A stretch of DNA of 62,938 nucleotides, filler included, from Candidatus Eiseniibacteriota bacterium (GCA_043809585.1; 5 parts of 5 records of this genome joined end to end with filler, not necessarily neighbours in it), one strand, 5' to 3'. Shown: positions 1 through 62,938, numbered from the whole stretch's first letter. Numbers and translations are program-made. Notes: generated by a model from the sequence alone, not told the origin.

Positions 1-57
1 CTTCTCGTCTGGCTACCCGAGCCCTCGTGAGGTATATTCATGAAAATTTCCGGCTAG
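1..57. repeat. CTAG-ended dispersed repeat, family B (partial copy at window edge)
   Basis: 46/57 identical, ungapped, to 37973..38029; ends in CTAG. Confidence 0.7.
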
Positions 58-106
58 CAAACCGTGGGGAGCGGCATTGGGGGGGTGGGGAGAGGCCGGG
101 GCCGGA

Positions 107-940
107 TCACGGCCGTTCCCGTTCGATTCGCCCGGCCACCCTCCCCACGAGGGCCGAGAATCTCTCCGCCGCCCGCGCGGTGGTCGAGAGAACCTCTTCG
201 TGGGTGAGGGGCGTCTCCGTGATCCCCGCCGCCCGGTTCGAGACGCACGAGATCACGAGGTTCCGGAAACCGACCTGTGTGGCCACGATCACGTCGGGCA
301 CCGTGGACATCCCGATCAGATCGGCCCCCGCCCCTCGGAGGAAGCGGATCTCGGCGGGGGTCTCGTAGCTCGGCCCGGAGACGGCGGCGTAGACACCCTC
401 CTTCAAGACGAACCCGAGCCCCTCCGCCTCCTGCCTGGCGATCTCCCTGAGCTCGGCCGGGTAGGCGCGCGAGAGGTCGGGGAACCGGGGCTCCCCGCCC
501 ACGGGGAGATAGCCGATCAGCGGGTTCGTCCCCATCAAGTTCAGGTGGTCCCGAACCGCGACGAGATCCCCCGGCTCCACTTCGGGGTTGATGCCGCCGC
601 TCGCGTTCGTGATGATCATGTAGTTCACGCCGAGCCGCCGGACCACCCGGATCGGTAGAGTCGATTCGGCGAGGGGAACGCCCTCGTAGTAATGGACCCG
701 GCCCCGGAGGAAGAGGACCGTCGCCCCGCCGACCCGGGCCACCACCAACTCGCCGGCATGGCCCTCCACGGTGGCCCGGGGGAAGTGGGGAATCTGCCAG
801 TACTCGAGGGCGAAGAGCCGCTCTGCCCGGTCCGCGAGGGGCCCGAGCCCCGACCCGAGCAGGATGGCGATCTCGGGCTTTTCCGGAAGACGGAGATCGA
901 GAAACTCGACCGCCTCGGAAACCTTCTTCTCCAAATCCAT
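107..940 (-). CDS. punA: Purine nucleoside phosphorylase (trimeric PNP-I/XapA type)
   Basis: Motifs ILLGSGLG, VEGHAGEL, GRVHYYEG, TNASGG, GPSYETPAE, GMSTVPD; start trimmed to MDLEKK at 940. Confidence 0.93.
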   Translation of the reverse strand: MDLEKKVSEAVEFLDLRLPEKPEIAILLGSGLGPLADRAERLFALEYWQIPHFPRATVEGHAGELVVARVGGATVLFLRGRVHYYEGVPLAESTLPIRVVRRLGVNYMIITNASGGINPEVEPGDLVAVRDHLNLMGTNPLIGYLPVGGEPRFPDLSRAYPAELREIARQEAEGLGFVLKEGVYAAVSGPSYETPAEIRFLRGAGADLIGMSTVPDVIVATQVGFRNLVISCVSNRAAGITETPLTHEEVLSTTARAAERFSALVGRVAGRIERERP

Positions 941-1010
941 CGCTCGCTCCGGGCCCCGGGAAAGTCTCCCGGCGTCCAAAGATTTTCTTGTCCGCCGGGG
1001 CTGCCTTCTA

Positions 1011-1029
1011 TATAGTTGCCGCAACTGTA
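1011..1029. promoter_or_regulatory. Inverted repeat TATAGTTGC-C-GCAACTGTA, candidate operator in the divergent punA/TonB-receptor intergenic region
   Basis: 8/9 palindromic arms; overlaps a possible minus-strand -10 (TACAGT) 18 nt from TTGACT. Confidence 0.4.
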
Positions 1030-1137
1030 AGCCCCTGTCCGCCAAAAAGTCAACGTTCCGGCGCCTCCGGCGGGGCCGGTTCATGGCGAGGCGGACTCTC
1101 GTCGTTCGCGCCCCCGCCGGCCGGTATCGAGAGCGGA

Positions 1138-3972
1138 ATGGACCATCACCGAACACCGGGACGGGCCCGCCGGTTTCGTTTCTTCCTTCTCCCCTTCCTT
1201 CTCCCCTTCGTTCTCCTCGCGGCCGCCCTCGTCCCGACCTCCCCGCTCCTCGCGGAGGACCCGGAAATCGGCTCCCTTCAGGGCCGGATCACCGACAAGG
1301 AAACCGGGGAGGCGATCGCCTTCGCGGACGTGATCCTCGTCGGCACGGGGAAGGGAATCATTTCCGGCCAGGACGGATCGTACCGGTTCGTCATGATCCC
1401 CGCAGGAATCTATCAGCTTCGGGTCAACCGGATGGGATACGGCAGCGAGCTGCTCGACCAGGTCCGGATCGAAGCGGGGTACGTGATGAAGAGGGACATC
1501 GGCCTCCAGCCGATCGCGGTGCGGGAGATGGAGCCCATCGAAGTGAGCGCCGACCGGGAGATGGTCGACGTGGAAGTCTCCCAAACATCCCATTACATCA
1601 CGTCCGCCGAGATCAAGGACATGGCGGTCACCGTGATTGACGATGTGGTGGGCAAACAGGCGGGCGTGGTCGAACAGGACGGCGGCCTCTATGTGCGCGG
1701 GGGCCGGGCGGGCGACACGGTCTACCGGATCGACGGCGTGATCATCCGGGACCTGATCACCGGGGGGAGCTCGGCGGGAAACATCAGTGCCCGCTCCGTG
1801 AAGAGCGTGGAGATCATCACCGGCGGTTTCGACGCCGAGTACGGTCAGGCCCTCGCCGGGGTCATCGACATCGAGACGAAGGAGGGGAGCACGGAGCTTC
1901 ATGGGTACGGCGAGTACCAAAGCGACCATCTGCCCCTCTTCGGACAGATCTACCGCAGCTACGACCTCGACAACTTCGAGTTCCAGATCGAAGGGGAGGA
2001 GCCCTTCCAGGCGTTCGCGCTCCGCCCCCTCGGCATCGACGTTCCCGGAAAGCTGACCTTCTTTCTCGACGTGTCGGGGGACTTCGACGACACCTATCTC
2101 CCGGTGAAGGCGGCCGGCGGCGGCGACAACACGCTCCGCTCCAACTACCGGGACAGTTTCCTCGGGATGGACATCGACTACGGGAAGGACTTCTGGACCC
2201 CCCGGGCGGAGAACCGATGGTCCGGCATCTACAAGATATCGTGGCAGCCGAACGGCAAGAACAAGCTGAACCTCTCGTTCCAGAAGAAGTTGGAGATCAG
2301 CCACGGGTTCTTCCGGAGACCCCTCGGCAACGCCATCAGTCCGGGGGAGGCGACGTCGGCGTACAACTGGGAATGGAGCCGCCGGAAGGACCACGACTAC
2401 ACGATGACCGACGACAACAACACGATCACTTTCGACTGGCGCCACCTGTGGAACCGGCGGACCCGGACGACCCTCCGGTTCTCCCGGCAGTTTACCGCCT
2501 TCTTCCAGAACGTCTACGGGAGGCCGTGGTTCACGTACGAAGAACCGAGCGACCGGGACCTCCCCCCGGCCGCGGACGACCCCTTCTTCGTCAACACCGG
2601 TGACAACGGCCTCTGGCACAACCGGTACGTCGAGAACTACACGGGGTACTTCGACCTCGAGCACGAGCGGGGGGACGCACACAAGTTCAAGGGGGGATTC
2701 GACATCTCCTACGAGAACCTCCAGTTCGTCACCATCTCGGAGCCCTGGGTCGCCGATCCGGACGGCCTCGGCCGGAACCACGATCTCTGGCACGTCTATC
2801 CGACCACGGGCGCCCTCTACGTCCAGGACAAGTTCCGGTACGAGGGGTTCATCGGCAACGTGGGTCTTCGCTACGACTACTGGTTCCCCGGGAGCGCCGC
2901 CGAGAACGCCGTTCGCGACACGACCCGGGATTCGTACAACGAAGCGCTTCTCCGTAGCTACGAGGGCGACTCCCACGCCTTCGTCGGGGGGAACCGGTTC
3001 AAGGGGACCATGGCCCCTCGCTTCCAGGTCTCCCACCCGATCACCGACCGTTCCCATCTCTTTTTCAACTACGGCCACTTCTCTCAGCGGCCGGATTACT
3101 TCTACGTGTACTCGAAGATCTCCTCCGTCTCGAGCGAGGACTTCCCCATCGTGGGGAACCTGAACCTGAACCCGAAGCGGACGGTGAAGTACGAGCTCGG
3201 CGCGCGGCATCAGGTGGCGAACGACCTCGCCCTCGATTTTTCGGTCTTCTACGACGACATCTACGACTACGAGAAGTCCCTCCGCTTCGAGCGCCAGGGA
3301 CGGCCCGACTTCTTCGTCTTCATCAATGAAGATTTTGCCCGCTCCCGGGGGATCGAGATCACCCTCAGGAAGAAGCGGAGCAAGTACATGTGGGGACGGC
3401 TCGCCTACTCCTACACGATCGCCACGGGGAAGTCGTCCGACCCGACCCAGAGCAATCTCCTCCAGGAGGAAGTCGGCGCCTTCACGCAGATCGGGAAGGA
3501 CGAGGAGTTCCTCTACTGGAACCGTCCCCACAAGCTGACGGCGGACGTGACGATCTCGGTGGGGGAGAAGCAGGACCCGCCGACGATCTTCGGGTGGACC
3601 ACCCCCCATGACTGGTCGCTCCACGCCTACTTCTGGGCCCAATCGGGCCGGGCGTACACGCCGACCGCCCCCGAGGGGGAGGAGACGGCCAAGCGCTACT
3701 CCGCGAACGCCCCCTTCAACACGACTTTCGACCTGCGCTTTTCGAAGGGGTTCCGTTGGAGCGGACTCAAGTGGTCCTACCTGGTCGAGGCGCGCAACCT
3801 GTTCAATCATGTCTACCCGAAGCGGATCGATTCCGTCACGGGAAGAGCCTACGTCATCGGCGAAGGAAGCCTGAGCCGGGAGCTCTCGCAGTCGGAAGTC
3901 GCCCAATACAGCGATCCCTCTTTCTGGAGCACGCCCCGGTCGTTCCGGGTCGGACTCTCGACCGAGTTCTAG
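1138..3972 (+). CDS. TonB-dependent receptor with N-terminal carboxypeptidase-regulatory-like domain
   Basis: Signal peptide; G-I-D-ETGEAI-FA-V N-domain; plug motifs LYVRGGR and IITGGFDAEYG; beta-barrel ending in F (GLSTEF). Confidence 0.9.
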   Translation: MDHHRTPGRARRFRFFLLPFLLPFVLLAAALVPTSPLLAEDPEIGSLQGRITDKETGEAIAFADVILVGTGKGIISGQDGSYRFVMIPAGIYQLRVNRMGYGSELLDQVRIEAGYVMKRDIGLQPIAVREMEPIEVSADREMVDVEVSQTSHYITSAEIKDMAVTVIDDVVGKQAGVVEQDGGLYVRGGRAGDTVYRIDGVIIRDLITGGSSAGNISARSVKSVEIITGGFDAEYGQALAGVIDIETKEGSTELHGYGEYQSDHLPLFGQIYRSYDLDNFEFQIEGEEPFQAFALRPLGIDVPGKLTFFLDVSGDFDDTYLPVKAAGGGDNTLRSNYRDSFLGMDIDYGKDFWTPRAENRWSGIYKISWQPNGKNKLNLSFQKKLEISHGFFRRPLGNAISPGEATSAYNWEWSRRKDHDYTMTDDNNTITFDWRHLWNRRTRTTLRFSRQFTAFFQNVYGRPWFTYEEPSDRDLPPAADDPFFVNTGDNGLWHNRYVENYTGYFDLEHERGDAHKFKGGFDISYENLQFVTISEPWVADPDGLGRNHDLWHVYPTTGALYVQDKFRYEGFIGNVGLRYDYWFPGSAAENAVRDTTRDSYNEALLRSYEGDSHAFVGGNRFKGTMAPRFQVSHPITDRSHLFFNYGHFSQRPDYFYVYSKISSVSSEDFPIVGNLNLNPKRTVKYELGARHQVANDLALDFSVFYDDIYDYEKSLRFERQGRPDFFVFINEDFARSRGIEITLRKKRSKYMWGRLAYSYTIATGKSSDPTQSNLLQEEVGAFTQIGKDEEFLYWNRPHKLTADVTISVGEKQDPPTIFGWTTPHDWSLHAYFWAQSGRAYTPTAPEGEETAKRYSANAPFNTTFDLRFSKGFRWSGLKWSYLVEARNLFNHVYPKRIDSVTGRAYVIGEGSLSRELSQSEVAQYSDPSFWSTPRSFRVGLSTEF

Positions 3973-3985
3973 CAGGGGAAGGACG

Positions 3986-4987
3986 ATGAGGACAGGAACC
4001 GCCATGACGGCGATCGCTCTCCTGCTCGGCGCCGGCGCCGCGGAAGGGGCGTCGAGCCTCGGCGGCGAACGGGTGGCGACCAACGCCGGCGCGTTCCTCA
4101 AGATCGGTATCGGCGCCAAGGCGGTCGGGCTCGGCGAGGCGTTCACCGCCATCGCCGACGACGCGACGGCCCTCTACTGGAACCCGGCGGGGCTCGTGAA
4201 TCTCCCCCGTCGCGAGGCGTACTTCTCCCACACCTCCTGGATCGCCGACATCGACTACGAGTACATGGCGTACGCCCAGCCGCTGAACTACCTCGGCGGG
4301 ATCTCCGTGGGCCTCCACGTCGGCACGCTCCGAACGAACATGATGGAAACCACCGAGTACCAACCCTACGGCACGGGCCGCGAGTTCTCCTACTCGGACC
4401 TCTTCGTCGGCGTCGGCGCGGCCCGGAACTTCACGGACAAGCTCTCCATCGGCTTCGGCCTCAAATACGTCCGCGAGAACTACGGCGCCGCCATCGGCGG
4501 CCCCGTGGTGAACACCTGGGCGGCCGATTTCGGGACTTTCTATCACATCGGCTTCCGGGAGGCGGTCTTCTCCGTGGCGCTCCTCAATTTCGGGCCCGAA
4601 TGGCGGCCGTCCGGTTCCTTCCTCGAGTACGGCGGGGACGCCATTCCCCAGGAGAGGGATTTCGAGTCCTTCGCCCCCCCGACGGCGTTCAAGGCGGGCC
4701 TGGCGGGCCTGATCTGGGAGAACTCGGAATTCCGGCAGATCGCGGTCATCGAGATGAACCGCCCGCCGGACAACTCGGAGACCTATCGCCTCGCCACGGA
4801 AGTGGAGTACCGGGGGGCGCTCGCCCTCCGGACCGGATACAGCCTGAACGCGGACGAGTTGAAGTGGAGCGGCGGCATCGGCGTCCGTCTCGACACGGCC
4901 CGATTCACGGACCGGATCGACTACGCCTTTACCGAGTCCGACTACCTCGGCCGCGTGGACCGGATCTCGCTGGGGGTGGGTTTCTGA
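3986..4987 (+). CDS. PorV/PorQ-family outer-membrane beta-barrel (T9SS-associated)
   Basis: Signature FLKIGIGAKAVGLGEAFTAIADDATALYWNPAGL; C-terminal RISLGVGF. Confidence 0.85.
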   Translation: MRTGTAMTAIALLLGAGAAEGASSLGGERVATNAGAFLKIGIGAKAVGLGEAFTAIADDATALYWNPAGLVNLPRREAYFSHTSWIADIDYEYMAYAQPLNYLGGISVGLHVGTLRTNMMETTEYQPYGTGREFSYSDLFVGVGAARNFTDKLSIGFGLKYVRENYGAAIGGPVVNTWAADFGTFYHIGFREAVFSVALLNFGPEWRPSGSFLEYGGDAIPQERDFESFAPPTAFKAGLAGLIWENSEFRQIAVIEMNRPPDNSETYRLATEVEYRGALALRTGYSLNADELKWSGGIGVRLDTARFTDRIDYAFTESDYLGRVDRISLGVGF

Positions 4988-6135
4988 TGCGCCGGTACCG
5001 GCTCCTGACGGCGGCCCTGCTCCTTGCCGGATGCGGCAACAAGATGGACCTGCCCGTCGAGACACCGGGGGGCTCGATCCCCTTCGACGGCTATTTCGTC
5101 TACGGCGTCTGGGAGAACGTCGGAAACGTCACGGACATCCTCGTGACGGAGAACCAGTGGGTCTACCTCGCCGAGGACAGCGTCGCGGTCACGCGGTACA
5201 AGCGGAAGGGGGCGAACGTCGACGGCGTCATCGTTGCCCGGGCGATCGGGAGCCTGCCCGGCCTCGGCCGTCCGGTCTACCTCGACGAGGGGATGGAGGA
5301 CCACATCTTCATCGTCGATCTCGAGACGGACACCCTTCCCGTGCCGCCGAACAACGTCGAGTCCCGGCTCCTCCTCGTCCCGACGGTGAAGCTCTTCGAT
5401 CTGTACTCCGAGGAATTCACCGAGTCGTGGCGGGACGCCGCGTGGACGCCCCTCGACTCGTTCTACCGGTATCCGGGCCGGGACAGCGCGAAGTCGATCC
5501 GTTACCTCCACGATTTCACGGCCACGGGCGTCGGGGCCGACGGCGAGGACCGGGTGTACGTCGCCGGCCGCTCCTTCTCCTACACCGAGCGGGTTCTCCG
5601 TCACTACGAGGGAGGAGTCGTCACCTCCCGGGACACGTCGTGGAGCGACTCGTCCACGACCTGGTCCGTGATGAAGTACGAGAGCGACGGGACGCCCGCC
5701 GGCGAAGCGGCGGGGGACGGCACGGGGCTCGGCTACGGAAGGGGAATCCACCGCGTCGCCCTCTCGCCGGATTACCTCTACTTCGTCGACGGGGGAACGA
5801 ACCGCGTCAAAATCAACAACCGGGCCGGCGAGTCCGCCGGCGTCGAGTGGCTCGACGGCACGGAGATCGGCGAGGCCGCCGAGGCGCTCCCCTTCGATCT
5901 CATCCCCTCCGGGCTCGGCGTCGACGTTCGCGGGCAGCTCTACGTGAGCGACGGCGGCAACCACCGGGTATTGAAGTACACCTCCCAGTTCCGATACAAG
6001 GAACGGGTCGACAAGAACGAAATCGGGCTGCTCGGGGCGCCTGCGGCGATCGCCGCGACGGACTCGCTCGTCTATGTTTTCGACGAGGCGGGGCCGCGGA
6101 TCGTCCTCTTCGAGCTGCCCGCACCGGCGGAGTAG
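4987..6135 (+). CDS. Lipoprotein with NHL-repeat beta-propeller
   Basis: Lipobox LLAGC; NHL-like repeats (PSGLGVDVRGQLYVSDGGNHRVLKY); ATG overlaps the PorV stop. Confidence 0.75.
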   Translation: MRRYRLLTAALLLAGCGNKMDLPVETPGGSIPFDGYFVYGVWENVGNVTDILVTENQWVYLAEDSVAVTRYKRKGANVDGVIVARAIGSLPGLGRPVYLDEGMEDHIFIVDLETDTLPVPPNNVESRLLLVPTVKLFDLYSEEFTESWRDAAWTPLDSFYRYPGRDSAKSIRYLHDFTATGVGADGEDRVYVAGRSFSYTERVLRHYEGGVVTSRDTSWSDSSTTWSVMKYESDGTPAGEAAGDGTGLGYGRGIHRVALSPDYLYFVDGGTNRVKINNRAGESAGVEWLDGTEIGEAAEALPFDLIPSGLGVDVRGQLYVSDGGNHRVLKYTSQFRYKERVDKNEIGLLGAPAAIAATDSLVYVFDEAGPRIVLFELPAPAE

Positions 6136-6141
6136 AGGGCC

Positions 6142-8019
6142 ATGATCGATCGAATCCGAAAACCGGCGGTCCTCGCCCTCCTCGGGCTATTCGCGGCGAC
6201 GTCCGCGTCGGCGCAGGGCTACGTCCCCGTCCCGGACGCGGAGTACACGAACGTCAATCTCGTGGGGCTGATGATCAACAACAACGGGTTCCTCGGGACC
6301 AATCTGCCCGGGGCGAACGGCGAGCCGGCCAACTTCGATCCCTCCTTCGAGTATCCCCTCGGCACGAACATCGAGAGGATGATCCGCGGCGGGGTCTGGA
6401 TCGGCGCGGTGAACATCGACGGCGACAGCCTCGTGTCGACGGCCACCATCGACGGCGCGTTCAACGACCCGATCTCGTCCGAGTACCGTGAGGGAACCCT
6501 GATCCTCGAGCGGTCGTCGCTCCGGAACAGCCCGGACTACGATCCCGAAGCCATCTCGGAGAACGACCTCGTCTGCTTCTTCGTCGACACGGACTCGACG
6601 ATCCAGTCGCGACACCGGCCGATCAACATCCGTGTCGACATGGAGGTGTACGCTTGGAGCTTCCAGCCTGTGAACCACTTCGTCATCCTCTCGTACTGGA
6701 TCAAGAACATCAGCAGGAACCGCCTCCAGGACATCTACGTGGGCATGTACGCCGAGCTGCTCGTCTGTTCCAAGGACTTCACGCGCCCATTCCCGAACGA
6801 GTGCTTCGACACGAAGCACGTGCAGTACTGGGAAGATGACCGCCTCGTCGGCTGCCACAGCTACCAATTCGCCCAGACCGTCCTGGCCGGCTGGGGGGGG
6901 TATTCGCTCCTGGGCTCCTCCCCCGACTCGCTGACCGGCAAGACGATCACTTTCGACTGGTGGGAGTGGGACCCGGATCTGGCGGACCGGGAGACCGACG
7001 CCGATCGCTACGTGAAGCTATCGAGCGGCGTCGTCGACTCGACGATCACGGATGACGGGACCTCGTCGTCCCCCGACCCGGTGGAGCTTCTCTCCGTCGG
7101 TCCCTATCGCTTCCTCGACCCCGGGGATTCGCTGAACGTGGTCTTCGCGTACGTGGGGGGAAGGAACGACGAGGACTTCCAATTCCGGGCCTCCTGGGCC
7201 CAGAAGACCTACGACTCGAACTACAAGATCCCCGAACCGCCCCCCTCGCCGCGGATTCACGTCGACCCGGCCCCGAACTCGGTGCGCGTCTTCTGGGACG
7301 CTTCGCCCGAGACCATCCCGGACCCGGTCCTCAACGATTCGCTCGACTTCCAGGGATACCGACTGTACCTCTCCCGGGACAACTCGGATTACACCCTCGT
7401 CGGCGAGTACGACGTGGTCGACACGATCGGTTTCAACACCGGCTTCGCCTCCGTCGCCCACGACACGGTGATCGACGGCTGGGGCTACAACTACGTGACC
7501 GACATCCCCTCGCTGAAGGACGGTTTCAAGTACTTTGTCGCCGTCACGTCCTACGACAAGGGGGACAAGACGGCGGGGGTGCCCCCCCTCGAGAGCGGGG
7601 TCTCCCAGAACCGGGTGCCGATCGTCCCCGGGCCGGAGGGGGGCAGACCGGGCGAGGACCGGCCGGACGTGATCGTCTTTCCGAACCCGTACCGGGGCGA
7701 GGCGCTCTGGGACGGCCGCTACGCACGGGACCGATTGATCTACTTCGCCAATCTTCCCCGAAAATGCACGATCCGGATCTACACGATCGCCGGCGACCTG
7801 GTCGACACGATCGAGTTCGAGTCGGACGAGTACCACGCCGCCGACGTGTCCGCCGTGAACGACCCCGACTTCGCCCCCCCCGAACTGTCCGGCGGTCTCG
7901 CGGCGTGGGACCTTCTCACGAGCGAGAGCCAGACCGTCGCATCGGGGCTCTACGTCTTCTCCGTGGAAGACCGCGAAACGGGCGACGTGGAGGTCGGAAA
8001 GTTCATGGTGATCCGATGA
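6142..8019 (+). CDS. Secreted protein with FN3-like domain and T9SS-like C-terminal domain
   Basis: Signal peptide; PEPPPSP..W..DFQGYRLY..YFVAVTSYD; C-terminus VIVFPNPY..IYFANLP..IRIYTIAGDLV..GKFMVIR. Confidence 0.8.
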   Translation: MIDRIRKPAVLALLGLFAATSASAQGYVPVPDAEYTNVNLVGLMINNNGFLGTNLPGANGEPANFDPSFEYPLGTNIERMIRGGVWIGAVNIDGDSLVSTATIDGAFNDPISSEYREGTLILERSSLRNSPDYDPEAISENDLVCFFVDTDSTIQSRHRPINIRVDMEVYAWSFQPVNHFVILSYWIKNISRNRLQDIYVGMYAELLVCSKDFTRPFPNECFDTKHVQYWEDDRLVGCHSYQFAQTVLAGWGGYSLLGSSPDSLTGKTITFDWWEWDPDLADRETDADRYVKLSSGVVDSTITDDGTSSSPDPVELLSVGPYRFLDPGDSLNVVFAYVGGRNDEDFQFRASWAQKTYDSNYKIPEPPPSPRIHVDPAPNSVRVFWDASPETIPDPVLNDSLDFQGYRLYLSRDNSDYTLVGEYDVVDTIGFNTGFASVAHDTVIDGWGYNYVTDIPSLKDGFKYFVAVTSYDKGDKTAGVPPLESGVSQNRVPIVPGPEGGRPGEDRPDVIVFPNPYRGEALWDGRYARDRLIYFANLPRKCTIRIYTIAGDLVDTIEFESDEYHAADVSAVNDPDFAPPELSGGLAAWDLLTSESQTVASGLYVFSVEDRETGDVEVGKFMVIR

Positions 8020-9494
8020 AAAAGGCCGTCGTCACGATGCTGCTTGCACTCCTCGCGGCGGTCGTCCTCGCCCTCTCGTGCGGCGAGAACGCCTTCGACC
8101 CGGCGGAGAACCTTCCCCCGGAAACGGGGCTCGCTTCCACGGGCGACTCGCTCCACACGACGCTCTATCTGGTGAACCTGAAGTGGTGGGGGAGCGACGC
8201 CGACGGCGAGGTGAACGGATTCGAGTACCGCTGGATCATTCCCGAGGGGACCGAGGCGTACGACCTGGACACTTCCTGGACCTACACCGGTTTCGTGAAG
8301 AAGGACTTCCTTCTCCCCGTCCCCGACTCGACCGAGGCGTTCCGCTTCGAGGTGCGGGCCCTGGACAACCGGGGGGCCGTCGATCCGACTCCGGCGAGCC
8401 AGATCTACCCCTTCTACAACAACCGCCCGGACTCGTACATTCGCTATCCGGAGCTCCTCCCCGACTCGACGTGGCCGGTGATCGCCTTCGGCTGGGAGGC
8501 GGGGGATCGGGACGGCGACTCGACGATCGCGAAGCACCTGATCTGGGTCGGCGGAAAAGAAGGGAGCCCCGTCGTGGTGCCCGGCGAGCTCGACACGGTG
8601 CTTCTCCTGCCGGCGGATCTCGACACGTCCGGACCGGTGACGATCTATCTTCAGACCGTCGATGACGGCTATTCCGCGGGCTTCCCCGACAGCTTCAACG
8701 TCCACCTGATCCCCCTTTACGGCAAGACCCTCCTCGTCGACGACTACCCACCCCCCTCGATCCAGCTGATCGACAACTTCTACCGGAACGTCCTGAGCGC
8801 CCGTCTCGGCGCCGACGGGTACACGATCCTCAATCTCTACCGGACCCCCTTCGACACGGACGTCCGGTTCGGAGGGCTTCTGACCGCGTTCGACGACGTG
8901 GTCTGGTACACGGGGAACCGGCAGCGCTCGGTCCCCGAGGACCAGCAGCGCTTCGAACAGATGCGCCTCGCCGAGATGGGCCTCGGCCGTTTCCTCAGCC
9001 GGGGGGGGGACCTCTTCCTCTCCTCCCTGAACGCCGTGGGGACCCTCTCCGGGCTCACCGGCGCCTTTCACCGGGAGTACATCGGCTTCGACACGCTCTA
9101 CACGCGCCCGGTCGAGGGTGGGGTCACAACGACTTTCACTTTCCAAACCGCGGGCGGCGCGCCCCCCCCCTGGGAGGTGCCCTTCCACGCGGTGGAGGGG
9201 ACCGGCCTCCCCGATCTGGAGCTTCTGGACTACTTCCAGTATGTGGGAATCGACGCCCCCCTCGACACGATCCCCTCGAAGTTCCGGGCCGAGCGGCTCT
9301 ACCGGGTCGACCCCGGGGCGTTCGTCACTCAGACGGCCCCGTTCTATCCCATGATCCGGTATGATCTTCCCTCGCCCGGGGGGCAGGTGGTCCTCTCCAC
9401 TTTCCCATTCGCCCTCTATGCCGGGGCGGGGACCAACGACGAGGCCTTGAACCTCTTCCTCGATTGGTTCGGCGTTCCCGGGACACGACACTAG
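8016..9494 (+). CDS. Lipoprotein with Ig/FN3-like repeats and C-terminal alpha/beta domain
   Basis: Lipobox LALSC; NLPPET..W.GSDADG..FEVRALDNRGAVDPTPA; LLVDDY..VVWYTG; ATGA overlap with the previous gene. Confidence 0.75.
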   Translation: MKKAVVTMLLALLAAVVLALSCGENAFDPAENLPPETGLASTGDSLHTTLYLVNLKWWGSDADGEVNGFEYRWIIPEGTEAYDLDTSWTYTGFVKKDFLLPVPDSTEAFRFEVRALDNRGAVDPTPASQIYPFYNNRPDSYIRYPELLPDSTWPVIAFGWEAGDRDGDSTIAKHLIWVGGKEGSPVVVPGELDTVLLLPADLDTSGPVTIYLQTVDDGYSAGFPDSFNVHLIPLYGKTLLVDDYPPPSIQLIDNFYRNVLSARLGADGYTILNLYRTPFDTDVRFGGLLTAFDDVVWYTGNRQRSVPEDQQRFEQMRLAEMGLGRFLSRGGDLFLSSLNAVGTLSGLTGAFHREYIGFDTLYTRPVEGGVTTTFTFQTAGGAPPPWEVPFHAVEGTGLPDLELLDYFQYVGIDAPLDTIPSKFRAERLYRVDPGAFVTQTAPFYPMIRYDLPSPGGQVVLSTFPFALYAGAGTNDEALNLFLDWFGVPGTRH

Positions 9495-9497
9495 TGG

Positions 9498-9526
9498 TTG
9501 ACTCTGCTCCCCGAACCTGGTATCAT
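9498..9526 (+). promoter_or_regulatory. Sigma70-type promoter
   Basis: TTGACT-17 nt-TATCAT with extended -10 TGn. Confidence 0.6.
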
Positions 9527-9711
9527 TGTGTCGGATAGCATCCATTGACCATGAGCGTCTCGTTCGGTCCGGGCCCGAGGCCCGGCCGGGAAAGGAGGAC
9601 CGGGTCGAATCAGTGCTTCCGCATATCGTGGCGATTCAACCGGATCTCAATTGCCTCCCCCTAGATGCGACATGAGATGCCATTCGTAAGCTCTCTTGCA
9701 GGAGGAAAACG

Positions 9712-11676
9712 ATGAAGAAAGTCTTGGCGATCGCGGGTCTGGCCGTTTTCATGATGGCGGGGCTTGCCTACGGAGTGTGTGGTCCGGACGGCTACGCGGA
9801 GGTAACGATCCAGCAGATTCAGCTCGGTCTCGGCGTCCTCGAAGGGGACACGGTCTGGGTGGACAGCGTAGTCGTGACCGGTCTTCGTGAGAACGGTTTC
9901 TGGGTCTCCGAGCTCCTCGACACGGCGGCCCAGTTCTCCGGCATTTTCGCATATACACAGGCCGCTCCTACGGTCAGCCCCGGAGACCTGGTGAACATGA
10001 GGGCGGAGTACATCGAGTACAACGACTGGAGCGAGCTCCGGGTCTACAGGGACCCATGGTGCTACGAGGTGATTGGCACGGCGAACATACCGGTTCCAGC
10101 CGGGCCCCTGACCTGCTGCGACATCAACGACTCGCTCCTGAACACCGCCGCTGAGCCTTGGGAAGGCGTCCTCGTCTATGTCGACTCGGTCCAGGTGACG
10201 AACACATACGACTTCGGCAACTTCGTCGTCAAGGAGTACGACGCGGACGCCGGCTGCGCCACCGTCGAAACCCTCATCATCGCCCGGAACGCCTTTGAGA
10301 CCATTGCCGTTCCGGATAGCGCCGACTCCCTCGCTCGGATCATCGGCGTCGTGGACTATAACTCCAACGGAACGACCTTCGGCTACTACGCGCTCCAACC
10401 GAGGACGAACAACGACATCGTCTTCCTCGGCCTCCCACCCGCACCGCGCACCCTGTTCGCCTATCCGAGGGATGATTCCCACTTGATCGTCGTTTTCGAC
10501 CGGACGCTCCAGCAGTCGTCCGCCGAGAACGTGGCGAACTACTTTGTGACGACTTTCGACATCCTGATCACGGCGGCGGTGATGAGCGCCGACTCGATGC
10601 AGGTGGAGCTCACCACGACGGACATGTCCATCTTCCAGGCCCTCCTGGAGCACCGCGAGCTGACGGTCCAGAACGTGGCGAACGCCCAGGGCGTCGCCAT
10701 GACGGCGCCGAACTCGGAGTTCTTCGTTCCGGGCGTCAAGAACTGCGAGCTGATCCAGACTCAGATCTCGGCTCTCAACGACAGCTCTGTAATCGAAGGC
10801 CTTACCGCGTGCGTCGGGGCCATCGTGACTGCGGTCCCGAACGAGTCCTACGCGAATAGACACTTGTTCGTGCAGGATCGAAACACCGCCTTCGGCGCCG
10901 GCCTGGATTGCTACGTTTCCGGCTATCCTAACATCGCCACGTTCCCCGTGGCGCGGGGTGACTCGGTGCTCGTGGCCGGGCTCGTTGAGGAATGGTATCG
11001 CCTGACCGAGTTGAGCCCGGTGGACTATATCGAGGTCGTGAGCAGCGGCCACGCGGTTCCCGACCCGGTCACGGTCCCCGTGGCCCTCATCAACGGTCCG
11101 CCGGAGACCGCGGCGGAGGCGTACGAGAGCAAGCTGGTCCGGATCGAGAACGTCGTGGTGCTCCACCCGATCGTATCGTACGGCGAGTGGTACGCGGAGG
11201 ACGGGGCCGGCGACTCGATCATGATCGACGACCTCTTCGACCCCGGGATCGATCCGTACGTGCCGGCCCTCGGCGACTCGTTCGCCTTCATCCAGGGCGT
11301 TCTCACCTACCAGTTCGACGACATGAGCCTCGAGCCCCGGGACCAGGACGACATCTTCGTCGTCGGCCTGACCGGCGTGGAGGGCGATGTCCCGGCGGTG
11401 AAGAACGACCTGGCCCAGAACCGGCCGAACCCGTTCAACCCGACGACGACGATCCACTTCTCGCTGGAGAGTCGTTCGGAGGTCAGCCTGAAGGTGTTCG
11501 ACGTGGCGGGCCGCGAGGTCCGCGCCCTCGAGAACCGCGCCCTCCAGGCGGGGCAGCACAGCGTCACCTGGGACGGGACGAACAACCAGGGACAGGCGGT
11601 ATCGAGCGGGATCTACTTCTACCGCATCGAGGCGGGTCGGTTCGAAAGCACGAAGAAGATGGTGCTTCTGCGCTAG
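9712..11676 (+). CDS. Secreted protein with repeated OB-fold-like modules, Ig-like domain and T9SS/FlgD-Ig C-terminal domain
   Basis: RBS GGAGG; signal peptide; duplicated module (AEPWEGVLV / AEAYESKLV); C-terminus LAQNRPNPFNPTTTIHF..WDG..SGIYFYRI..TKKMVLLR. Confidence 0.82.
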   Translation: MKKVLAIAGLAVFMMAGLAYGVCGPDGYAEVTIQQIQLGLGVLEGDTVWVDSVVVTGLRENGFWVSELLDTAAQFSGIFAYTQAAPTVSPGDLVNMRAEYIEYNDWSELRVYRDPWCYEVIGTANIPVPAGPLTCCDINDSLLNTAAEPWEGVLVYVDSVQVTNTYDFGNFVVKEYDADAGCATVETLIIARNAFETIAVPDSADSLARIIGVVDYNSNGTTFGYYALQPRTNNDIVFLGLPPAPRTLFAYPRDDSHLIVVFDRTLQQSSAENVANYFVTTFDILITAAVMSADSMQVELTTTDMSIFQALLEHRELTVQNVANAQGVAMTAPNSEFFVPGVKNCELIQTQISALNDSSVIEGLTACVGAIVTAVPNESYANRHLFVQDRNTAFGAGLDCYVSGYPNIATFPVARGDSVLVAGLVEEWYRLTELSPVDYIEVVSSGHAVPDPVTVPVALINGPPETAAEAYESKLVRIENVVVLHPIVSYGEWYAEDGAGDSIMIDDLFDPGIDPYVPALGDSFAFIQGVLTYQFDDMSLEPRDQDDIFVVGLTGVEGDVPAVKNDLAQNRPNPFNPTTTIHFSLESRSEVSLKVFDVAGREVRALENRALQAGQHSVTWDGTNNQGQAVSSGIYFYRIEAGRFESTKKMVLLR

Positions 11677-11702
11677 TTTCTTCGCGGTATTCGTGAATTA
11701 TG

Positions 11703-11730
11703 AAGGGGGGCTCGCCGGAGCCCCCCTTTT
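11703..11730 (+). terminator. Rho-independent terminator
   Basis: AAGGGGGGCTC-GCCG-GAGCCCCCCTT followed by Ts. Confidence 0.8.
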
Positions 11731-12227
11731 CAGTTGTAGTACGGGCGGGGCCTGACCGGGGCTGTCCGCTGCGATGCTCGGCAGTCGCGCACCGGTCTCT
11801 CTCGCCTGCTTCATATGAACCGCACGTTTCGTTTTCGATAATGCTCGGCTGATCGAAGGAGAGAACGGAGCGCGGCACAGACGTCGCACCCTCCGAATGC
11901 CCGGGTGGGCGGACACCATTCCCCTCACCCCGGCGAACGAGGACCGGGATTCCGAGGAGAGGGTGCTTCGTCCATGTGCGACTTTGGACAGAGAGGAATT
12001 CGACGGGGTCCAGTCGGCAGTCCTTGCTGATCATTCCCCGCCATGGGCGGGTGGCCGGGGTGTTGGGTGGGGGGTGAAGCGGCGAGTTGCCGGGAGCGCC
12101 GGTGAGCTTCGAGCCGACCACCGGAAGATCGAGTAGGCGCGGACGGCTTGTCTGAGCCGCCATCCCCCCACCCACGCCCCGGACAGGACCCGACCATACG
12201 CCCCATATTAGTAATAGGTTTTGCCGT

Positions 12228-12629
12228 TTATTTCAGGTGATCTCTGAGCTGGGAGAGATCCATGGGGACGAGGTCCCGGAAAGAGAGGGTCTTCGTCTCG
12301 CCATCCTCCCGCACCAGGATCACCTCGCCGTCCCCGGCCATCCACTCCGAAAGAACCTGGAGGCAGGCGCCGCAGGGAGGGAGGAAGAACCCGGTGTCGC
12401 TCCAGATCGCCGCCCGGCGCACCTCCGCATGCCCTTCGCTGACCGCCTTGAAGAGGGCGACCCGCTCGGCGCAGAGGGTGAGGCTGAAAGAGGCGTTCTC
12501 CACGTTGCAGCCCGTGAAGAGCGCCCCATCCGCGGTTTCGAGGGCGCAGCCCACGGCCACGTTCGAGTAGGGAGAGTAGGATCGCTCCGCCGCTTCGCGG
12601 GCGGCCTTCGCGAGCTCTTCCGTCGTCAC
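12228..12629 (-). CDS. cdd: Cytidine deaminase (homotetrameric type)
   Basis: YSPYS..VGCAL..GCNVENAS..CAER..PCGAC zinc motifs; RBS GGAGG before GTG. Confidence 0.93.
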   Translation of the reverse strand: MTTEELAKAAREAAERSYSPYSNVAVGCALETADGALFTGCNVENASFSLTLCAERVALFKAVSEGHAEVRRAAIWSDTGFFLPPCGACLQVLSEWMAGDGEVILVREDGETKTLSFRDLVPMDLSQLRDHLK

Positions 12630-12660
12630 CGGTCGTCACCTCCCCGGGAAAGGGCTTCGC

Positions 12661-12689
12661 AAGTTACCGGACATCCCACGTATCGTCAA
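12661..12689 (-). promoter_or_regulatory. Sigma70-type promoter for cdd
   Basis: Minus strand TTGACG-17 nt-TAACTT. Confidence 0.5.
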
Positions 12690-12703
12690 GGTTTTTCCCC
12701 TTC

Positions 12704-12733
12704 TTGACCCCGCCCGTGCCTCTTGTCTAAGAT
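12704..12733 (+). promoter_or_regulatory. Sigma70-type promoter, divergent from cdd
   Basis: TTGACC-18 nt-TAAGAT. Confidence 0.45.
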
Positions 12734-12754
12734 GGGACGAAACGGGAGGGTCCC

Positions 12755-13387
12755 ATGGACTGGATTCGCGTCTACTGGCCCGCTCTGATCGGCGTCCTCG
12801 TCGTCATTCTCGCCCTCGTCGTGCTTCTCTCGGGGGGAGCCGCCCGAAAGTCCTTCCGGGAGCGGAACCGGGACGGGATCTTCCTCCTCGCCCTCTTCGG
12901 GATTCTCCTCCTCCTCCTCGCCGGAAGCGGCGCCGCCCTCCGGCGATCCGTCGGGGAACTCCAGACGCTCAGGGAGAGCGCCACACGTGAGTCCGAGGAC
13001 CTCCGGCGGCAGAGCCAGGAGTGGTCGCTCCGGTTCTCCCTCGTCCAGGCGGAGCGGGATTCCCTCAGAAACCGGCGGGAGAGAGAAGAGGAGGACGGGG
13101 AAGCCGTCCGGCTCGAGGGACGGGTCGTCCGGGAGGAGGGGAGCGCTCCCGTGCCGGACGCCCGAGTCCGGGTTCTCCGCCGGGACCCCACGAAGCATGT
13201 GAAGGACCGGATCCTCGTCGAATCCCTCGCGTTGGAGCCGGACGGCCGGTTCTCCCTGGAGGTCCCCCGTCTCGGCGAGCGGGGAGTCTACCGGATCGAA
13301 GCCTTCGCCGACGGCTTCGAGACGGCCACTCTCTGGGTGGCCCCCCCCGACGCGGGGAAGCCGGTCGAGATCCGCCTCGTCCCCTAG
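12755..13387 (+). CDS. Hypothetical membrane protein (2 TM, coiled coil, carboxypeptidase-regulatory-like C-domain)
   Basis: RBS GGAGG; two hydrophobic segments; LEGRV..PVPDARV..DGRF..YRIEAFADGF. Confidence 0.65.
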   Translation: MDWIRVYWPALIGVLVVILALVVLLSGGAARKSFRERNRDGIFLLALFGILLLLLAGSGAALRRSVGELQTLRESATRESEDLRRQSQEWSLRFSLVQAERDSLRNRREREEEDGEAVRLEGRVVREEGSAPVPDARVRVLRRDPTKHVKDRILVESLALEPDGRFSLEVPRLGERGVYRIEAFADGFETATLWVAPPDAGKPVEIRLVP

Positions 13388-13549
13388 CCTGGACTATGCA
13401 CAAATCTCCTACTGCGATCTCGGATCGCCGCCTGCGAAGCCTCCTTTCCTTCGCCGCCTCCTCGCCGGGGCCCGTGGCGCACTTTCATCTTCTCGCGACC
13501 GCTCGGAGCGAGAAGTGTTAGTGCGCCGGGGGAGCCCCCCGGGCACTAG
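13384..13549. repeat. CTAG-bounded, hairpin-rich dispersed repeat, family B
   Basis: First 26 nt match the reverse complement of 38004..38029 at 23/26; internal part matches the reverse complement of 13791..13864; two hairpins. Confidence 0.65.
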
Positions 13550-13686
13550 CCCGACTTTGCGGATTCGACCCCGCTTTTGACTATTTTCAAATCGTAAGTC
13601 ATTGATTTCAAAGGCGGGAACCTTCCGAAAAGGATGAAAATGGGCTGTAGTGAAGACCTACCCCCTTTTCAGGGTTGGCCTGAGGC

Positions 13687-13786
13687 NNNNNNNNNNNNNN
13701 NNNNNNNNNNNNNNNNNNNNNNNNNNNNNNTTAATTAATTAANNNNNNNNNNNNNNNNNNNNNNNNNNNNNNNNNNNNNNNNNNNN
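13687..13786. other. Artificial contig linker
   Basis: N run + TTAATTAATTAA (stops in all six frames) + N run. Confidence 0.98.
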
Positions 13787-13790
13787 TTAA

Positions 13791-13864
13791 GCGCCCGACG
13801 GGCCCCGTTGAGGAAGCGGCGAAGGAAAGGAAGCCTCGCAGCCCGCGATCCGAAGCCGCAGTAG
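13791..13864. repeat. Family B repeat, partial inverted copy
   Basis: GGGCCCCG..GAGGAAGCGGCGAAGGAAAGGA..CGATCCGA..CGCAGTAG matches the reverse complement of about 13407..13480. Confidence 0.65.
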
Positions 13865-13892
13865 AATCCCCGAGCGTCGAGCGAATCAAGAA

Positions 13893-14161
13893 GGTCGTGC
13901 ACCCTTCGTCGACCCTCTCCAGCGGAGCGTTCGATTGAAAAACGACTCAGGTCAAGCACACCCGCGGCGCATGGCAAAGTCCGCTTACCGCTGCTACCTT
14001 CCGGTCCTGACGGGGTTCACCAACCGCCATCGCGCGGGACCCGACCGTCGACATCGTCTTCCATTCGCGGCCTCCGCCGAGCCGGGCCTCGGAAGGGAAT
14101 TCAACCCCGCTATAGCGGATTGCGGGTGCAGGGCACCGCTACCTCCCCGTCTAGCACGACC
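13893..14161 (-). ncRNA. ffs: Large bacterial SRP RNA with Alu domain (Bacillus scRNA-like)
   Basis: 5' GGTCGTGCTAGACGGGGAGGTAGCGGTGCCCTG..CGCAATCCGC; helix 8 motif TCAGGACCGGAAGGTAGCAGC; 5' and 3' ends complementary; about 269 nt. Confidence 0.93.
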
Positions 14162-14203
14162 GAATTCACGAACGACGTTGGACGGACCGTCCGAAGAAAA
14201 AGA

Positions 14204-14279
14204 TGGTGGAGATGATCGGGATCGAACCGACGACCTCTGCCTTGCGAAGGCAGCGCTCTCCCAACTGAGCTACATCCCC
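14204..14279 (-). tRNA. tRNA-Ala(CGC)
   Basis: Cloverleaf; anticodon arm CTGCC-TT-CGC-AA-GGCAG; G3:U70 pair; encoded CCA. Confidence 0.95.
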
Positions 14280-14298
14280 ATACCATGCCTGGGCGATC

Positions 14299-14388
14299 TG
14301 GCGGAGAGTGAGGGATTCGAACCCTCGGTAGGGTTGCCCCTACACGTGATTTCCAGTCACGCCGATTCAACCACTCTCGCAACTCTCC
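14299..14388 (-). tRNA. tRNA-Ser(GGA)
   Basis: Anticodon arm CGTGA-CT-GGA-AA-TCACG; long variable arm; CCA. Confidence 0.95.
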
Positions 14389-14436
14389 CCTATGTCCGAC
14401 GATCGTCCCTGGGGACGACCGACATTATACGCGAAA

Positions 14437-14526
14437 TGGCGGAGAGAGTGGGATTCGAACCCACGGAGGAGTTGCCTCCTCAACGGTTTTCGAGACCGTC
14501 CCATTCAACCACTCTGGCATCTCTCC
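14437..14526 (-). tRNA. tRNA-Ser(CGA)
   Basis: Anticodon arm ACGGT-CT-CGA-AA-ACCGT; long variable arm; CCA. Confidence 0.95.
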
Positions 14527-14616
14527 GGCGCCGGCGCAACCGATTGGCCTCGAATAAAATACAATGCCCGGCTTCGGGCCGCCAACGAAAAGGAGCCTCG
14601 AAAAGCTCCGCGAATG

Positions 14617-14645
14617 AGGGTATAGGCCGGGCGCCGGTTCTGCAA
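14617..14645 (-). promoter_or_regulatory. Possible promoter of the tRNA/ffs cluster
   Basis: Minus strand TTGCAG-17 nt-TACCCT. Confidence 0.35.
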
Positions 14646-14844
14646 GCCCTTTCGGGGCGGGATGAAGGGGAAGCAGGAGATTCACGACCAGGCGCCGGAA
14701 CTCGGGAAGACCAGCCTTGATTTCGGTGGGCGGGAGCCGGGCGTTCCGCCCCATAGGGTGAGGCCGGCGCGCTGCGGAACCCGCCGCCTCAGCCTGACCC
14801 CCTGGCTCCCGGCTCGGCCCGAGACGCGTGAGTCTCTCGGAATA

Positions 14845-15870
14845 TCAGGGCTGGGCGACCCTCCGCCGGAGGCGCTCCTTGACGGCGGTGAATCCGACCA
14901 GTCTCTCCCGCTCCTCGTCCCAGAGCCGGAAGGAAAGGGCCTTCAAGCTCGCGCGCAAGGTGACCGGCGGGATCGCGCGAAAGAGAGGGCTCGCCTCGTG
15001 ACAGGCCTCCAGATAGTAATTGGGGATGCGAGGGCTCAGGTGGTGAATGTGGTGGTATCCGATGTTGCCGGTGAACCACTGGAGAATCCGGGGCATCCGA
15101 TAGTACGAGCTTCCCTGGAGCGCCAGGGTCACGGGGCACCAGCGTTCCTCACTCGCCCGGTAGGTCCCTTCGAACTGGTGCTGGACGTAGAAGAGCCAGA
15201 TGCCCGCCGTCGCGGCGATGGCGAGAACGGGGAGCTGGATCATCACGTACGCCTTGAGTCCGATCGTCAGGGCGGCGGCGGTGAGAATGCCGAGAATCGC
15301 CAGGTTGGCGCGGATGGCGCTCCTGCGGGCCCGAGGGCCGTCGCCGGGTTTCCAGTAGCGGTAACGGATCAGAAACGTGAAGAGGGGGCCGAAGCCGAAC
15401 ATCACGAGCGGATGCCGGTAGAGCCGGTACCGGAACCGGTTCCACCGGGACATGGCCGTGTACTCGGCGACGGTGACCGTCCAGATGTCCCCGACGGGCG
15501 GGCGGCCGATCTTCCCCGCCACCGCGTGATGTTTCGCGTGCTCGTGACTCCAATGATAGGAAGGGAAGAACGCGAGAAGCCCGGTGAAAGCCCCGACGAT
15601 TCGGTTGGCCTTGGCCGACCGGAAGAAGGCTCCATGCCCGCAGTCGTGGAAGATGATGAACGCCCGGGAGAGGAACCCGGCCGCCGGAAGGGCGAGGGCG
15701 AGGGTGATCCAGTAAGAGACCCGGAGACTGAAGTACATGGCGACGAGAAGGGCGAAGTAAGGGAGGATCGTGTCGGCGATCTGCGTCAGACTGCGCCGGA
15801 GGGAGGGGCGGACGTAATCGGCGACCACCTCCCGCCAACCGGAGTCCGCCGCGGTCGAATTCGGGTCCAT
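14845..15870 (-). CDS. Membrane fatty acid desaturase (Bacillus Des-like)
   Basis: His boxes HDCGH, HAKHH, HHIHH; WLFYVQHQFE; TM segments; start taken at MDPNST. Confidence 0.9.
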   Translation of the reverse strand: MDPNSTAADSGWREVVADYVRPSLRRSLTQIADTILPYFALLVAMYFSLRVSYWITLALALPAAGFLSRAFIIFHDCGHGAFFRSAKANRIVGAFTGLLAFFPSYHWSHEHAKHHAVAGKIGRPPVGDIWTVTVAEYTAMSRWNRFRYRLYRHPLVMFGFGPLFTFLIRYRYWKPGDGPRARRSAIRANLAILGILTAAALTIGLKAYVMIQLPVLAIAATAGIWLFYVQHQFEGTYRASEERWCPVTLALQGSSYYRMPRILQWFTGNIGYHHIHHLSPRIPNYYLEACHEASPLFRAIPPVTLRASLKALSFRLWDEERERLVGFTAVKERLRRRVAQP

Positions 15871-16156
15871 GATCCGGACGATGTTCCTTTCCGGGGCCGG
15901 AGGGTTCGCGAAGACACAATCACCCGGCGCCCTGAAACCACGCATGAACCGGGAGCGGCCCATCGACGAGACAGGGGACCAGATCCATCACCGATCATCG
16001 ATTTCGCGAAGGCCCGGTGGGCGTGTCGAATCGGGATGAGGAACCCTGAATTGCTTCTATCAATATAGGTCAATTGCCGGGTAGGTCAAAGGCTTTCCCC
16101 CGAGAGACAGGGGGGACGGCAGCCCTCGGGGACCCCGGCGCCGGCATTGCGGCGAA

Positions 16157-16624
16157 TCACTCCTTCCTCTTCTTCCGGAAGAACTCCTCGAGGATCGAGC
16201 CGCACTCCCGTTCGAGGATGCCGTGGAGCACGTCGGCCCGGTGGTTCAGGCGGGGATCTTGGACGACTCCGGCGAGGGAGACGCAGGCCCCCGCCTTCGG
16301 GTCGGTGGCGCCGAAGACGAGCCTTTCGAGGCGGGCGAGAACGATCGCTCCGGCGCACATGTGGCACGGCTCCAACGTGACGTAGAGCGTGGCCCCCTCG
16401 AGACGCCACGAGCCGAGGGCCTCGGCGGCCGCGCCGATGGCGAGGATCTCCGCGTGGGCGGTCGGGTCCATCGTCCCCTCCGTCCGGTTGTGCCCCCGCC
16501 CGATCACCCGCTCCTCATGGACGACCACCGCGCCGACCGGCACCTCCTCCTCCTCGAGGGCCGCCTCCGCCTCCCTGAGGGCGAGGCCCATCCATTTCTC
16601 ATGGTCGGCGATCGAATGAATCAC
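16157..16624 (-). CDS. tadA: tRNA adenosine(34) deaminase
   Basis: EVPVGAVVV, DPTAHAEI, LYVTLEPCHMCAGA, LNH, FF. Confidence 0.93.
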   Translation of the reverse strand: MIHSIADHEKWMGLALREAEAALEEEEVPVGAVVVHEERVIGRGHNRTEGTMDPTAHAEILAIGAAAEALGSWRLEGATLYVTLEPCHMCAGAIVLARLERLVFGATDPKAGACVSLAGVVQDPRLNHRADVLHGILERECGSILEEFFRKKRKE

Positions 16625-16735
16625 GACGCGATCTCCCCATTCCTGACCAGATACCTTATTTCAAGAAGGTATCAGATTCCGAAGGAACCCGATACCGACG
16701 GGGAATCCGATACCGTTGGAAGCGGCTGCCGAGGA

Positions 16736-18679
16736 TCAGCGGAACGCCCTTGCCAGAGGGTGCTCGGGGGCGATGCGGACCCCTGCGGCCGCGGCCCGGG
16801 CGGCTCCTTCCCGGTCGCCGGCGCGGAGCAGTTGGTGGGCAAGGTAGAGATGTCCCTCGGGCCGATCGGGGGCGATCCGCCGGACCTCTTCGAAGGCGGC
16901 CCGCGCCTCCGCCGGCCGGCCCGTCTCGTCGAGGATCACGCCGGCGAAGAGCCGGCTCCGCCACTCCTCCGGGTCCTCCGCCGCGATCTCCCGGTAGATG
17001 CGAAGGGCCTCCTCGGGGAAGCCCGCTTGGTGATAACCCCGGGCGAGATGAAGCGGCCCCTCCTCCGCCCGGGGGGCGAGGAACGCCGCTTCGGCGAGTT
17101 CTTCCCGCGCCCGCGCCTGCCGTCCCGCCGCGGCGAGGCACCGCGCGTAGTGGAGCCGGAAACCGAAGAGCACCTCCCGCTCCGTCGCCCCGATTCGTTC
17201 CGGCGGGGGCGCCCGGAGCCCGATCCGGTCCCACTCGTCCCTCCACATCAGCTGCTTCCCCGGCGGCGCCGCATAGAGGGCGATCCCCTGAGGCGAGACC
17301 GGCGTCCCGCCCGCCGCTTCCCAGGTCGTGAAGAAGAGGGGAAGCCGCTCTCCGGGCGGGGTCCGCCAGACATCCTTCGGCGCTTCGATCCGCACGTCGG
17401 GCCGGTACCCTTCCACTTGCTGCACGTAGAGAAGGGGGAAGAGCAGGTGCCCCTCGACGGTATGGAGCGTCGCGTCCGGGGGAAGGTCGGCGAGGTAGCT
17501 CCTCGCGAGATCGTCCGCGATGTGGTCCCCCCTCCGGGGGCCGGGGAATTCCGCGGCGAGCCGGGGACCGGCAATGACGATCACGAGGAGCGGCGCGAGC
17601 CACCGGGCCCGGGCGGCCCGGACCAAGCCGTGGAGGCCGACCCCCGCCGCGCCGGCGAGGAGCGCGGCCACGGGCAAGAGGAAGATCCGGTTCGACGCGA
17701 CCGACGGCACCGTGGGGCGGAGGTCGACCGCCGCGAGGGTGCCGAGGAACCCGGCCACGATCGCCGCCGCGAGAAGCGCCCCCCGCCCCCTCCATCTCAT
17801 GAGGAGGAGCCCCGCGCCGAGGAGGCCGAGGAAAATCCCGGCGATCCCGATCTCCTCGGCGAGAAGTCCGGCGCCGATCCTCGTCTTCTCCGCGAATGAT
17901 GCCCCCCCCTCCGCGGGCCCGGCCATGCCGGGGAGATCGCCGTAGGGCAATCGGAGAACGTGCCCGATCGCGCCGCCGATCGTGTCCGGGTTTCCCCAGC
18001 GAAGGGGAACGCCGGAACGGGCCCGGATCGGGAGGTAGGCGATCACCGTGATCGCGACGAGGAAGAGAACGGCCATGGCCACCATCATCCGCTTCCCCGT
18101 CCCCTTCCGGATCAACGCGAGAATCGCCAGGAAGGGAAGATAGAAGAGGCCGATCGGATGATGGGCGGCCGCGAGGCCCGCCCCGTACGCCCCCCCGACC
18201 CTCCCCCGCATTCCCTCCCCGAGGAGGAGGGTCGGCGCGAGCAGAAAGAGGAAGATCGCGGGGGCGTACACCTCCGCCGCCGTCGCCTGGGCGTGGAACG
18301 TGGGGGCGAAGGCGAAGAGGGCGCCGCCGAAGAGGGCCGCGAAATCGGACCCGGTCACCCGCGCCACGGCCCGGTAGAGGAGCGCCGCTGCCGCCGCCGC
18401 GAAGAGGGCCGAGAGGACGTTCATCCGCGCCGCCGGCGATCCGGCCGGTATCGAAAGAGCGATCTTTCCGAGGAGCGTGTAGAGGGGATAGCCGGGCGGG
18501 TGGGCGACGCCGAGGAGAGACGCCGCCGTGACCAGCTCCCCCCCATCCCCCGCCGGAACCGACGGCGCGAGGGTGGCGAGATAGAAGAGGAGAACCACCG
18601 CGCCGAAGAGGAGCGATCGGAGCGTCGAGATGCCGAGGAGCCTTCCATGGCGATCTCTCGACTCGCTGCCCTGAATCAT
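16736..18679 (-). CDS. DUF2723/TMEM260-like GT-C glycosyltransferase with C-terminal TPRs
   Basis: GDGGELVTAA..LGVAHPPGYPLY, AEVY; many TM segments; TPR helices; start uncertain. Confidence 0.8.
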   Translation of the reverse strand: MIQGSESRDRHGRLLGISTLRSLLFGAVVLLFYLATLAPSVPAGDGGELVTAASLLGVAHPPGYPLYTLLGKIALSIPAGSPAARMNVLSALFAAAAAALLYRAVARVTGSDFAALFGGALFAFAPTFHAQATAAEVYAPAIFLFLLAPTLLLGEGMRGRVGGAYGAGLAAAHHPIGLFYLPFLAILALIRKGTGKRMMVAMAVLFLVAITVIAYLPIRARSGVPLRWGNPDTIGGAIGHVLRLPYGDLPGMAGPAEGGASFAEKTRIGAGLLAEEIGIAGIFLGLLGAGLLLMRWRGRGALLAAAIVAGFLGTLAAVDLRPTVPSVASNRIFLLPVAALLAGAAGVGLHGLVRAARARWLAPLLVIVIAGPRLAAEFPGPRRGDHIADDLARSYLADLPPDATLHTVEGHLLFPLLYVQQVEGYRPDVRIEAPKDVWRTPPGERLPLFFTTWEAAGGTPVSPQGIALYAAPPGKQLMWRDEWDRIGLRAPPPERIGATEREVLFGFRLHYARCLAAAGRQARAREELAEAAFLAPRAEEGPLHLARGYHQAGFPEEALRIYREIAAEDPEEWRSRLFAGVILDETGRPAEARAAFEEVRRIAPDRPEGHLYLAHQLLRAGDREGAARAAAAGVRIAPEHPLARAFR

Positions 18680-18736
18680 GAGTCTCCCATGAACCAATCC
18701 TGTCGGCTGATCAAGTGTAGAGGAGTCTCGTCGGCT

Positions 18737-18788
18737 CGCCCTTCGATACACCGCCTCGCTCTACTCGGCGGCACTCAGGACGAACGGG
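18737..18788 (-). repeat. 52-bp REP-like element, family C
   Basis: Reverse complement is CCCGTTCGTCCTGAGTGCC-hairpin-GGTGTATCGAAGGGCG, with the same ends as 22165..22216. Confidence 0.75.
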
Positions 18789-18817
18789 TTTCCTTTCCCC
18801 TCTCGACCGACCCGACC

Positions 18818-20812
18818 TCACCGCCCTTCCCTCGCCCAGGGGGGCAGGTCGCCGGGGCCGGGGGCCCGGCCCATCCTCATGCGGAAGCGGCCCGCCGCCT
18901 CCTCGGCCAGATCGTCCCTCCCCGCAGCGGCGGCGAGTTCCGCGAGGACCGCCCACGCCTCGGGGACGCCGGGGAGGGCCCGTGCGACCGTCGCCGCCTC
19001 GAGCACCCCCTCGTCGATCATCCCCGAACGGACGAGCGCCACCGCCCGGCCGAGGCGGACCGGCGCCACCCGCTCCGTCCCCCGCCGGAGCGCCTCGTCG
19101 TACCGCACGAGGGCCTCCTCCGGGCGGCCGAGGGAGAGGAGCGCGTTGCCGAGGTTGGCGTAGACATCGGCGTCCCCCGAATCGGCGGCGAGGGCCCGCT
19201 CGAAGAAGCGGGCCGCCCCTTCGTCGTCCCCCGCCATCGAGCGGGCGAGGGCGAGGTTGTTCCAGACGAAAGGGGCGTAGCCGGGGTCTCGGTCGAGCGC
19301 TTCCCGGAGCACCCGCTCCGCCTCCTCCCCCTCCCCCCGCTCGGCGAGGAGGGTCCCGAGATTGACGAGGATCCTCGGGTTCCCCGGTTCCTCGGCGAGG
19401 GCCTTCCGGTACCAGGTTTCCGCCTCGGCGAGCCGCCCCTCCTCGGCGTAAGCGAAGCCCCGGGAGAAGAACATCTGGGCGAGATCTCTCACTTCCCCGA
19501 CGCCCGCCCACCCGGTGTGGGCGAGAAGGAGCAGGGGGAGGGCGACGGCCGCCGCCCGCCCGAAGGGGAAGCGCCTTCTCTCGCGGGCGAGCCGCACGAG
19601 GAGCCACGCGGCGAAGAGGATCCAGTACGGCATCAGGGGGACCCGGAACCGGGAGCAGACGAAGAAGAGGACGACCCCCGCGGCGAGAAGGGCGAGCATG
19701 AGGATGAGGAGGTCCCTCCCCCGGCGCGCCCCGCCGCCGACGAAGATCCCCGCCGCGCCGAGCGCGATCAGGACCCCCGCCCCCGGCGTGGCGTAGTAGA
19801 GCCAGGGGGCCTCTTCCCTCACGTACGGCCCGAGGAGGCGGTTGTTCGGGATCTCGACCCGGTTGAGGAGGTAGTACACTTTGCGGGCGAGAAGACCCGC
19901 CGCGTCCCCCGGCGAGGAGCGCGCCCACGCCGCCGTCCTCCCGAGCCAGAACCGGGAGACCTCGGCGGGGGTGAGCGGCCCTCCCCTCTCCCGTTCGGCG
20001 ATCCGGCGCGCCGCGAGGGAGACGACGTCCTCGTACCTCTTCGTCTCGTACGCCGCGTCTTGCCACCCCGGCACGGCCGCCGTCTTGCCGTCCGCCGCCG
20101 GGTTGTTTCCGATGTAAAGATTCACTCCCCCCTGGGAGGCGAGCTGGAACTTTCCGTAAGCGATCCGATTCGCCGTCGCCACGCCGGCGGGGGGGATCGC
20201 GATCCCCGTAAGGAGGAGGATCGCCGGAAGCGCGCGCCGTTCGTGGCGCCACGCCCAGAGGGGGAGAAATGGCGCGAGGGAGAGGGCCGTGGGGCGGACC
20301 ACCGCCGCGACCCCGAGGGCGATCCCCGCGAGGAGCCACTGAATGCCCTCCCCCGAGCCCGCCCGGAGCAGAAGCCGGGTCGTCAGGAGAAGGAGAAAGA
20401 GATAGGTCGTGGTGGCGAGGGTTTCGCTTTCGAAGTAGACGAAGGGGTAGTAGAAGAGAAGAAGGGCCGCCGCGACGAGCCCCGTCGGGGGGCCGAAGAT
20501 CCGGTCGCCGATCGCCCGGAGGAGGAGCATCGCCCCGAGGCCGAGAAGCATTTGGAAGATTCGAACCGTATAGGGCCCGGATCCGAAGATCTTGTACAGT
20601 TGTCCCAGAAGGAACGGATAGCCGGGGGCCCGGAAGAGGTCCTGCTCGCTCCCCGGCGACCCTGCGGCCCACGCCTCGGCCCGGTCGTGATACCAGCGGG
20701 CGTCGAGGACGGGGACGCGGAATTCGGGGCTGTCCGACGTGCCGTGCCAGTAAGATAGGCGCATGCCGAGGCCGATAAGTAGGAGGAGGGGGAGGATCAG
20801 GCGGGGCTTCAC
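18818..20812 (-). CDS. ArnT/PMT-like (GT39-type) membrane glycosyltransferase with TPRs
   Basis: LDARWY, FRAPGYPFLL, RP, GGVNLYIGNNP, RFRVP; TPR tail; GTG start assumed. Confidence 0.82.
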   Translation of the reverse strand: MKPRLILPLLLLIGLGMRLSYWHGTSDSPEFRVPVLDARWYHDRAEAWAAGSPGSEQDLFRAPGYPFLLGQLYKIFGSGPYTVRIFQMLLGLGAMLLLRAIGDRIFGPPTGLVAAALLLFYYPFVYFESETLATTTYLFLLLLTTRLLLRAGSGEGIQWLLAGIALGVAAVVRPTALSLAPFLPLWAWRHERRALPAILLLTGIAIPPAGVATANRIAYGKFQLASQGGVNLYIGNNPAADGKTAAVPGWQDAAYETKRYEDVVSLAARRIAERERGGPLTPAEVSRFWLGRTAAWARSSPGDAAGLLARKVYYLLNRVEIPNNRLLGPYVREEAPWLYYATPGAGVLIALGAAGIFVGGGARRGRDLLILMLALLAAGVVLFFVCSRFRVPLMPYWILFAAWLLVRLARERRRFPFGRAAAVALPLLLLAHTGWAGVGEVRDLAQMFFSRGFAYAEEGRLAEAETWYRKALAEEPGNPRILVNLGTLLAERGEGEEAERVLREALDRDPGYAPFVWNNLALARSMAGDDEGAARFFERALAADSGDADVYANLGNALLSLGRPEEALVRYDEALRRGTERVAPVRLGRAVALVRSGMIDEGVLEAATVARALPGVPEAWAVLAELAAAAGRDDLAEEAAGRFRMRMGRAPGPGDLPPWAREGR

Positions 20813-20904
20813 GTTTCGTCGCCTCCCGATCGGTGAAAGGGCGCCCGGCGGAAGGTACCACCGGCGGCGGCGCCCCGTCAACCGGCCGTGGCCGAAGGAG
20901 AACC

Positions 20905-22116
20905 ATGGACTCGAGAGCGCCCCTTCCGATCCGCCCGCGGGGCCGGGCGGTCCTCGCCGCCGGGCTCGGCGGACTGCTCGTTTGGGCCGCCTGCGGCAAG
21001 CACGACAACCCGACCGATCCGGGGACGCCGCCGTCGGTCACGATCTCCTCTCCCGCCGAGGGGAGCGGCGTGTCCGGCATGATCTTCACCGTGTCGGGGA
21101 GCGCCGCCGATCCGGACACGCTCGCGGCGATCCGGCTGAAGGCGGACGGCGAGGTGTTCGCCACGGCGACAGCTTCCCCCTTCTCCTTCACCTTCCCCGC
21201 CTTCCTCTTCCCCGCGGGGGAACCCCTCACCATCACCGTCGAGGCGGAGGACAAGCTCGGGTCGAAGGGATCGGGCGTCGTCCACGTCGACATCGAGGCG
21301 AGGACGCCCCGGGCGGTGGCCGTCACCAATGCCGACCAGGAGAGGGAGCCGGCGTTCTCGCCGGGGGGGGATTTTCTCGCCTACACGTCCGAGGGCTCGG
21401 GGGGGAATCAGGACATCTACACGATTTCCGCCTCGGGGGGGGCGGCCACGCAGATCACGACGAACACGAACGACGACATCTCCCCCGCCTGGTCCCCTCT
21501 CGGCACGTCGATCGCCTTCGCTTCCCGGCGCTCCGGGAACTGGGACATCTGGACCATCCCCGCGACGGGAGGCGCGGCGACGCGGATCACCGAGAGCGGC
21601 GCCCACGACGACAGGGGGCCCGCCTGGTCCCCGAACGGGTCGAAGATCGCCTTCCACTCGAACCGGGACGGCAACTGGAATATCTACGCCGTGGCCATGG
21701 CGGGGGACGCCGCCGCGGGCGTACCCGAGTCCCTCACCACCGCCGCTTCCGCCGAGTCGTCGGCGACCTGGTCGCCGGCCGGCGACGCCGTCGCCTTCAC
21801 CTCGAACCAGCTCTCCCCGGCCGACCTCTGGACCGCGACGCCCCCCTCGGTGATCATCAGCCAGATCGAAGGGGGGAACGACCCGACCTACAAGGAGATC
21901 GACCCCGACTGGTCCCGCAAGGGCCCCTACGTCGTCTACTCGTACAACCGGAACGGGAACTACGACATCTGGGTGCTCGACACCACGACGGGCCGGAAGC
22001 AGATCCTCACCACCCACCAGAACGCCGACCGTGAGCCGGTCTGGTCCCCTCAGGGGGACAAGATCGCCTTCGCCTCGAACCGGAACGGGACGTGGGATTT
22101 GTTCATCCTGGAGTAA
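20905..22116 (+). CDS. Lipoprotein with Ig-like domain and TolB-like PD40 propeller
   Basis: RBS AAGGAG; lipobox WAAC; PPSVTISSP; repeated PAWSPxGxxIAF.S.R.GNWDI. Confidence 0.85.
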   Translation: MDSRAPLPIRPRGRAVLAAGLGGLLVWAACGKHDNPTDPGTPPSVTISSPAEGSGVSGMIFTVSGSAADPDTLAAIRLKADGEVFATATASPFSFTFPAFLFPAGEPLTITVEAEDKLGSKGSGVVHVDIEARTPRAVAVTNADQEREPAFSPGGDFLAYTSEGSGGNQDIYTISASGGAATQITTNTNDDISPAWSPLGTSIAFASRRSGNWDIWTIPATGGAATRITESGAHDDRGPAWSPNGSKIAFHSNRDGNWNIYAVAMAGDAAAGVPESLTTAASAESSATWSPAGDAVAFTSNQLSPADLWTATPPSVIISQIEGGNDPTYKEIDPDWSRKGPYVVYSYNRNGNYDIWVLDTTTGRKQILTTHQNADREPVWSPQGDKIAFASNRNGTWDLFILE

Positions 22117-22164
22117 GACCCGCCCCCTCCGGATTTCCTGCTGCGGGCCGGGATGGAATCCCCC

Positions 22165-22216
22165 CCCGTTCGTCCTGAGTGCCGGCCGGTGAAACCGGCC
22201 GGTGTATCGAAGGACG
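22165..22216 (+). repeat. 52-bp REP-like element, family C
   Basis: CCCGTTCGTCCTGAGTGCC-hairpin-GGTGTATCGAAGGACG; an inverted partial copy starts at about 22288, just before the contig break. Confidence 0.75.
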
Positions 22217-22303
22217 GACCGGGGCAAGTGGAAGAACCTGACCGAGCTCATCAGCTTCGGAGCGAGTGGGGGACTGGTTCCGCCCGAGCCCTTCGATACG
22301 GAC

Positions 22304-22403
22304 NNNNNNNNNNNNNNNNNNNNNNNNNNNNNNNNNNNNNNNNNNNNTTAATTAATTAANNNNNNNNNNNNNNNNNNNNNNNNNNNNNNNNNNNNNNNNN
22401 NNN
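22304..22403. other. Artificial contig linker
   Basis: N + TTAATTAATTAA + N. Confidence 0.98.
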
Positions 22404-22570
22404 CAACCTCCTTCGTCGCGAGATCGAGCGAAAGGTCCGGCGGCAAGGATCAAGGGGGAAAACGCCCGGAGGTGGCCTAAGAAGGCCATTGAGGACGTTT
22501 TTACCCGAGTACGCAGCCGCCGGGCCTTGCAGCCGATCGTAGTAGAATGGAGGTTGTGAAACCGGTTCTA
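22404..22570 (-). mobile_element. MITE family A (about 181 bp), truncated by contig end
   Basis: Near-identical to the reverse complement of 37624..37790; TIR GGAGGTTGTGAAACCGGTTCTA. Confidence 0.8.
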
Positions 22571-22804
22571 GGGAGAACGGAAACGAAGGCGAGGATGTCA
22601 CCGGCATCCGGCCAGTAACGTTTGAAAACCGAGTTGCCTGGGCGCGCACCGGATCGTATGCCTGCTCGTTCTCGGGTCGCATCTGAATCCACCCTGCCCG
22701 ACCCTTCGGGGTGGAGGATGCGAGTTCACCCGCCACGTCCGGTGTGCGCCGCTCTTCTTTCCTGCTTCCGCGCATGGTGGGCGGTCGTCTCGCCATGGGC
22801 GGCT

Positions 22805-23125
22805 TTACGGCGCGAAATCCCTCTCGATCCGAACCCGGAGAACCGCCTCCCCGGCGATCCTGCGCTCGCCCTCGACGCTCACCTCGCCCCCCGCCTCCAA
22901 TCGTCTCGCCTCCTCGGCCCTCACGAAGAGGCGGATCTCACCGGCCCGAAAGTCGGCGTCGGCGGGGGCCCCGCGGTCGCCCGTCTCCACCGAGTAGGCG
23001 AGTGTCGCCTGATCACCCGGTCCGAAACGGATCAGGCGGCGGACCCTCCCCTTCTCGACGAGTTCGGTGAGCTCCGCCCCGTCGAGACGGAGGCGGATCG
23101 AGTTCCCATAGATGCGGATCTTCAC
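22805..23125 (-). CDS. Conserved hypothetical protein (MKIRIxGNSIRLRL-type), last gene of the tup/Moco operon
   Basis: GTGA overlap with the mobA stop; RBS GGGGGTGA; ends LRVRIERDF. Confidence 0.7.
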   Translation of the reverse strand: MKIRIYGNSIRLRLDGAELTELVEKGRVRRLIRFGPGDQATLAYSVETGDRGAPADADFRAGEIRLFVRAEEARRLEAGGEVSVEGERRIAGEAVLRVRIERDFAP

Positions 23126-23793
23126 GTCACCCCCCCACTCGCGCGGGAAAGGCGATCCGCGAGCCCTGGATCACGAATCTGTTCGAGCGAGTTCAGACTC
23201 TCGAAGCACGAGTCCGTGCCGGCCGGGGCATTCACGAGCCGGGGGGACAGGCTTTCGAGAAAAGCCCGCGCAGAGCGGCGGCCCGCCCGGAGCTCCTCCA
23301 GAAGCCTCGGGTGGGCGCCTGAAGGGATCAGCAACGGAAAGGGCTCAGGTCTCTTCGCACCCGGCAGAGAGAAGAGAGCGGGCGCCGCATCCGTAGGCCG
23401 AACGAGGGATCGGAGGAGTGGAAGGGGGAGAAGAGGGAGGTCGCACGGAAGAACGAGGTACTTGTCGTCCCGCCCCGAGGCGAGAAGGGCCTCCAGGCCC
23501 CCGAGGGGGCCGCACATTTCCCACCTGTCCGAAAGGAGGGGAAGATGCTCAAGGCCGGGGGGCAGATGCTCGCCGGAACCGACGAGAACCACCTCCCGGC
23601 AAAGACGGGCGAGCAGAGAGGCGATTCTCTCTCCCATGATCTCGCCGTTGGAAAGGGTGACCGCGGCCTTGGGCTCGCCCATGCGGCGACTTTTCCCCCC
23701 GACGAGCAGAGCGCCCGTATGGGGCCAGAGCGTGACCCCGCCCACTCCCTCGCCGGCCGCTTTGTCGTCCCGAATCGAGTCGCGCACGCTCAT
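23122..23793 (-). CDS. mobA: Molybdenum cofactor guanylyltransferase
   Basis: LLVGGKSRRMGEPKA, GPLGGL, LPCDLP, SLN; ATGA overlap with moaA. Confidence 0.85.
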   Translation of the reverse strand: MSVRDSIRDDKAAGEGVGGVTLWPHTGALLVGGKSRRMGEPKAAVTLSNGEIMGERIASLLARLCREVVLVGSGEHLPPGLEHLPLLSDRWEMCGPLGGLEALLASGRDDKYLVLPCDLPLLPLPLLRSLVRPTDAAPALFSLPGAKRPEPFPLLIPSGAHPRLLEELRAGRRSARAFLESLSPRLVNAPAGTDSCFESLNSLEQIRDPGLADRLSRASGGVT

Positions 23794-24770
23794 CCTCCGA
23801 GCCGGTACATCCCTTCCGTCGATTCCATATGGCCGGCCCACGGTTTCCGGCCGATCGCCTCCCGGACCCCACGCAAGAGGCCTGCCTCGCCCCCCCCCCG
23901 CGTCGAATCGCGAAGAACCGATTTCAGGTCGCTTCCCTCCCGGTGCATGAGACACCCCCGGAGAATCCCTGTCGCGCTCAGTCGGAGCCGGCCGCACTCG
24001 TTGCAGAACGGCCGCGTCACAGGGGCGATAAACCCGATCCCTCCCGTCCTCCCGTTCCCGTCAGAGACCCGATAGGGGATCGAGGTCGTGCCGGGAAAGC
24101 GGGAAAGCTCCGTGAGCTGGAAACCCTCGCGGAGGCGTTCCACCGCACTCGCCATCGAAACGAACCTCTCGCTGTGCAGCAGCCCCGGCCGGCCGATCGG
24201 CATCAACTCAAGAAAACGCACCTCGAGACCCCGGTCCAAGGCGTATCGGACGAACTCGACCACCTCCTCGTCGTTCCAACCCTTCATGAGTACCACGTTC
24301 AGCCGCACCGGCGTGAGTCCCGCCGCCAGGGCCGCCTCGATCCCTTCGAGAGTCCGCCCGAGGTCTCCCCCGCGAGTCAGGTTCTCGAAGAGATCGGGCC
24401 TCAGCGTATCGATGCTGATGTTGACGCGGCGGATTCCCGCCTCTTTCAAAGCTTTCGCGAGAGGGGCGAGAAGCTGTCCGTTGGTGGTGAGGGTCAGCTC
24501 CTCGAGATCGAGACGGGCGAGCCTCTCGATCAGCGACAGTAGGCTGGGCCGAACGAGCGGCTCTCCCCCTGTGATCCGCACCCGGGCGAGCCCGGCGGAT
24601 TCCACCAGACACCGGACCACCCGGATGATCTCGCCGTAGGTCAGGACTTCGCTCTTCGGAACGAGACGGATTCCCACGGCGGGCTGGCAGTAGACGCACC
24701 GGAGATTACAGCGTTCGGTGATCGACAACCGGAGACAGGTAATCTCCCTTCCCCACGGGTCTCTCATCAC
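23790..24770 (-). CDS. moaA: GTP 3',8-cyclase
   Basis: LRLSITERCNLRCVYC, TGGEP, FCNECGRLRL..GCL, C-terminal GG. Confidence 0.95.
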   Translation of the reverse strand: MMRDPWGREITCLRLSITERCNLRCVYCQPAVGIRLVPKSEVLTYGEIIRVVRCLVESAGLARVRITGGEPLVRPSLLSLIERLARLDLEELTLTTNGQLLAPLAKALKEAGIRRVNISIDTLRPDLFENLTRGGDLGRTLEGIEAALAAGLTPVRLNVVLMKGWNDEEVVEFVRYALDRGLEVRFLELMPIGRPGLLHSERFVSMASAVERLREGFQLTELSRFPGTTSIPYRVSDGNGRTGGIGFIAPVTRPFCNECGRLRLSATGILRGCLMHREGSDLKSVLRDSTRGGGEAGLLRGVREAIGRKPWAGHMESTEGMYRLGG

Positions 24771-25963
24771 TTCCCGATCCTGCAGAACCTGACGACGGCC
24801 CCTTTTCCCATTGTTCCCTTCTCCTCGGGGAGGACGGCGATCGAATCCGCCCCCGCGACGGCGAACAGATCGGCCGATCCGTGGGTACGGATCGGCGTGA
24901 GGAGGAATCTCCCATCCTCCCTTTCACAGATGCACGGAGCCAGACTGGTCCTCCCCTCCCTCTTGGTGACCGACTCCGTCAGTTCACCCCGCAAAAAGGC
25001 GGCCAACGGTTTCGGATGACGCAGGAAAGCACGGATCACCGGGCGAACGTACAGCTCAAAGCCGAAGAGCGTCGCGATCGGATTACCGGCGAGGCCGAAT
25101 ACAAGCGTTTTCCCTCGGGCGCCGAAGAGGGTCGGGTAGCCGGGCTTCACGCGGACGTGGCGGAAGAAGACTCGGACACCGCACTCTGCCAGAAGCGGCG
25201 GAACGAGATCGCAGCGTCCCATGGAGACACCGCCGGAAATGACGAGCATGTCGTATCCGAGGCCTTCGGTGACTTTCGCGCGGAGGTCGTCCTCCCTGTC
25301 CCGGGCGATACCGAGGTAATGCGGGAGGGCGCGCGCTTCGGCGATCTGCGACTGAAGCATGTACGCGTTGCTGTTCCAGATCCGCCCCGGTCCAAGCACC
25401 TCTCCCGGCTCGACCAGCTCTTCTCCGGTCGCCGCAAAGGCCACGGCGGGAGGAGCGAAAACACGGGCGGTCTGGCGTCCGGCGGCGGCGAGGATGCCGA
25501 TCCCCGGAGGACCGAGGAGAGTTCCTCTCCGGAGCACCACGTCTCCGGCCCTCACGTCCTCTCCCATTGGCGAGATGTGCGCACCCCGTGGCGGGAGGCG
25601 CATGAACCGCACCCACTCTCCTTCCTCCTCCGATTCTTCCTGCGGGACCACGGTGTCAGCGGCTTCCGGAAGTGGGGCGCCGGTCATGATCCGCGCGCAC
25701 TCCCCTTCGGCGAGTGGGACGCTTAAAGAGTCCCCGGCGCTAATCGTCCCAACGATGCGGTGAAACGAGCGGACGGGCGAATCGGAACGGCGGATGGCGA
25801 AGCCGTCCATCATCGCCCGATCGAAGCGGGGCATGTCGATGTCGGAGACCACCTCCTCCGCCAGGACGTATCCGGTGGCCGCGGTGATCTCGATCTCCGC
25901 AGTTCGGTCACCCTCCACGCTTTTCTCTCCGATGATGCGGATCGCTTCGTCGAAAGTGGTCAT
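24767..25963 (-). CDS. moeA: Molybdopterin molybdo(tungsto)transferase
   Basis: PRFDRAMMDGFA, RIMTGAPLP, GEDV, TGEEL, SGGVSMG, KPG, GLAGNP. Confidence 0.93.
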   Translation of the reverse strand: MTTFDEAIRIIGEKSVEGDRTAEIEITAATGYVLAEEVVSDIDMPRFDRAMMDGFAIRRSDSPVRSFHRIVGTISAGDSLSVPLAEGECARIMTGAPLPEAADTVVPQEESEEEGEWVRFMRLPPRGAHISPMGEDVRAGDVVLRRGTLLGPPGIGILAAAGRQTARVFAPPAVAFAATGEELVEPGEVLGPGRIWNSNAYMLQSQIAEARALPHYLGIARDREDDLRAKVTEGLGYDMLVISGGVSMGRCDLVPPLLAECGVRVFFRHVRVKPGYPTLFGARGKTLVFGLAGNPIATLFGFELYVRPVIRAFLRHPKPLAAFLRGELTESVTKREGRTSLAPCICEREDGRFLLTPIRTHGSADLFAVAGADSIAVLPEEKGTMGKGAVVRFCRIGK

Positions 25964-25970
25964 GCCTTCC

Positions 25971-26948
25971 TCATAAGACCTGCACCGACGCCGCTTTGAA
26001 AGAGACAAGAACCGGGCGGCGCAGGCTCAGCCCCAGATCTTCGTACGATTTCCGGCTGATGAACGCGACGAAGGTCTCCCCGCAATCGATCTCGAGCCAC
26101 ACGTTTTCCCCCCGCATCTCGATCACCTCGATGCGCCCCGGGAAAACATTTCGCATGCTCGAACGGAGAGGTTCGAGCGAGATAACCACGGCCCGCGGGT
26201 TGATCGTGACCGTCGCGATCGACCGAGCGGGTGCGTGGGCGGTGTGGATCCGAAAGCCACGCCGGGTCGTGAGCGTCTCTCCATCGAACTTCCCTGTGAG
26301 AATGTTCTCCGGCTGACCTCGCGAGATCTTGCCGTCCTTGAGCACGAGAGTTCGGCCGGGAAATCTGGATGCCAGCCGGAGATCATGGGTGACGATGAGA
26401 AGCGTCGTTTTACTCGCGGCGAGGACCTCTTCGATGATCTCCTGGGAATGCTGGTCGAGGTGGGCCATCGGCTCGTCGAGAAGGAGAACCTCCGGCTCGG
26501 CGACGAGGACCCGTCCGAGGGCAAGCCGTTTCTGTTCGCCGCCGGACAGGCTTCGCGCGGGCGCCTTCGCGAGCGCCGAGAGGCCGAGTCGTTCGCCCAT
26601 CTCCACGGCCCTCCTTTGGATCTCCCGCCGGGGGACGTGTCTCACCCGGAGGCTATAAGCGAGGTTGGCGGCCACGCTCCCCCGAAAGATCCACGGTTGC
26701 TGCCTCAGGAGGCCGATTCCGGCCCGGCTTGTCCTGCCAGGCATCGCGTCTCGTCCCCGATATCGGAAACATTCCCACGAGGCGGGGCGCTCCAAGAGGG
26801 CGAGAATCCGGAGAAGCGTGGTCTTCCCCGATCCGTTCCGGCCGATCACGGCGAGCTTTTCTCCACGATCGAGACGAAAATCGTCGATCGCGAGCCGAAA
26901 CCGATCGCCGTAATTAAACCGGAGAGCCCGGATTTCATAGAGCGCCAC
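25971..26948 (-). CDS. tupC: Tungstate ABC transporter ATPase with TOBE domain
   Basis: GRNGSGKT, LSGGE, LLLDEP; TOBE SSMRN..FKA. Confidence 0.85.
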   Translation of the reverse strand: MALYEIRALRFNYGDRFRLAIDDFRLDRGEKLAVIGRNGSGKTTLLRILALLERPASWECFRYRGRDAMPGRTSRAGIGLLRQQPWIFRGSVAANLAYSLRVRHVPRREIQRRAVEMGERLGLSALAKAPARSLSGGEQKRLALGRVLVAEPEVLLLDEPMAHLDQHSQEIIEEVLAASKTTLLIVTHDLRLASRFPGRTLVLKDGKISRGQPENILTGKFDGETLTTRRGFRIHTAHAPARSIATVTINPRAVVISLEPLRSSMRNVFPGRIEVIEMRGENVWLEIDCGETFVAFISRKSYEDLGLSLRRPVLVSFKAASVQVL

Positions 26949-27633
26949 TTCGACTCTCCACCAATTGAACGCCGAGGTTGATGCCGAGGACGATCAGAAG
27001 GAGAACGATCCCGAGCGCGACCGCCTCGGGAAACCGGCCCTGTCCGGTCTCGAGGGCGATCGCGGTTGTCATCGTGCGCGTCAGACCGCGGATGTTCCCG
27101 CCAAGGACGAGAGAAATACCGATTTCCGAAACCACCCGCCCGAAGCCGAGGACAACCGCCGTGGCGATCCCCGCCCTCGCTTCGAGAAGGGTCTTCCAAA
27201 AGGCGGCGAGAGGAGAGGCGCCGAGCAGAAGTGCTTCCTCATGGGACGTCCGCATGCTGGAAAAAAGCACGCCGTGAACGAGGGCCGTCATGAGCGGCGT
27301 AACGAGGAGGACCTGGCCGATGACGATCGCTGCCGGCGAGAAGAGAAGTCCGAGTCCGCCGAGCGGGGCGTTCCTGGCGATGAAGGCGTAAACAAAGAGC
27401 CCGACCACCACGGTGGGGAGAGCGAAAGCGGTCTTCAGAAGGGCGAGCACCACCTGCTTTCCGTGGAATCGGTGGATCGCGAGCAGAAACCCGGCCGGGA
27501 GCGACAGAAGGGAGGCGATCAGAGTCGACGTCAGCGAAACGCGCAGGGTCGTTCCGAGAATGGTGAGTAGTTCCCGATCGAGTCGGGCGATGAGGTCGAG
27601 GGCGTCTCCGATGCCGCCCAGCAGGAAACTCAA
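26935..27633 (-). CDS. tupB: Tungstate ABC transporter permease
   Basis: ALPTVVVGL, GFGRVVSEIG..GGNIRGLTRTMTTAIALE. Confidence 0.88.
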   Translation of the reverse strand: MSFLLGGIGDALDLIARLDRELLTILGTTLRVSLTSTLIASLLSLPAGFLLAIHRFHGKQVVLALLKTAFALPTVVVGLFVYAFIARNAPLGGLGLLFSPAAIVIGQVLLVTPLMTALVHGVLFSSMRTSHEEALLLGASPLAAFWKTLLEARAGIATAVVLGFGRVVSEIGISLVLGGNIRGLTRTMTTAIALETGQGRFPEAVALGIVLLLIVLGINLGVQLVESRSGAL

Positions 27634-28472
27634 TTCTTTCTCCTATCCGCCGGATGGGGGTAGAAGAGCGGCTCGCCGCATATGCGGAACTGGGAGATCC
27701 GGTTCTGTCCATCCGCGGAAGTGAGCCACTCAATCAGCGCCTGGGCGCCCTCGTAGTTGCCGGCCGGCCGTCGGCCCGGAGGGACCGCGATCGCCGCATA
27801 CGGGTTGTACAGGAGCGTATCCCCATCGAACAAGACCTCGATTTCGAGATCGGCGGCTCTCGTGAGATACGTCCCGCGGTCGGAAAGGACGTACGCCGAT
27901 TTCTCCTCCGCCATCAGAAGACAGGCGCCCATCCCCTGTCCGGCATCGATATACCAGGGAGCGGAGGGGGCGACGTCCGCCTCTTCCCAAATGGCGACCT
28001 CTTTCATGTGCGTTCCCGAGTTGTCTCCGCGGGAGATGAAAGGCGAGGCGCTCTCGGCGATCCGGCGAAACGCTTCGACCGCGCTCCCGGCATTCGCGAC
28101 CGTCGCCGGATCGGAGGAGGGACCGACAACAACAAAGTCGTTGTACATGATCGGCACACGGGCTTCGCCGAAGCCGGCCCGGACGAAGTCGATCTCGGCG
28201 TCGAGCGCATGGGATAGGATCAAGTCCACATCTCCGCTCTCCCCCAACTTGAGCGCGGCGCCCGATCCGACGGCGACGAAGTCGACCCGTATGCCGGTTA
28301 CCTCCTCGAATGAGGGGAGAAGCTCGTCCAGAAGACCGGTGTTCGCAGTTGAGGTCGTGGTGGCCATCAGGAGCCGGGGGGCAGGCGAATAGTCGTCTCC
28401 CCCCGATCCCCGGCAGGCCGGGAACAGCAGGACGAGGATGAGGGCCGGGATAACCTGTCGGCTCGAAGCCAC
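27630..28472 (-). CDS. tupA: Tungstate-binding lipoprotein
   Basis: ATTTSTANTGLL, FISRGDNSGTH.KE, GQGMG, SDRGTY; lipobox FPAC; GTG with GGAGG RBS (alternative ATG at 28511). Confidence 0.9.
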   Translation of the reverse strand: MASSRQVIPALILVLLFPACRGSGGDDYSPAPRLLMATTTSTANTGLLDELLPSFEEVTGIRVDFVAVGSGAALKLGESGDVDLILSHALDAEIDFVRAGFGEARVPIMYNDFVVVGPSSDPATVANAGSAVEAFRRIAESASPFISRGDNSGTHMKEVAIWEEADVAPSAPWYIDAGQGMGACLLMAEEKSAYVLSDRGTYLTRAADLEIEVLFDGDTLLYNPYAAIAVPPGRRPAGNYEGAQALIEWLTSADGQNRISQFRICGEPLFYPHPADRRKN

Positions 28473-28748
28473 GGCCGCCCCCTCCGAATGCCCCCGGGGA
28501 GGCTGGGACATACACCCAGGACAGCGTAAGGAGTCGGATTCACCTTATCTGACCGTTGACATAGTAGCAGCGCTTTTTCGCGGCGGTCAAGCTGAATTCA
28601 TGCTATTCTTGATACAAATTAGCTGAGCGAATGAATGCGGCGGTCCTATAGAATAATGAGTGCGATGAAACCAACGCCCCAAAGCCCCATTCTGTTGAAG
28701 TTCCGCCTTGACGGCGGGGGAGGTTCCGAAGATGCCTCTTCCGGCGGG

Positions 28749-29525
28749 ATGACGCGGACAATCCGGATCACCCGCCACACGGCCAAGGGTCGCGAGCAGT
28801 GCGAGGACATGCTCGTCCGGGAAGAACGGTTCGATTTGCTCCTCAATGGAAGACTTCTCGTAGGGCTCGTGTGCCTGCCGAGCGACCTCCAAGCCTTCGT
28901 TGTCGGCTTCCTCGTTAACGAGGGGATTCTGGCCCCGCCGTACGAGGTGGACGTCCAAGTCGACATGAAATCGGGCAAGTTGGAGGCGCGCGGCGAATTC
29001 GATGCCGATGCGATGGACGACTTCTTCAGAAAGAGAACGCTCACGTCCGGGTGCGGGGGCGGCGTGGCAGGTAGAGACCTCGACGCGCCCGGTCGCTGTC
29101 TAAAAGTGGAGACCGACTTCCGGGTCCAGGCGGACAAGATTCTGGCGTTCATGCGCGTCCTGAAGCGGGAGGCTTCGCTGTACAAGCTGACGGGGGGCGC
29201 ACACATTGCGGCGCTGGCCGATGATCAGGGGCAGCTCCTGCTCACCGCCCAGGACATCGGACGGCACAGCGCGGTGGATAAGGTGATCGGAAAGGCGCTC
29301 CTCTCCGGCCTCGATCCCGGCCAATGCATGCTCTTCTCTTCGGGAAGACTCTCCTCGGAAATCACGGTGAAGGCGATCCATGCGCACGCGCCGGTTCTCG
29401 TCTCCCGGGCGGCGCCTACGGATCTGTCCGTGAAACTCGCCAGGCGGTTTCTCCTCACGTTAGTCGGCTTCGCACGTGGCAATCGGATGAACATTTACTC
29501 GGTGGCCGAACGGATCCTCGGCTAG
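28749..29525 (+). CDS. fdhD: Formate dehydrogenase accessory sulfurtransferase
   Basis: TSGCGGG, TGGAH, DIGRHSAVDKVIG, SGRLSSE, GFARG; start uncertain (28635/28665/28749). Confidence 0.88.
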   Translation: MTRTIRITRHTAKGREQCEDMLVREERFDLLLNGRLLVGLVCLPSDLQAFVVGFLVNEGILAPPYEVDVQVDMKSGKLEARGEFDADAMDDFFRKRTLTSGCGGGVAGRDLDAPGRCLKVETDFRVQADKILAFMRVLKREASLYKLTGGAHIAALADDQGQLLLTAQDIGRHSAVDKVIGKALLSGLDPGQCMLFSSGRLSSEITVKAIHAHAPVLVSRAAPTDLSVKLARRFLLTLVGFARGNRMNIYSVAERILG

Positions 29526-29737
29526 AGAGCCTCGATCAGGCAGGACGATTCGTCCCGCGCCGCGGCCCGACCGCCTCACTCCATCTGCCGGTTGGGCTAG
29601 CGCAAGTTCCGCAGTTCGGGGGGTGGTTTTGAGGTTTTTCAACGACTTACGGGGTCGAGTCGGCACTACATTTTGGAGATTCCGGGAGGCGTGCGGAGTC
29701 GTTGGGGGAGGCGGAGCCCGAGGCGATCGAGGAGCAG

Positions 29738-29837
29738 NNNNNNNNNNNNNNNNNNNNNNNNNNNNNNNNNNNNNNNNNNNNTTAATTAATTAANNNNNNN
29801 NNNNNNNNNNNNNNNNNNNNNNNNNNNNNNNNNNNNN
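29738..29837. other. Artificial contig linker
   Basis: N + TTAATTAATTAA + N. Confidence 0.98.
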
Positions 29838-29978
29838 GCAAGGCCCGGCGGCTGCGTACTCGGGTAAAAACGTCCTCAATGGCCTTCTTAGGCCACCTCC
29901 GGGCGTTTTCCCCCTTGATCCTTGCCGCCGGACCTTTCGCTCGATCTCGCGACGAAGGAGGTTGTGAAACCGATTCTA
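29838..29978 (+). mobile_element. MITE family A, copy carrying the right TIR
   Basis: Same core as the other two copies; ends GGAGGTTGTGAAACCGATTCTA. Confidence 0.8.
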
Positions 29979-30216
29979 CACGGAACCACTCCGAAAGCCT
30001 CTGGAATCGAGAGGGCGGGGATGCCGGCGTGGTGATCATCGGTGGAGACGACGCTTCCCGCCTTTTTCGCCGCCCACCAGCCCCCACTTTCCCTATCGCC
30101 CCACCTGTGAGATACTTCTTCCGCCAAGAACCCTCGCCTCCCCGCTCCCCGGCGGCGCGTCGGGCGGCGGGAACGGACCCCGTCGACACCGGCACCCGCC
30201 GGACGGGAGCCACCCC

Positions 30217-33200
30217 ATGAAGGACGCCCGGAAAACCAAGGCCCGGCTCATCCAGGAGCTGGAGGAGCTGCGCCGCCTCCGGGAGAAAGAGGGGGTCGGG
30301 GAGTCCTCCGTCGAGAGCCGGTGCCGGACGATCCTCGAGCACGCGCCCCAGATCATCATCGAGCTCGACGAAGAGGGAATTATCCTCTACGCCAACCGGA
30401 CCCTCTCCGGACACCCCGTGGAATCCATCCTCGGCCGGGAGGGGGCGGAACTCCTGCCCCCCGAGAGCCGGGACCGGTTCCGCGCCGAGTTTCGCAGGAT
30501 CATGAAGACGGGCGAACCGCTCAGTCTCACCGTCCCCGACCTCCTTCTCGGAGGAAAGCGATTCGACATCGTCGTCCACGTCCGCCCGATTCTCGAGGAG
30601 GGAAGACCACCCACCGCGTCGGCCATCGTCGACGACGTGACGGAACGCACCCGGATCGAGCGTTCTCTTCAAAGCCACCTCGAAATCGAACAGCTTCTCG
30701 TGAGCATATCCTCGGAGTTCATCGACTCCGACTGGGACCAGAAGGACCGACTGGTGGAGCGGGCTTTCGAGAAGATCGGACCGGTCGTCGGCGCCGACCG
30801 GGTGGTCCTGTTCCTGTTCTCCGAGGACGGGCAACGTTTCTTCTTGAACCATCACTGGAGTCGCGAGGCGTCGCCGGATCCGCCGTCCGCGCCCGGGGGT
30901 TTCGCGTGCGCCGACTTTCCATGGACCGTCAGGAGAATGAAGAACGGCGAAGAGTCATTCATCAAGGACATCGAGGACATCCCCCCGGCCGAGGAGGGGG
31001 ACCGAAGGCTGTTCCGGGAGAGCGGCCTTGAGGCTCTTCTGGACCTACCCCTGGGCGCCGGGGACCGGGCGGTCGGTTTCGTCGGATTCGGGTGGGCACG
31101 GAAGATCGACGATGTTCCCCCCCGCACGCGATTCGCCCTCCGGGCACTTGCCCAGATCCTGGGCGGCGCCATCATCCGCTCTTGGTCGGAGGCCCGGGCC
31201 CGCCGGTCCGAGCGCGTCTATCGATCGCTCGTCGAGCAATCATTGGCCGGCGTTCTCGTGGTTCAAGGGACGCCCCCCCGCATCGTCTTCGCCAACCACG
31301 CCGCCGCGGACATGGTGAAACTTCCCGTGGAACGGATTATCCACTTGACGCCAGACGAACTGGATCGGTTCATTCCGCCCGAGCTGCGGGAGTCCGTGTT
31401 CGCGAACTACCGCCGGAGGATCGCGGGGGAAATCGATACATCCCGCTTCGAGCTCCCCATCCTTCTCCCGTCCGGTGAAACCCGTACCCTCGACATCTTC
31501 GTCAGCCCGATTCGGTTCGAAGGGGAGAAAGCGTCCCAGGTCATTTTTGTCGACGTCACGGCCCGGAAAGAAGCGGAATCGGCCCTCGAGCAGAGCGAAG
31601 AGCGATACATGGCCTTGACCGAATCGGCCAAGGAGATGATTTTCACCGTCGATCGGGACATGAGGATGATCTACGTCAACCCCGCCTTCGCCCGGGCCGA
31701 CGGGAGGGACCGGGAGGAGATCGAGGGGCGCATCATCGACGAGCTGCTTCCCCCGGAAATCGCCCGCGATGGACTCGCGGGCGTCCGCAAGGTGTTCGAG
31801 AGTGGGAAGCCGGAAGACACCCTCGTCTCGTTCCGTTGGAACGGCCGCGAAGTCAACCTCGAGATCTCCCTGGTACCATGCCGCGAGAGATCCGGAAGGC
31901 CCCATCAGGTTCTTTGCATCGGGCGGGACGTCACGGAGCGTTTGTCGACGGAGAAGGCGCTCCGCGCGAGCGAGGAGAAATACCGCACGCTCGCGGAGTC
32001 TTCCACGGACTTCATCTCTCTCTTCGGCTCGGATCGGCGCTTGCGGTACATGAACCGGCATCTCAAGAACCGAATGGGCCCATCGGCCGAAGCGGCGACC
32101 GGCAAGACGATCGAAGAGATCCTCGACCCGGAACTCGCGAGCGAATCGCGGGGGAACATGGAGAAGGCGATCGCGTCGGGAGAGGCCGTGATCTCGGAAC
32201 AGAGGATCACTCAAGACGGACCCCCGATCTGGACGAATTCCACACTCATTCCGATTCGGGACGAAGACGGAGAGTATACCTCGGTGATGGTGGTATCCCG
32301 GGACATCACGGAACTGAAGGCGAAGGAGATAGCCCTCCGGGAGAGCGAGGAGAAATACCGGGCCCTCGCGGAGTCGGCGACGGATCTCGTTTTCGTTTAC
32401 GACCGGGCCCTGGAGGTGACCTATGTGAACGAGGCGTCGGCGAACGCCTTCCAGACGTCGCCCGATCGTCTCGTCGGTAGGCGGATCGAACATCTCTTTC
32501 CGGATCCCCTCGCCGATGTGTTCCGGGAGAACATCCAAAGAGTATTCGACTCGGGAAAGGAGTACACGGCGGAGCGGGAAGTCGATTTCCACGGCGTCCG
32601 CCGCTGGCTCCAAACGACCCTGACACCCCTCCGCTCCGGCGCCGGCGAGATCTTCAGCGTCATGGGGGTCTCCCGGGACACCACGGAACGGAAACAGGCG
32701 GAAGAAGAGCTGAAGCGCTCCGAGGAGCGGCTCCGGGCGGTATTCGAAAATGCGACCTACGGATTCGCCATCGCCGACCGGGAAACCTCGCGCCTCTTCA
32801 TGACGAACCGCCGGTTCCAGGAAATGACCGGTTACTCCGAAGAGGCGCTGCGCGGTTTCCCCGTCGCCGATCTACACCCTCCGGCCAATCGTGATGAATT
32901 CCGTAACGGCTGGGAGCAAGAGGGGGAACTGTCCCGGCTCTTCTCGGATGTTCCCATGTTGCGGAAGGGGGGAACCGTCTTCTACGCGGACATCAGCGAC
33001 GTGAAGATCGAGATCGGCGAAAGGCCGTACATGTTCGCCATCGTGCAGGACATCACGAAGAGGAGGGAAGCGGAGCGGGCCCTTCGGGAATCCCAGGAAC
33101 TCCTCGCGAAGACCTTCGACAGCCTGGTGGACGCGGTCTTCATCGTCGACAAGGAGAAGATGGTCATCACCGATTGCAACTCCGCGGTGAAGAACGTCTT

Positions 33201-34227
33201 CGGTTACACCCGGATGGATTGCGTCGGCAATCATCCCTCCATGCTTCTGCCGTCGGAGGCGGACCTTCCCGCCTTCCGAGAATTGCTCATCAAGACCATC
33301 GACCGGTACGGGGTGATGAAGAACCACGAGATGCTCATGAAACGGAAAAACGGCGTGGTCTTCCCCGTTTCCCACACCGTCGTGCCCCTTTACGACGAAT
33401 CGGGCGGGAATTTCGGGTGGATCAGCGTCTCCCGGGACATCACCGACCGGGTGGAGGCGGAGAGGGAGCGGAATCACTACACGGAGATACTGGAGGAGCG
33501 CGTCCGGGAGCGGGCCCGCCAGATCGAACTGCTCGAGGCGAAGAGGGCCCAGGACGAGAAGCTCGTCGCCGTCGCCCACATGGCGGCGCGGATCGCCCAC
33601 GAGATCAAGAACCCCCTCGGGGGAATCCAGAATTCCCTTACGCTGATCGGAGACGCCGTCGACCGGGAGCACAAATACGCCCGGTACCTCGACGTGGCGG
33701 AGCACGAGATCGACCGGATCGTGGAGATCGTGGCCCAGATGTTCAAGCTCTACCGCCCGATCCACGAGAAATCGGCGCAGGTCCACGTCCGGGGATTTCT
33801 CGAGGAGATCCGCGCGCTCTTGACGCCCGAAGCGGAGAGGGGGCGCGTGACCCTCCGCTGCGAGGTCGGGACCGAGAACGCCGCCGTCCGGATCCCCGGG
33901 GGGCTCCTCAGCGAGATCCTTCACAATCTGGTTCGGAACGCGATCGAGGCGTCGCCGGACGGGGGCCTCGTCACCGTCCGGCTCGACCGAGAGGACCACA
34001 CCCTCGTGATCCGCGTCTCCGACGAGGGCCGGGGGATCCCCGAGAAGGACCGGGACCGGATCTTCGAACCCTTCTTCACCACCAAAGGGGAGGAACGAAC
34101 CGGAGGGCTCGGTCTCGGCCTTTCCATCGTGCGGGCGAATATCGGCGCCCTCGGGGGGACAATCGAACTGGAAACGGAAGAGGGGCGGGGCACGACGTTC
34201 CGCGTCACCCTTCCGATCGGCGAATAG
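30217..34227 (+). CDS. Cytoplasmic sensor histidine kinase (PAS-GAF-6xPAS-HisKA-HATPase)
   Basis: Repeated PAC ends D(I/V/T)T.RK; AHEIKNPL, NLVRNA, DEGRGI, FFTTK, GLGLGL; no TM segment. Confidence 0.93.
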   Translation: MKDARKTKARLIQELEELRRLREKEGVGESSVESRCRTILEHAPQIIIELDEEGIILYANRTLSGHPVESILGREGAELLPPESRDRFRAEFRRIMKTGEPLSLTVPDLLLGGKRFDIVVHVRPILEEGRPPTASAIVDDVTERTRIERSLQSHLEIEQLLVSISSEFIDSDWDQKDRLVERAFEKIGPVVGADRVVLFLFSEDGQRFFLNHHWSREASPDPPSAPGGFACADFPWTVRRMKNGEESFIKDIEDIPPAEEGDRRLFRESGLEALLDLPLGAGDRAVGFVGFGWARKIDDVPPRTRFALRALAQILGGAIIRSWSEARARRSERVYRSLVEQSLAGVLVVQGTPPRIVFANHAAADMVKLPVERIIHLTPDELDRFIPPELRESVFANYRRRIAGEIDTSRFELPILLPSGETRTLDIFVSPIRFEGEKASQVIFVDVTARKEAESALEQSEERYMALTESAKEMIFTVDRDMRMIYVNPAFARADGRDREEIEGRIIDELLPPEIARDGLAGVRKVFESGKPEDTLVSFRWNGREVNLEISLVPCRERSGRPHQVLCIGRDVTERLSTEKALRASEEKYRTLAESSTDFISLFGSDRRLRYMNRHLKNRMGPSAEAATGKTIEEILDPELASESRGNMEKAIASGEAVISEQRITQDGPPIWTNSTLIPIRDEDGEYTSVMVVSRDITELKAKEIALRESEEKYRALAESATDLVFVYDRALEVTYVNEASANAFQTSPDRLVGRRIEHLFPDPLADVFRENIQRVFDSGKEYTAEREVDFHGVRRWLQTTLTPLRSGAGEIFSVMGVSRDTTERKQAEEELKRSEERLRAVFENATYGFAIADRETSRLFMTNRRFQEMTGYSEEALRGFPVADLHPPANRDEFRNGWEQEGELSRLFSDVPMLRKGGTVFYADISDVKIEIGERPYMFAIVQDITKRREAERALRESQELLAKTFDSLVDAVFIVDKEKMVITDCNSAVKNVFGYTRMDCVGNHPSMLLPSEADLPAFRELLIKTIDRYGVMKNHEMLMKRKNGVVFPVSHTVVPLYDESGGNFGWISVSRDITDRVEAERERNHYTEILEERVRERARQIELLEAKRAQDEKLVAVAHMAARIAHEIKNPLGGIQNSLTLIGDAVDREHKYARYLDVAEHEIDRIVEIVAQMFKLYRPIHEKSAQVHVRGFLEEIRALLTPEAERGRVTLRCEVGTENAAVRIPGGLLSEILHNLVRNAIEASPDGGLVTVRLDREDHTLVIRVSDEGRGIPEKDRDRIFEPFFTTKGEERTGGLGLGLSIVRANIGALGGTIELETEEGRGTTFRVTLPIGE

Positions 34228-34236
34228 GAGGTCGGG

Positions 34237-35016
34237 ATGGACGAGAGGGGCCGCATTCTGGTGGCCGACGATATCGAAGCCCACCGGCAAACGACGGCGG
34301 AACTCCTCCGCCGGGCCGGATACGCCTGCGACACGGCCCCCGACGGGCCCTCCGCCGCCGCCCTCATCCGGACCAACGAATACGACGTGCTCGTGGCGGA
34401 CATCAAGATGCCGGGAAATTACGATTTGGAGCTGATCAAGGACCTGCCGAATCTCGCCGAGGGCCTGCAGGCGATTCTCATCACCGGCTTTCCTTCCCAC
34501 GAAACGGCCGCCGCGGGATACGACCTCCCGGTGGCGGGCTACGTGGAGAAACCGATCAAGCTCGAGGAGCTTCTCGACCGGGTCGAAAAGGCGATCCGGA
34601 AATACCGCGCCTATCGCCGGCTCCGGGGGACGCGCCGGGAGCTCGGTGAGTGGAACCGCACCCTCGACGAGGTGATGTCCTCCCTCCGCAGCCCGGGGGC
34701 CGGCCCCGTCTCCATCGACGCCTACCTGGCGCTCTCCTTCGGGAACATCATGAGGGGCCTCACCGAACTCAGGGAGCTGACCAAGACGCTCATCGGGGAG
34801 GGAGAGCCGACGCCGGCCTGCCGGCTCTTCCAATGTCCCCGGATCGACGCGGTGACGGCCACGGTACAGGAGACCGCCGACATTCTCGAAGGGACGAAAC
34901 GCTTCGTGAAATCGCCGGAAATCGCCGTGGCCCGGCAAGACTTGGAGCGGCTCCTCGACGAACTCCGCCGATGGTACCCGGGGAGGGACCCCGGCGTCTC
35001 CGGCGACAGCCTCTGA
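34237..35016 (+). CDS. Response regulator with uncharacterised C-terminal domain
   Basis: ILVADD, ADIKMPG, ITG, EKP; RBS GGAGG. Confidence 0.88.
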   Translation: MDERGRILVADDIEAHRQTTAELLRRAGYACDTAPDGPSAAALIRTNEYDVLVADIKMPGNYDLELIKDLPNLAEGLQAILITGFPSHETAAAGYDLPVAGYVEKPIKLEELLDRVEKAIRKYRAYRRLRGTRRELGEWNRTLDEVMSSLRSPGAGPVSIDAYLALSFGNIMRGLTELRELTKTLIGEGEPTPACRLFQCPRIDAVTATVQETADILEGTKRFVKSPEIAVARQDLERLLDELRRWYPGRDPGVSGDSL

Positions 35017-35048
35017 TCTCGCCACGGCGCGTTCGAACACGCGCCCCG

Positions 35049-36461
35049 CTACGCCTTGGCGACGTGGATCAGGTTGGTCGTGCCCGGCACGTGGAGGGGA
35101 AGACCGGCGGTGACCACCACTGGCTCTCCCGAGCGGACGAGCCCCGATTCGCGGGCGACCCGGACCGCCTCGGCCCGCCAATCCCCGTCCGAACCGCCCC
35201 GGGGAATGCACACCGGAACCACGCCCCAGATAAGAGCGAGCCGCCGATACGTCTCTTCATCGGGCGTCACGGCGAGTACGGGCTGGCGGGGCCGGTGCTT
35301 GGCGACGAGGCGGGTCGTGCTCCCCGACCCGGTCCAGGTAACGATCGCCGCGGCGCCGATGCGGGACGCCATCTCGCACGCCGAGTGGGCCACCGCCTCC
35401 TCCACGGTGACGCCGGGGGCATCGCCGTAGCGAACCGCCCACGTATCGTAGGGGAAATAACGCTCCGTTTCGGCCGCGATCTTCGCCATCATGGCGACCG
35501 CCTCCGCCGGGTAGCGGCCGACGGCGGTCTCCTCCGACAACATCACCCCGTCGCTCCCGTCCAGAATCGCGTTCGCCACGTCGGTCACTTCCGCCCGGGT
35601 CGGCCGCGGGCTCTCGACCATGGACCGGAGCATCTGGGTCGCCGTGATCACTGGCTTCCCGGCCCGGTTCGCCTCCGCGATGAGGTCCTTCTGCACCCGG
35701 GGGACCCGCTCGATGGGGATCTCCACGCCGAGATCACCCCGGGCGATCATGACGGCTTCCACGGCGCCGACGATCTCGTGCATCCGATCCACCGCCTCGT
35801 GCTTCTCGATCTTCGCGATGATCGGGGCGCTTCTCCCGAACTCCTCCATGAAGCAGCGGGCCTCGGCCACGTCCTTCGCGCTCCGGACGAAGGAGAGGGC
35901 GACGAAGTCGACGCCCCGGCCCAGACCGAAGGCGAGGTCGGCTCTGTCCTTATCGCTCAGGATCGGCGCGTGGACCGAACGGGCGGGCAGGTTGATGCCC
36001 TTGTGGGAGCTGAGCGGGCCGCCGATGACGACGCGGCAGCGGATGTCGGGGGCCCGGGTCTCCTCGACAACGAGCTCGATCTGTCCGTCGCTGAGGAGCA
36101 GCGAGTCGCCGGGGCGGACGTCGCCCGGGAGCTCCTTGTAGGTGAGGGAGACCTCCCGCCCGTCGCCCGGCACGTCCCGGGCGGTCAACACCAGCGCATC
36201 CCCCGGCTCCAAATCCACGGAGCCCTTCGCGATCGGTCCGATGCGGATCTTCGGACCCGCGAGATCTTGGAGAATCGCGAGGGAGCGGCCCCCTTCCTCG
36301 CCGATCCGGCGGAGGCGGTCGATGACCTCGCCGTGCTCCTCACGGGTGCCGTGGGAGAAATTGAGCCGGGCCACGTTCATGCCCGCGTCGAACAGCATTC
36401 GAAGCATCTCCGGCGACCTCGTGGCCGGACCGACGGTGCACACGATCTTCGTCCGGTTCAT
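35049..36461 (-). CDS. pyk: Pyruvate kinase
   Basis: RTKIVCTVGPA, ARLNFSHG, AKIE, MIARGDLGVE, TATQML, MLSEETA. Confidence 0.96.
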   Translation of the reverse strand: MNRTKIVCTVGPATRSPEMLRMLFDAGMNVARLNFSHGTREEHGEVIDRLRRIGEEGGRSLAILQDLAGPKIRIGPIAKGSVDLEPGDALVLTARDVPGDGREVSLTYKELPGDVRPGDSLLLSDGQIELVVEETRAPDIRCRVVIGGPLSSHKGINLPARSVHAPILSDKDRADLAFGLGRGVDFVALSFVRSAKDVAEARCFMEEFGRSAPIIAKIEKHEAVDRMHEIVGAVEAVMIARGDLGVEIPIERVPRVQKDLIAEANRAGKPVITATQMLRSMVESPRPTRAEVTDVANAILDGSDGVMLSEETAVGRYPAEAVAMMAKIAAETERYFPYDTWAVRYGDAPGVTVEEAVAHSACEMASRIGAAAIVTWTGSGSTTRLVAKHRPRQPVLAVTPDEETYRRLALIWGVVPVCIPRGGSDGDWRAEAVRVARESGLVRSGEPVVVTAGLPLHVPGTTNLIHVAKA

Positions 36462-36739
36462 GGCTCCCTCCCCGCCGGTCGCATCATGCCAGGGCCCGCA
36501 GCGCGGGGCGAGAAAAATCGAGGCGCCGCACCGGGGATGTAGGTCCGTTATGTCCGTCACGCGGCAACGGGCATTGGGGACGCGGTTTCGTTGAGTACGA
36601 TTGGCAGGTCTCCGGGTCCCCACATGGAAACGAAACGAACGGAACTACGTCCCTGAGAACCCGGGGACATCCGGAACACCCGGTGATAGAATCGGCCTTG
36701 CCCGCGGCGAACCGGCCCGCGCGGCTCGGAGGGGACCCG

Positions 36740-37618
36740 GTGACGCGCCAGACCCGAGCATACGTTCTCGCCCTCGCGGCCGTCCTCTGCTGGTCCACCG
36801 TGGCGAGCGCCTTCAAACTCACCCTTCGTCACACCGACCCGCTGGCCATGCTCCTCTGGTCGTCCCTCGCGTCCACCCTCTTCCTTTTCGCGGTCCGGTT
36901 CGCCCGGGGGATCGGGAGGACGCGCCCCTCCCTGGCGGAAGGGTGGAAGCTCTCGGCTGTGAACGGCTTCCTCAATCCCTTCCTATACTATGCCGTTCTC
37001 TTCCGGGCGTACGACGTCCTCCCCGCCCAGGAGGCGCAGCCCCTGAACTACACCTGGCCGATCATGGTGGTGCTCCTCTCGGCCCCCATGCTCGGCCAGA
37101 AGATCCGGCCCCTCGGGCTGGTCGCGATCCTCGTCAGTTTCGCCGGCGTGCTCATCATCTCGACACGGGGGGACGTGCTCGGGCTTCGCTTTACGAACGG
37201 GCCGGGGGCGGCCCTCGCGGTCGGGAGTTCCGTGATCTGGGCGCTCTACTGGATCCGAAACATGAAGGACCGGCGGGAGCCGGTGACGAAACTGGCGATG
37301 AACTTTCTCTTCGGCACCATCTACATCGCGTTGCTCCACGCAGGGCTCGGGCGATGGCCGGACGCGGGCGGGGGCATGGCCCTCGCCGGATGCGCCTACA
37401 TCGGACTCTTCGAGATGGGTTTCGCCTTCATCCTCTGGCTGAACGCCATGAGCCTCTCGGAGACGTCGGCGAAGGTGAGCAACCTCGTCTTCCTCTCCCC
37501 CTTCATCTCCCTCCTCTTCATCCGCCTCATCGTGGGGGAGACGATCTTCCCCTCGTCGATCCTCGGTCTCACCGTGATCGTTCTGGGAATCGGGATTCAG
37601 AAGAGATGCGACGGGTGA
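36740..37618 (+). CDS. DMT/EamA family transporter
   Basis: About 10 TM segments; WSTVASAFK, LNYTWP; GTG with GGAGG RBS. Confidence 0.88.
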   Translation: MTRQTRAYVLALAAVLCWSTVASAFKLTLRHTDPLAMLLWSSLASTLFLFAVRFARGIGRTRPSLAEGWKLSAVNGFLNPFLYYAVLFRAYDVLPAQEAQPLNYTWPIMVVLLSAPMLGQKIRPLGLVAILVSFAGVLIISTRGDVLGLRFTNGPGAALAVGSSVIWALYWIRNMKDRREPVTKLAMNFLFGTIYIALLHAGLGRWPDAGGGMALAGCAYIGLFEMGFAFILWLNAMSLSETSAKVSNLVFLSPFISLLFIRLIVGETIFPSSILGLTVIVLGIGIQKRCDG

Positions 37619-37623
37619 GTTAT

Positions 37624-37790
37624 TAGAACCGGTTTTACAACCTCCATTTTACTACGATCGGCTGCAAGGCCCGGCGGCTGCGTACTCGGGTAAAAACGTC
37701 CTCAATGGCCTTCTTAGGCCACCTCCGGGCGTTTTCCCCCTTGATCCTTGCCGCCGGACCTTTCGCTCGATCTCGCGACGAAGGAGGTTG
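37624..37790 (+). mobile_element. MITE family A, copy carrying the left TIR
   Basis: Starts TAGAACCGGTTTTACAACCTCC; runs into the contig end. Confidence 0.8.
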
Positions 37791-37890
37791 NNNNNNNNNN
37801 NNNNNNNNNNNNNNNNNNNNNNNNNNNNNNNNNNTTAATTAATTAANNNNNNNNNNNNNNNNNNNNNNNNNNNNNNNNNNNNNNNNNNNN
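37791..37890. other. Artificial contig linker
   Basis: N + TTAATTAATTAA + N. Confidence 0.98.
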
Positions 37891-38029
37891 CTAGGGCTTA
37901 TCGCTTCGATGGGCGCGATAAGCCCAACTGCCCGACGGGTCCCTGCCTCCGGTGGCGGCTCGTCCAAGTCGGCTTCTCGTCAGGCGATCCGAGCCCTCGT
38001 GACGGAGATTCATGCATAATCCAGGCTAG
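37891..38029. repeat. CTAG-bounded repeat, family B
   Basis: CTAG at both ends; hairpin GGGCTTATCGC..GCGATAAGCCC; similar to 1..57 and 13384..13430. Confidence 0.65.
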
Positions 38030-38332
38030 GAACCCTCGCCGCCGCGGGAAAGGACCGCTCCCTTCCGCTTCCCCTTCGCCCTTGAAACGCCCGCGCGGGT
38101 CCGGATACAATTCCCCCGGGCCGTCCGATCCGAGCCGGCCCCCGAAACTCCGAGAATCCTGTTCCGGAAGAGGTTCTGATCCCGGTTCTCGCCCCGGCAC
38201 GGGACCGCGGCGCGCGGTGCGCGCGGCCCGCTCATCGCCTCCTATTCCCGCCGGGGCCTCGGGCGCGGGGATCGACTTCTCCCTCCCGATCGTGTTCGCC
38301 CCGGGCGATGGCCCTCAAGCGAGGAGTACCGA

Positions 38333-39544
38333 ATGAGCAAGGTGGAACCCATTCTCCCGAAAGCGCGGATCCCGTACGGCACGTGGGGGAGCAGCTACTT
38401 CCCGGCCTGGCAGACCTCGGCCCTCGCGGAGGTGAACATCGGCCAGTTCGCGGGCGAAGCGATGAACCACATCCTGGGCCTGCGATCGGTTCCGGTGCAC
38501 GAACTCGACTACCTCGTCACGGGATCCACGAGTCCGTGGCACTGGAAGTTCTGGAACTCGCCGCTCCTCGCGACGTTCCTCGACAACCGCATCCCGGGGT
38601 CCCACGTCGAACAGGCGTGCGCCACGGGGCTTCAGGCGATCTTCGCCGCCGCCGCCGAAGTCGAGGCGGGCGCCCACGAAGTCACCGGCGTCCTCACCTT
38701 CGATCGAACGAGCGACTCCCCCGTCGGCGTCTTCCCCGAGCGCCGCGCCTACGAACGAACGATGGCCATTTCCGACGTGTGGGACAACTTCGGATTCGAT
38801 CCGGCGACCGGGAAGGCGATGATCACCTGCGCCGGCGTCGCGGCCCGGAAGCATCGGTGCGACCGCCGGGAGGTGGACGAACTGACGATGCACCGGTACG
38901 AGCAGTACTTCCGCGCCAAGGAGTCGGGCTTTCTGGGTCGCGCCCTCGTCCCTCTCGAGGTTCTAAGCGTGCAGGGCCGCTTCCTCGGGCGGGTCGACGA
39001 CGATCTCGGCGTCCGGCCCGTCACTCTCGGCGGTCTTCGATCGATGCGGGAGCTCGACACGTGCATCACACCCGGAACACAGACCCACGCGTCGGACGGG
39101 ATGGCGACGCTCCTCGTCACGACCGCCGGAAAAGCGGCCGAGCTCAGCACCCGGCCCGAGATCTCCATCCGATTCTTGGCGAAAACGGACGTGCGGACCT
39201 ATCCGAGCCTCATGCCCGAGGCGCCGGCGATGGTCGTCCAAAAACTCCTCGACCGGACGGGCCTCTCGATGGACGACATGGCGGTGGTGAAGAACCACAA
39301 TCCGTTCGCCGTCAATGACGCGATCTTCGCGAAGGTGCTCGGCTACGACTGGCGGAAGATGAACGAAACCGGTTGCCCCCTCGTTTGGGGGCACCCGCAA
39401 GGCCCGACGCTCACCCGTGTCGTGATCGAAGCGCTCGAGGAGGCGGTCGACCTCGGGGGAGGTCGTGTGCTCGTCTTTGGATGCGCCGCGGGCGACGTGG
39501 CGATAGGCGCGATCTTCGAGGTCACCGATGGAGGGCGCGAATGA
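38333..39544 (+). CDS. Thiolase, BamN-like subfamily found in anaerobic benzoate clusters
   Basis: QACATG; variant motifs KNHNPFAVND, GHPQGPT, GCAAGD. Confidence 0.85.
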   Translation: MSKVEPILPKARIPYGTWGSSYFPAWQTSALAEVNIGQFAGEAMNHILGLRSVPVHELDYLVTGSTSPWHWKFWNSPLLATFLDNRIPGSHVEQACATGLQAIFAAAAEVEAGAHEVTGVLTFDRTSDSPVGVFPERRAYERTMAISDVWDNFGFDPATGKAMITCAGVAARKHRCDRREVDELTMHRYEQYFRAKESGFLGRALVPLEVLSVQGRFLGRVDDDLGVRPVTLGGLRSMRELDTCITPGTQTHASDGMATLLVTTAGKAAELSTRPEISIRFLAKTDVRTYPSLMPEAPAMVVQKLLDRTGLSMDDMAVVKNHNPFAVNDAIFAKVLGYDWRKMNETGCPLVWGHPQGPTLTRVVIEALEEAVDLGGGRVLVFGCAAGDVAIGAIFEVTDGGRE

Positions 39545-41625
39545 TGAAGTGGATGAGGGAGCCGACGCTGAAAACGTTGGGGCTCGGAAGTGTCCTCGAG
39601 ATCTTCGAGCGCGGAGAACTCCCCGTCGACGCGGCGGGCATGGTCGACGACATCTTCGGGCCCGCGGAGAGACGGGGGGCCTTCGTCGTTTCCGGCGCCA
39701 ACGGCATCGTAGGCGCCGGCAAAATGATGCAAATCGGGTCGAGGCTCGAGCCGTTCGGAGTAACGATGGTCGGGCTCGACTTTCCCGGCGCCGCCGACGG
39801 AATCGGCCGGCAGTATCCCGGGCTCCGGCGCGCTTTCGGAGACGGCGGGGCGGCGCGCATCATGTCGCGAATCGTCCGCCTTCATTACGACGGAAGGAAG
39901 CTTCCCGAGGAACTGAGCGCGTTTTGCCCCGCCTTCCTTCTCGAGGCGATCCCGGAGATCCTCGAGATCAAGAAGGCCCATTACGAGGTCTTTCGCGAGA
40001 CCTTTCCGGGGATCGAGATCCGCTCCGTGACTTCCGGCTTTCCGAGCGGGGCCCTCGGCGTCGGCATCGCCCACCCCGCTTTCCCCCACGAGATCAACAA
40101 GGTGTGGGAGACGGTGGAGCCCGAACCGGGACGGGCCGGCAAGCTCCTCTGGTCGCTCGGCCTCATCCCGATGCCGGTGAGCGACGACTGGTCCTTCGTC
40201 CTCGACGTGCTCTTTTGCGGGCTCACCCTCGCGGCGCTCCGATACCACCGCGCATCGAACCTTCCGTATTGGAGAATCGACAAGTACGTCCGCCGGCTCG
40301 TCGGGCCGAATCCGTTCCGGGCCCATGACGCGATCGGCGCGAAGGGGGCGAACTTCCTCACCTGGTCGTGCCTCCACCATCTCGCCGAGCGGTACGGCGA
40401 CGTCTTCACGCCGGCGCCCGAACTCGTCTACCGGAAGGAGAGCGGCGAGGACTGGTACCCGCAAAACCACTTCCGGCCCGTGGTCAACCGGCGCCTGGAC
40501 GGCGGCGAACACGACACCTTCGAGACGTGGATTCTCGGCCCCGTCATCCAGATGACGAGCCTCATGCTTCAAGAGTCCCGGTCCCATCTGACGCACATCA
40601 ACGCGATCGGCGAGATTTGCGCCCAGTTCCGGCCCGGCGTCCTCGCCCTCATCCGGAAACTCGGGCCCGACGAGGCGATCCGGCGCGTCGAGGCCTACCA
40701 CGCCCTTCATCCGGAGGCCGCCGGCGCGGCGTGGTACCCGGGTGCGCTCGGCAAGATGGAGGGGAGCGATTGGCGGCAGCTCTACGTCAACGCGGAACAC
40801 GACGGAACGGTCGGGGCGATCACCATCGCGCGGGAAAGCTACAATTCGGACGTCGACGCCGAATTGAATCGGGCCATCGACTGGCTGCGATCCGAGGGGA
40901 TCGAGCGCGTCATCGTGACCGGCGACTTCCACCTCACGACACAGCTCGTCGGCGCCGACACGAGCGAGTTCTACCCCGCTCTCGAAGACCGGGCCGCGGG
41001 CCTCGCCATCTCGACCGACTGGTCCCGCACGGCCCGGCGGCTCCATGACGATTTCCGCGTTTCCGTCGGCTTCGTGCGGGGCAAGCGTTGCCTCGGGGGG
41101 ATGCTCGAGCTCCTCATGCACTGCCATTACCTGGTCGCAGAAAAGGGAGCCTCCCTGGGCATGCCCGAGGTGACGCTCCCGGTCGTCCCGGGAATGGAAG
41201 GATGCCACTGGCCGCTCCGGAAGGCCCGCGAAGAGGACCGCCCGAAGATCATCGCGCTCCTCCTGACCGGGAGGTTCGTGAACGCGGGGGACGCCCTCGG
41301 CTGGCTCGTCGACTACGCCGGGGAGACCGGCGAGGCGCTCCGGGCGGCGTGGAAGATCGCCTCCGGCGGCAAGCATGGAATCGCCGAGAGACCGGTCGAG
41401 AAGGGCCCTTTCGAGGCGCCGCCCGAGGGACGGATCCCGGCGGCGGACGGTGCGGCGATGGCCGCGGCGCGGAAGGCGATCCTCGCGTGCATTCGGGAGT
41501 CGTGCGGCGCAGCCCTCCCGGAGGCGCTCGACGTTCAGGCAAGGCACTCGGCCCGCTTCATGGGGGGCGATGAGTGCCGCCGCGGCTTGATCGGCTCCGA
41601 AGCCGAGAAGACGATGAAGCTGTAG
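39541..41625 (+). CDS. 3-hydroxyacyl-CoA dehydrogenase / enoyl-CoA hydratase fusion (HAD N-terminal, crotonase C-terminal)
   Basis: GANGIVGAG, LEAIPEILEIK, TSG, AHP; crotonase GGMLEL and GMPEV..PG; ATGA overlap with the thiolase. Confidence 0.8.
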   Translation: MMKWMREPTLKTLGLGSVLEIFERGELPVDAAGMVDDIFGPAERRGAFVVSGANGIVGAGKMMQIGSRLEPFGVTMVGLDFPGAADGIGRQYPGLRRAFGDGGAARIMSRIVRLHYDGRKLPEELSAFCPAFLLEAIPEILEIKKAHYEVFRETFPGIEIRSVTSGFPSGALGVGIAHPAFPHEINKVWETVEPEPGRAGKLLWSLGLIPMPVSDDWSFVLDVLFCGLTLAALRYHRASNLPYWRIDKYVRRLVGPNPFRAHDAIGAKGANFLTWSCLHHLAERYGDVFTPAPELVYRKESGEDWYPQNHFRPVVNRRLDGGEHDTFETWILGPVIQMTSLMLQESRSHLTHINAIGEICAQFRPGVLALIRKLGPDEAIRRVEAYHALHPEAAGAAWYPGALGKMEGSDWRQLYVNAEHDGTVGAITIARESYNSDVDAELNRAIDWLRSEGIERVIVTGDFHLTTQLVGADTSEFYPALEDRAAGLAISTDWSRTARRLHDDFRVSVGFVRGKRCLGGMLELLMHCHYLVAEKGASLGMPEVTLPVVPGMEGCHWPLRKAREEDRPKIIALLLTGRFVNAGDALGWLVDYAGETGEALRAAWKIASGGKHGIAERPVEKGPFEAPPEGRIPAADGAAMAAARKAILACIRESCGAALPEALDVQARHSARFMGGDECRRGLIGSEAEKTMKL

Positions 41626-41690
41626 AATGTCGGGCTTCCGGGGACGAGGAAGAAGCGGATCGCGGGGCGGAACGGATTCGCGAGCGGGCC

Positions 41691-42629
41691 CTACGAGCCG
41701 CCGATCGTCTCCCACATCTTTCGGAGATACACCTCGATCATGTCGCGGCGGTGGTCGAGGGGAAGCGCGTCGTTCTTGACCGTCCGGCACTCCTTTCGCG
41801 CCCGGCGGACCAAGTTATCCGGTTCGTCCCGTCCCGAGGGATCGCAGTCGATCAGGACCGGCGCCGGTGAAACGCCTCCAAGAGAGACGCGGATTCCTTC
41901 CCCGGGCCGGGCGGCCGCGGCGACGGTGAGCGAGGAGAAGTCGACGCTCCGCCGGAGCCGGAGCTTCTTGTACCACCAGGCGGCGGTCCGGCCCGGCACC
42001 TCGATCCCCGTGAGAATCGCGTCCCCCTCCAGGCCCCGGTGGCTCGCCATTCCGTCCTGCGCGTAGAGGCCGGACAGGGGGTCGCGACGCGTCCCGGTCC
42101 GGTCGCGGATCTCCGCTTTGGCGCCCAGCGCGAGCAGCGCCGGGGCCGTATCGGAAACGTTCCGCGCGAAGCAGCCCGTCTCCGCCCCCGTGACGAGGCA
42201 TGTCTCCCCGCCGTCGCGAAGACAGGAACCGATCGCGACGCGCCACTGGAGCGACTGGTTGTAGAACGAGCACCGGTTCCGAACGAGCAGGTTGCCGCCG
42301 AGGGTGGCGGTCTTCCGGATCACGGGGCTCGCGACGGCCCGGGCCGCCTCGGCGAGAAGAGGGAGTTTCTCGCGAACGAGAGACGAACCCTCGATCTCGG
42401 CGAGGGTCGTCATCGATCCGATCGCGATCGAATCGCCCCTGTCCGCGACGCCCGACAGCCCTCCGATTTCCGTCAGGTCGATGAGAACTCGCTCGGCCAC
42501 GAGCCGCTGCTTCAGATGGACGATGAGGTCCGTGCCGCCCGCAATGTAGGCGTAGTCGCCCGGATGCCGCCCGGCCGCCGCGAGGGCTTCGTCGATCGTT
42601 CGGGGGCGCAGGTACTCGGCTTCTCTCAC
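41691..42629 (-). CDS. hcrB: 4-hydroxybenzoyl-CoA reductase beta subunit (FAD + 4Fe-4S)
   Basis: IAGGTDL, ATLGGNL; HcrB-type insert RCSFYNQS.QWR...GSC...GETC.....GCFA; LRRSVDF. Confidence 0.88.
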   Translation of the reverse strand: MREAEYLRPRTIDEALAAAGRHPGDYAYIAGGTDLIVHLKQRLVAERVLIDLTEIGGLSGVADRGDSIAIGSMTTLAEIEGSSLVREKLPLLAEAARAVASPVIRKTATLGGNLLVRNRCSFYNQSLQWRVAIGSCLRDGGETCLVTGAETGCFARNVSDTAPALLALGAKAEIRDRTGTRRDPLSGLYAQDGMASHRGLEGDAILTGIEVPGRTAAWWYKKLRLRRSVDFSSLTVAAAARPGEGIRVSLGGVSPAPVLIDCDPSGRDEPDNLVRRARKECRTVKNDALPLDHRRDMIEVYLRKMWETIGGS

Positions 42630-44908
42630 TTCTTCCCGACCCTCCGGATTTCGCGGAGCACCTTCTCCGGCGTGATCGGCAACTCCCGCATGCGGACCCC
42701 GACAGCATCGTGGATGGCGTTCCCGATCGAAGGGAGAACCGGGTGAATCGGCCCCTCGCCCGCCTCCTTCGCCCCGAACGGGCCTTCCCGATCATTCGAC
42801 TCGACGATGGTCACGTCCATCTCGGGTGTGTCCAGGGTCGTCGGAATCCGGTAGTCCGTGAAGTTCGCGTTCACGATTCGCCCGCCTTCATAACGGAGTT
42901 CCTCGGTGAGCGCCTGCCCGAGTCCCATGTGGATACAGCCCTCGATCTGCCCTTCCACGGCGAGCGGGTTCAGGGCCTTGCCGCAGTCGTGGGCCCCCCA
43001 CACTTTCACGACCCTGACGACCCCCGTGTCCGGCTCCACCTCCACTTCGCTGATGAACGCGCCGAAGCTGTAGGCCGGGCTTAAGCCCGCGCCGGACCCC
43101 TTGAACTTCCCCCCCATTTTCGGCGAGACATACATCCCCGATTCGACGAAGGAACCGCACCCGGCGAGGGCGATCTCGACCGCCTCGGCCCAGGTCAGGG
43201 AGAGAGAGCCGCCCTCGGTCCCGACCGTTCCGCCGGCGAACCTCAGGTCCCCGGCGGCGACCCCTTTTTCCTCGGCGACCGCGGCCGCGATCCGGTCGCG
43301 GATCTTCTCCACCGCCGATTTGGTCGCGTTGCCGGCCATGAACGTCACGCGGCTCGAATAGCTCCCGAGGTCGACGGGCGTGAGCATCGTGTCCGCCGAC
43401 TCGACTCCGACGAGATCCATCGAGATTCCGAGGACCTCGGCGGCGATTTGCGCGAAGATCGTATCGCTCCCCTGCCCGATGTCGCTCGCCCCGCTGAAGA
43501 TCACGACGCGGCCGTCGAGATCGAGTTTCCCGTGAACGACGGTCTGGGGATAACGATTCCATATGATCGGGAGGGCGCTTCCCGAGATGTAGAACCCGCA
43601 GGCGACGCCGAGGCCGCGGCCGTAGGGAAGCCCGCCGCGCCGCCCGTCCCATCCCGAGCGCTCCCGAACCGCCCGGAGGCACTCCCTCACTCCGTTGCTC
43701 GTGATCCGGAGCCGGCCGACGGTGAGTGTGTCGGAAGGGAGGAAGTTCCGCTCCCTGAGGTCGCACGGATCGATGCCGGCCTTCTCGGCGAGCATGTCGA
43801 GGGCCACTTCCATCGCGTAGCGCGGGTTGACCGCGCCGTGACCGCGCATGGCGCCGCACTGCGGCTTGTTGGTGTAGACGCGGCGCGTGCGGAAACCGAA
43901 CCGGTCCACCCGGTACGGACCCTGAAGGAGAACCCCGTTGTAGTACGTCGTGACGACTCCGAAGCTTCCCGAGGCGCCCCCGTCGATCACGATGTCGGCG
44001 TCGATCCCGGTGAGCGTCCCTTCGCCGTCACAGCCGACGGAGAGGGTCATCTTCGTCGGGTGACGGCCGTGGTTCGCCAGAAAGACCTCCTCCCGCGAGA
44101 ATACCGTCTTGACGGGCCGCTTCGTCTTCAGGGCGAACCAGGCGGTGATGATCTCGTGGGGGAAGGGATCGCTCTTTCCGCCGAATCCCCCGCCGAGCGC
44201 CGGCTTCTTCACGCGGACGCAGTGCATCGGAAGGCCCAGCACCCTCGAGAGCGTGCGGTGCAGGTAGTGGGGGACCTGGGTCGCGCTGATGACCGTGAGA
44301 CTTCGGCCCTCGTCGACGAGCGCCACCGTCGCGTGAGGCTCCAGGAACGCGTGGGTCACGCCGGCGAAGGAAAACTGCTCAGTGCAGCGGAGCGGTGATT
44401 CGTCGAGAGCTTTTTCGGGTTCGTGGAAGCGCATCTCGGCGATCTTGTGGATGTTCGTGTTCCCCTTGCCGTGAGGGTGGATCTTTTCGCCCTCCCGGCA
44501 CTCCTCGAGAGACTCCTCGGGGGTGAGAAACTCACGGATCGGCTCGTACTCGACGCGAATGAGGCGGATCGCCTCTTCCGCCGCCGCCTCGCTCTCCGCG
44601 GCGACCGCGGCGACGATCTCCCCGACGTACCTCACCTTCTCGACCGCCATGGCCGTCTCGTCGCGGCTCACGGTGAGAACGCCGAAGGTCTCCGGCATGT
44701 CGACGCCGGTCGCCAGGGCCGCCACTCCGGGGGCTTTCGCGGCCCCCTCGGTGTCGATCTTCACGATTCGGGCGTGGGGGTGCGGGCTCCGGAGGAACTT
44801 CACGTGCAGCATGTTCGGGAACCGGAAATCGCCCGAGTACTTCACCTGCCCCGTCACCTTGCCGACGGCATCGATATAGGGAGTCCGCTTTCCGATCGGT
44901 CCGCTCAT
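42626..44908 (-). CDS. hcrA: 4-hydroxybenzoyl-CoA reductase alpha subunit (molybdopterin)
   Basis: KVTG..Y..D, TQVPHY, GGGFGGK, GAMRGHG, DLGSYSSRVTFMAGNA, FGAKEAGEG; true start MSGPIG at 44908. Confidence 0.88.
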   Translation of the reverse strand: MSGPIGKRTPYIDAVGKVTGQVKYSGDFRFPNMLHVKFLRSPHPHARIVKIDTEGAAKAPGVAALATGVDMPETFGVLTVSRDETAMAVEKVRYVGEIVAAVAAESEAAAEEAIRLIRVEYEPIREFLTPEESLEECREGEKIHPHGKGNTNIHKIAEMRFHEPEKALDESPLRCTEQFSFAGVTHAFLEPHATVALVDEGRSLTVISATQVPHYLHRTLSRVLGLPMHCVRVKKPALGGGFGGKSDPFPHEIITAWFALKTKRPVKTVFSREEVFLANHGRHPTKMTLSVGCDGEGTLTGIDADIVIDGGASGSFGVVTTYYNGVLLQGPYRVDRFGFRTRRVYTNKPQCGAMRGHGAVNPRYAMEVALDMLAEKAGIDPCDLRERNFLPSDTLTVGRLRITSNGVRECLRAVRERSGWDGRRGGLPYGRGLGVACGFYISGSALPIIWNRYPQTVVHGKLDLDGRVVIFSGASDIGQGSDTIFAQIAAEVLGISMDLVGVESADTMLTPVDLGSYSSRVTFMAGNATKSAVEKIRDRIAAAVAEEKGVAAGDLRFAGGTVGTEGGSLSLTWAEAVEIALAGCGSFVESGMYVSPKMGGKFKGSGAGLSPAYSFGAFISEVEVEPDTGVVRVVKVWGAHDCGKALNPLAVEGQIEGCIHMGLGQALTEELRYEGGRIVNANFTDYRIPTTLDTPEMDVTIVESNDREGPFGAKEAGEGPIHPVLPSIGNAIHDAVGVRMRELPITPEKVLREIRRVGKK

Positions 44909-45372
44909 CCCGATTCCTCGTTCCCGGCGGCGCGCACGGCCTCGATAATCTTGGCGAAACCGGTACACCGGCAGAGATTTCCGGCGAGGGCCTCCCGCAC
45001 GTCCGCCTCGGAGGGACATCGGTTCTCCTCGAGGAAGGGGATCGACGTCATGACGATCCCGGGCGTGCAGTAGCCGCACTGCATCCCCCCCCTCTCGACG
45101 AGCCGGCGCTGAACCGGATGGAGATCCTCTCCTCTCGCGACCCCCTCGATCGTGACGATCTTCTTCCCTTCGCAACGAAGGGTCGGCGTGATGCAGCCGA
45201 GGACGGGCCGGCCGTCGACCAGAACCGTGCACGCTCCGCACGAGCCGGAGTCGCACCCCGGCTTCGTGCCGGTCAGCCCGATCCGTTCCCGAATCGTGGT
45301 GAGGAGCATCTCGTGCGGATCGACGAGGAAGGGCCGGTCGAAGCCATTCACGTTCAAGGTCACCGCCCGCAT
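44905..45372 (-). CDS. hcrC: 4-hydroxybenzoyl-CoA reductase gamma subunit (2x 2Fe-2S)
   Basis: GTKPGCDSGSCGACTV..C; QCGYCTPG; NLCRCTG. Confidence 0.88.
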   Translation of the reverse strand: MRAVTLNVNGFDRPFLVDPHEMLLTTIRERIGLTGTKPGCDSGSCGACTVLVDGRPVLGCITPTLRCEGKKIVTIEGVARGEDLHPVQRRLVERGGMQCGYCTPGIVMTSIPFLEENRCPSEADVREALAGNLCRCTGFAKIIEAVRAAGNEESG

Positions 45373-45375
45373 CGC

Positions 45376-46557
45376 TCAATCCTCCAACGTCTCGATCATC
45401 ATCGCGACGCCCTGGCCGTGGCCGACGCAGAGAGAGGCGATACCGCGGCGGAGCCCCTTCGCGGCGAGGGCGTGGGCGAGGGTCACGGCCAGGCGGAGGC
45501 CCGAGGCCCCGAGCGGATGCCCGATCGCGACGCCCCCGCCGTGCACGTTCACCCGGCCCGGATCGATGCCGAGCTCCTCTTGGCACGCGAGGATCACGAC
45601 CGCGAACGCCTCGTTGATCTCGAAGAGATCGATGTCGCCGATGGACATGCCGGCGCGGGACAGGAGCTTCCGAATCGCCAAGACCGGGCCGAGTCCCATG
45701 AGGGACGGTTCGAGGCCGACATTCGCCGTCCCGAGAACTCTCGCCAGCGGAGGGCGGGCGAACCGGCCGAGCCCTTCGAAGCCGGAGAGGACGGCCATGC
45801 ACGCCCCGTCGGAGACGCCCGAGCTCGTCGCCGCCGTAACCGTTCCCCCCTCCAGGAAAGGTGTGTGGAGGGCGGCGAGCGTTGCGAGATCGGAGAGGCG
45901 CGGCTCCTCGTCGTCGACGACCGTCTTCCCGCCCGGAAGCCGGATCGGAACGATCTCCCTCGCGAAGAAACCGCTCCTCTTCGCTTCGAAGTAGCGCCGG
46001 TTGCTCTCTAGTGCGAATGCGTCCTGTTCCTCGCGGCCGACGCCGCGCTCTCCCGCGAGTTTCTCCGCCGTCAGACCCATGTTCGTCCAGCGAAACTCGG
46101 CCCCGCGGAAGAGGTCCTCGTGGTAGGCGGTCGACGCGGTCATCGGGACATGGCCCATGTGCTCGACGCCGCCCACGAGAACCAGCTCGTTCGTCCCGGC
46201 CCGAATTGAGTCGGCCGCCATCTGAAGGGCGGTCAGGCTCGACGCGCAGAGACGATTCACGGTCACTCCCGGAATCGTCGTCGGCAGTCCCGCGAGCAGG
46301 AGGACGAGCCGGGCCAGGTTCTTTCCCTGCTCGAGGTGCTGGCCGACGCACCCCAGGTAGAAGTCGTCGATCGCGGGCTCCTCGAGGCCGGTCCGCGCGA
46401 GAAGGGCTCCGAGCGTCTGCACGGCCAACTCGTCGGCGCGCAGATCGCGGTAGATCCCCTTTTCCGGGTGCCCGCGGCCGATCGGGGAGCGCAGACCGTC
46501 GACCAGGAAGACGTCGTTTCCGCTCATCTCGTACGCCGGACGGCCGGACGCGCTCAT
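45376..46557 (-). CDS. Acetyl-CoA C-acyltransferase (FadA-type thiolase)
   Basis: NRLCASS, EINEAFA, GHPLGASG, LCVGHGQG. Confidence 0.92.
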   Translation of the reverse strand: MSASGRPAYEMSGNDVFLVDGLRSPIGRGHPEKGIYRDLRADELAVQTLGALLARTGLEEPAIDDFYLGCVGQHLEQGKNLARLVLLLAGLPTTIPGVTVNRLCASSLTALQMAADSIRAGTNELVLVGGVEHMGHVPMTASTAYHEDLFRGAEFRWTNMGLTAEKLAGERGVGREEQDAFALESNRRYFEAKRSGFFAREIVPIRLPGGKTVVDDEEPRLSDLATLAALHTPFLEGGTVTAATSSGVSDGACMAVLSGFEGLGRFARPPLARVLGTANVGLEPSLMGLGPVLAIRKLLSRAGMSIGDIDLFEINEAFAVVILACQEELGIDPGRVNVHGGGVAIGHPLGASGLRLAVTLAHALAAKGLRRGIASLCVGHGQGVAMMIETLED

Positions 46558-47303
46558 AGCACGCCGGCGCCGATGCTCCTCCCTCCGTCCACGTGGATCA
46601 CCTGGCCCGTGATGAACGCCGCCTCCTCCGACGCGAGAAACGAGACCGCCGCGGCGACATCTTCCGGCCCTCCCGCCTTGCCGGAAGGCTGCAGCCTCAC
46701 GAGCTTCTCGTAGACCGCGCCGGGAAGGGCCCGGGTCATCGGCGTGTCGATCAGTCCCGGCGCCACGGCGTTCACCGTGATGCCGTTCCGGGCGAGCTCG
46801 AGGGCGAGGGATCGCGTGAATCCGACGACGCCCGCCTTCGACGCGGAGTAGTTCGTCTGCCCCGGGTTACCGAGCCAGGCGCGGGAGGCGATGTTTACGA
46901 TGCGCCCCGAACCCTGCCTGCGCATGACGGGAGCCACCTCCTTCGCGACGATCCAGGCCCCCTTCAGATTGACCGTGAGAACCGCGTCGAAGTCCTCTTC
47001 CGGCATCCGCCAGATCACGTTGTCCCGGAGGATGCCGGCGTTATTGACGAGGACATCGATACGCCCGGTCCGATCGAGGACGGCGGAGACGAAGCGCGCC
47101 ACGTCCTCGGAACGGGTCACGTCGCCCGTGAAGGAGCGGGGATTCCCCTCCTCCGCCGACGCTTCCTCGCCGAAGCCGATGTCGATCACGAAGACCGACG
47201 CCCCCTCCGCCACGAAGCGTTCGGCGATCGACCGCCCGATTCCGCGGGCCGCCCCCGTCACGACGACACTCTTCTCTTCGAACCGTTTCAACGGTCTTTC
47301 CAT
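46554..47303 (-). CDS. SDR oxidoreductase (FabG/BzdZ-like; putative 3-hydroxypimeloyl-CoA dehydrogenase)
   Basis: TGAARGIG, NNAG, ASRAWLG, YSASK; operon context. Confidence 0.85.
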   Translation of the reverse strand: MERPLKRFEEKSVVVTGAARGIGRSIAERFVAEGASVFVIDIGFGEEASAEEGNPRSFTGDVTRSEDVARFVSAVLDRTGRIDVLVNNAGILRDNVIWRMPEEDFDAVLTVNLKGAWIVAKEVAPVMRRQGSGRIVNIASRAWLGNPGQTNYSASKAGVVGFTRSLALELARNGITVNAVAPGLIDTPMTRALPGAVYEKLVRLQPSGKAGGPEDVAAAVSFLASEEAAFITGQVIHVDGGRSIGAGVL

Positions 47304-48073
47304 TCCGGTTTGCGCCGCTCCAGGAAGGAAAGAATCCCTTCGTTCCCGTCTTCCGTTTCCATGAGCCCGCCTGTGTAAAGTCCCTCGAGCCTTTCAAGGC
47401 CATCGAGGAGGCTCTCGTGAAAGCGCCATTGCGCCGCCCGAACGGCAAAGCGAAGCGACGAAGCGCTTCTCGGAAGGATGTGCTTCCCGATCCACTCGTC
47501 GACTCCGGCCTCCATCGATTCCCGATCGCCGTAGGCCGTCGTCGCGAGTCCGATCGCCGCCGCGTCCGCCCCCTTGATCGAACGTCCCGTGAGCAGGAGA
47601 TCGTCGGCCCGCGCCTGCCCGATCTTCATCGGAAGAATGAGTGATGCCGGCGGCGCGAAGACCCCGAGCTGGATCTCCGGGCAGCCGAGCCTCGCCGTCT
47701 CGTCCACGAACAGGAAGTGGCACGCGAGCGCCAACTCGAACCCGCCGCCGAGGCACTGGCCCGAAACGACCGCCGCCGCCGGAACGGAGGACCGGACGAG
47801 GGACCGGAAGAGGCCGTGAAACTGCCGCAGCATCTCCGGCGCCCTTTCCTTCGTGTGCTCCTCCACGCTCGCGCCGAAACTGAAGTGATCTCCTGCCCCC
47901 GTGATCAGAAGCAACTTCACCTCCGGCCGACCCTTCAGGCCGTCGAGCTCGGTTTGCAGCCCCGCCATCATCTCCCCGTCGAGGATGTTCCCCTTCGGCG
48001 CGTTCAAAGTGATTCGAAGGACCTGTCCGTCATGAGCCGGTTCGCCGATGATCTTCCCCGCCATCTCGCTCAC
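47288..48073 (-). CDS. dch: Cyclohexa-1,5-diene-1-carbonyl-CoA hydratase
   Basis: PKGNILD, HFSFGASVEEH, CLGGGFEL, PEIQLGVFAP; follows oah. Confidence 0.88.
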   Translation of the reverse strand: MSEMAGKIIGEPAHDGQVLRITLNAPKGNILDGEMMAGLQTELDGLKGRPEVKLLLITGAGDHFSFGASVEEHTKERAPEMLRQFHGLFRSLVRSSVPAAAVVSGQCLGGGFELALACHFLFVDETARLGCPEIQLGVFAPPASLILPMKIGQARADDLLLTGRSIKGADAAAIGLATTAYGDRESMEAGVDEWIGKHILPRSASSLRFAVRAAQWRFHESLLDGLERLEGLYTGGLMETEDGNEGILSFLERRKPEWKDR

Positions 48074-49248
48074 CTCGGCAGAATCGCGTCGACGAGTTCC
48101 TCATCCCACGGATGGCCCTCGGCGAGCATGCGTCGCAGTTTCACGAAATCAACCTCCCGGTTCCCCTTCGGCCCTTCGTTGAACGCCCGGAACCCCGCTT
48201 TCGCCTCGGTCATCATGTTCAAGGCGAGCCAGTCTCGGTTGGACTGCTGGTTCCGGTCCCAGTGCTCGAGCTTCTTCTTGCGCACGCTGTTCAGCGTCTT
48301 GTTCACGCAATCGGGCATCATGTAGAGGAAACTCGTGGCGAGTCGTCCGACGGCCTCATCGAGCGGCGTGAGGTCGATCGTTCCCGCCCCGAGCGTCTCC
48401 TTCCCCGCTTTCTGGTCGTCGCCCCTCTTCCGCCGGCCGTACACGACGGCACCCGATTCGTCCAGCCAGCGGTCCGTAACGACGAGCGGGTTTCTGACGA
48501 ATGCCCCTCCTACCTTCAGCACGGGCACGACCTCCGTGATCAGGCCGAAAAGCTTGGCCTCGTAGGCAGACCACATTTCACAAAGCGTGCAACTCTGAAT
48601 CGCCCGCTCGATGCCCACGAAGAGGTGCAGGAAGTCGGTGCTCCCGCCGTCCGGAGCGCTTCCGTGCTTCGACCCGGCCTGTCCGAAGACGGCCAGGTCG
48701 CTCGCGACGGTCAGATCGCACGCCATCCCGATCTCCTGTCCGCCGGCGATTCTCATACCATTGACGCGGCAGATCACGGGCTTGTCGCAGTGGAGGATCG
48801 ACGTGATCATGTCGTTGAAAAGGCGCATGTACTGCTTGTACTCGAGGGGCCGCCCGGCGTAGTACTCGGCGTACTCCTTGGTGTTCCCGCCGGTGCAGAA
48901 AGCACGGTCCCCGACGGCGCTGAAGACCACAGAAACGACGGAGCGGTCGTTCGACGCCTGCCGAAAGGCGAGAATGACCTCCTTCACGGCCGCCGTCGTG
49001 TACGAATTGTACTGCTTCGGATTGTTCAGGAAGATCCACGCGTTGTGAAGCCCCTCGACCGGCTTCCCGTCCATGCCGATACAAGGACGAAGCTCGTAGA
49101 GGATTTCGCTGAAATCGTGCTCCACGATGTTGTGACTGACGAGATCGTGGCCCATGGTTCGATGTCTCCCTCTTAGGCGCGGAACGTCCGTCCGCGCGGT
49201 CTCCTCCGGGGCGGCCCCGCCGGCCGACCGGGTCGTTTCCATCTCCAT
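48070..49248 (-). CDS. oah: 6-oxocyclohex-1-ene-1-carbonyl-CoA hydrolase (ring opening)
   Basis: NAWIFLNNPKQYNSYTT, FCTGGNTKEYAEYYAG, RVNGMRIAGGQEIGMACD, WLALNMMTEA (BamA/BzdY). Confidence 0.95.
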   Translation of the reverse strand: MEMETTRSAGGAAPEETARTDVPRLRGRHRTMGHDLVSHNIVEHDFSEILYELRPCIGMDGKPVEGLHNAWIFLNNPKQYNSYTTAAVKEVILAFRQASNDRSVVSVVFSAVGDRAFCTGGNTKEYAEYYAGRPLEYKQYMRLFNDMITSILHCDKPVICRVNGMRIAGGQEIGMACDLTVASDLAVFGQAGSKHGSAPDGGSTDFLHLFVGIERAIQSCTLCEMWSAYEAKLFGLITEVVPVLKVGGAFVRNPLVVTDRWLDESGAVVYGRRKRGDDQKAGKETLGAGTIDLTPLDEAVGRLATSFLYMMPDCVNKTLNSVRKKKLEHWDRNQQSNRDWLALNMMTEAKAGFRAFNEGPKGNREVDFVKLRRMLAEGHPWDEELVDAILPR

Positions 49249-50303
49249 TAGAAATCCGGGATGAGCACGGTCCGCTTCGAGAGATTCCCCGCAAGGGTCT
49301 CACGGAATACTTCGTTGATCGTAGACAGAGGAGCCGTCTCCGTAAAGGGTTTCAGCGCGAGCTTACCCTCGGCGACGAGATCGATCACCTCCGGGTAGAG
49401 CTCCGGCCTGCAGCCCCATGTGCCGATGATGGCGGCGTCGAAGGCCATCAGATTCGAGAGACGCACCTCGAGCTTGTCCAGCGTGAAACCGACGATCGAC
49501 AGGGTCGAGGCGATGCCGACGAGGGCGAAGGCGAGCTCTTGCCCCCCCTTCGTGCCCGACATCTCGTATATCTTCCAGCCATGCGCCGGCGCGCCCATCT
49601 CCTTGCAGCGCGCTTTGACCTCGCCTTTGATCTCCTTGACCCCGAGTCCCGAGGAATCGACCGTCGCCGAAACTCCGATTTCGCCGAGCCGTTCCAGCTT
49701 CCCGCCGTCGATGTCGATGGCGAGGACTTTTCCACCGAGAATCCGAGCCAGCTGGGCCGCATACACTCCGACGCCGCCGACGCCGATCACGATCGCGAGG
49801 TCCCCCTCCCCGAGACCGCTCTTCAGGATCACCTGGTAGGGCGTGGACACGGCGTCGGCGATGACGGCGAGCTCCGCGAGCGAATGCCCCGCGAGCGCGC
49901 GGTCGGGAACGGGGGCGAGATAGCGGGCCGGCACGACCACATGACTCGCGAAGCCTCCGTGAAAGTCGTTCCCCGGCATGAGCTGTTTTCGGCAGATGTT
50001 GCTCCGCCCGCTCCGGCAGAGGTCGCAATCTCCGCAGGGCAAGACGGCGGGCACGACGACCGCTCTTCCTTTCCACTCCGGCGGTCCTTCGATGACGGTT
50101 CCGCTGATCTCGTGCCCGAGGACGAGCGGCGGCTCCTTTCTCGTCGGAACGCCGTAATGCCAGAAGCTCAGATCCGTGTGACAGACGCCGCATCCGGCCA
50201 CCTCGACTACCGCGTCGCCCGGTCCCGGATCCGGGGGAGCCAGTGTGACCTTCTCGAGGGGCCGGTCTTTCCCCGTCATCTGATAGGCATGAATCTCGTT
50301 CAT
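49248..50303 (-). CDS. had: 6-hydroxycyclohex-1-ene-1-carbonyl-CoA dehydrogenase
   Basis: GCGVCHTD, LGHE, PCGDCDLC, MPGND..GGFASH, RLSNLMAFDA..GTWGC. Confidence 0.92.
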   Translation of the reverse strand: MNEIHAYQMTGKDRPLEKVTLAPPDPGPGDAVVEVAGCGVCHTDLSFWHYGVPTRKEPPLVLGHEISGTVIEGPPEWKGRAVVVPAVLPCGDCDLCRSGRSNICRKQLMPGNDFHGGFASHVVVPARYLAPVPDRALAGHSLAELAVIADAVSTPYQVILKSGLGEGDLAIVIGVGGVGVYAAQLARILGGKVLAIDIDGGKLERLGEIGVSATVDSSGLGVKEIKGEVKARCKEMGAPAHGWKIYEMSGTKGGQELAFALVGIASTLSIVGFTLDKLEVRLSNLMAFDAAIIGTWGCRPELYPEVIDLVAEGKLALKPFTETAPLSTINEVFRETLAGNLSKRTVLIPDF

Positions 50304-50372
50304 TCTCGTCCTCCCTCGGGGACCGACTCCCCGGCGATGCATCTTCCCCCGCAGCGCTTTCGGACCCTTCGC

Positions 50373-51176
50373 TCAGGACCGCGACCCGATTTGCCGTGCG
50401 ATCACCGCCGCGCCGAGTGCGACGCAAAGCTGCGGTTCGTGCGCGACCTCGATCGGCGCGTCCATCGCCCCGCCCATCAGCTCGCCGAGGTATGGATGAT
50501 GGGCGATCACGCCGCCGCAGAGAATCACCGGAACACCGGCGGGAACGGACATGCGCCGGATCCGGTTGACCAGGGAGAGGTAAATCCCCCGGGCAATGTC
50601 CTCGAGCGGAACGCCGGAGAACTTCCACTCGAGGATTTCGGTGCGCGCGAACACGGTACAGAAACTGTTGATCGTCCGATCCGTAATCGAACTTCTCGCG
50701 AGATTGCTCATCTCGGCGATCTCGAGCTCCGCCTTTTCGGCGATCTCGGTGATGAAGGTGCCCGTTCCCGCCGAACACTTGTCGTTCATGCTGAAGCCGA
50801 GAACGGAACCGTCGGCGCCGCTCTCGATCACCTTCAAGTCCTCGCCGCCGATGTCGATGATGCACTTCCGAGTCTTGTGCGTAACAGAAACCCCTACCGA
50901 CGCGCAGACGAGTTCCGGCCGCCGCAACTCGCACTCGAAGCGGTGCCGCCCATAGCCCGTCGCGCATACCCCTTCGATCGAAAAGAGGTCGCGGGCCTGC
51001 TCGACCGTCTCCTCGAACCGCCTCTTCCGGCGGCTGAGTGTCGGCATGACCTCCCGGAAGACCGGCTCGTCATTCCCGCCTACGACCACGAGCTTCGTGT
51101 AAGTCGAACCGATATCGACGCCGAGATAGTAACGATTCGTCTCTTCCACGCGCGATCCACGCCCTTCGCCCGTCAC
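50373..51176 (-). CDS. HgdC/FldI-type 2-hydroxyacyl-CoA dehydratase activase (ASKHA ATPase, 4Fe-4S)
   Basis: GVDIGSTYTK, ATGYGR, IDIGGEDLK, MNDKCSAGTG, CTVFA. Confidence 0.88.
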   Translation of the reverse strand: MTGEGRGSRVEETNRYYLGVDIGSTYTKLVVVGGNDEPVFREVMPTLSRRKRRFEETVEQARDLFSIEGVCATGYGRHRFECELRRPELVCASVGVSVTHKTRKCIIDIGGEDLKVIESGADGSVLGFSMNDKCSAGTGTFITEIAEKAELEIAEMSNLARSSITDRTINSFCTVFARTEILEWKFSGVPLEDIARGIYLSLVNRIRRMSVPAGVPVILCGGVIAHHPYLGELMGGAMDAPIEVAHEPQLCVALGAAVIARQIGSRS

Positions 51177-52204
51177 TCCGGGGAATGCTCGATCAGGTGA
51201 ATCAGGGCCGTCACGGATTGGTTCAACGGAGTCGGAAGACAGTGCTTGTGACCGTAGTACACCATCTTCCCGTTCAGGTTGTCGATTTCTGTCCGCCGGC
51301 CTTCTTCGATGTCCACGAGCATCGACGGCCGGTGGTGTCCCGCGTTCTTCAAGTAGCGCACGCTGAAACGGCGGAACTTCTTTCCAAGATCGATTCCCTC
51401 GGCATCGGCGATCCGAACCGACTCGTCGATAAGCGCCTCGACCAACTCCAGCGTCAAGGGATAATCCATTACGTCCTTCATCGTCTTCCGCGTAATGGCG
51501 CAGACCGCGCTGAGCGCGCTGTTCAGAATCGCCTTTTCCCAGACGTAATCCTGGATGTCTTCCGGGATCTCCGTGGTCAGGCCCGCCGCGTTGAGCATCT
51601 CGGCGAACCTCTTCGCCACATCATCACCGTTCGGAAGGAGTGGCGCGATGTAGTTCGGCGGGTTGAAGAAGCTGACGTGTGTGATATTCGGGGCGCTCTT
51701 GTTGCCGGCGTAGTTGATGACCATCCGGAGGGTCCTGTCGTCTCCCACGGCGCGCGCCACGGTCACCTCGTTGTCGATGCCGTTCTGCGCCACCACCACG
51801 TACATGCGGTCCGTGACGATCTCCTTGATCTGATCGACGACTTTCCTCAGCCCCGGCGTCTTCACGGCGATGACGATCACGTCGAGATCGTACATCTTCA
51901 ATTCCTGGATGGAATAGCACGCTTCGGTGATCTTCACGGACTTGACGATGGTGCTCTCGAGGTGAAGTCCCTTCTTCTTCATCGCGTCGATGACGAGAGG
52001 GTTCATCTCGCAGGGCACGACAAGCGCGCCCGCCTCCATCAGATGGGCGACGAGCACCGTTCCGACCGGCCCCATTCCGACGACGCCGATTCGCATCGGC
52101 CTGTCGTTCCTCTCTTCGCTTTCGGCCTTCTCGTGCTTCTCGCGCTTCTCCCGCTTCTCGTGTTTCTTGTGTTTCTCGCTCTTCTCAGTGGCCTTCTTGC
52201 TCAT
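51173..52204 (-). CDS. Ketopantoate reductase-family (PanE/ApbA) 2-oxoacid reductase
   Basis: GMGPVG, AVK, QNGI, WEKAILN, SMLVD..GRRTEIDNLNG; charged N-terminal extension. Confidence 0.88.
   Translation of the reverse strand: MSKKATEKSEKHKKHEKREKREKHEKAESEERNDRPMRIGVVGMGPVGTVLVAHLMEAGALVVPCEMNPLVIDAMKKKGLHLESTIVKSVKITEACYSIQELKMYDLDVIVIAVKTPGLRKVVDQIKEIVTDRMYVVVAQNGIDNEVTVARAVGDDRTLRMVINYAGNKSAPNITHVSFFNPPNYIAPLLPNGDDVAKRFAEMLNAAGLTTEIPEDIQDYVWEKAILNSALSAVCAITRKTMKDVMDYPLTLELVEALIDESVRIADAEGIDLGKKFRRFSVRYLKNAGHHRPSMLVDIEEGRRTEIDNLNGKMVYYGHKHCLPTPLNQSVTALIHLIEHSPE
52127..52189 (-). repeat. 7 x 9-bp imperfect tandem repeat encoding (H/R/S/T)EK-type triplets
   Basis: Plus-strand units CTTCTCGTG, CTTCTCGCG, CTTCTCCCG, CTTCTCGTG, TTTCTTGTG, TTTCTCGCT, CTTCTCAGT. 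Confidence 0.75.
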
Positions 52205-52237
52205 GAAGTCACTCCGGGGGAAAGAGGAACATCGAGT

Positions 52238-53425
52238 TCAGTCACGCGCGATCTGCATGACGAACGTCTCCAGGATCGTTCGAGTCTGAAGGTCGGAAAA
52301 AAACCGGAGATCGTTCAGGTCACCGTTCACGACGATCGTAGGCTTCCCCGTTTCTTCGCGAACTCTCCGGTCGAGCCCGAACCGGTTGTTCGAGTTGTTG
52401 AAACATGTCTTCGAGTCATGAAAAACGACACCGTCGATTCCGAAATCGTCGATCATCTCGCGGATCACCACGAGCTTAGCGTTCTCGCTCCGGTTTATGA
52501 AGATCCGTGTATACGCGAGGGCCATCGACTCGAGGGGACGGTCCGGATCGAAGTCGTCAAACACCCAGCTGTTGCAGTAGGTCGACGCCACGACGGCAGC
52601 CTTCTGCTCGACGAAGAAATCGGCGAGCGACCGCAAGCGTCCCCAGATCGGCATCCCCTCCCAGTAGATCCGCGCCCTCTCTCCGGGCACCGCCGGGCCC
52701 ACGCCATCCTCCAGCTCCCTCAGAAGGTCCTCGTAGAATTCCACGCAGGCCCTCGTTCCGCGGAGTATCACGATCGGCGCCATGAGGATCGTGCCGTCGA
52801 AAAAGGAGAGTGGAGACGGGGTGCGGCGCGCCGTCCCGAGCACTCTCTTCCAGAGGTCCGAGCCCTCACGCGAGAGGGCGACGACGCGCCGGAGGTTCTT
52901 CGGATCGAGCGTCTCGCCGCGTATCTCCTCGCCGACGCGGATCAGGTCACGGTATCGGGAGACGACATGGCGGATGTCGTCTTCGGCGACTTCTTCGAGG
53001 TGGCGCGGCGGGTGGATCCCCACGACGGGAACGCCAAGCTCGCGCCCGAAAAACCCGAACCAGTCGGCAACCTCCCGGCACTGGTTGGTGCAGTAGACGA
53101 TGAGGTCGGGCTTCGGGATCGACGGGAGGCCGTACGCCTCGCGGAGCGGCGTCGCGCCCGAGAGCCAGGCCCCGATGTCCGACGTCAGGTACGAGCATAT
53201 CTCGCCCCCGAAACCGGCCTGGTGGGCGCGGGGAATGTACTTCTCCGCGAGCCGCGAAGCGCCGAGGATCGCCCCGTGGTTCTCGGGGAAATAGACCTGA
53301 AATCCGAGGGCCCGGAGAATCTCGGCGGGGCCGGCGCTCGTGCACCACGCGAGGGGGCTCGAGAGAGACGTGTAGTACTCCCCCAGCAGCGTCTTCAGCT
53401 TCTCCTGCGACTTCAACCGTGGCAT
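52238..53425 (-). CDS. 2-hydroxyacyl-CoA dehydratase subunit (HgdA/FldB/BcrB family)
   Basis: WCTSAGPAEI..FPENHGA, ICSY..DIG, PKPD..NQC..WF, FH..KTC (three Fe-S Cys). Confidence 0.87.
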   Translation of the reverse strand: MPRLKSQEKLKTLLGEYYTSLSSPLAWCTSAGPAEILRALGFQVYFPENHGAILGASRLAEKYIPRAHQAGFGGEICSYLTSDIGAWLSGATPLREAYGLPSIPKPDLIVYCTNQCREVADWFGFFGRELGVPVVGIHPPRHLEEVAEDDIRHVVSRYRDLIRVGEEIRGETLDPKNLRRVVALSREGSDLWKRVLGTARRTPSPLSFFDGTILMAPIVILRGTRACVEFYEDLLRELEDGVGPAVPGERARIYWEGMPIWGRLRSLADFFVEQKAAVVASTYCNSWVFDDFDPDRPLESMALAYTRIFINRSENAKLVVIREMIDDFGIDGVVFHDSKTCFNNSNNRFGLDRRVREETGKPTIVVNGDLNDLRFFSDLQTRTILETFVMQIARD

Positions 53426-53427
53426 CG

Positions 53428-55155
53428 CTACTCCAGGCGAATCACGTACACCTTCTCGTTCGCCGGATCTTCGGAGCCGTAGAGGGATTCGATATCCGCC
53501 TTGAACACTCTCGCGACCACACCCGGCGCGAGCTTCATCGAGGGAGTCAACTCCTCGTTTTCGATCGAAAGCTCGTGATCGATCAACATGGCCGCGCGCG
53601 GGCGCGCGTATTTCGCGTCGATCGAGTCGGCGACGCGCCTCATGCAGCGACCGAGGCAGTGCGCCAGATCCCGCGGGGCCTCCGGGCACTCGCAGGCGTC
53701 CCGCACGCTGGTTCCGTCGGGAACACGGGAAAACATCGCGCGGTTCGGAAAGAGCAGAACCACCGGGTAATCGCGGCCGCTCCCGGCGACGAAGGCGTGC
53801 GACAGATAGGCGCAATCCTTGACGATCAGGTTTTCGATCTCGGTCGGGATCACGATCTCGGCGTTGCTCAGTTTGAAGATCCGATCCTTCCGCGAAATGA
53901 GCCGAACCCCCGCCTCGGTGATCGCGCCCACGTCCCCCGTGGCGAACCAGCCCTCGTCAAGCATGGCCCGCTCCGTGTCCACCGGGTTCCGGTAGTAGCC
54001 GCTCATCACGTTCGGACCGCGAACGAGGATCTCGTCGTCCTCCCCGAGCTTGACCGACACACCCGGGATCGGCTTTCCGACGACACCGGGATCGCGCGGA
54101 ATGCTCGGATCCGTCACGGTGCAGCAAGGGGACGTTTCGGTCAGTCCCCATCCCTCGTACACGGGTATGCCCCGCTCTTCGAAAACATCCGAGATGTTTT
54201 TCGGGAGAGGCGCCGCGGCGGTGAAAATGAACCGGAGCTCGTCGTGGAACACGGCCTTCTCGACCTCCCGGTCCCCCGCCGCGCGGGACGTGATCTCCTG
54301 GTAGACGCGGGGCACGCTGAAGAAACAGGTCGGCCGAACCCGCATCCAGTTTTCGAGCAGGACATCCATGTCCTTTCCGTAGCCGTGTTCGAGGGAGAGG
54401 ACGGCGCCGTTCGAGAGGGCCGCGAACTTCTCGAAGATGCCCCCGAAGCTGTGATGCCACGGAAGGTAGCTGAGGAAGCGGTCCTTCTCGGTCAGCTTCC
54501 AGAGAACGCGCATCGCCGCCTGCTGGGAGAGGATGTTCGAGTGGGTCAACTGGACGAGCTTCGGCCTCCCCGTCGTGCCCGACGTGTACATCATGAGGCA
54601 GACCGCCCCCGGCGCGACTTCGGTGCCCGCGATCTCCATCCCCGACGTCTCACCCCCGGCGAGGAGTTCCTCGAAGCGGACGACGTTTCCCCCGGCAGCC
54701 TCCCCGACAGGATCGAAGACGACGACGGCCCCGAATTCGTCGGGCGAATCGAGCTTCCCGTACTGTTCGGTGTCCGCGGTTACCACCACCGCGGGCTCGC
54801 AGAACCGGACGAGGCCCTGCGCCTTCGCGGCGGGATAGCCGTGGAAGATCGGAACCGAGACGGCTCCCATCGACATCACGGCCAGCTCGATCTCGAGCAT
54901 CTCGCGCCGGTTCCGGGAGAGAACCGCGACACGGTCGCCCCGCCCGACTCCGCGCGCCGCGAGCGCCGCCTGCAGGAGGATCACGTCGTTCCCGAGCCGC
55001 CGCCACGAAAGGGGGCGCATACTCCCGCCCGCGGCGTGCTGGAAAACCGGGTGCCCGTCGAATCGGGCTACGTTCTCCACGAGCATGGTGGCGATGTTCG
55101 GTGGAAACGGCGGAAGGGAGTGTTCTGAGGTGAGTCCATCTCCGGAACGAGTCAC
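53428..55155 (-). CDS. AMP-forming acyl-CoA synthetase (long-chain FACL-like)
   Basis: YTSGTTGRPK, YLPWHH, EGWGLTET, RGPNVMSGYY, TGD, ELTPSMK; GTGA overlap with bcrD. Confidence 0.88.
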   Translation of the reverse strand: MTRSGDGLTSEHSLPPFPPNIATMLVENVARFDGHPVFQHAAGGSMRPLSWRRLGNDVILLQAALAARGVGRGDRVAVLSRNRREMLEIELAVMSMGAVSVPIFHGYPAAKAQGLVRFCEPAVVVTADTEQYGKLDSPDEFGAVVVFDPVGEAAGGNVVRFEELLAGGETSGMEIAGTEVAPGAVCLMMYTSGTTGRPKLVQLTHSNILSQQAAMRVLWKLTEKDRFLSYLPWHHSFGGIFEKFAALSNGAVLSLEHGYGKDMDVLLENWMRVRPTCFFSVPRVYQEITSRAAGDREVEKAVFHDELRFIFTAAAPLPKNISDVFEERGIPVYEGWGLTETSPCCTVTDPSIPRDPGVVGKPIPGVSVKLGEDDEILVRGPNVMSGYYRNPVDTERAMLDEGWFATGDVGAITEAGVRLISRKDRIFKLSNAEIVIPTEIENLIVKDCAYLSHAFVAGSGRDYPVVLLFPNRAMFSRVPDGTSVRDACECPEAPRDLAHCLGRCMRRVADSIDAKYARPRAAMLIDHELSIENEELTPSMKLAPGVVARVFKADIESLYGSEDPANEKVYVIRLE

Positions 55156-55973
55156 GCGCCCGCCTCCTGAAGCTTGAAGTGCCGGAAACCTCCCCAGAGC
55201 GCGGCGCCGATCGCCCCCGCGGAGACGCACTCGCTCGCCGCGAACACATCGAGGTTCATGCCCCGCTCGTCGAGCGTCTCCTTCATGGCCGCGACGAGAC
55301 CCGTGTCCAGCGCAAGACCGCCCGTGAAGGCGACGGGAGACTCGACCTTCAGCCGCGAAAGAAGTCGGACGATCCTGATCGCGATGGACTGGTGAATTCC
55401 CTTGATGATGTCGGGAATCGGAATCCCCTGGGAGACCATGTTGATCACGTCCGTCTCGGCCAGCACGGCGCAGATGCCGCTCGTCTTCGCCGGGTTCGTC
55501 GATTCGAGCGACAGAGGTCCGACTTCGTCGATCGTGACGCCGAGGTAGCGGGTGATGTTCTCGAGGAACTGACCCGATCCGGAGGCGCACTGCCCGGTCA
55601 TGGCATAGTCCTTGACGCGCCCTCCGTCCTCGATCGACATGACACGACAGTAGAGGGCGCCGAAGTCGACGACGGTCCGCACTTCGGGATGGTAATGGCA
55701 GGCCCCGCGCGAATGGGTGGTCATGCTGTAGAAATGACCCCGTTTCCTCGGCACCAACTCCCCCTCGCCGGTGGAGGCGACGTAGAGCATATCCTCATAC
55801 CGGAGCCCATGCCGGTCGAAGAGATCCTCCATGAGCTGGTCGATGATGAGCGTAGGGTTCCGTTTCCGAATCTTCTCGACGACCAGATCGACGACGCTGG
55901 GCTCGGGGCCGTAGTCGACCAGCGCGATCTTGATGAAGCTGCTGCCCACGTCGATTCCCAGGGTGTAGTTCAT
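55152..55973 (-). CDS. bcrD: Benzoyl-CoA reductase subunit D
   Basis: GIDVGS, STGEGE, GHFYSMTTHSRGA, MTGQCASGSGQFLENI, ICAVLAETDVINMVS. Confidence 0.93.
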   Translation of the reverse strand: MNYTLGIDVGSSFIKIALVDYGPEPSVVDLVVEKIRKRNPTLIIDQLMEDLFDRHGLRYEDMLYVASTGEGELVPRKRGHFYSMTTHSRGACHYHPEVRTVVDFGALYCRVMSIEDGGRVKDYAMTGQCASGSGQFLENITRYLGVTIDEVGPLSLESTNPAKTSGICAVLAETDVINMVSQGIPIPDIIKGIHQSIAIRIVRLLSRLKVESPVAFTGGLALDTGLVAAMKETLDERGMNLDVFAASECVSAGAIGAALWGGFRHFKLQEAGA

Positions 55974-55975
55974 GG

Positions 55976-57271
55976 TCAGTGCTTTCTCCTGGCCGAAAAG
56001 AGCCCCGCACCCAGCGCCCCCATGAAGATCGAATCCGCGTGCCGGTTGATCGTGATGTCGCCGTAGTTCCGCAAGACGCTCTCGGAGACGTATTGGAAGA
56101 CCGCGGGATTCCGCGCGACCCCGCCGGTGAACGTGAACTCGTTCCGGACGCCGCCCGATCGGGCGAGGAGGGCGAAGGCCCTCTGGACGATCGCCTCGTG
56201 AAGCCCGGCGAGAATATTCTCCTTCTTCTCGCCCAGATTGAGGTACTCCCGAAGTTCGGCGCCGGCGAAGACGGTGCACGTGCTGCAGATATTCGCTTTG
56301 TAGTCGGCTTTGAGGGCGAGCGGGCCGAGTTCGCCTACGCCGATGTTCATCTCGTCGGCGATGTAGCCCAGGTACCTTCCGCACCCGGCGGCGCACCGGT
56401 CGTTCATCTGAAAGCTCGTCACGAGACCGTGCCCGTCGACCTGGATCGCTTTCGTGTCCTGTCCGCCGATGTCGAGGACCGTCCGCGTCTCCGGGAAACA
56501 GGCGTGCGCCCCGAGGGCATGGCAGAGGATCTCCGACTTGATGTGTTTCTGCTCGAAGGGAAGGAGTTGACGCCCGTAGCCGGTGCCGATGTAATCGGTT
56601 GGTTCGAGCGATAGGTTGGCGACTTGGTCGAGGCGGGGCCGCAGGGCGGCGGCACGGGCGGCGTCCTCTCCGTCGAGGAGGTCGATGGCGCGGTGGACGA
56701 GATCTCGGAAGTCGAAGTCGATCGCGCGATTCTCGACGGGCACGACCGACCGGTCGTAGAGGGAGGTCAGCGTGTCGTAGAGTCCCTTCCTCTTTTCGTG
56801 GACAGCGGCCATGTAGGTGGTGCTGAAGAGATCGCGGAAGAAGTCAGATGTCGTCGAGACCTCGCCTGCGAAGAATCGACCGCGGATTTTGCCGAGGACG
56901 GCGGGCGCCAGTTCGGTCAGCGCGTCGACGGCCTCCTCCCTTTCACCGAGATCGGAGATCTCGCCCGCCGCCTCGATCATGGCGCGGAGAAGACTCTCGA
57001 ATCTCGCTTCGAACTGGAGGAAGTGGAAGCGGTTCTCCAAATCACCCAGGAGCCGTCCCCACCCTCCTCCGGCGCTTCCACCGTCCGGCGTCGTCCGCCT
57101 CAGCATGGAGAAACGGGAGTTGAATTCCGCTTCCACTCTCGCGATGTCCGCCGCGACCTCGTAGTTCGACCGGGTGTTCGTGATTCCGCGGCCGATGATC
57201 CGCTCGTCGCCGTCGATGATGACCGCTTTGGATGTAGTCGAACCGAGATCGATGCCGAGGTACACTTCCAT
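55976..57271 (-). CDS. bcrA: Benzoyl-CoA reductase subunit A
   Basis: GIDLGSTTSKA..GRGITNTRSNY, SDFFRD insert, SEILCH, QMNDRCAAGCGRYLGYIADE, CTVFAGAEL. Confidence 0.93.
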   Translation of the reverse strand: MEVYLGIDLGSTTSKAVIIDGDERIIGRGITNTRSNYEVAADIARVEAEFNSRFSMLRRTTPDGGSAGGGWGRLLGDLENRFHFLQFEARFESLLRAMIEAAGEISDLGEREEAVDALTELAPAVLGKIRGRFFAGEVSTTSDFFRDLFSTTYMAAVHEKRKGLYDTLTSLYDRSVVPVENRAIDFDFRDLVHRAIDLLDGEDAARAAALRPRLDQVANLSLEPTDYIGTGYGRQLLPFEQKHIKSEILCHALGAHACFPETRTVLDIGGQDTKAIQVDGHGLVTSFQMNDRCAAGCGRYLGYIADEMNIGVGELGPLALKADYKANICSTCTVFAGAELREYLNLGEKKENILAGLHEAIVQRAFALLARSGGVRNEFTFTGGVARNPAVFQYVSESVLRNYGDITINRHADSIFMGALGAGLFSARRKH

Positions 57272-57763
57272 GCGAATCGCCTCCGTTTCCGGGTCGACCG
57301 AGACTTCGCACGGGACGGGCCGAACCACGCGCCGGTTGCCCGGCTGGCGATCACTCGCCCCCCGCCGGAGGACATCCTGACATTTCGTTCACCGGGTCTT
57401 GCGCGCCACCCATCCGCCAGCACGCGGAAGAGGATCCGGTCGGGGCCGCACGGTCGGTACGGTCTCGTCCCGCGCAAAGCGGGTCACCGCCCCGACGGCG
57501 GCCGGTCTCCTCCAACACTCGCCGTCGATAGCGGCATCACCGCCGTCGAACAGGTGAGTTCGGCTCGATCCTCTTCGGGGATTCCCAGGCGGCGGCCGTC
57601 GAACGGCACAGAGGGCTGTCTGAGAAGGCCGGCTCGTAAAGGCCCACGGGGCCGGGCAGAGATCACGGGGGGGGGAGAATGGGGCGCCCCGCCCGCCTTC
57701 CCGGCAGGAAATCGCGGAGTTTCAGAGAGCCGTCGCCTCGCCCAAGCGCCTTAATCCGTTGCC

Positions 57764-57793
57764 ATTATGGGCCAGGGGCGGGGAAGGGGGCAA
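57764..57793 (-). promoter_or_regulatory. Possible internal promoter upstream of bcrA
   Basis: Minus strand TTGCCC-18 nt-CATAAT. Confidence 0.35.
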
Positions 57794-57883
57794 CCCTTTT
57801 CTTGGGGGGCCCCGGAGGCTCCAAACCTGCCGGGTCCCGCGAGGCGGGGGGCGGGGGGAGATTCCTCCTCGCCGCGCGCCGCT

Positions 57884-59155
57884 TTACTTTCGGAGCGACT
57901 GCCTCTGCTCGAGCATCTGAAAGAACGAGTCGAGCCGGTTCTTGATGTTCGAGTACGAGTAGTAGCGCGGGTCCACCAGATCGGTCTCGATGAAGCTGAC
58001 CGGAATCCCGAGCCGGTCTTCGAGGGTCCGCATCATGACGAGCTGGCCGGCCGAAAAGGAGTTGCAGCTCTTGATGGAGTTCACCAGGAGGCCGTCCGCC
58101 GAGTAGCGCTTCACGTAGCCCTCGAGCAGGTCGATCCTCTGCGGCAGGTTCCGGTTCGTGTAGCACCCGAGGCAGTACTCGGCAAGACTGCCGAGCGGGT
58201 CTTTCGAAGAGTGGCGAAATCCGTCGTCATAGACGCCTCCGACGCGCGTGTACGTCGAACCGACGAAGACCGCGCCGATCTCGTAGAACATCTTCCAGAA
58301 GCCCCGGAAGTGCGTCCAGTTCGGAGGGCCCTCCACGACGAGACGGAACCGCTCGTTCTCGAGGTACCCGTCCGGTGTGATCGGTCCGAGACCGTTCGCG
58401 ACCCTGTAGCGCACCTCTTCGCGCAGCTCGCGGTAGTAATCGACGCAGTCCTCGCTCCCACGAAAGGCCGTGAAAATCGGCCCGATGTAGTAAACCCCGC
58501 CGAAGTAGGCGTCGATCGGGGAGGGCCGGTTCTCGGCCGAATCAAAGACGTCCATCAGGAGGTCCTCGGCCTCAGCCGAGAGATCGAGCTTCGCTCCCAG
58601 TTTCTCCTGGTCGAAGCGAACGCCGCTCACCTTTTCGAACTTCGGGATCACCTCCCGCACCAGCTGATCCTTGATGTATTTCACGGCGTTCGGCTCGATC
58701 CGGCCCGACTCCTGGTACGGGATGTGGAGCATGGCGATTTCGGCGTCCGGGTAGAGATGTTTCAGATTCTCGAACCACTTCATGAAGACGAAGCACCCGG
58801 TATAGCTGAGGAGGAGGAGGTCCGGCGGTGGGAGCGACTGGCCCGTCGGGCCTACGTTCCCCTGGAGCATCATGCCGATGTCGCACTTGACGTAGGAGCA
58901 GACGTCCTCCGAGTACCCCATGTCCTCGGCGGAGCGAATGTAATCTCTCGACATCTGGCGCATCCCCGACTGGAGGGCGTTGATTTCGGGGTAGACGGGA
59001 AGCATGTCGAATGCGTAGACGAGTTCGGTCAGATTGCCGGGGACGAAAGTGTAGCAGACCTTCTTCCCCGTCTCCCGAACCTGCGAGAGTTCCATGAAAT
59101 GTCCGGCGAGCATCTGCTTCTGCTTGACCATGCTTTGTTCTTTTTGGGCTTCCAT
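57884..59155 (-). CDS. bcrB: Benzoyl-CoA reductase subunit B
   Basis: SMVKQK, TFVPGNL, SEDVCSYVK, LLLSYTGCFVFMKWFE, PIDAYFGGVYYIGP, NSIKSCNSFSAGQ. Confidence 0.94.
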   Translation of the reverse strand: MEAQKEQSMVKQKQMLAGHFMELSQVRETGKKVCYTFVPGNLTELVYAFDMLPVYPEINALQSGMRQMSRDYIRSAEDMGYSEDVCSYVKCDIGMMLQGNVGPTGQSLPPPDLLLLSYTGCFVFMKWFENLKHLYPDAEIAMLHIPYQESGRIEPNAVKYIKDQLVREVIPKFEKVSGVRFDQEKLGAKLDLSAEAEDLLMDVFDSAENRPSPIDAYFGGVYYIGPIFTAFRGSEDCVDYYRELREEVRYRVANGLGPITPDGYLENERFRLVVEGPPNWTHFRGFWKMFYEIGAVFVGSTYTRVGGVYDDGFRHSSKDPLGSLAEYCLGCYTNRNLPQRIDLLEGYVKRYSADGLLVNSIKSCNSFSAGQLVMMRTLEDRLGIPVSFIETDLVDPRYYSYSNIKNRLDSFFQMLEQRQSLRK

Positions 59156-59157
59156 GG

Positions 59158-60336
59158 CTACTCCCAGAGCTTGATCATGTCGGCGAAGGTGCCGGCCTGT
59201 TCGCGGATCACGTGGAACTGGCCGAGATTCTCGTGGTACTGGAAGCTCGAGTGCTTGATGTGGTGCCGGTCCATGGCCTGCTCCAGGAGCGGCCGGTCGA
59301 GGAGGGCCGGGTCGCAAAAGCTGGGCGCGCAGAAGATGACGCCGTCGGCGGACAGTTTCCTCACCTCCGCGGCGAGGAGGTCGCCCTTCCCCTTCTCGTT
59401 CTCGTAGAGGGCCGAAGAGTAGTGGCTCCGCCCGAGATACGCGTCCACGAGGGCGCCGACCGGGTCACCGGATCCGTCCGGGATATCATCGGCAAACCAA
59501 TCGAGGCCGAGCTGAAAGTCGTCACCCACGATGTAACACCCCGCCATTTCGATCGTTCGAATCAACCCGAGCGGCGGCTGCTCGCAGAAGGCGCCGCTGA
59601 CCACCACGCGGATCCTGTCTTCCGGCTCCGCGTCGGAGGCCCTCGCGAGATCGAGGACCTTCTCGAGATAGCCGTTGTGGTCTTCGACGGAGAGCGTCTG
59701 TCCCGCGCGCCGGACAAGGTACGAGTCGAGGGCGGAGACCTTGTGAGGCTCGGCGGAGCGGAGTGAGTCGAGCTCGCGAAGGAGGCGGCGGTTCCGGTTG
59801 TAGAGCGCGATCGACCGATTGAGGCCCTCGGCGCCGACCTCCTTCCCGTTCATCTCCTTCAGATCGGCGGTGAGGCGCTCCAACTCGCTCCGGTAGAAGA
59901 CGCCCCCGACGGCGGGATCGAAGTTCTGGGGGAAGTCGAGGTATCGGACGAAGGCGCCTTCGGCGTGAAGCCGGAAGATGCCGGAAAGATTGCGGATCAC
60001 ATCGCAGATCGACGGGAAGATGAAGCCGTCGAAGTCGGAGAACTTCCCCCGCGCGAGAAGCTCGACGACGGTGCGCGGAATGTGGCAGATGTACGATTGG
60101 AAGTAGGCGTCGCCGTGTACGACCGGAATTCTGTCGCCGGCCCCGAAGATCCCGACGGGAAGCATCCCCGCGGCGTGGATGATCTCCCGCGGAACATAGA
60201 TCGGGAGGAAGCCGATCACCCGTCCCTGGGGATCGGCCTCCTTGAACCGGCGGGCGTAGGAGAACGAGAGATCGTCGAACAACTCCCGCGCGAACCCGAT
60301 CGCCTCCGCGTACGTCGCGAATTGGGTCTCGACCAT
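59158..60336 (-). CDS. bcrC: Benzoyl-CoA reductase subunit C
   Basis: PIYVPREIIHAAGM, GDAYFQSYICHIPR, FPSICDVIRNLSG, FCEQPP, SFCDPALLD, EQAGTFAD.IKLW. Confidence 0.94.
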   Translation of the reverse strand: MVETQFATYAEAIGFARELFDDLSFSYARRFKEADPQGRVIGFLPIYVPREIIHAAGMLPVGIFGAGDRIPVVHGDAYFQSYICHIPRTVVELLARGKFSDFDGFIFPSICDVIRNLSGIFRLHAEGAFVRYLDFPQNFDPAVGGVFYRSELERLTADLKEMNGKEVGAEGLNRSIALYNRNRRLLRELDSLRSAEPHKVSALDSYLVRRAGQTLSVEDHNGYLEKVLDLARASDAEPEDRIRVVVSGAFCEQPPLGLIRTIEMAGCYIVGDDFQLGLDWFADDIPDGSGDPVGALVDAYLGRSHYSSALYENEKGKGDLLAAEVRKLSADGVIFCAPSFCDPALLDRPLLEQAMDRHHIKHSSFQYHENLGQFHVIREQAGTFADMIKLWE

Positions 60337-60707
60337 GATACGATCCGTCTCCGTCTCTGGGCGGTTGCGGTCACGAATGACGGGCGTCCCGGGCGGGCGA
60401 GGGGATCCCGATCGGCTGCGCCGGGGCACGGGGCCCCGCGGGCCCCTTCCGTAAATAGAATAGTCGAGAAGAGGGTCCGACTCCAGAGGGAAATGGCGGA
60501 GGGGCGCCGGAGCAGGAGCGTCCGGCGGGGGGTGTGCGGGGACACGACATCTGTTTCGATCCGTCCGCGCCCGACCAAACCGGCAGGGCATCTCCGGCCC
60601 CGTTGTCTCGTCGGCGCGGTGTCTTCTGTTGATTTCCGCTCCTTCGGCGGGCGCCCGGCCGCCGGGAATCGGAATTGTGTGGGGCTGTTGAAAAAGGGTG
60701 AGAACCG

Positions 60708-60818
60708 ATCTTCCGGGAGGAAGCCCCGGCGGAATCGAGCGGATCGGTGGCTCCGGGTTCTGCTATCCCGCTTGTGGACCGGATGGAGAGACGCCCTGGT
60801 TCCGGTTGAGCCCCATAC
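60708..60818 (+). pseudogene. Remnant of an integrase-core (rve-type) IS transposase N-terminus
   Basis: Encodes KPRRNRADRWLRVLLSRLWTGWRDALVPVEP; paralogous to about 62778..62875. Confidence 0.65.
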
Positions 60819-61436
60819 ACCAGGGTCCCAGCTAATTCACTCGAAGAACCGGTTTTCCCCCCCTCGGGATAGCCGGATTACACTGATAGAGCGAGAAATG
60901 CACGGGAATCCGGTGGCGGATGGGGTTTCCGGTAGGGACAAGCCCCCGGAACCATGTCCCCAATGTACTGATGGCGAAAACCCGCTCGACAAGTCATCAT
61001 CCCGGTGCTAGATTGACAGGTGGGATCACGAGGACGGAACCTTTTCCCGCCGATTCGTCGCGAAGTGAACAAGCGCGCCGGCCCACGTGACCATCCGGAT
61101 ATCGCCTCGTCTGCTCAACAACCACCGGATTCCCGCTGAAGCATTTCGTCCCCGGCGACCCTCGAACAGGAGGGTTCGGTCCGTGAATCCACACGGAATC
61201 CGCAGAGCTAAATCAAGGAGCATGAGCGAAGGGCGAGGTACAGGGCCCGAAGGGAGAAGCCTCGCGGAGTCTCGGCGCTCAATGAGCCGTACGGCTCCAA
61301 GCCAGCTCTTCCTCCATCAAAAGATGCCCTGAGCACGGCCCGGGGAATTCGTCTCTCCCCGGGCCCTTTAGGCTGCCAGTACCTCAGCGGACGGCCAGAA
61401 TCGACGCCAACTGTCTCACGGAATTGAGGAGATATC

Positions 61437-62369
61437 ATGAAAGCAAACGATTGCTGCTCTGCAACCACTATACTTCTAGTAGTCGGGCTCACAGCCGCGA
61501 CGGCTTTCTTTGCGCCCCTCCTTGCATGGGACCAGGTTTACAACCTGGGTCCGGGGGTGAACACACCCGGCGATGAACGGGGACTCCAGAGAACCTATGA
61601 CGGAAGCATGCTGTTGTACTCATCCAACTGGGCGGGGGGTGACTACGATGTCTACTGGGCAACGCCGAGTGCGGGGTATGAATGGGATCTCTGCGTCTCC
61701 TGCGCGATTCCCATCCTAGATGCTCCGGGTTACAACGATCTTGCTCCCACCATGACCGAGGCCTATGATATGGTTTTCTTCGGCTCCAATAGAGCGGGCG
61801 GTCAAGGAGGCATGGACATATGGGTAACCCGCCTCGGCGGAGGCGGGTGGACTGAGCCTGAAAACCTCGGGCCTCCCGTGAACAGCCCCGGCGACGAGGA
61901 GATGCCCTACATCTCACCGGATGGAAGTTCGTTGTACTTCGGATCGGACCGGGCTGGAAGCCTCGGCAGCCATGACGTCTGGGTCAGCAACTCGTCTGAT
62001 GGAGGCTATACCTGGTCCGAACCGGAGAACTTGGGCCATCCCGTCAATGGCGCATTCAGCGAGCGGGGTCCATCTCTCAGTCCTGACGGAAGCTCGCTCT
62101 TTTTCGGATCGAACCGGCCTGGAGGAGAAGGCGGGGTAGATATCTGGATCTCTGAGAACCTCGGCGGGAGCTGGGGAGAACCGATCAACGCGGGATCACC
62201 TGTGAATACGTCTGACGATGAGACGTGCCCAAGCGGGGATGAAACGGAGCTATACTTCGGATCCACGAGACCCGGCGGTTATGGGGATAAAGACCTGTAC
62301 GTCGCCGTGGTCGAAGCCACAAGAACTGAGGCAACCACGTGGGGGAGGATCAAGAGCAGCTTCCGATAG
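61437..62369 (+). CDS. Secreted PD40-repeat beta-propeller protein with C-terminal TWGRIK motif
   Basis: RBS GAGGAG; signal peptide; repeats W.EPENLG.PVN....E..P..SPDG..LYF.S.R.G..G..DIW. Confidence 0.85.
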   Translation: MKANDCCSATTILLVVGLTAATAFFAPLLAWDQVYNLGPGVNTPGDERGLQRTYDGSMLLYSSNWAGGDYDVYWATPSAGYEWDLCVSCAIPILDAPGYNDLAPTMTEAYDMVFFGSNRAGGQGGMDIWVTRLGGGGWTEPENLGPPVNSPGDEEMPYISPDGSSLYFGSDRAGSLGSHDVWVSNSSDGGYTWSEPENLGHPVNGAFSERGPSLSPDGSSLFFGSNRPGGEGGVDIWISENLGGSWGEPINAGSPVNTSDDETCPSGDETELYFGSTRPGGYGDKDLYVAVVEATRTEATTWGRIKSSFR

Positions 62370-62665
62370 CATGGGGTGCGCCTTCGAAAGACCCATCCTC
62401 CTTGGGGCTCTTGACCTTACGGCGATTGTTTTGCGTCGCCAGAACCAGGCACCTCTTCCAGAACCGGTTTCTTAGACCCAAGTGTGGTGGCAGTACGACG
62501 CGTCGCCACGTGCTCACTTTACCAGCACCGTCTTCTTCGTCGCCGTGAAATCGCCAACCATAAGGCGGGCAAGAGAGGGAGTATATCTACCGCCTGTCCC
62601 TCTCGTAAATCCCGTCGGCCTTGGTCCGCTTGACCTTAGACGGATCGTGATTCACGCTTACTTCC

Positions 62666-62938
62666 ATGATATCACAACTACTGAGTCTCGCATCGTCACT
62701 GGTCAAGACGCGCCGGGCGCTGGTTCTGGAGAATCTGGCGCTTCGGCATCAACTTCAAGTGTTGCAACGGTCTGGAAAGAAGCCCCGGCTGAATCGTGGA
62801 TCGGGGTTTCTGGGTGCTGCTCTCCCGCCTATGGTCTGGATGGAGAGACGCCCTGGTCCTCGTCGAGCCGGCGACCGTGGTCGGCTGGCATCGACAGGGA
62901 TTCCGGCTCTACTGGAGGTGGAGGTCTAGGAGAACGGG
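62666..62938 (+). pseudogene. Frameshifted IS transposase (integrase-core type), truncated at window end
   Basis: LVLENLALRHQL..KPRLNR, then DRGFWVLLSRLWSGWRDALVLVEPATVVGWHRQGFRLYWRWRSR in another frame (about 2-nt deletion near 62797). Confidence 0.75.

Follow-up and report, generated by a model that had tools for sequence, protein, structure and literature searches.

Four genes of radical-dehydratase type within a benzoyl-CoA reductase operon: a conserved module and candidate aryl-lactyl-CoA feeder

What do a ligase, a lone dehydratase-type subunit, a reductase and an activase do in the middle of a benzoyl-CoA reductase operon? The question is raised by a stretch of 62,938 nucleotides from Candidatus Eiseniibacteriota bacterium (the window; five records of GCA_043809585.1 joined end to end with filler), in which a sequence-only reading had seen a single-locus route from phenylalanine and tyrosine to benzoyl-CoA. 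The four genes lie as described there, closely coupled on one strand at 50373-55155 between bcrD and had, and their family assignments were upheld by Pfam and NCBIfam profile scores:

53428..55155, minus strand: acyl-CoA ligase (AMP-forming), 575 aa, GTG start with AGGAGG upstream; PF00501 237 bits
52238..53425, minus strand: X, a single HGD-D family subunit of the catalytic (alpha, HadB-like) type, 395 aa; PF06050 199 bits
51173..52204, minus strand: NAD(P)H 2-oxoacid reductase of the PanE/ApbA (ketopantoate reductase) family; TIGR00745 182 bits (cut-off 141)
50373..51176, minus strand: HgdC/HadI-type ATP-dependent [4Fe-4S] activase, 258-267 aa; TIGR00241 162 bits (cut-off 125)

The module is inserted between bcrCBAD and had-oah-dch with its stops and starts overlapping or nearly touching. 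The ligase start overlaps the bcrD stop in a GTGA, the ATG of X lies 2 nt past the ligase stop, and the activase start overlaps the PanE stop in another GTGA. The surrounding genes are as follows:

59158-60591, minus strand: bcrC (ORF); TIGR02263 442 bits (cut-off 421)
57884-59317, minus strand: bcrB (ORF); TIGR02260 638 bits (cut-off 487)
55976-57271, minus strand: bcrA; best model TIGR02259, 446 bits, yet under its cut-off of 578
55152-55973, minus strand: bcrD; best model TIGR02261, 285 bits, yet under its cut-off of 313
49248-50303, minus strand: had; TIGR03201 442 bits (cut-off 339)
48070-49155, minus strand: oah; TIGR03200 562 bits (cut-off 464)
47288-48073, minus strand: dch; TIGR03189 234 bits (cut-off 293)
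46554-47303, minus strand: SDR; Pfam adh_short_C2 223 bits
45376-46557, minus strand: thiolase; TIGR01930 392 bits (cut-off 241)
44905-45372, minus strand: gamma subunit of an Hcr-like molybdenum enzyme
42626 to about 44998, minus strand: alpha subunit of the same enzyme
41691-42629, minus strand: FAD subunit of the same enzyme; PF00941 134 bits

[quoted passage not shown] The products of had, oah and dch (47288..50303) serve ring hydration, oxidation and hydrolysis, and the Hcr-like enzyme (41691..45372) scored 813 bits with TIGR03194 (cut-off 995) and 172 bits with TIGR03193 (cut-off 258). A HAD/ECH fusion and thiolase had also been read beside the module. This holds for relatives, whose operons enclose a true fusion and a thiolase, but the pair in the window is very divergent, lies on the other strand, and has 21% identity to a true fusion and no Pfam match. 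Breakdown of 3-hydroxypimeloyl-CoA already calls for thiolase, SDR and HAD/ECH genes; because the lower benzoyl-CoA pathway needs such beta-oxidation genes too, they are no proof of cinnamoyl-CoA oxidation.

The module recurs in the genomes of at least 590 species, most of them MAGs of the FCB group, and linkage to bcr is usual. Synteny was sampled in 80 X-centred loci from different species, each count being limited to those whose flanks were long enough. X is followed by PanE in 68 of 73, the activase lies downstream in 66 of 72 and the ligase ahead of X in 49 of 71, while an ADP-forming synthetase (ACD) occupies the place of the ligase in 18/80; all four functions that lead from a 2-oxoacid to an enoyl-CoA are present and conserved together. 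Linkage to bcr in relatives, on which the sequence-only reading had staked itself, was found as well (bcrD upstream in 55/67 loci, had downstream in 53/63). This order is kept across phyla, and the arrangement is not due to chance. The genes are also, as had been supposed, foreign to canonical bcr operons: they are missing from operons of proteobacterial type, 19 of the 26 loci centred on bcrA in which 5 kb or more follows bcrD being without them. The module's partners include aromatic-ring genes of several kinds: Bcr-type BCR, a Bzd-type BCR (L038) and HcrCAB, which in L078 stands immediately upstream of X. In 5/5 related genomes the operon has an Hcr-like alpha gene at a distance of 2.6-10.7 kb, which fits a tyrosine branch.

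X has an HGD-D fold of the catalytic alpha type, with HadB alpha as its top match by both sequence and fold. Among PDB sequences the scores were 154 bits for HadB alpha (profile 191), 82 for MbdO, 63 for BzdO, 34 for DCCP and 22 for HadC, and Foldseek gave a TM of 0.89 to 3o3o_A compared with 0.80-0.84 to folds of the ring-reductase type. By these comparisons X is nearest to the catalytic HadB subunit and not to the ring reductases. Cys77, Cys116 and Cys341 of X align with BzdO Cys95, Cys128 and Cys380 and with the cluster cysteines of HadB, and Glu48 aligns with Glu65, the catalytic glutamate of BzdO; these residues are invariant in 46/46 and 9/9 relatives. X is thus predicted to hold a [4Fe-4S] cluster by three cysteines, with an open iron site and a catalytic glutamate. 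Val119 occupies the position of BzdO His131, and Gly32 that of BzdO Trp46 (Phe in HadB), so that residues associated with Birch reduction are absent from X and a roomier acyl pocket is expected. Two additional cysteines, Cys28 and Cys284, are specific to the clade, invariant, and placed at or near the acyl pocket; Cys284 aligns with a ligand cysteine of DCCP, and Cys28 stands where MbdO has a cysteine. X has five invariant cysteines in all, and one C-domain ligand position of DCCP lacks a cysteine in X. The two extra cysteines have no role in the dehydratase mechanism and count against the proposed route.

Exactly three PF06050 genes (bcrC, bcrB and X) were found in 5/5 genomes, which leaves no second X-type subunit there, and no beta-type gene was found in the module across the 80 loci. 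X therefore forms no alpha/beta heterodimer with a HadC/HgdB-type beta subunit, and the canonical Fld/Hgd-type dehydratase envisaged by the sequence-only reading has to be given up. To our knowledge all characterised 2-hydroxyacyl-CoA dehydratases are alpha/beta heterodimers, and the lack of a beta subunit counts against the route. For X itself a homodimer is predicted (score 0.74; best control 0.00), though the score may stem from solved dimers (HadBC, BzdNO and DCCP) that the model had already learned.

The nearest solved relative of X, at 27% identity, is the HadB alpha subunit of the (R)-2-hydroxyisocaproyl-CoA dehydratase system of Clostridioides difficile (LdhA, HadA, HadI, HadBC; PDB 3o3m/3o3n/3o3o, 4eht). 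X keeps the three cysteine ligands and the glutamate of HadB, and module and Had system alike combine a reductase for 2-oxoacids and an enzyme of CoA activation with a dehydratase and its activase. Unlike the Had system, the module has no HadC-type beta subunit (5/5 genomes), its reductase belongs to the PanE/KPR family and not to the LdhA-type D-2-hydroxyacid dehydrogenases, an ATP-dependent ligase or ACD stands in place of the CoA-transferase, X adds Cys28 and Cys284 and has Gly32 for Phe, and the genes lie in a catabolic benzoyl-CoA operon instead of a fermentative reductive branch. X was rejected as a HadB equivalog (NF052455, 188 bits versus a cut-off of 750). In FldABC/FldI, an activase-dependent radical dehydratase converts (R)-phenyllactyl-CoA to cinnamoyl-CoA; unlike the module, that enzyme is a heterotrimer with a CoA-transferase among its subunits, and its product goes on to be reduced and excreted. 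The likeness to the phenyllactate dehydratase FldABC and FldI of Clostridium sporogenes is one of reaction, which would be the same as that proposed here. The Fld system is named in PMC13416013.

With the catalytic subunits of class I BCR (BzdO, MbdO, BcrB; PDB 8s02, 9g87) X shares the fold and, by alignment, the three-cysteine [4Fe-4S]-OH2 site and glutamate, and an ATP-driven HgdC-like electron donor is common to BCR and the module. X was rejected as such a subunit, since it falls well under the family cut-offs (TIGR02260 124 versus 487, TIGR03191 56 versus 449) and has Val and Gly for His131 and Trp46; nor does it have a double-cubane partner of the BzdN/BcrC type of its own. DCCP with DCCP-R (PDB 6eno, 7yyl) offers a homodimer of one HGD-D type subunit, as predicted for X, and a dedicated activase-type ATPase as in the module. 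Apart from the shared Cys284 position, the resemblance to DCCP is weak (profile 34 bits) and the N-terminal half of X matches the alpha type instead of DCCP; X was also rejected as a double-cubane cluster protein (NF040772, 41 bits versus 350), with five and not six conserved cysteines.

The activase matched HadI (4eht) at 124 bits, HgdC (1hux) at 114 and MbdQ at 108, and is closest to the dehydratase systems and not to the ring reductases. Both of its cluster cysteine motifs align with HadI, which points to a bridging [4Fe-4S] cluster, with two cysteines from each monomer, as in a dedicated activase of the HgdC/HadI type. The reductase has a core beginning at an ATG at 52096 (307 aa), preceded by a 36-aa extension rich in Lys and Glu. 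It passes TIGR00745 and contains both PF02558 and PF08546, which places it in the PanE/ApbA subfamily; its best PDB match is 2ew2 (82 bits), with which the WEK, NG and TEID motif positions align. It was rejected as a 2-dehydropantoate 2-reductase proper, because the best equivalog, NF005091, gave 156 bits versus 252 and all others were under their cut-offs. The KPR family is described as including D-2-hydroxyisocaproate and D-mandelate dehydrogenases. PanE and activase are fused in 45 loci and separate in 20, and PanE is fused to an X-type domain in one protein cluster (P0122), which argues that it is part of the system and not a stray pantothenate gene.

The ligase is an ANL acyl-CoA ligase (PF23562 26 bits, in addition to PF00501) with a cysteine-rich C-terminal subdomain at residues of about 436-575. 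The cysteines of its motif (Cys448, 488, 490, 500 and 504) are conserved without change in 64-69 of the 69 sequences aligned, and PDB matches reach only to about residue 445. Where ACD replaces the ligase, this domain is retained as a separate gene. The top NCBIfam matches are of the fatty-acid type (PRK12582, FadD11), all far under their cut-offs, and no specific equivalog was passed, models for benzoate-CoA and 3-hydroxybenzoate-CoA ligases included; the fatty-acid (FadD11/ACSL) type and the lack of an aromatic-acid model over cut-off speak against an aryl route. The use of a ligase and not a CoA-transferase had been anticipated, and the annotated loci agree, showing ligase or synthetase and no CoA-transferase. 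By analogy with the Fld and Had pathways, a ligase would be needed because the thioester is kept for beta-oxidation, with no recycling of CoA by a transferase.

The proposed route would be self-contained, much like the reductive amino-acid branch of clostridia. The PanE-family enzyme would form the (R)-2-hydroxy acid by reducing a 2-oxo acid, most likely phenylpyruvate or 4-hydroxyphenylpyruvate from transamination of phenylalanine or tyrosine. The ligase, or in some lineages the ADP-forming synthetase, would yield the 2-hydroxyacyl-CoA, ATP being spent by the ligase. X would act as a homodimer, each subunit presenting one [4Fe-4S] cluster to the substrate, and once primed with one electron from the ATP-driven activase would eliminate water by way of a ketyl radical to give cinnamoyl-CoA or p-coumaroyl-CoA. 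Beta-oxidation would lead to benzoyl-CoA or 4-hydroxybenzoyl-CoA, which would pass to the Hcr-like enzyme, BCR, Dch, Had and Oah. We infer the order of these reactions, their direction and stereochemistry, and the aromatic substrate; the gene families, conserved active-site residues, synteny, fusions and missing beta subunit are features of the loci themselves. The markers of the phenylacetate route, which the module had been thought to bypass, are indeed mostly missing from five related genomes (phenylacetate-CoA ligase over cut-off in 0/5, IOR in 1/5), and benzoate-CoA ligase is likewise over cut-off in 0/5, so that the operon needs another source of benzoyl-CoA. Of the one-locus route as first drawn, the families, tight coupling and bcr linkage speak for it; the aryl substrate comes from context, and the lack of a beta subunit, the fusions and the two extra cysteines of X sit outside a simple linear scheme. 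The fusions join PanE (the first step) to activase or X (the third) and not to the ligase (the second), a pattern unexpected under a strictly linear free-acid scheme and one hinting that the activase is used stoichiometrically and not catalytically. In favour of the route, L038 carries a HisC-family aminotransferase (304 bits, cut-off 277) flanked by X-PanE on one side and a second PanE on the other, but aminotransferases are nearby in only 2/80 loci, the second having only 34% identity, and none was found in the window; this scarcity counts against the route.

Stoichiometric electron use would suit a different enzyme. X and the activase may form an ATP-driven reductase or other radical enzyme resembling BCR or DCCP, whose substrate would be an analogue of benzoyl-CoA or some intermediate of the pathway, with the ligase or ACD activating benzoate or 4-hydroxybenzoate and the PanE-like protein serving with X as a ketoreductase, possibly on a CoA ester. 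X shares a superfamily with BcrB and BzdO, its extra cysteines fall on DCCP and MbdO positions, the PanE-activase fusion sets the activase one to one with a metabolic enzyme as in BCR, and the module ligase could supply the missing benzoate-CoA ligase; in L093, L097 and L101, moreover, the set is split into ACD-PanE and X-activase pairs. We nevertheless consider this unlikely, in view of the absent His131 and Trp46 counterparts, the scores far under the BcrB, BzdO and DCCP cut-offs, the incomplete double-cubane cysteines, the greater nearness of X to HadB and of the activase to HadI and HgdC, and the proteobacterial bcr operons that work without the module.

The same chemistry might instead act on a non-aromatic dicarboxylic substrate (2-oxoglutarate, 2-oxoadipate or 2-oxopimelate), joining the lower pathway at glutaconyl-CoA or 3-hydroxypimeloyl-CoA, or even run in reverse, forming 2-oxoglutarate while the ADP-forming synthetase yields ATP. 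The lower benzoyl-CoA pathway does run via glutaryl- or glutaconyl-CoA and 3-hydroxypimeloyl-CoA, ADP-forming synthetases are reversible enzymes, and 2-oxoacid:ferredoxin oxidoreductase genes adjoin the module in L038, L032 and L078. Against this, the module's links reach beyond lower-pathway genes to ring-reducing genes and the Hcr-like enzyme, the single aminotransferase found embedded belongs to the HisC/aromatic type, a bulky acyl group is suggested by Gly32 at a position otherwise taken by Phe or Trp, and the prevalent AMP-forming ligase is a poor candidate for reverse running; we judge this substrate class rather improbable. It is scarcely credible that unrelated housekeeping genes (a ketopantoate reductase of pantothenate synthesis, a ligase for fatty acids and a redundant pair of BCR-type paralogues) merely happen to sit in the operon. 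The pass of TIGR00745 and the fatty-acid type of the best ligase models would agree with that, but it is already contradicted by the PanE fusions, and the order kept across phyla, the failure of every ketopantoate reductase equivalog model and the retention of the ligase's cysteine-rich domain after ligase replacement also oppose it.

No description of this four-gene module was found in our literature search, and the enzyme set is thus widely conserved yet undescribed in the literature searched. Our best reading, to which we give about an even chance, is that the module is a feeder into the benzoyl-CoA pathway, through which the keto acids of phenylalanine and tyrosine, as candidate substrates, would enter by way of aryl-lactyl-CoA.

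The operon in the window (about 65% G+C; its T9SS and PorE-type genes make an uncultured FCB-group bacterium the probable source) reads, on the minus strand, bcrC, bcrB, bcrA, bcrD, ligase, X, PanE-family reductase, activase, had, oah, dch, SDR, thiolase, and the gamma, alpha and FAD subunits of a 4-hydroxybenzoyl-CoA-reductase-like (Hcr-like) molybdenum enzyme. X is a single HadB-like HGD-D (PF06050) subunit of 395 residues, and with its three neighbors it forms the module considered here:

53428-55155, minus strand: ligase
52238-53425, minus strand: HGD-D subunit X
51173-52204, minus strand: PanE-family reductase
50373-51176, minus strand: activase

GTGA overlaps join bcrD to the ligase gene and the reductase gene to that of the activase, X starts 2 nt past the ligase stop, and 33 nt separate X from the reductase; translational coupling is visible, as judged from the sequence, at the module junctions. 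BcrB and BcrC exceed their curated cut-offs (638 vs 487 and 442 vs 421), so the benzoyl-CoA reductase (BCR) is complete without X; had and oah are also over theirs. Four sequencing runs are listed for 49000-57300, all of DNA, with shares of 0.08-0.29. The PanE-like ORF opens with a 36-residue low-complexity stretch rich in Lys, Glu and His (MSKKATEKSEKHKKHEKREKREK...; 52097-52204, minus strand), its core starting at 52096. Since the gap between X and PanE is only 50-70 nt in relatives, this extension is a local insertion that may be translated.

Upstream, positions 23790-29525 hold genes for MoaA-like and MoeA proteins, a ModC-like ABC ATPase with a TOBE domain, a binding protein and FdhD, a molybdenum cofactor/molybdate cluster consistent with what the Hcr-like molybdenum enzyme would require. 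Control of the aromatic operon might lie with the genes at 29968-35016 (plus strand), where a 1419-residue sensor kinase (GAF plus six or more PAS domains) is encoded ahead of a response regulator. At 38333-41625 (plus strand), a gene with weak likeness to thiolase (about 50 bits with Pfam) precedes one for a 750-residue protein without a Pfam match, which is collinear with a true HAD/ECH fusion (21% identity, E 4e-9); the pair, which faces the operon, is beta-oxidation-like and very divergent.

Relatives of X at 63-69% identity number in the thousands (E <= 0.001 in 6695 of 8000 scored candidates), and among contigs from one genome per species a relative is encoded in 590 of 597 pattern matches. 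The sequence-only reading had tied the four genes to the bcr operon, and this linkage is kept in relatives, as the bcrD and had counts below indicate.

Neighbors of X among the best 80 of 590 X relatives, counting only loci with enough flank
PanE, after X: 68/73 loci
Activase, after X: 66/72 loci
Ligase, before X: 49/71 loci
bcrD, upstream: 55/67 loci
bcrA, upstream: 53/64 loci
had, downstream: 53/63 loci
oah, downstream: 47/58 loci
dch, downstream: 44/56 loci

Host labels include Fidelibacterota/Marinimicrobia, Bacteroidota (Flavobacteriales, Chitinophagales, Saprospiraceae), Ignavibacteria, KSB1, Calditrichota, Zixibacteria and Acidobacteriota. As a control from the opposite side, we used 80 metagenome loci centered on bcrA relatives, of which 26 extend at least 5 kb past bcrD and 54 were too short. 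X is present in 7 of the 26 usable loci, all 7 with a ligase or an ADP-forming acyl-CoA synthetase (ACD) as well. It was not found in the other 19, 16 of which show the proteobacterial order had-oah-dch-bcrCBAD. Because X is missing from these 19 of 26 loci, the module is a lineage-specific addition, one that class I BCR does not always require. Two relatives (L097, L101) carry a rearranged operon, bcrCBAD-ACD-PanE-had-oah-dch-X-activase, and a third (L093) is similar but has X-activase ahead of bcrC; in all three the module is divided into an acid-level pair (ACD-PanE) and a thioester-level pair (X-activase).

We placed X by family, PDB and fold scores, as the 150 best cluster representatives and 20 looked-up clusters bear generic names only. 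Sequence scores in bits, with profile scores in parentheses, are highest for HadB alpha at 154 (191), followed by MbdO at 82 (133) and BzdO at 63 (113); remoter are DCCP (34), HadC beta (22) and MbdN (16). An AF2 model (pLDDT 82.6) gives the same nearest relative, with TM values of 0.89 to HadB, 0.80-0.84 to BzdO and MbdO, about 0.76 to DCCP and 0.72 to HadC and BzdN. By alignment, Cys77, Cys116 and Cys341 of X correspond to BzdO Cys95, Cys128 and Cys380, which the BzdNO structure paper describes as the three residues that ligate the water-bearing catalytic cluster; the equivalents of Glu48, Ser30 and Ala31 are Glu65, Ser44 and Ala45, respectively. BzdO His131 is replaced by Val119 in X, and the aligned residue of 3o3m_A (HadB) reads Val120, where the same paper gives alanine as the HadB replacement. 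BzdO Trp46 becomes Gly32, a position held by Phe in HadB. X thus reads as a HadB-like catalytic subunit that lacks the ring-reduction residues, and its acyl pocket is probably larger. A double-cubane identity for X was rejected because the DCCP match is weak and one ligand position has no Cys.

Besides the ligands, X has Cys28 and Cys284, both invariant across its clade (45-46 of 46 sequences, and 9/9 across divergent contexts) and both without equivalents in HadB; their alignment partners are a cysteine of DCCP for Cys284 and one of MbdO for Cys28. Of 104 cluster representatives with 360 or more residues, nine combine Cys28, Gly32 and Cys284; Glu48 and the full set of ligand cysteines are also present in only six of the nine (42% identity or more). 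Cys28 and Cys284 may be sited where an ancestral second cubane lay, now the acyl pocket.

A search of five related MAG genomes (3.0-4.2 Mb) for family members found no fourth PF06050 gene: each has exactly bcrC, bcrB and X, all within the operon. PF01869 matches there are bcrA, bcrD and the module activase, plus one two-domain ORF in a single genome (G001:C1:888196-889893; 1410 aa), remote from the operon, whose two BcrAD_BadFG ATPase domains give it the appearance of a YjiL-like double activase fusion. With two copies of X, complex prediction scored 0.74 (runs 0.71, 0.78 and 0.74) vs 0.00 for the best control, with contacts agreeing by at least 98% between runs and pLDDT of at least 92. In calibration the mark was reached by 20 of 30 proteins solved as homodimers and by 1 of 23 single chains; the score may reflect likeness only, because HadBC, BzdNO and DCCP dimers are already solved. 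The predicted interface (residues 70-76, 113-124, 138-157, 313-314 and 342-353) flanks the cluster ligands. A loan of BcrC to X as beta subunit is unlikely, as the module also accompanies a Bzd-type BCR (L038) and occurs without bcr within 7-10 kb (L010, L078).

The activase is nearest to HadI (124 bits), then HgdC (114), and has both cluster cysteine motifs. The reductase scores over the PanE subfamily model cut-off and under every ketopantoate reductase equivalog cut-off; the Lys, Asn and Glu motif positions line up with those of solved ketopantoate reductases, a family in which D-2-hydroxyisocaproate and D-mandelate dehydrogenases have been reported. PanE and activase share a single ORF in 45 loci; in 20 others, the window included, each has its own. 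One cluster representative (P0122, 728 aa) has PanE fused straight to X, at 49% identity to X and with all cysteines kept. In two others (P0126, P0140) PanE is fused to an HGD-D domain that retains none of the three cluster cysteines; both resemble X-family derivatives that have dispensed with iron-sulfur.

The ligase is of the FadD11/ACSL type, and no specific model reaches its cut-off. An ACD (CoA_binding_2, Succ_CoA_lig and ATP-grasp_5 domains) takes its position in 18 of 80 X-centered loci, and a third AMP-ligase kind occurs in one locus (L073). The C-terminal subdomain of the ligase (53431-53850, minus strand) carries the motif C...CxCP...CLxxC, whose five cysteines are invariant in 64-69 of 69 sequences and persist even after loss of the catalytic TPSxK lysine motif. 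In 14 loci where an ACD replaces the ligase, the motif is found in a stand-alone ORF of about 155 aa (e.g. L064:11237-11719), located between X and PanE in 12 and upstream, between bcrD and the synthetase gene, in the other two (L041, L076); no separate Cys-rich ORF was found in L093, L097 or L101. Persistence of the subdomain as a separate ORF when an ACD replaces the ligase suggests a metal-binding role independent of adenylation. The subdomain looks like an ANL C-subdomain, its fold model (pLDDT 70.7) giving weak matches to these (TM 0.36-0.54, E >0.001); a fold search with this modest model found no metal-site homolog. Five other AMP-ligases of the related genomes are acetyl-CoA-synthetase-like, too distant for comparison of the Cys motif.

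Other ring-handling genes accompany the module in relatives. L038 has the order BzdNOPQ, FeS-flavoprotein, ACD, X, PanE, HisC-family aminotransferase, second PanE, MocA, XdhC and 2-oxoacid:ferredoxin oxidoreductase; its BzdNOPQ are over the cut-offs of Bzd-type models and its aminotransferase scores 304 bits vs a cut-off of 277. L078 reads ligase, PanE, HAD/ECH, thiolase, SDR, HcrCAB-like, X, activase and oxidoreductase. An Hcr-like alpha gene lies 2.6-10.7 kb from the operon in all five related genomes (818-832 bits), at the level of that in the window (813), all below the cut-off of 995. It flanks 10 of 80 X-centered vs 2 of 80 bcrA-centered loci, both of the latter module-type. In L010, which has the module and no bcr, an AFOR-family tungsten/molybdenum enzyme and a 4Fe-4S protein (17218-19582) follow thiolase, HAD/ECH and ECH genes; the enzyme may be a class II (BamB-like) reductase, its match being to N-terminal AOR only, at 205 bits. 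Benzoate-CoA ligase is over cut-off in 0/5 related genomes, an absence not proven in MAGs. The sequence-only reading also proposed that the phenylacetate route is bypassed; this agrees with the scarcity of markers for that route, phenylacetate-CoA ligase being over cut-off in 0/5 and IOR in only 1/5, and here too absence is not proven in MAGs.

Anaerobic conversion of Phe and Tyr to benzoyl-CoA is known via phenylacetate, for example in Thauera and Aromatoleum. The module mirrors the logic of Had and Fld pathways, in that a 2-oxo acid would be reduced, activated and then dehydrated via a ketyl radical; it differs in having a ligase where those pathways have a transferase, which is what a thioester destined for beta-oxidation would call for. 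We consider the chances about even that the module is an aryl-lactyl route feeding the benzoyl-CoA pathway, with arylpyruvates from Phe and Tyr as candidate substrates. This is argued by its linkage to three kinds of ring-handling genes, by the linked Hcr-like enzyme, by the one embedded aromatic-type aminotransferase (L038), by the lack of canonical aromatic-acid ligases and by the seemingly enlarged pocket of X. Against it count the lack of a beta subunit for X, its two unexplained cysteines and a fatty-acid type ligase, and the beta-oxidation genes are required by the lower pathway anyway. The PanE fusions also count against it, suggesting a coupling tighter, possibly stoichiometric, than a linear free-acid route requires.

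That X has an ATP-driven reductase-type role seems unlikely to us, and identical chemistry on dicarboxylic acids, in either direction, is a still fainter prospect. Equally faint is the prospect that X is no plain dehydratase but a homodimeric ATP-primed radical enzyme of a novel kind. Each subunit would have one open-site [4Fe-4S] cluster as well as Cys28 and Cys284, and the dimer would work in permanent association with a ketoreductase of the PanE type (fused to activase or X) and with the Cys-rich, probably metal-binding ligase subdomain. Such an enzyme could perform thiol-assisted or stoichiometrically ATP-driven chemistry on aromatic 2-oxo/2-hydroxy acyl thioesters, unlike any described family member. 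A coincidental grouping of the genes is very improbable.

To our knowledge, the radical 2-hydroxyacyl-CoA dehydratases described so far all have two subunits and all come from fermenting Clostridia and Fusobacteria. Literature searches found no published description of the module. A Krumholzibacteriota preprint reports bcr genes in FCB MAGs; its main text contains "dehydratase" and "ligase" 0 times each and so makes no reference to the module, though its supplementary tables might list module genes. Fld-type enzymes have been put forward as a hypothesis for benzene degradation (PMC13416013), and oxidation of phenyllactate to phenylpyruvate is reported for Desulfococcus.

A one-subunit relative built into benzoyl-CoA operons would be a new architecture in a mechanistically important enzyme family, and with it aromatic amino acids would gain a new route of catabolism. 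Compact as they are, the genes are amenable to heterologous anaerobic expression, which makes the question directly testable. In sediments, groundwater and sludge, an overlooked capacity to degrade aromatic compounds anaerobically would then belong to Bacteroidota, Fidelibacterota, Ignavibacteria, KSB1 and allied lineages of protein degraders (at least 590 species genomes).
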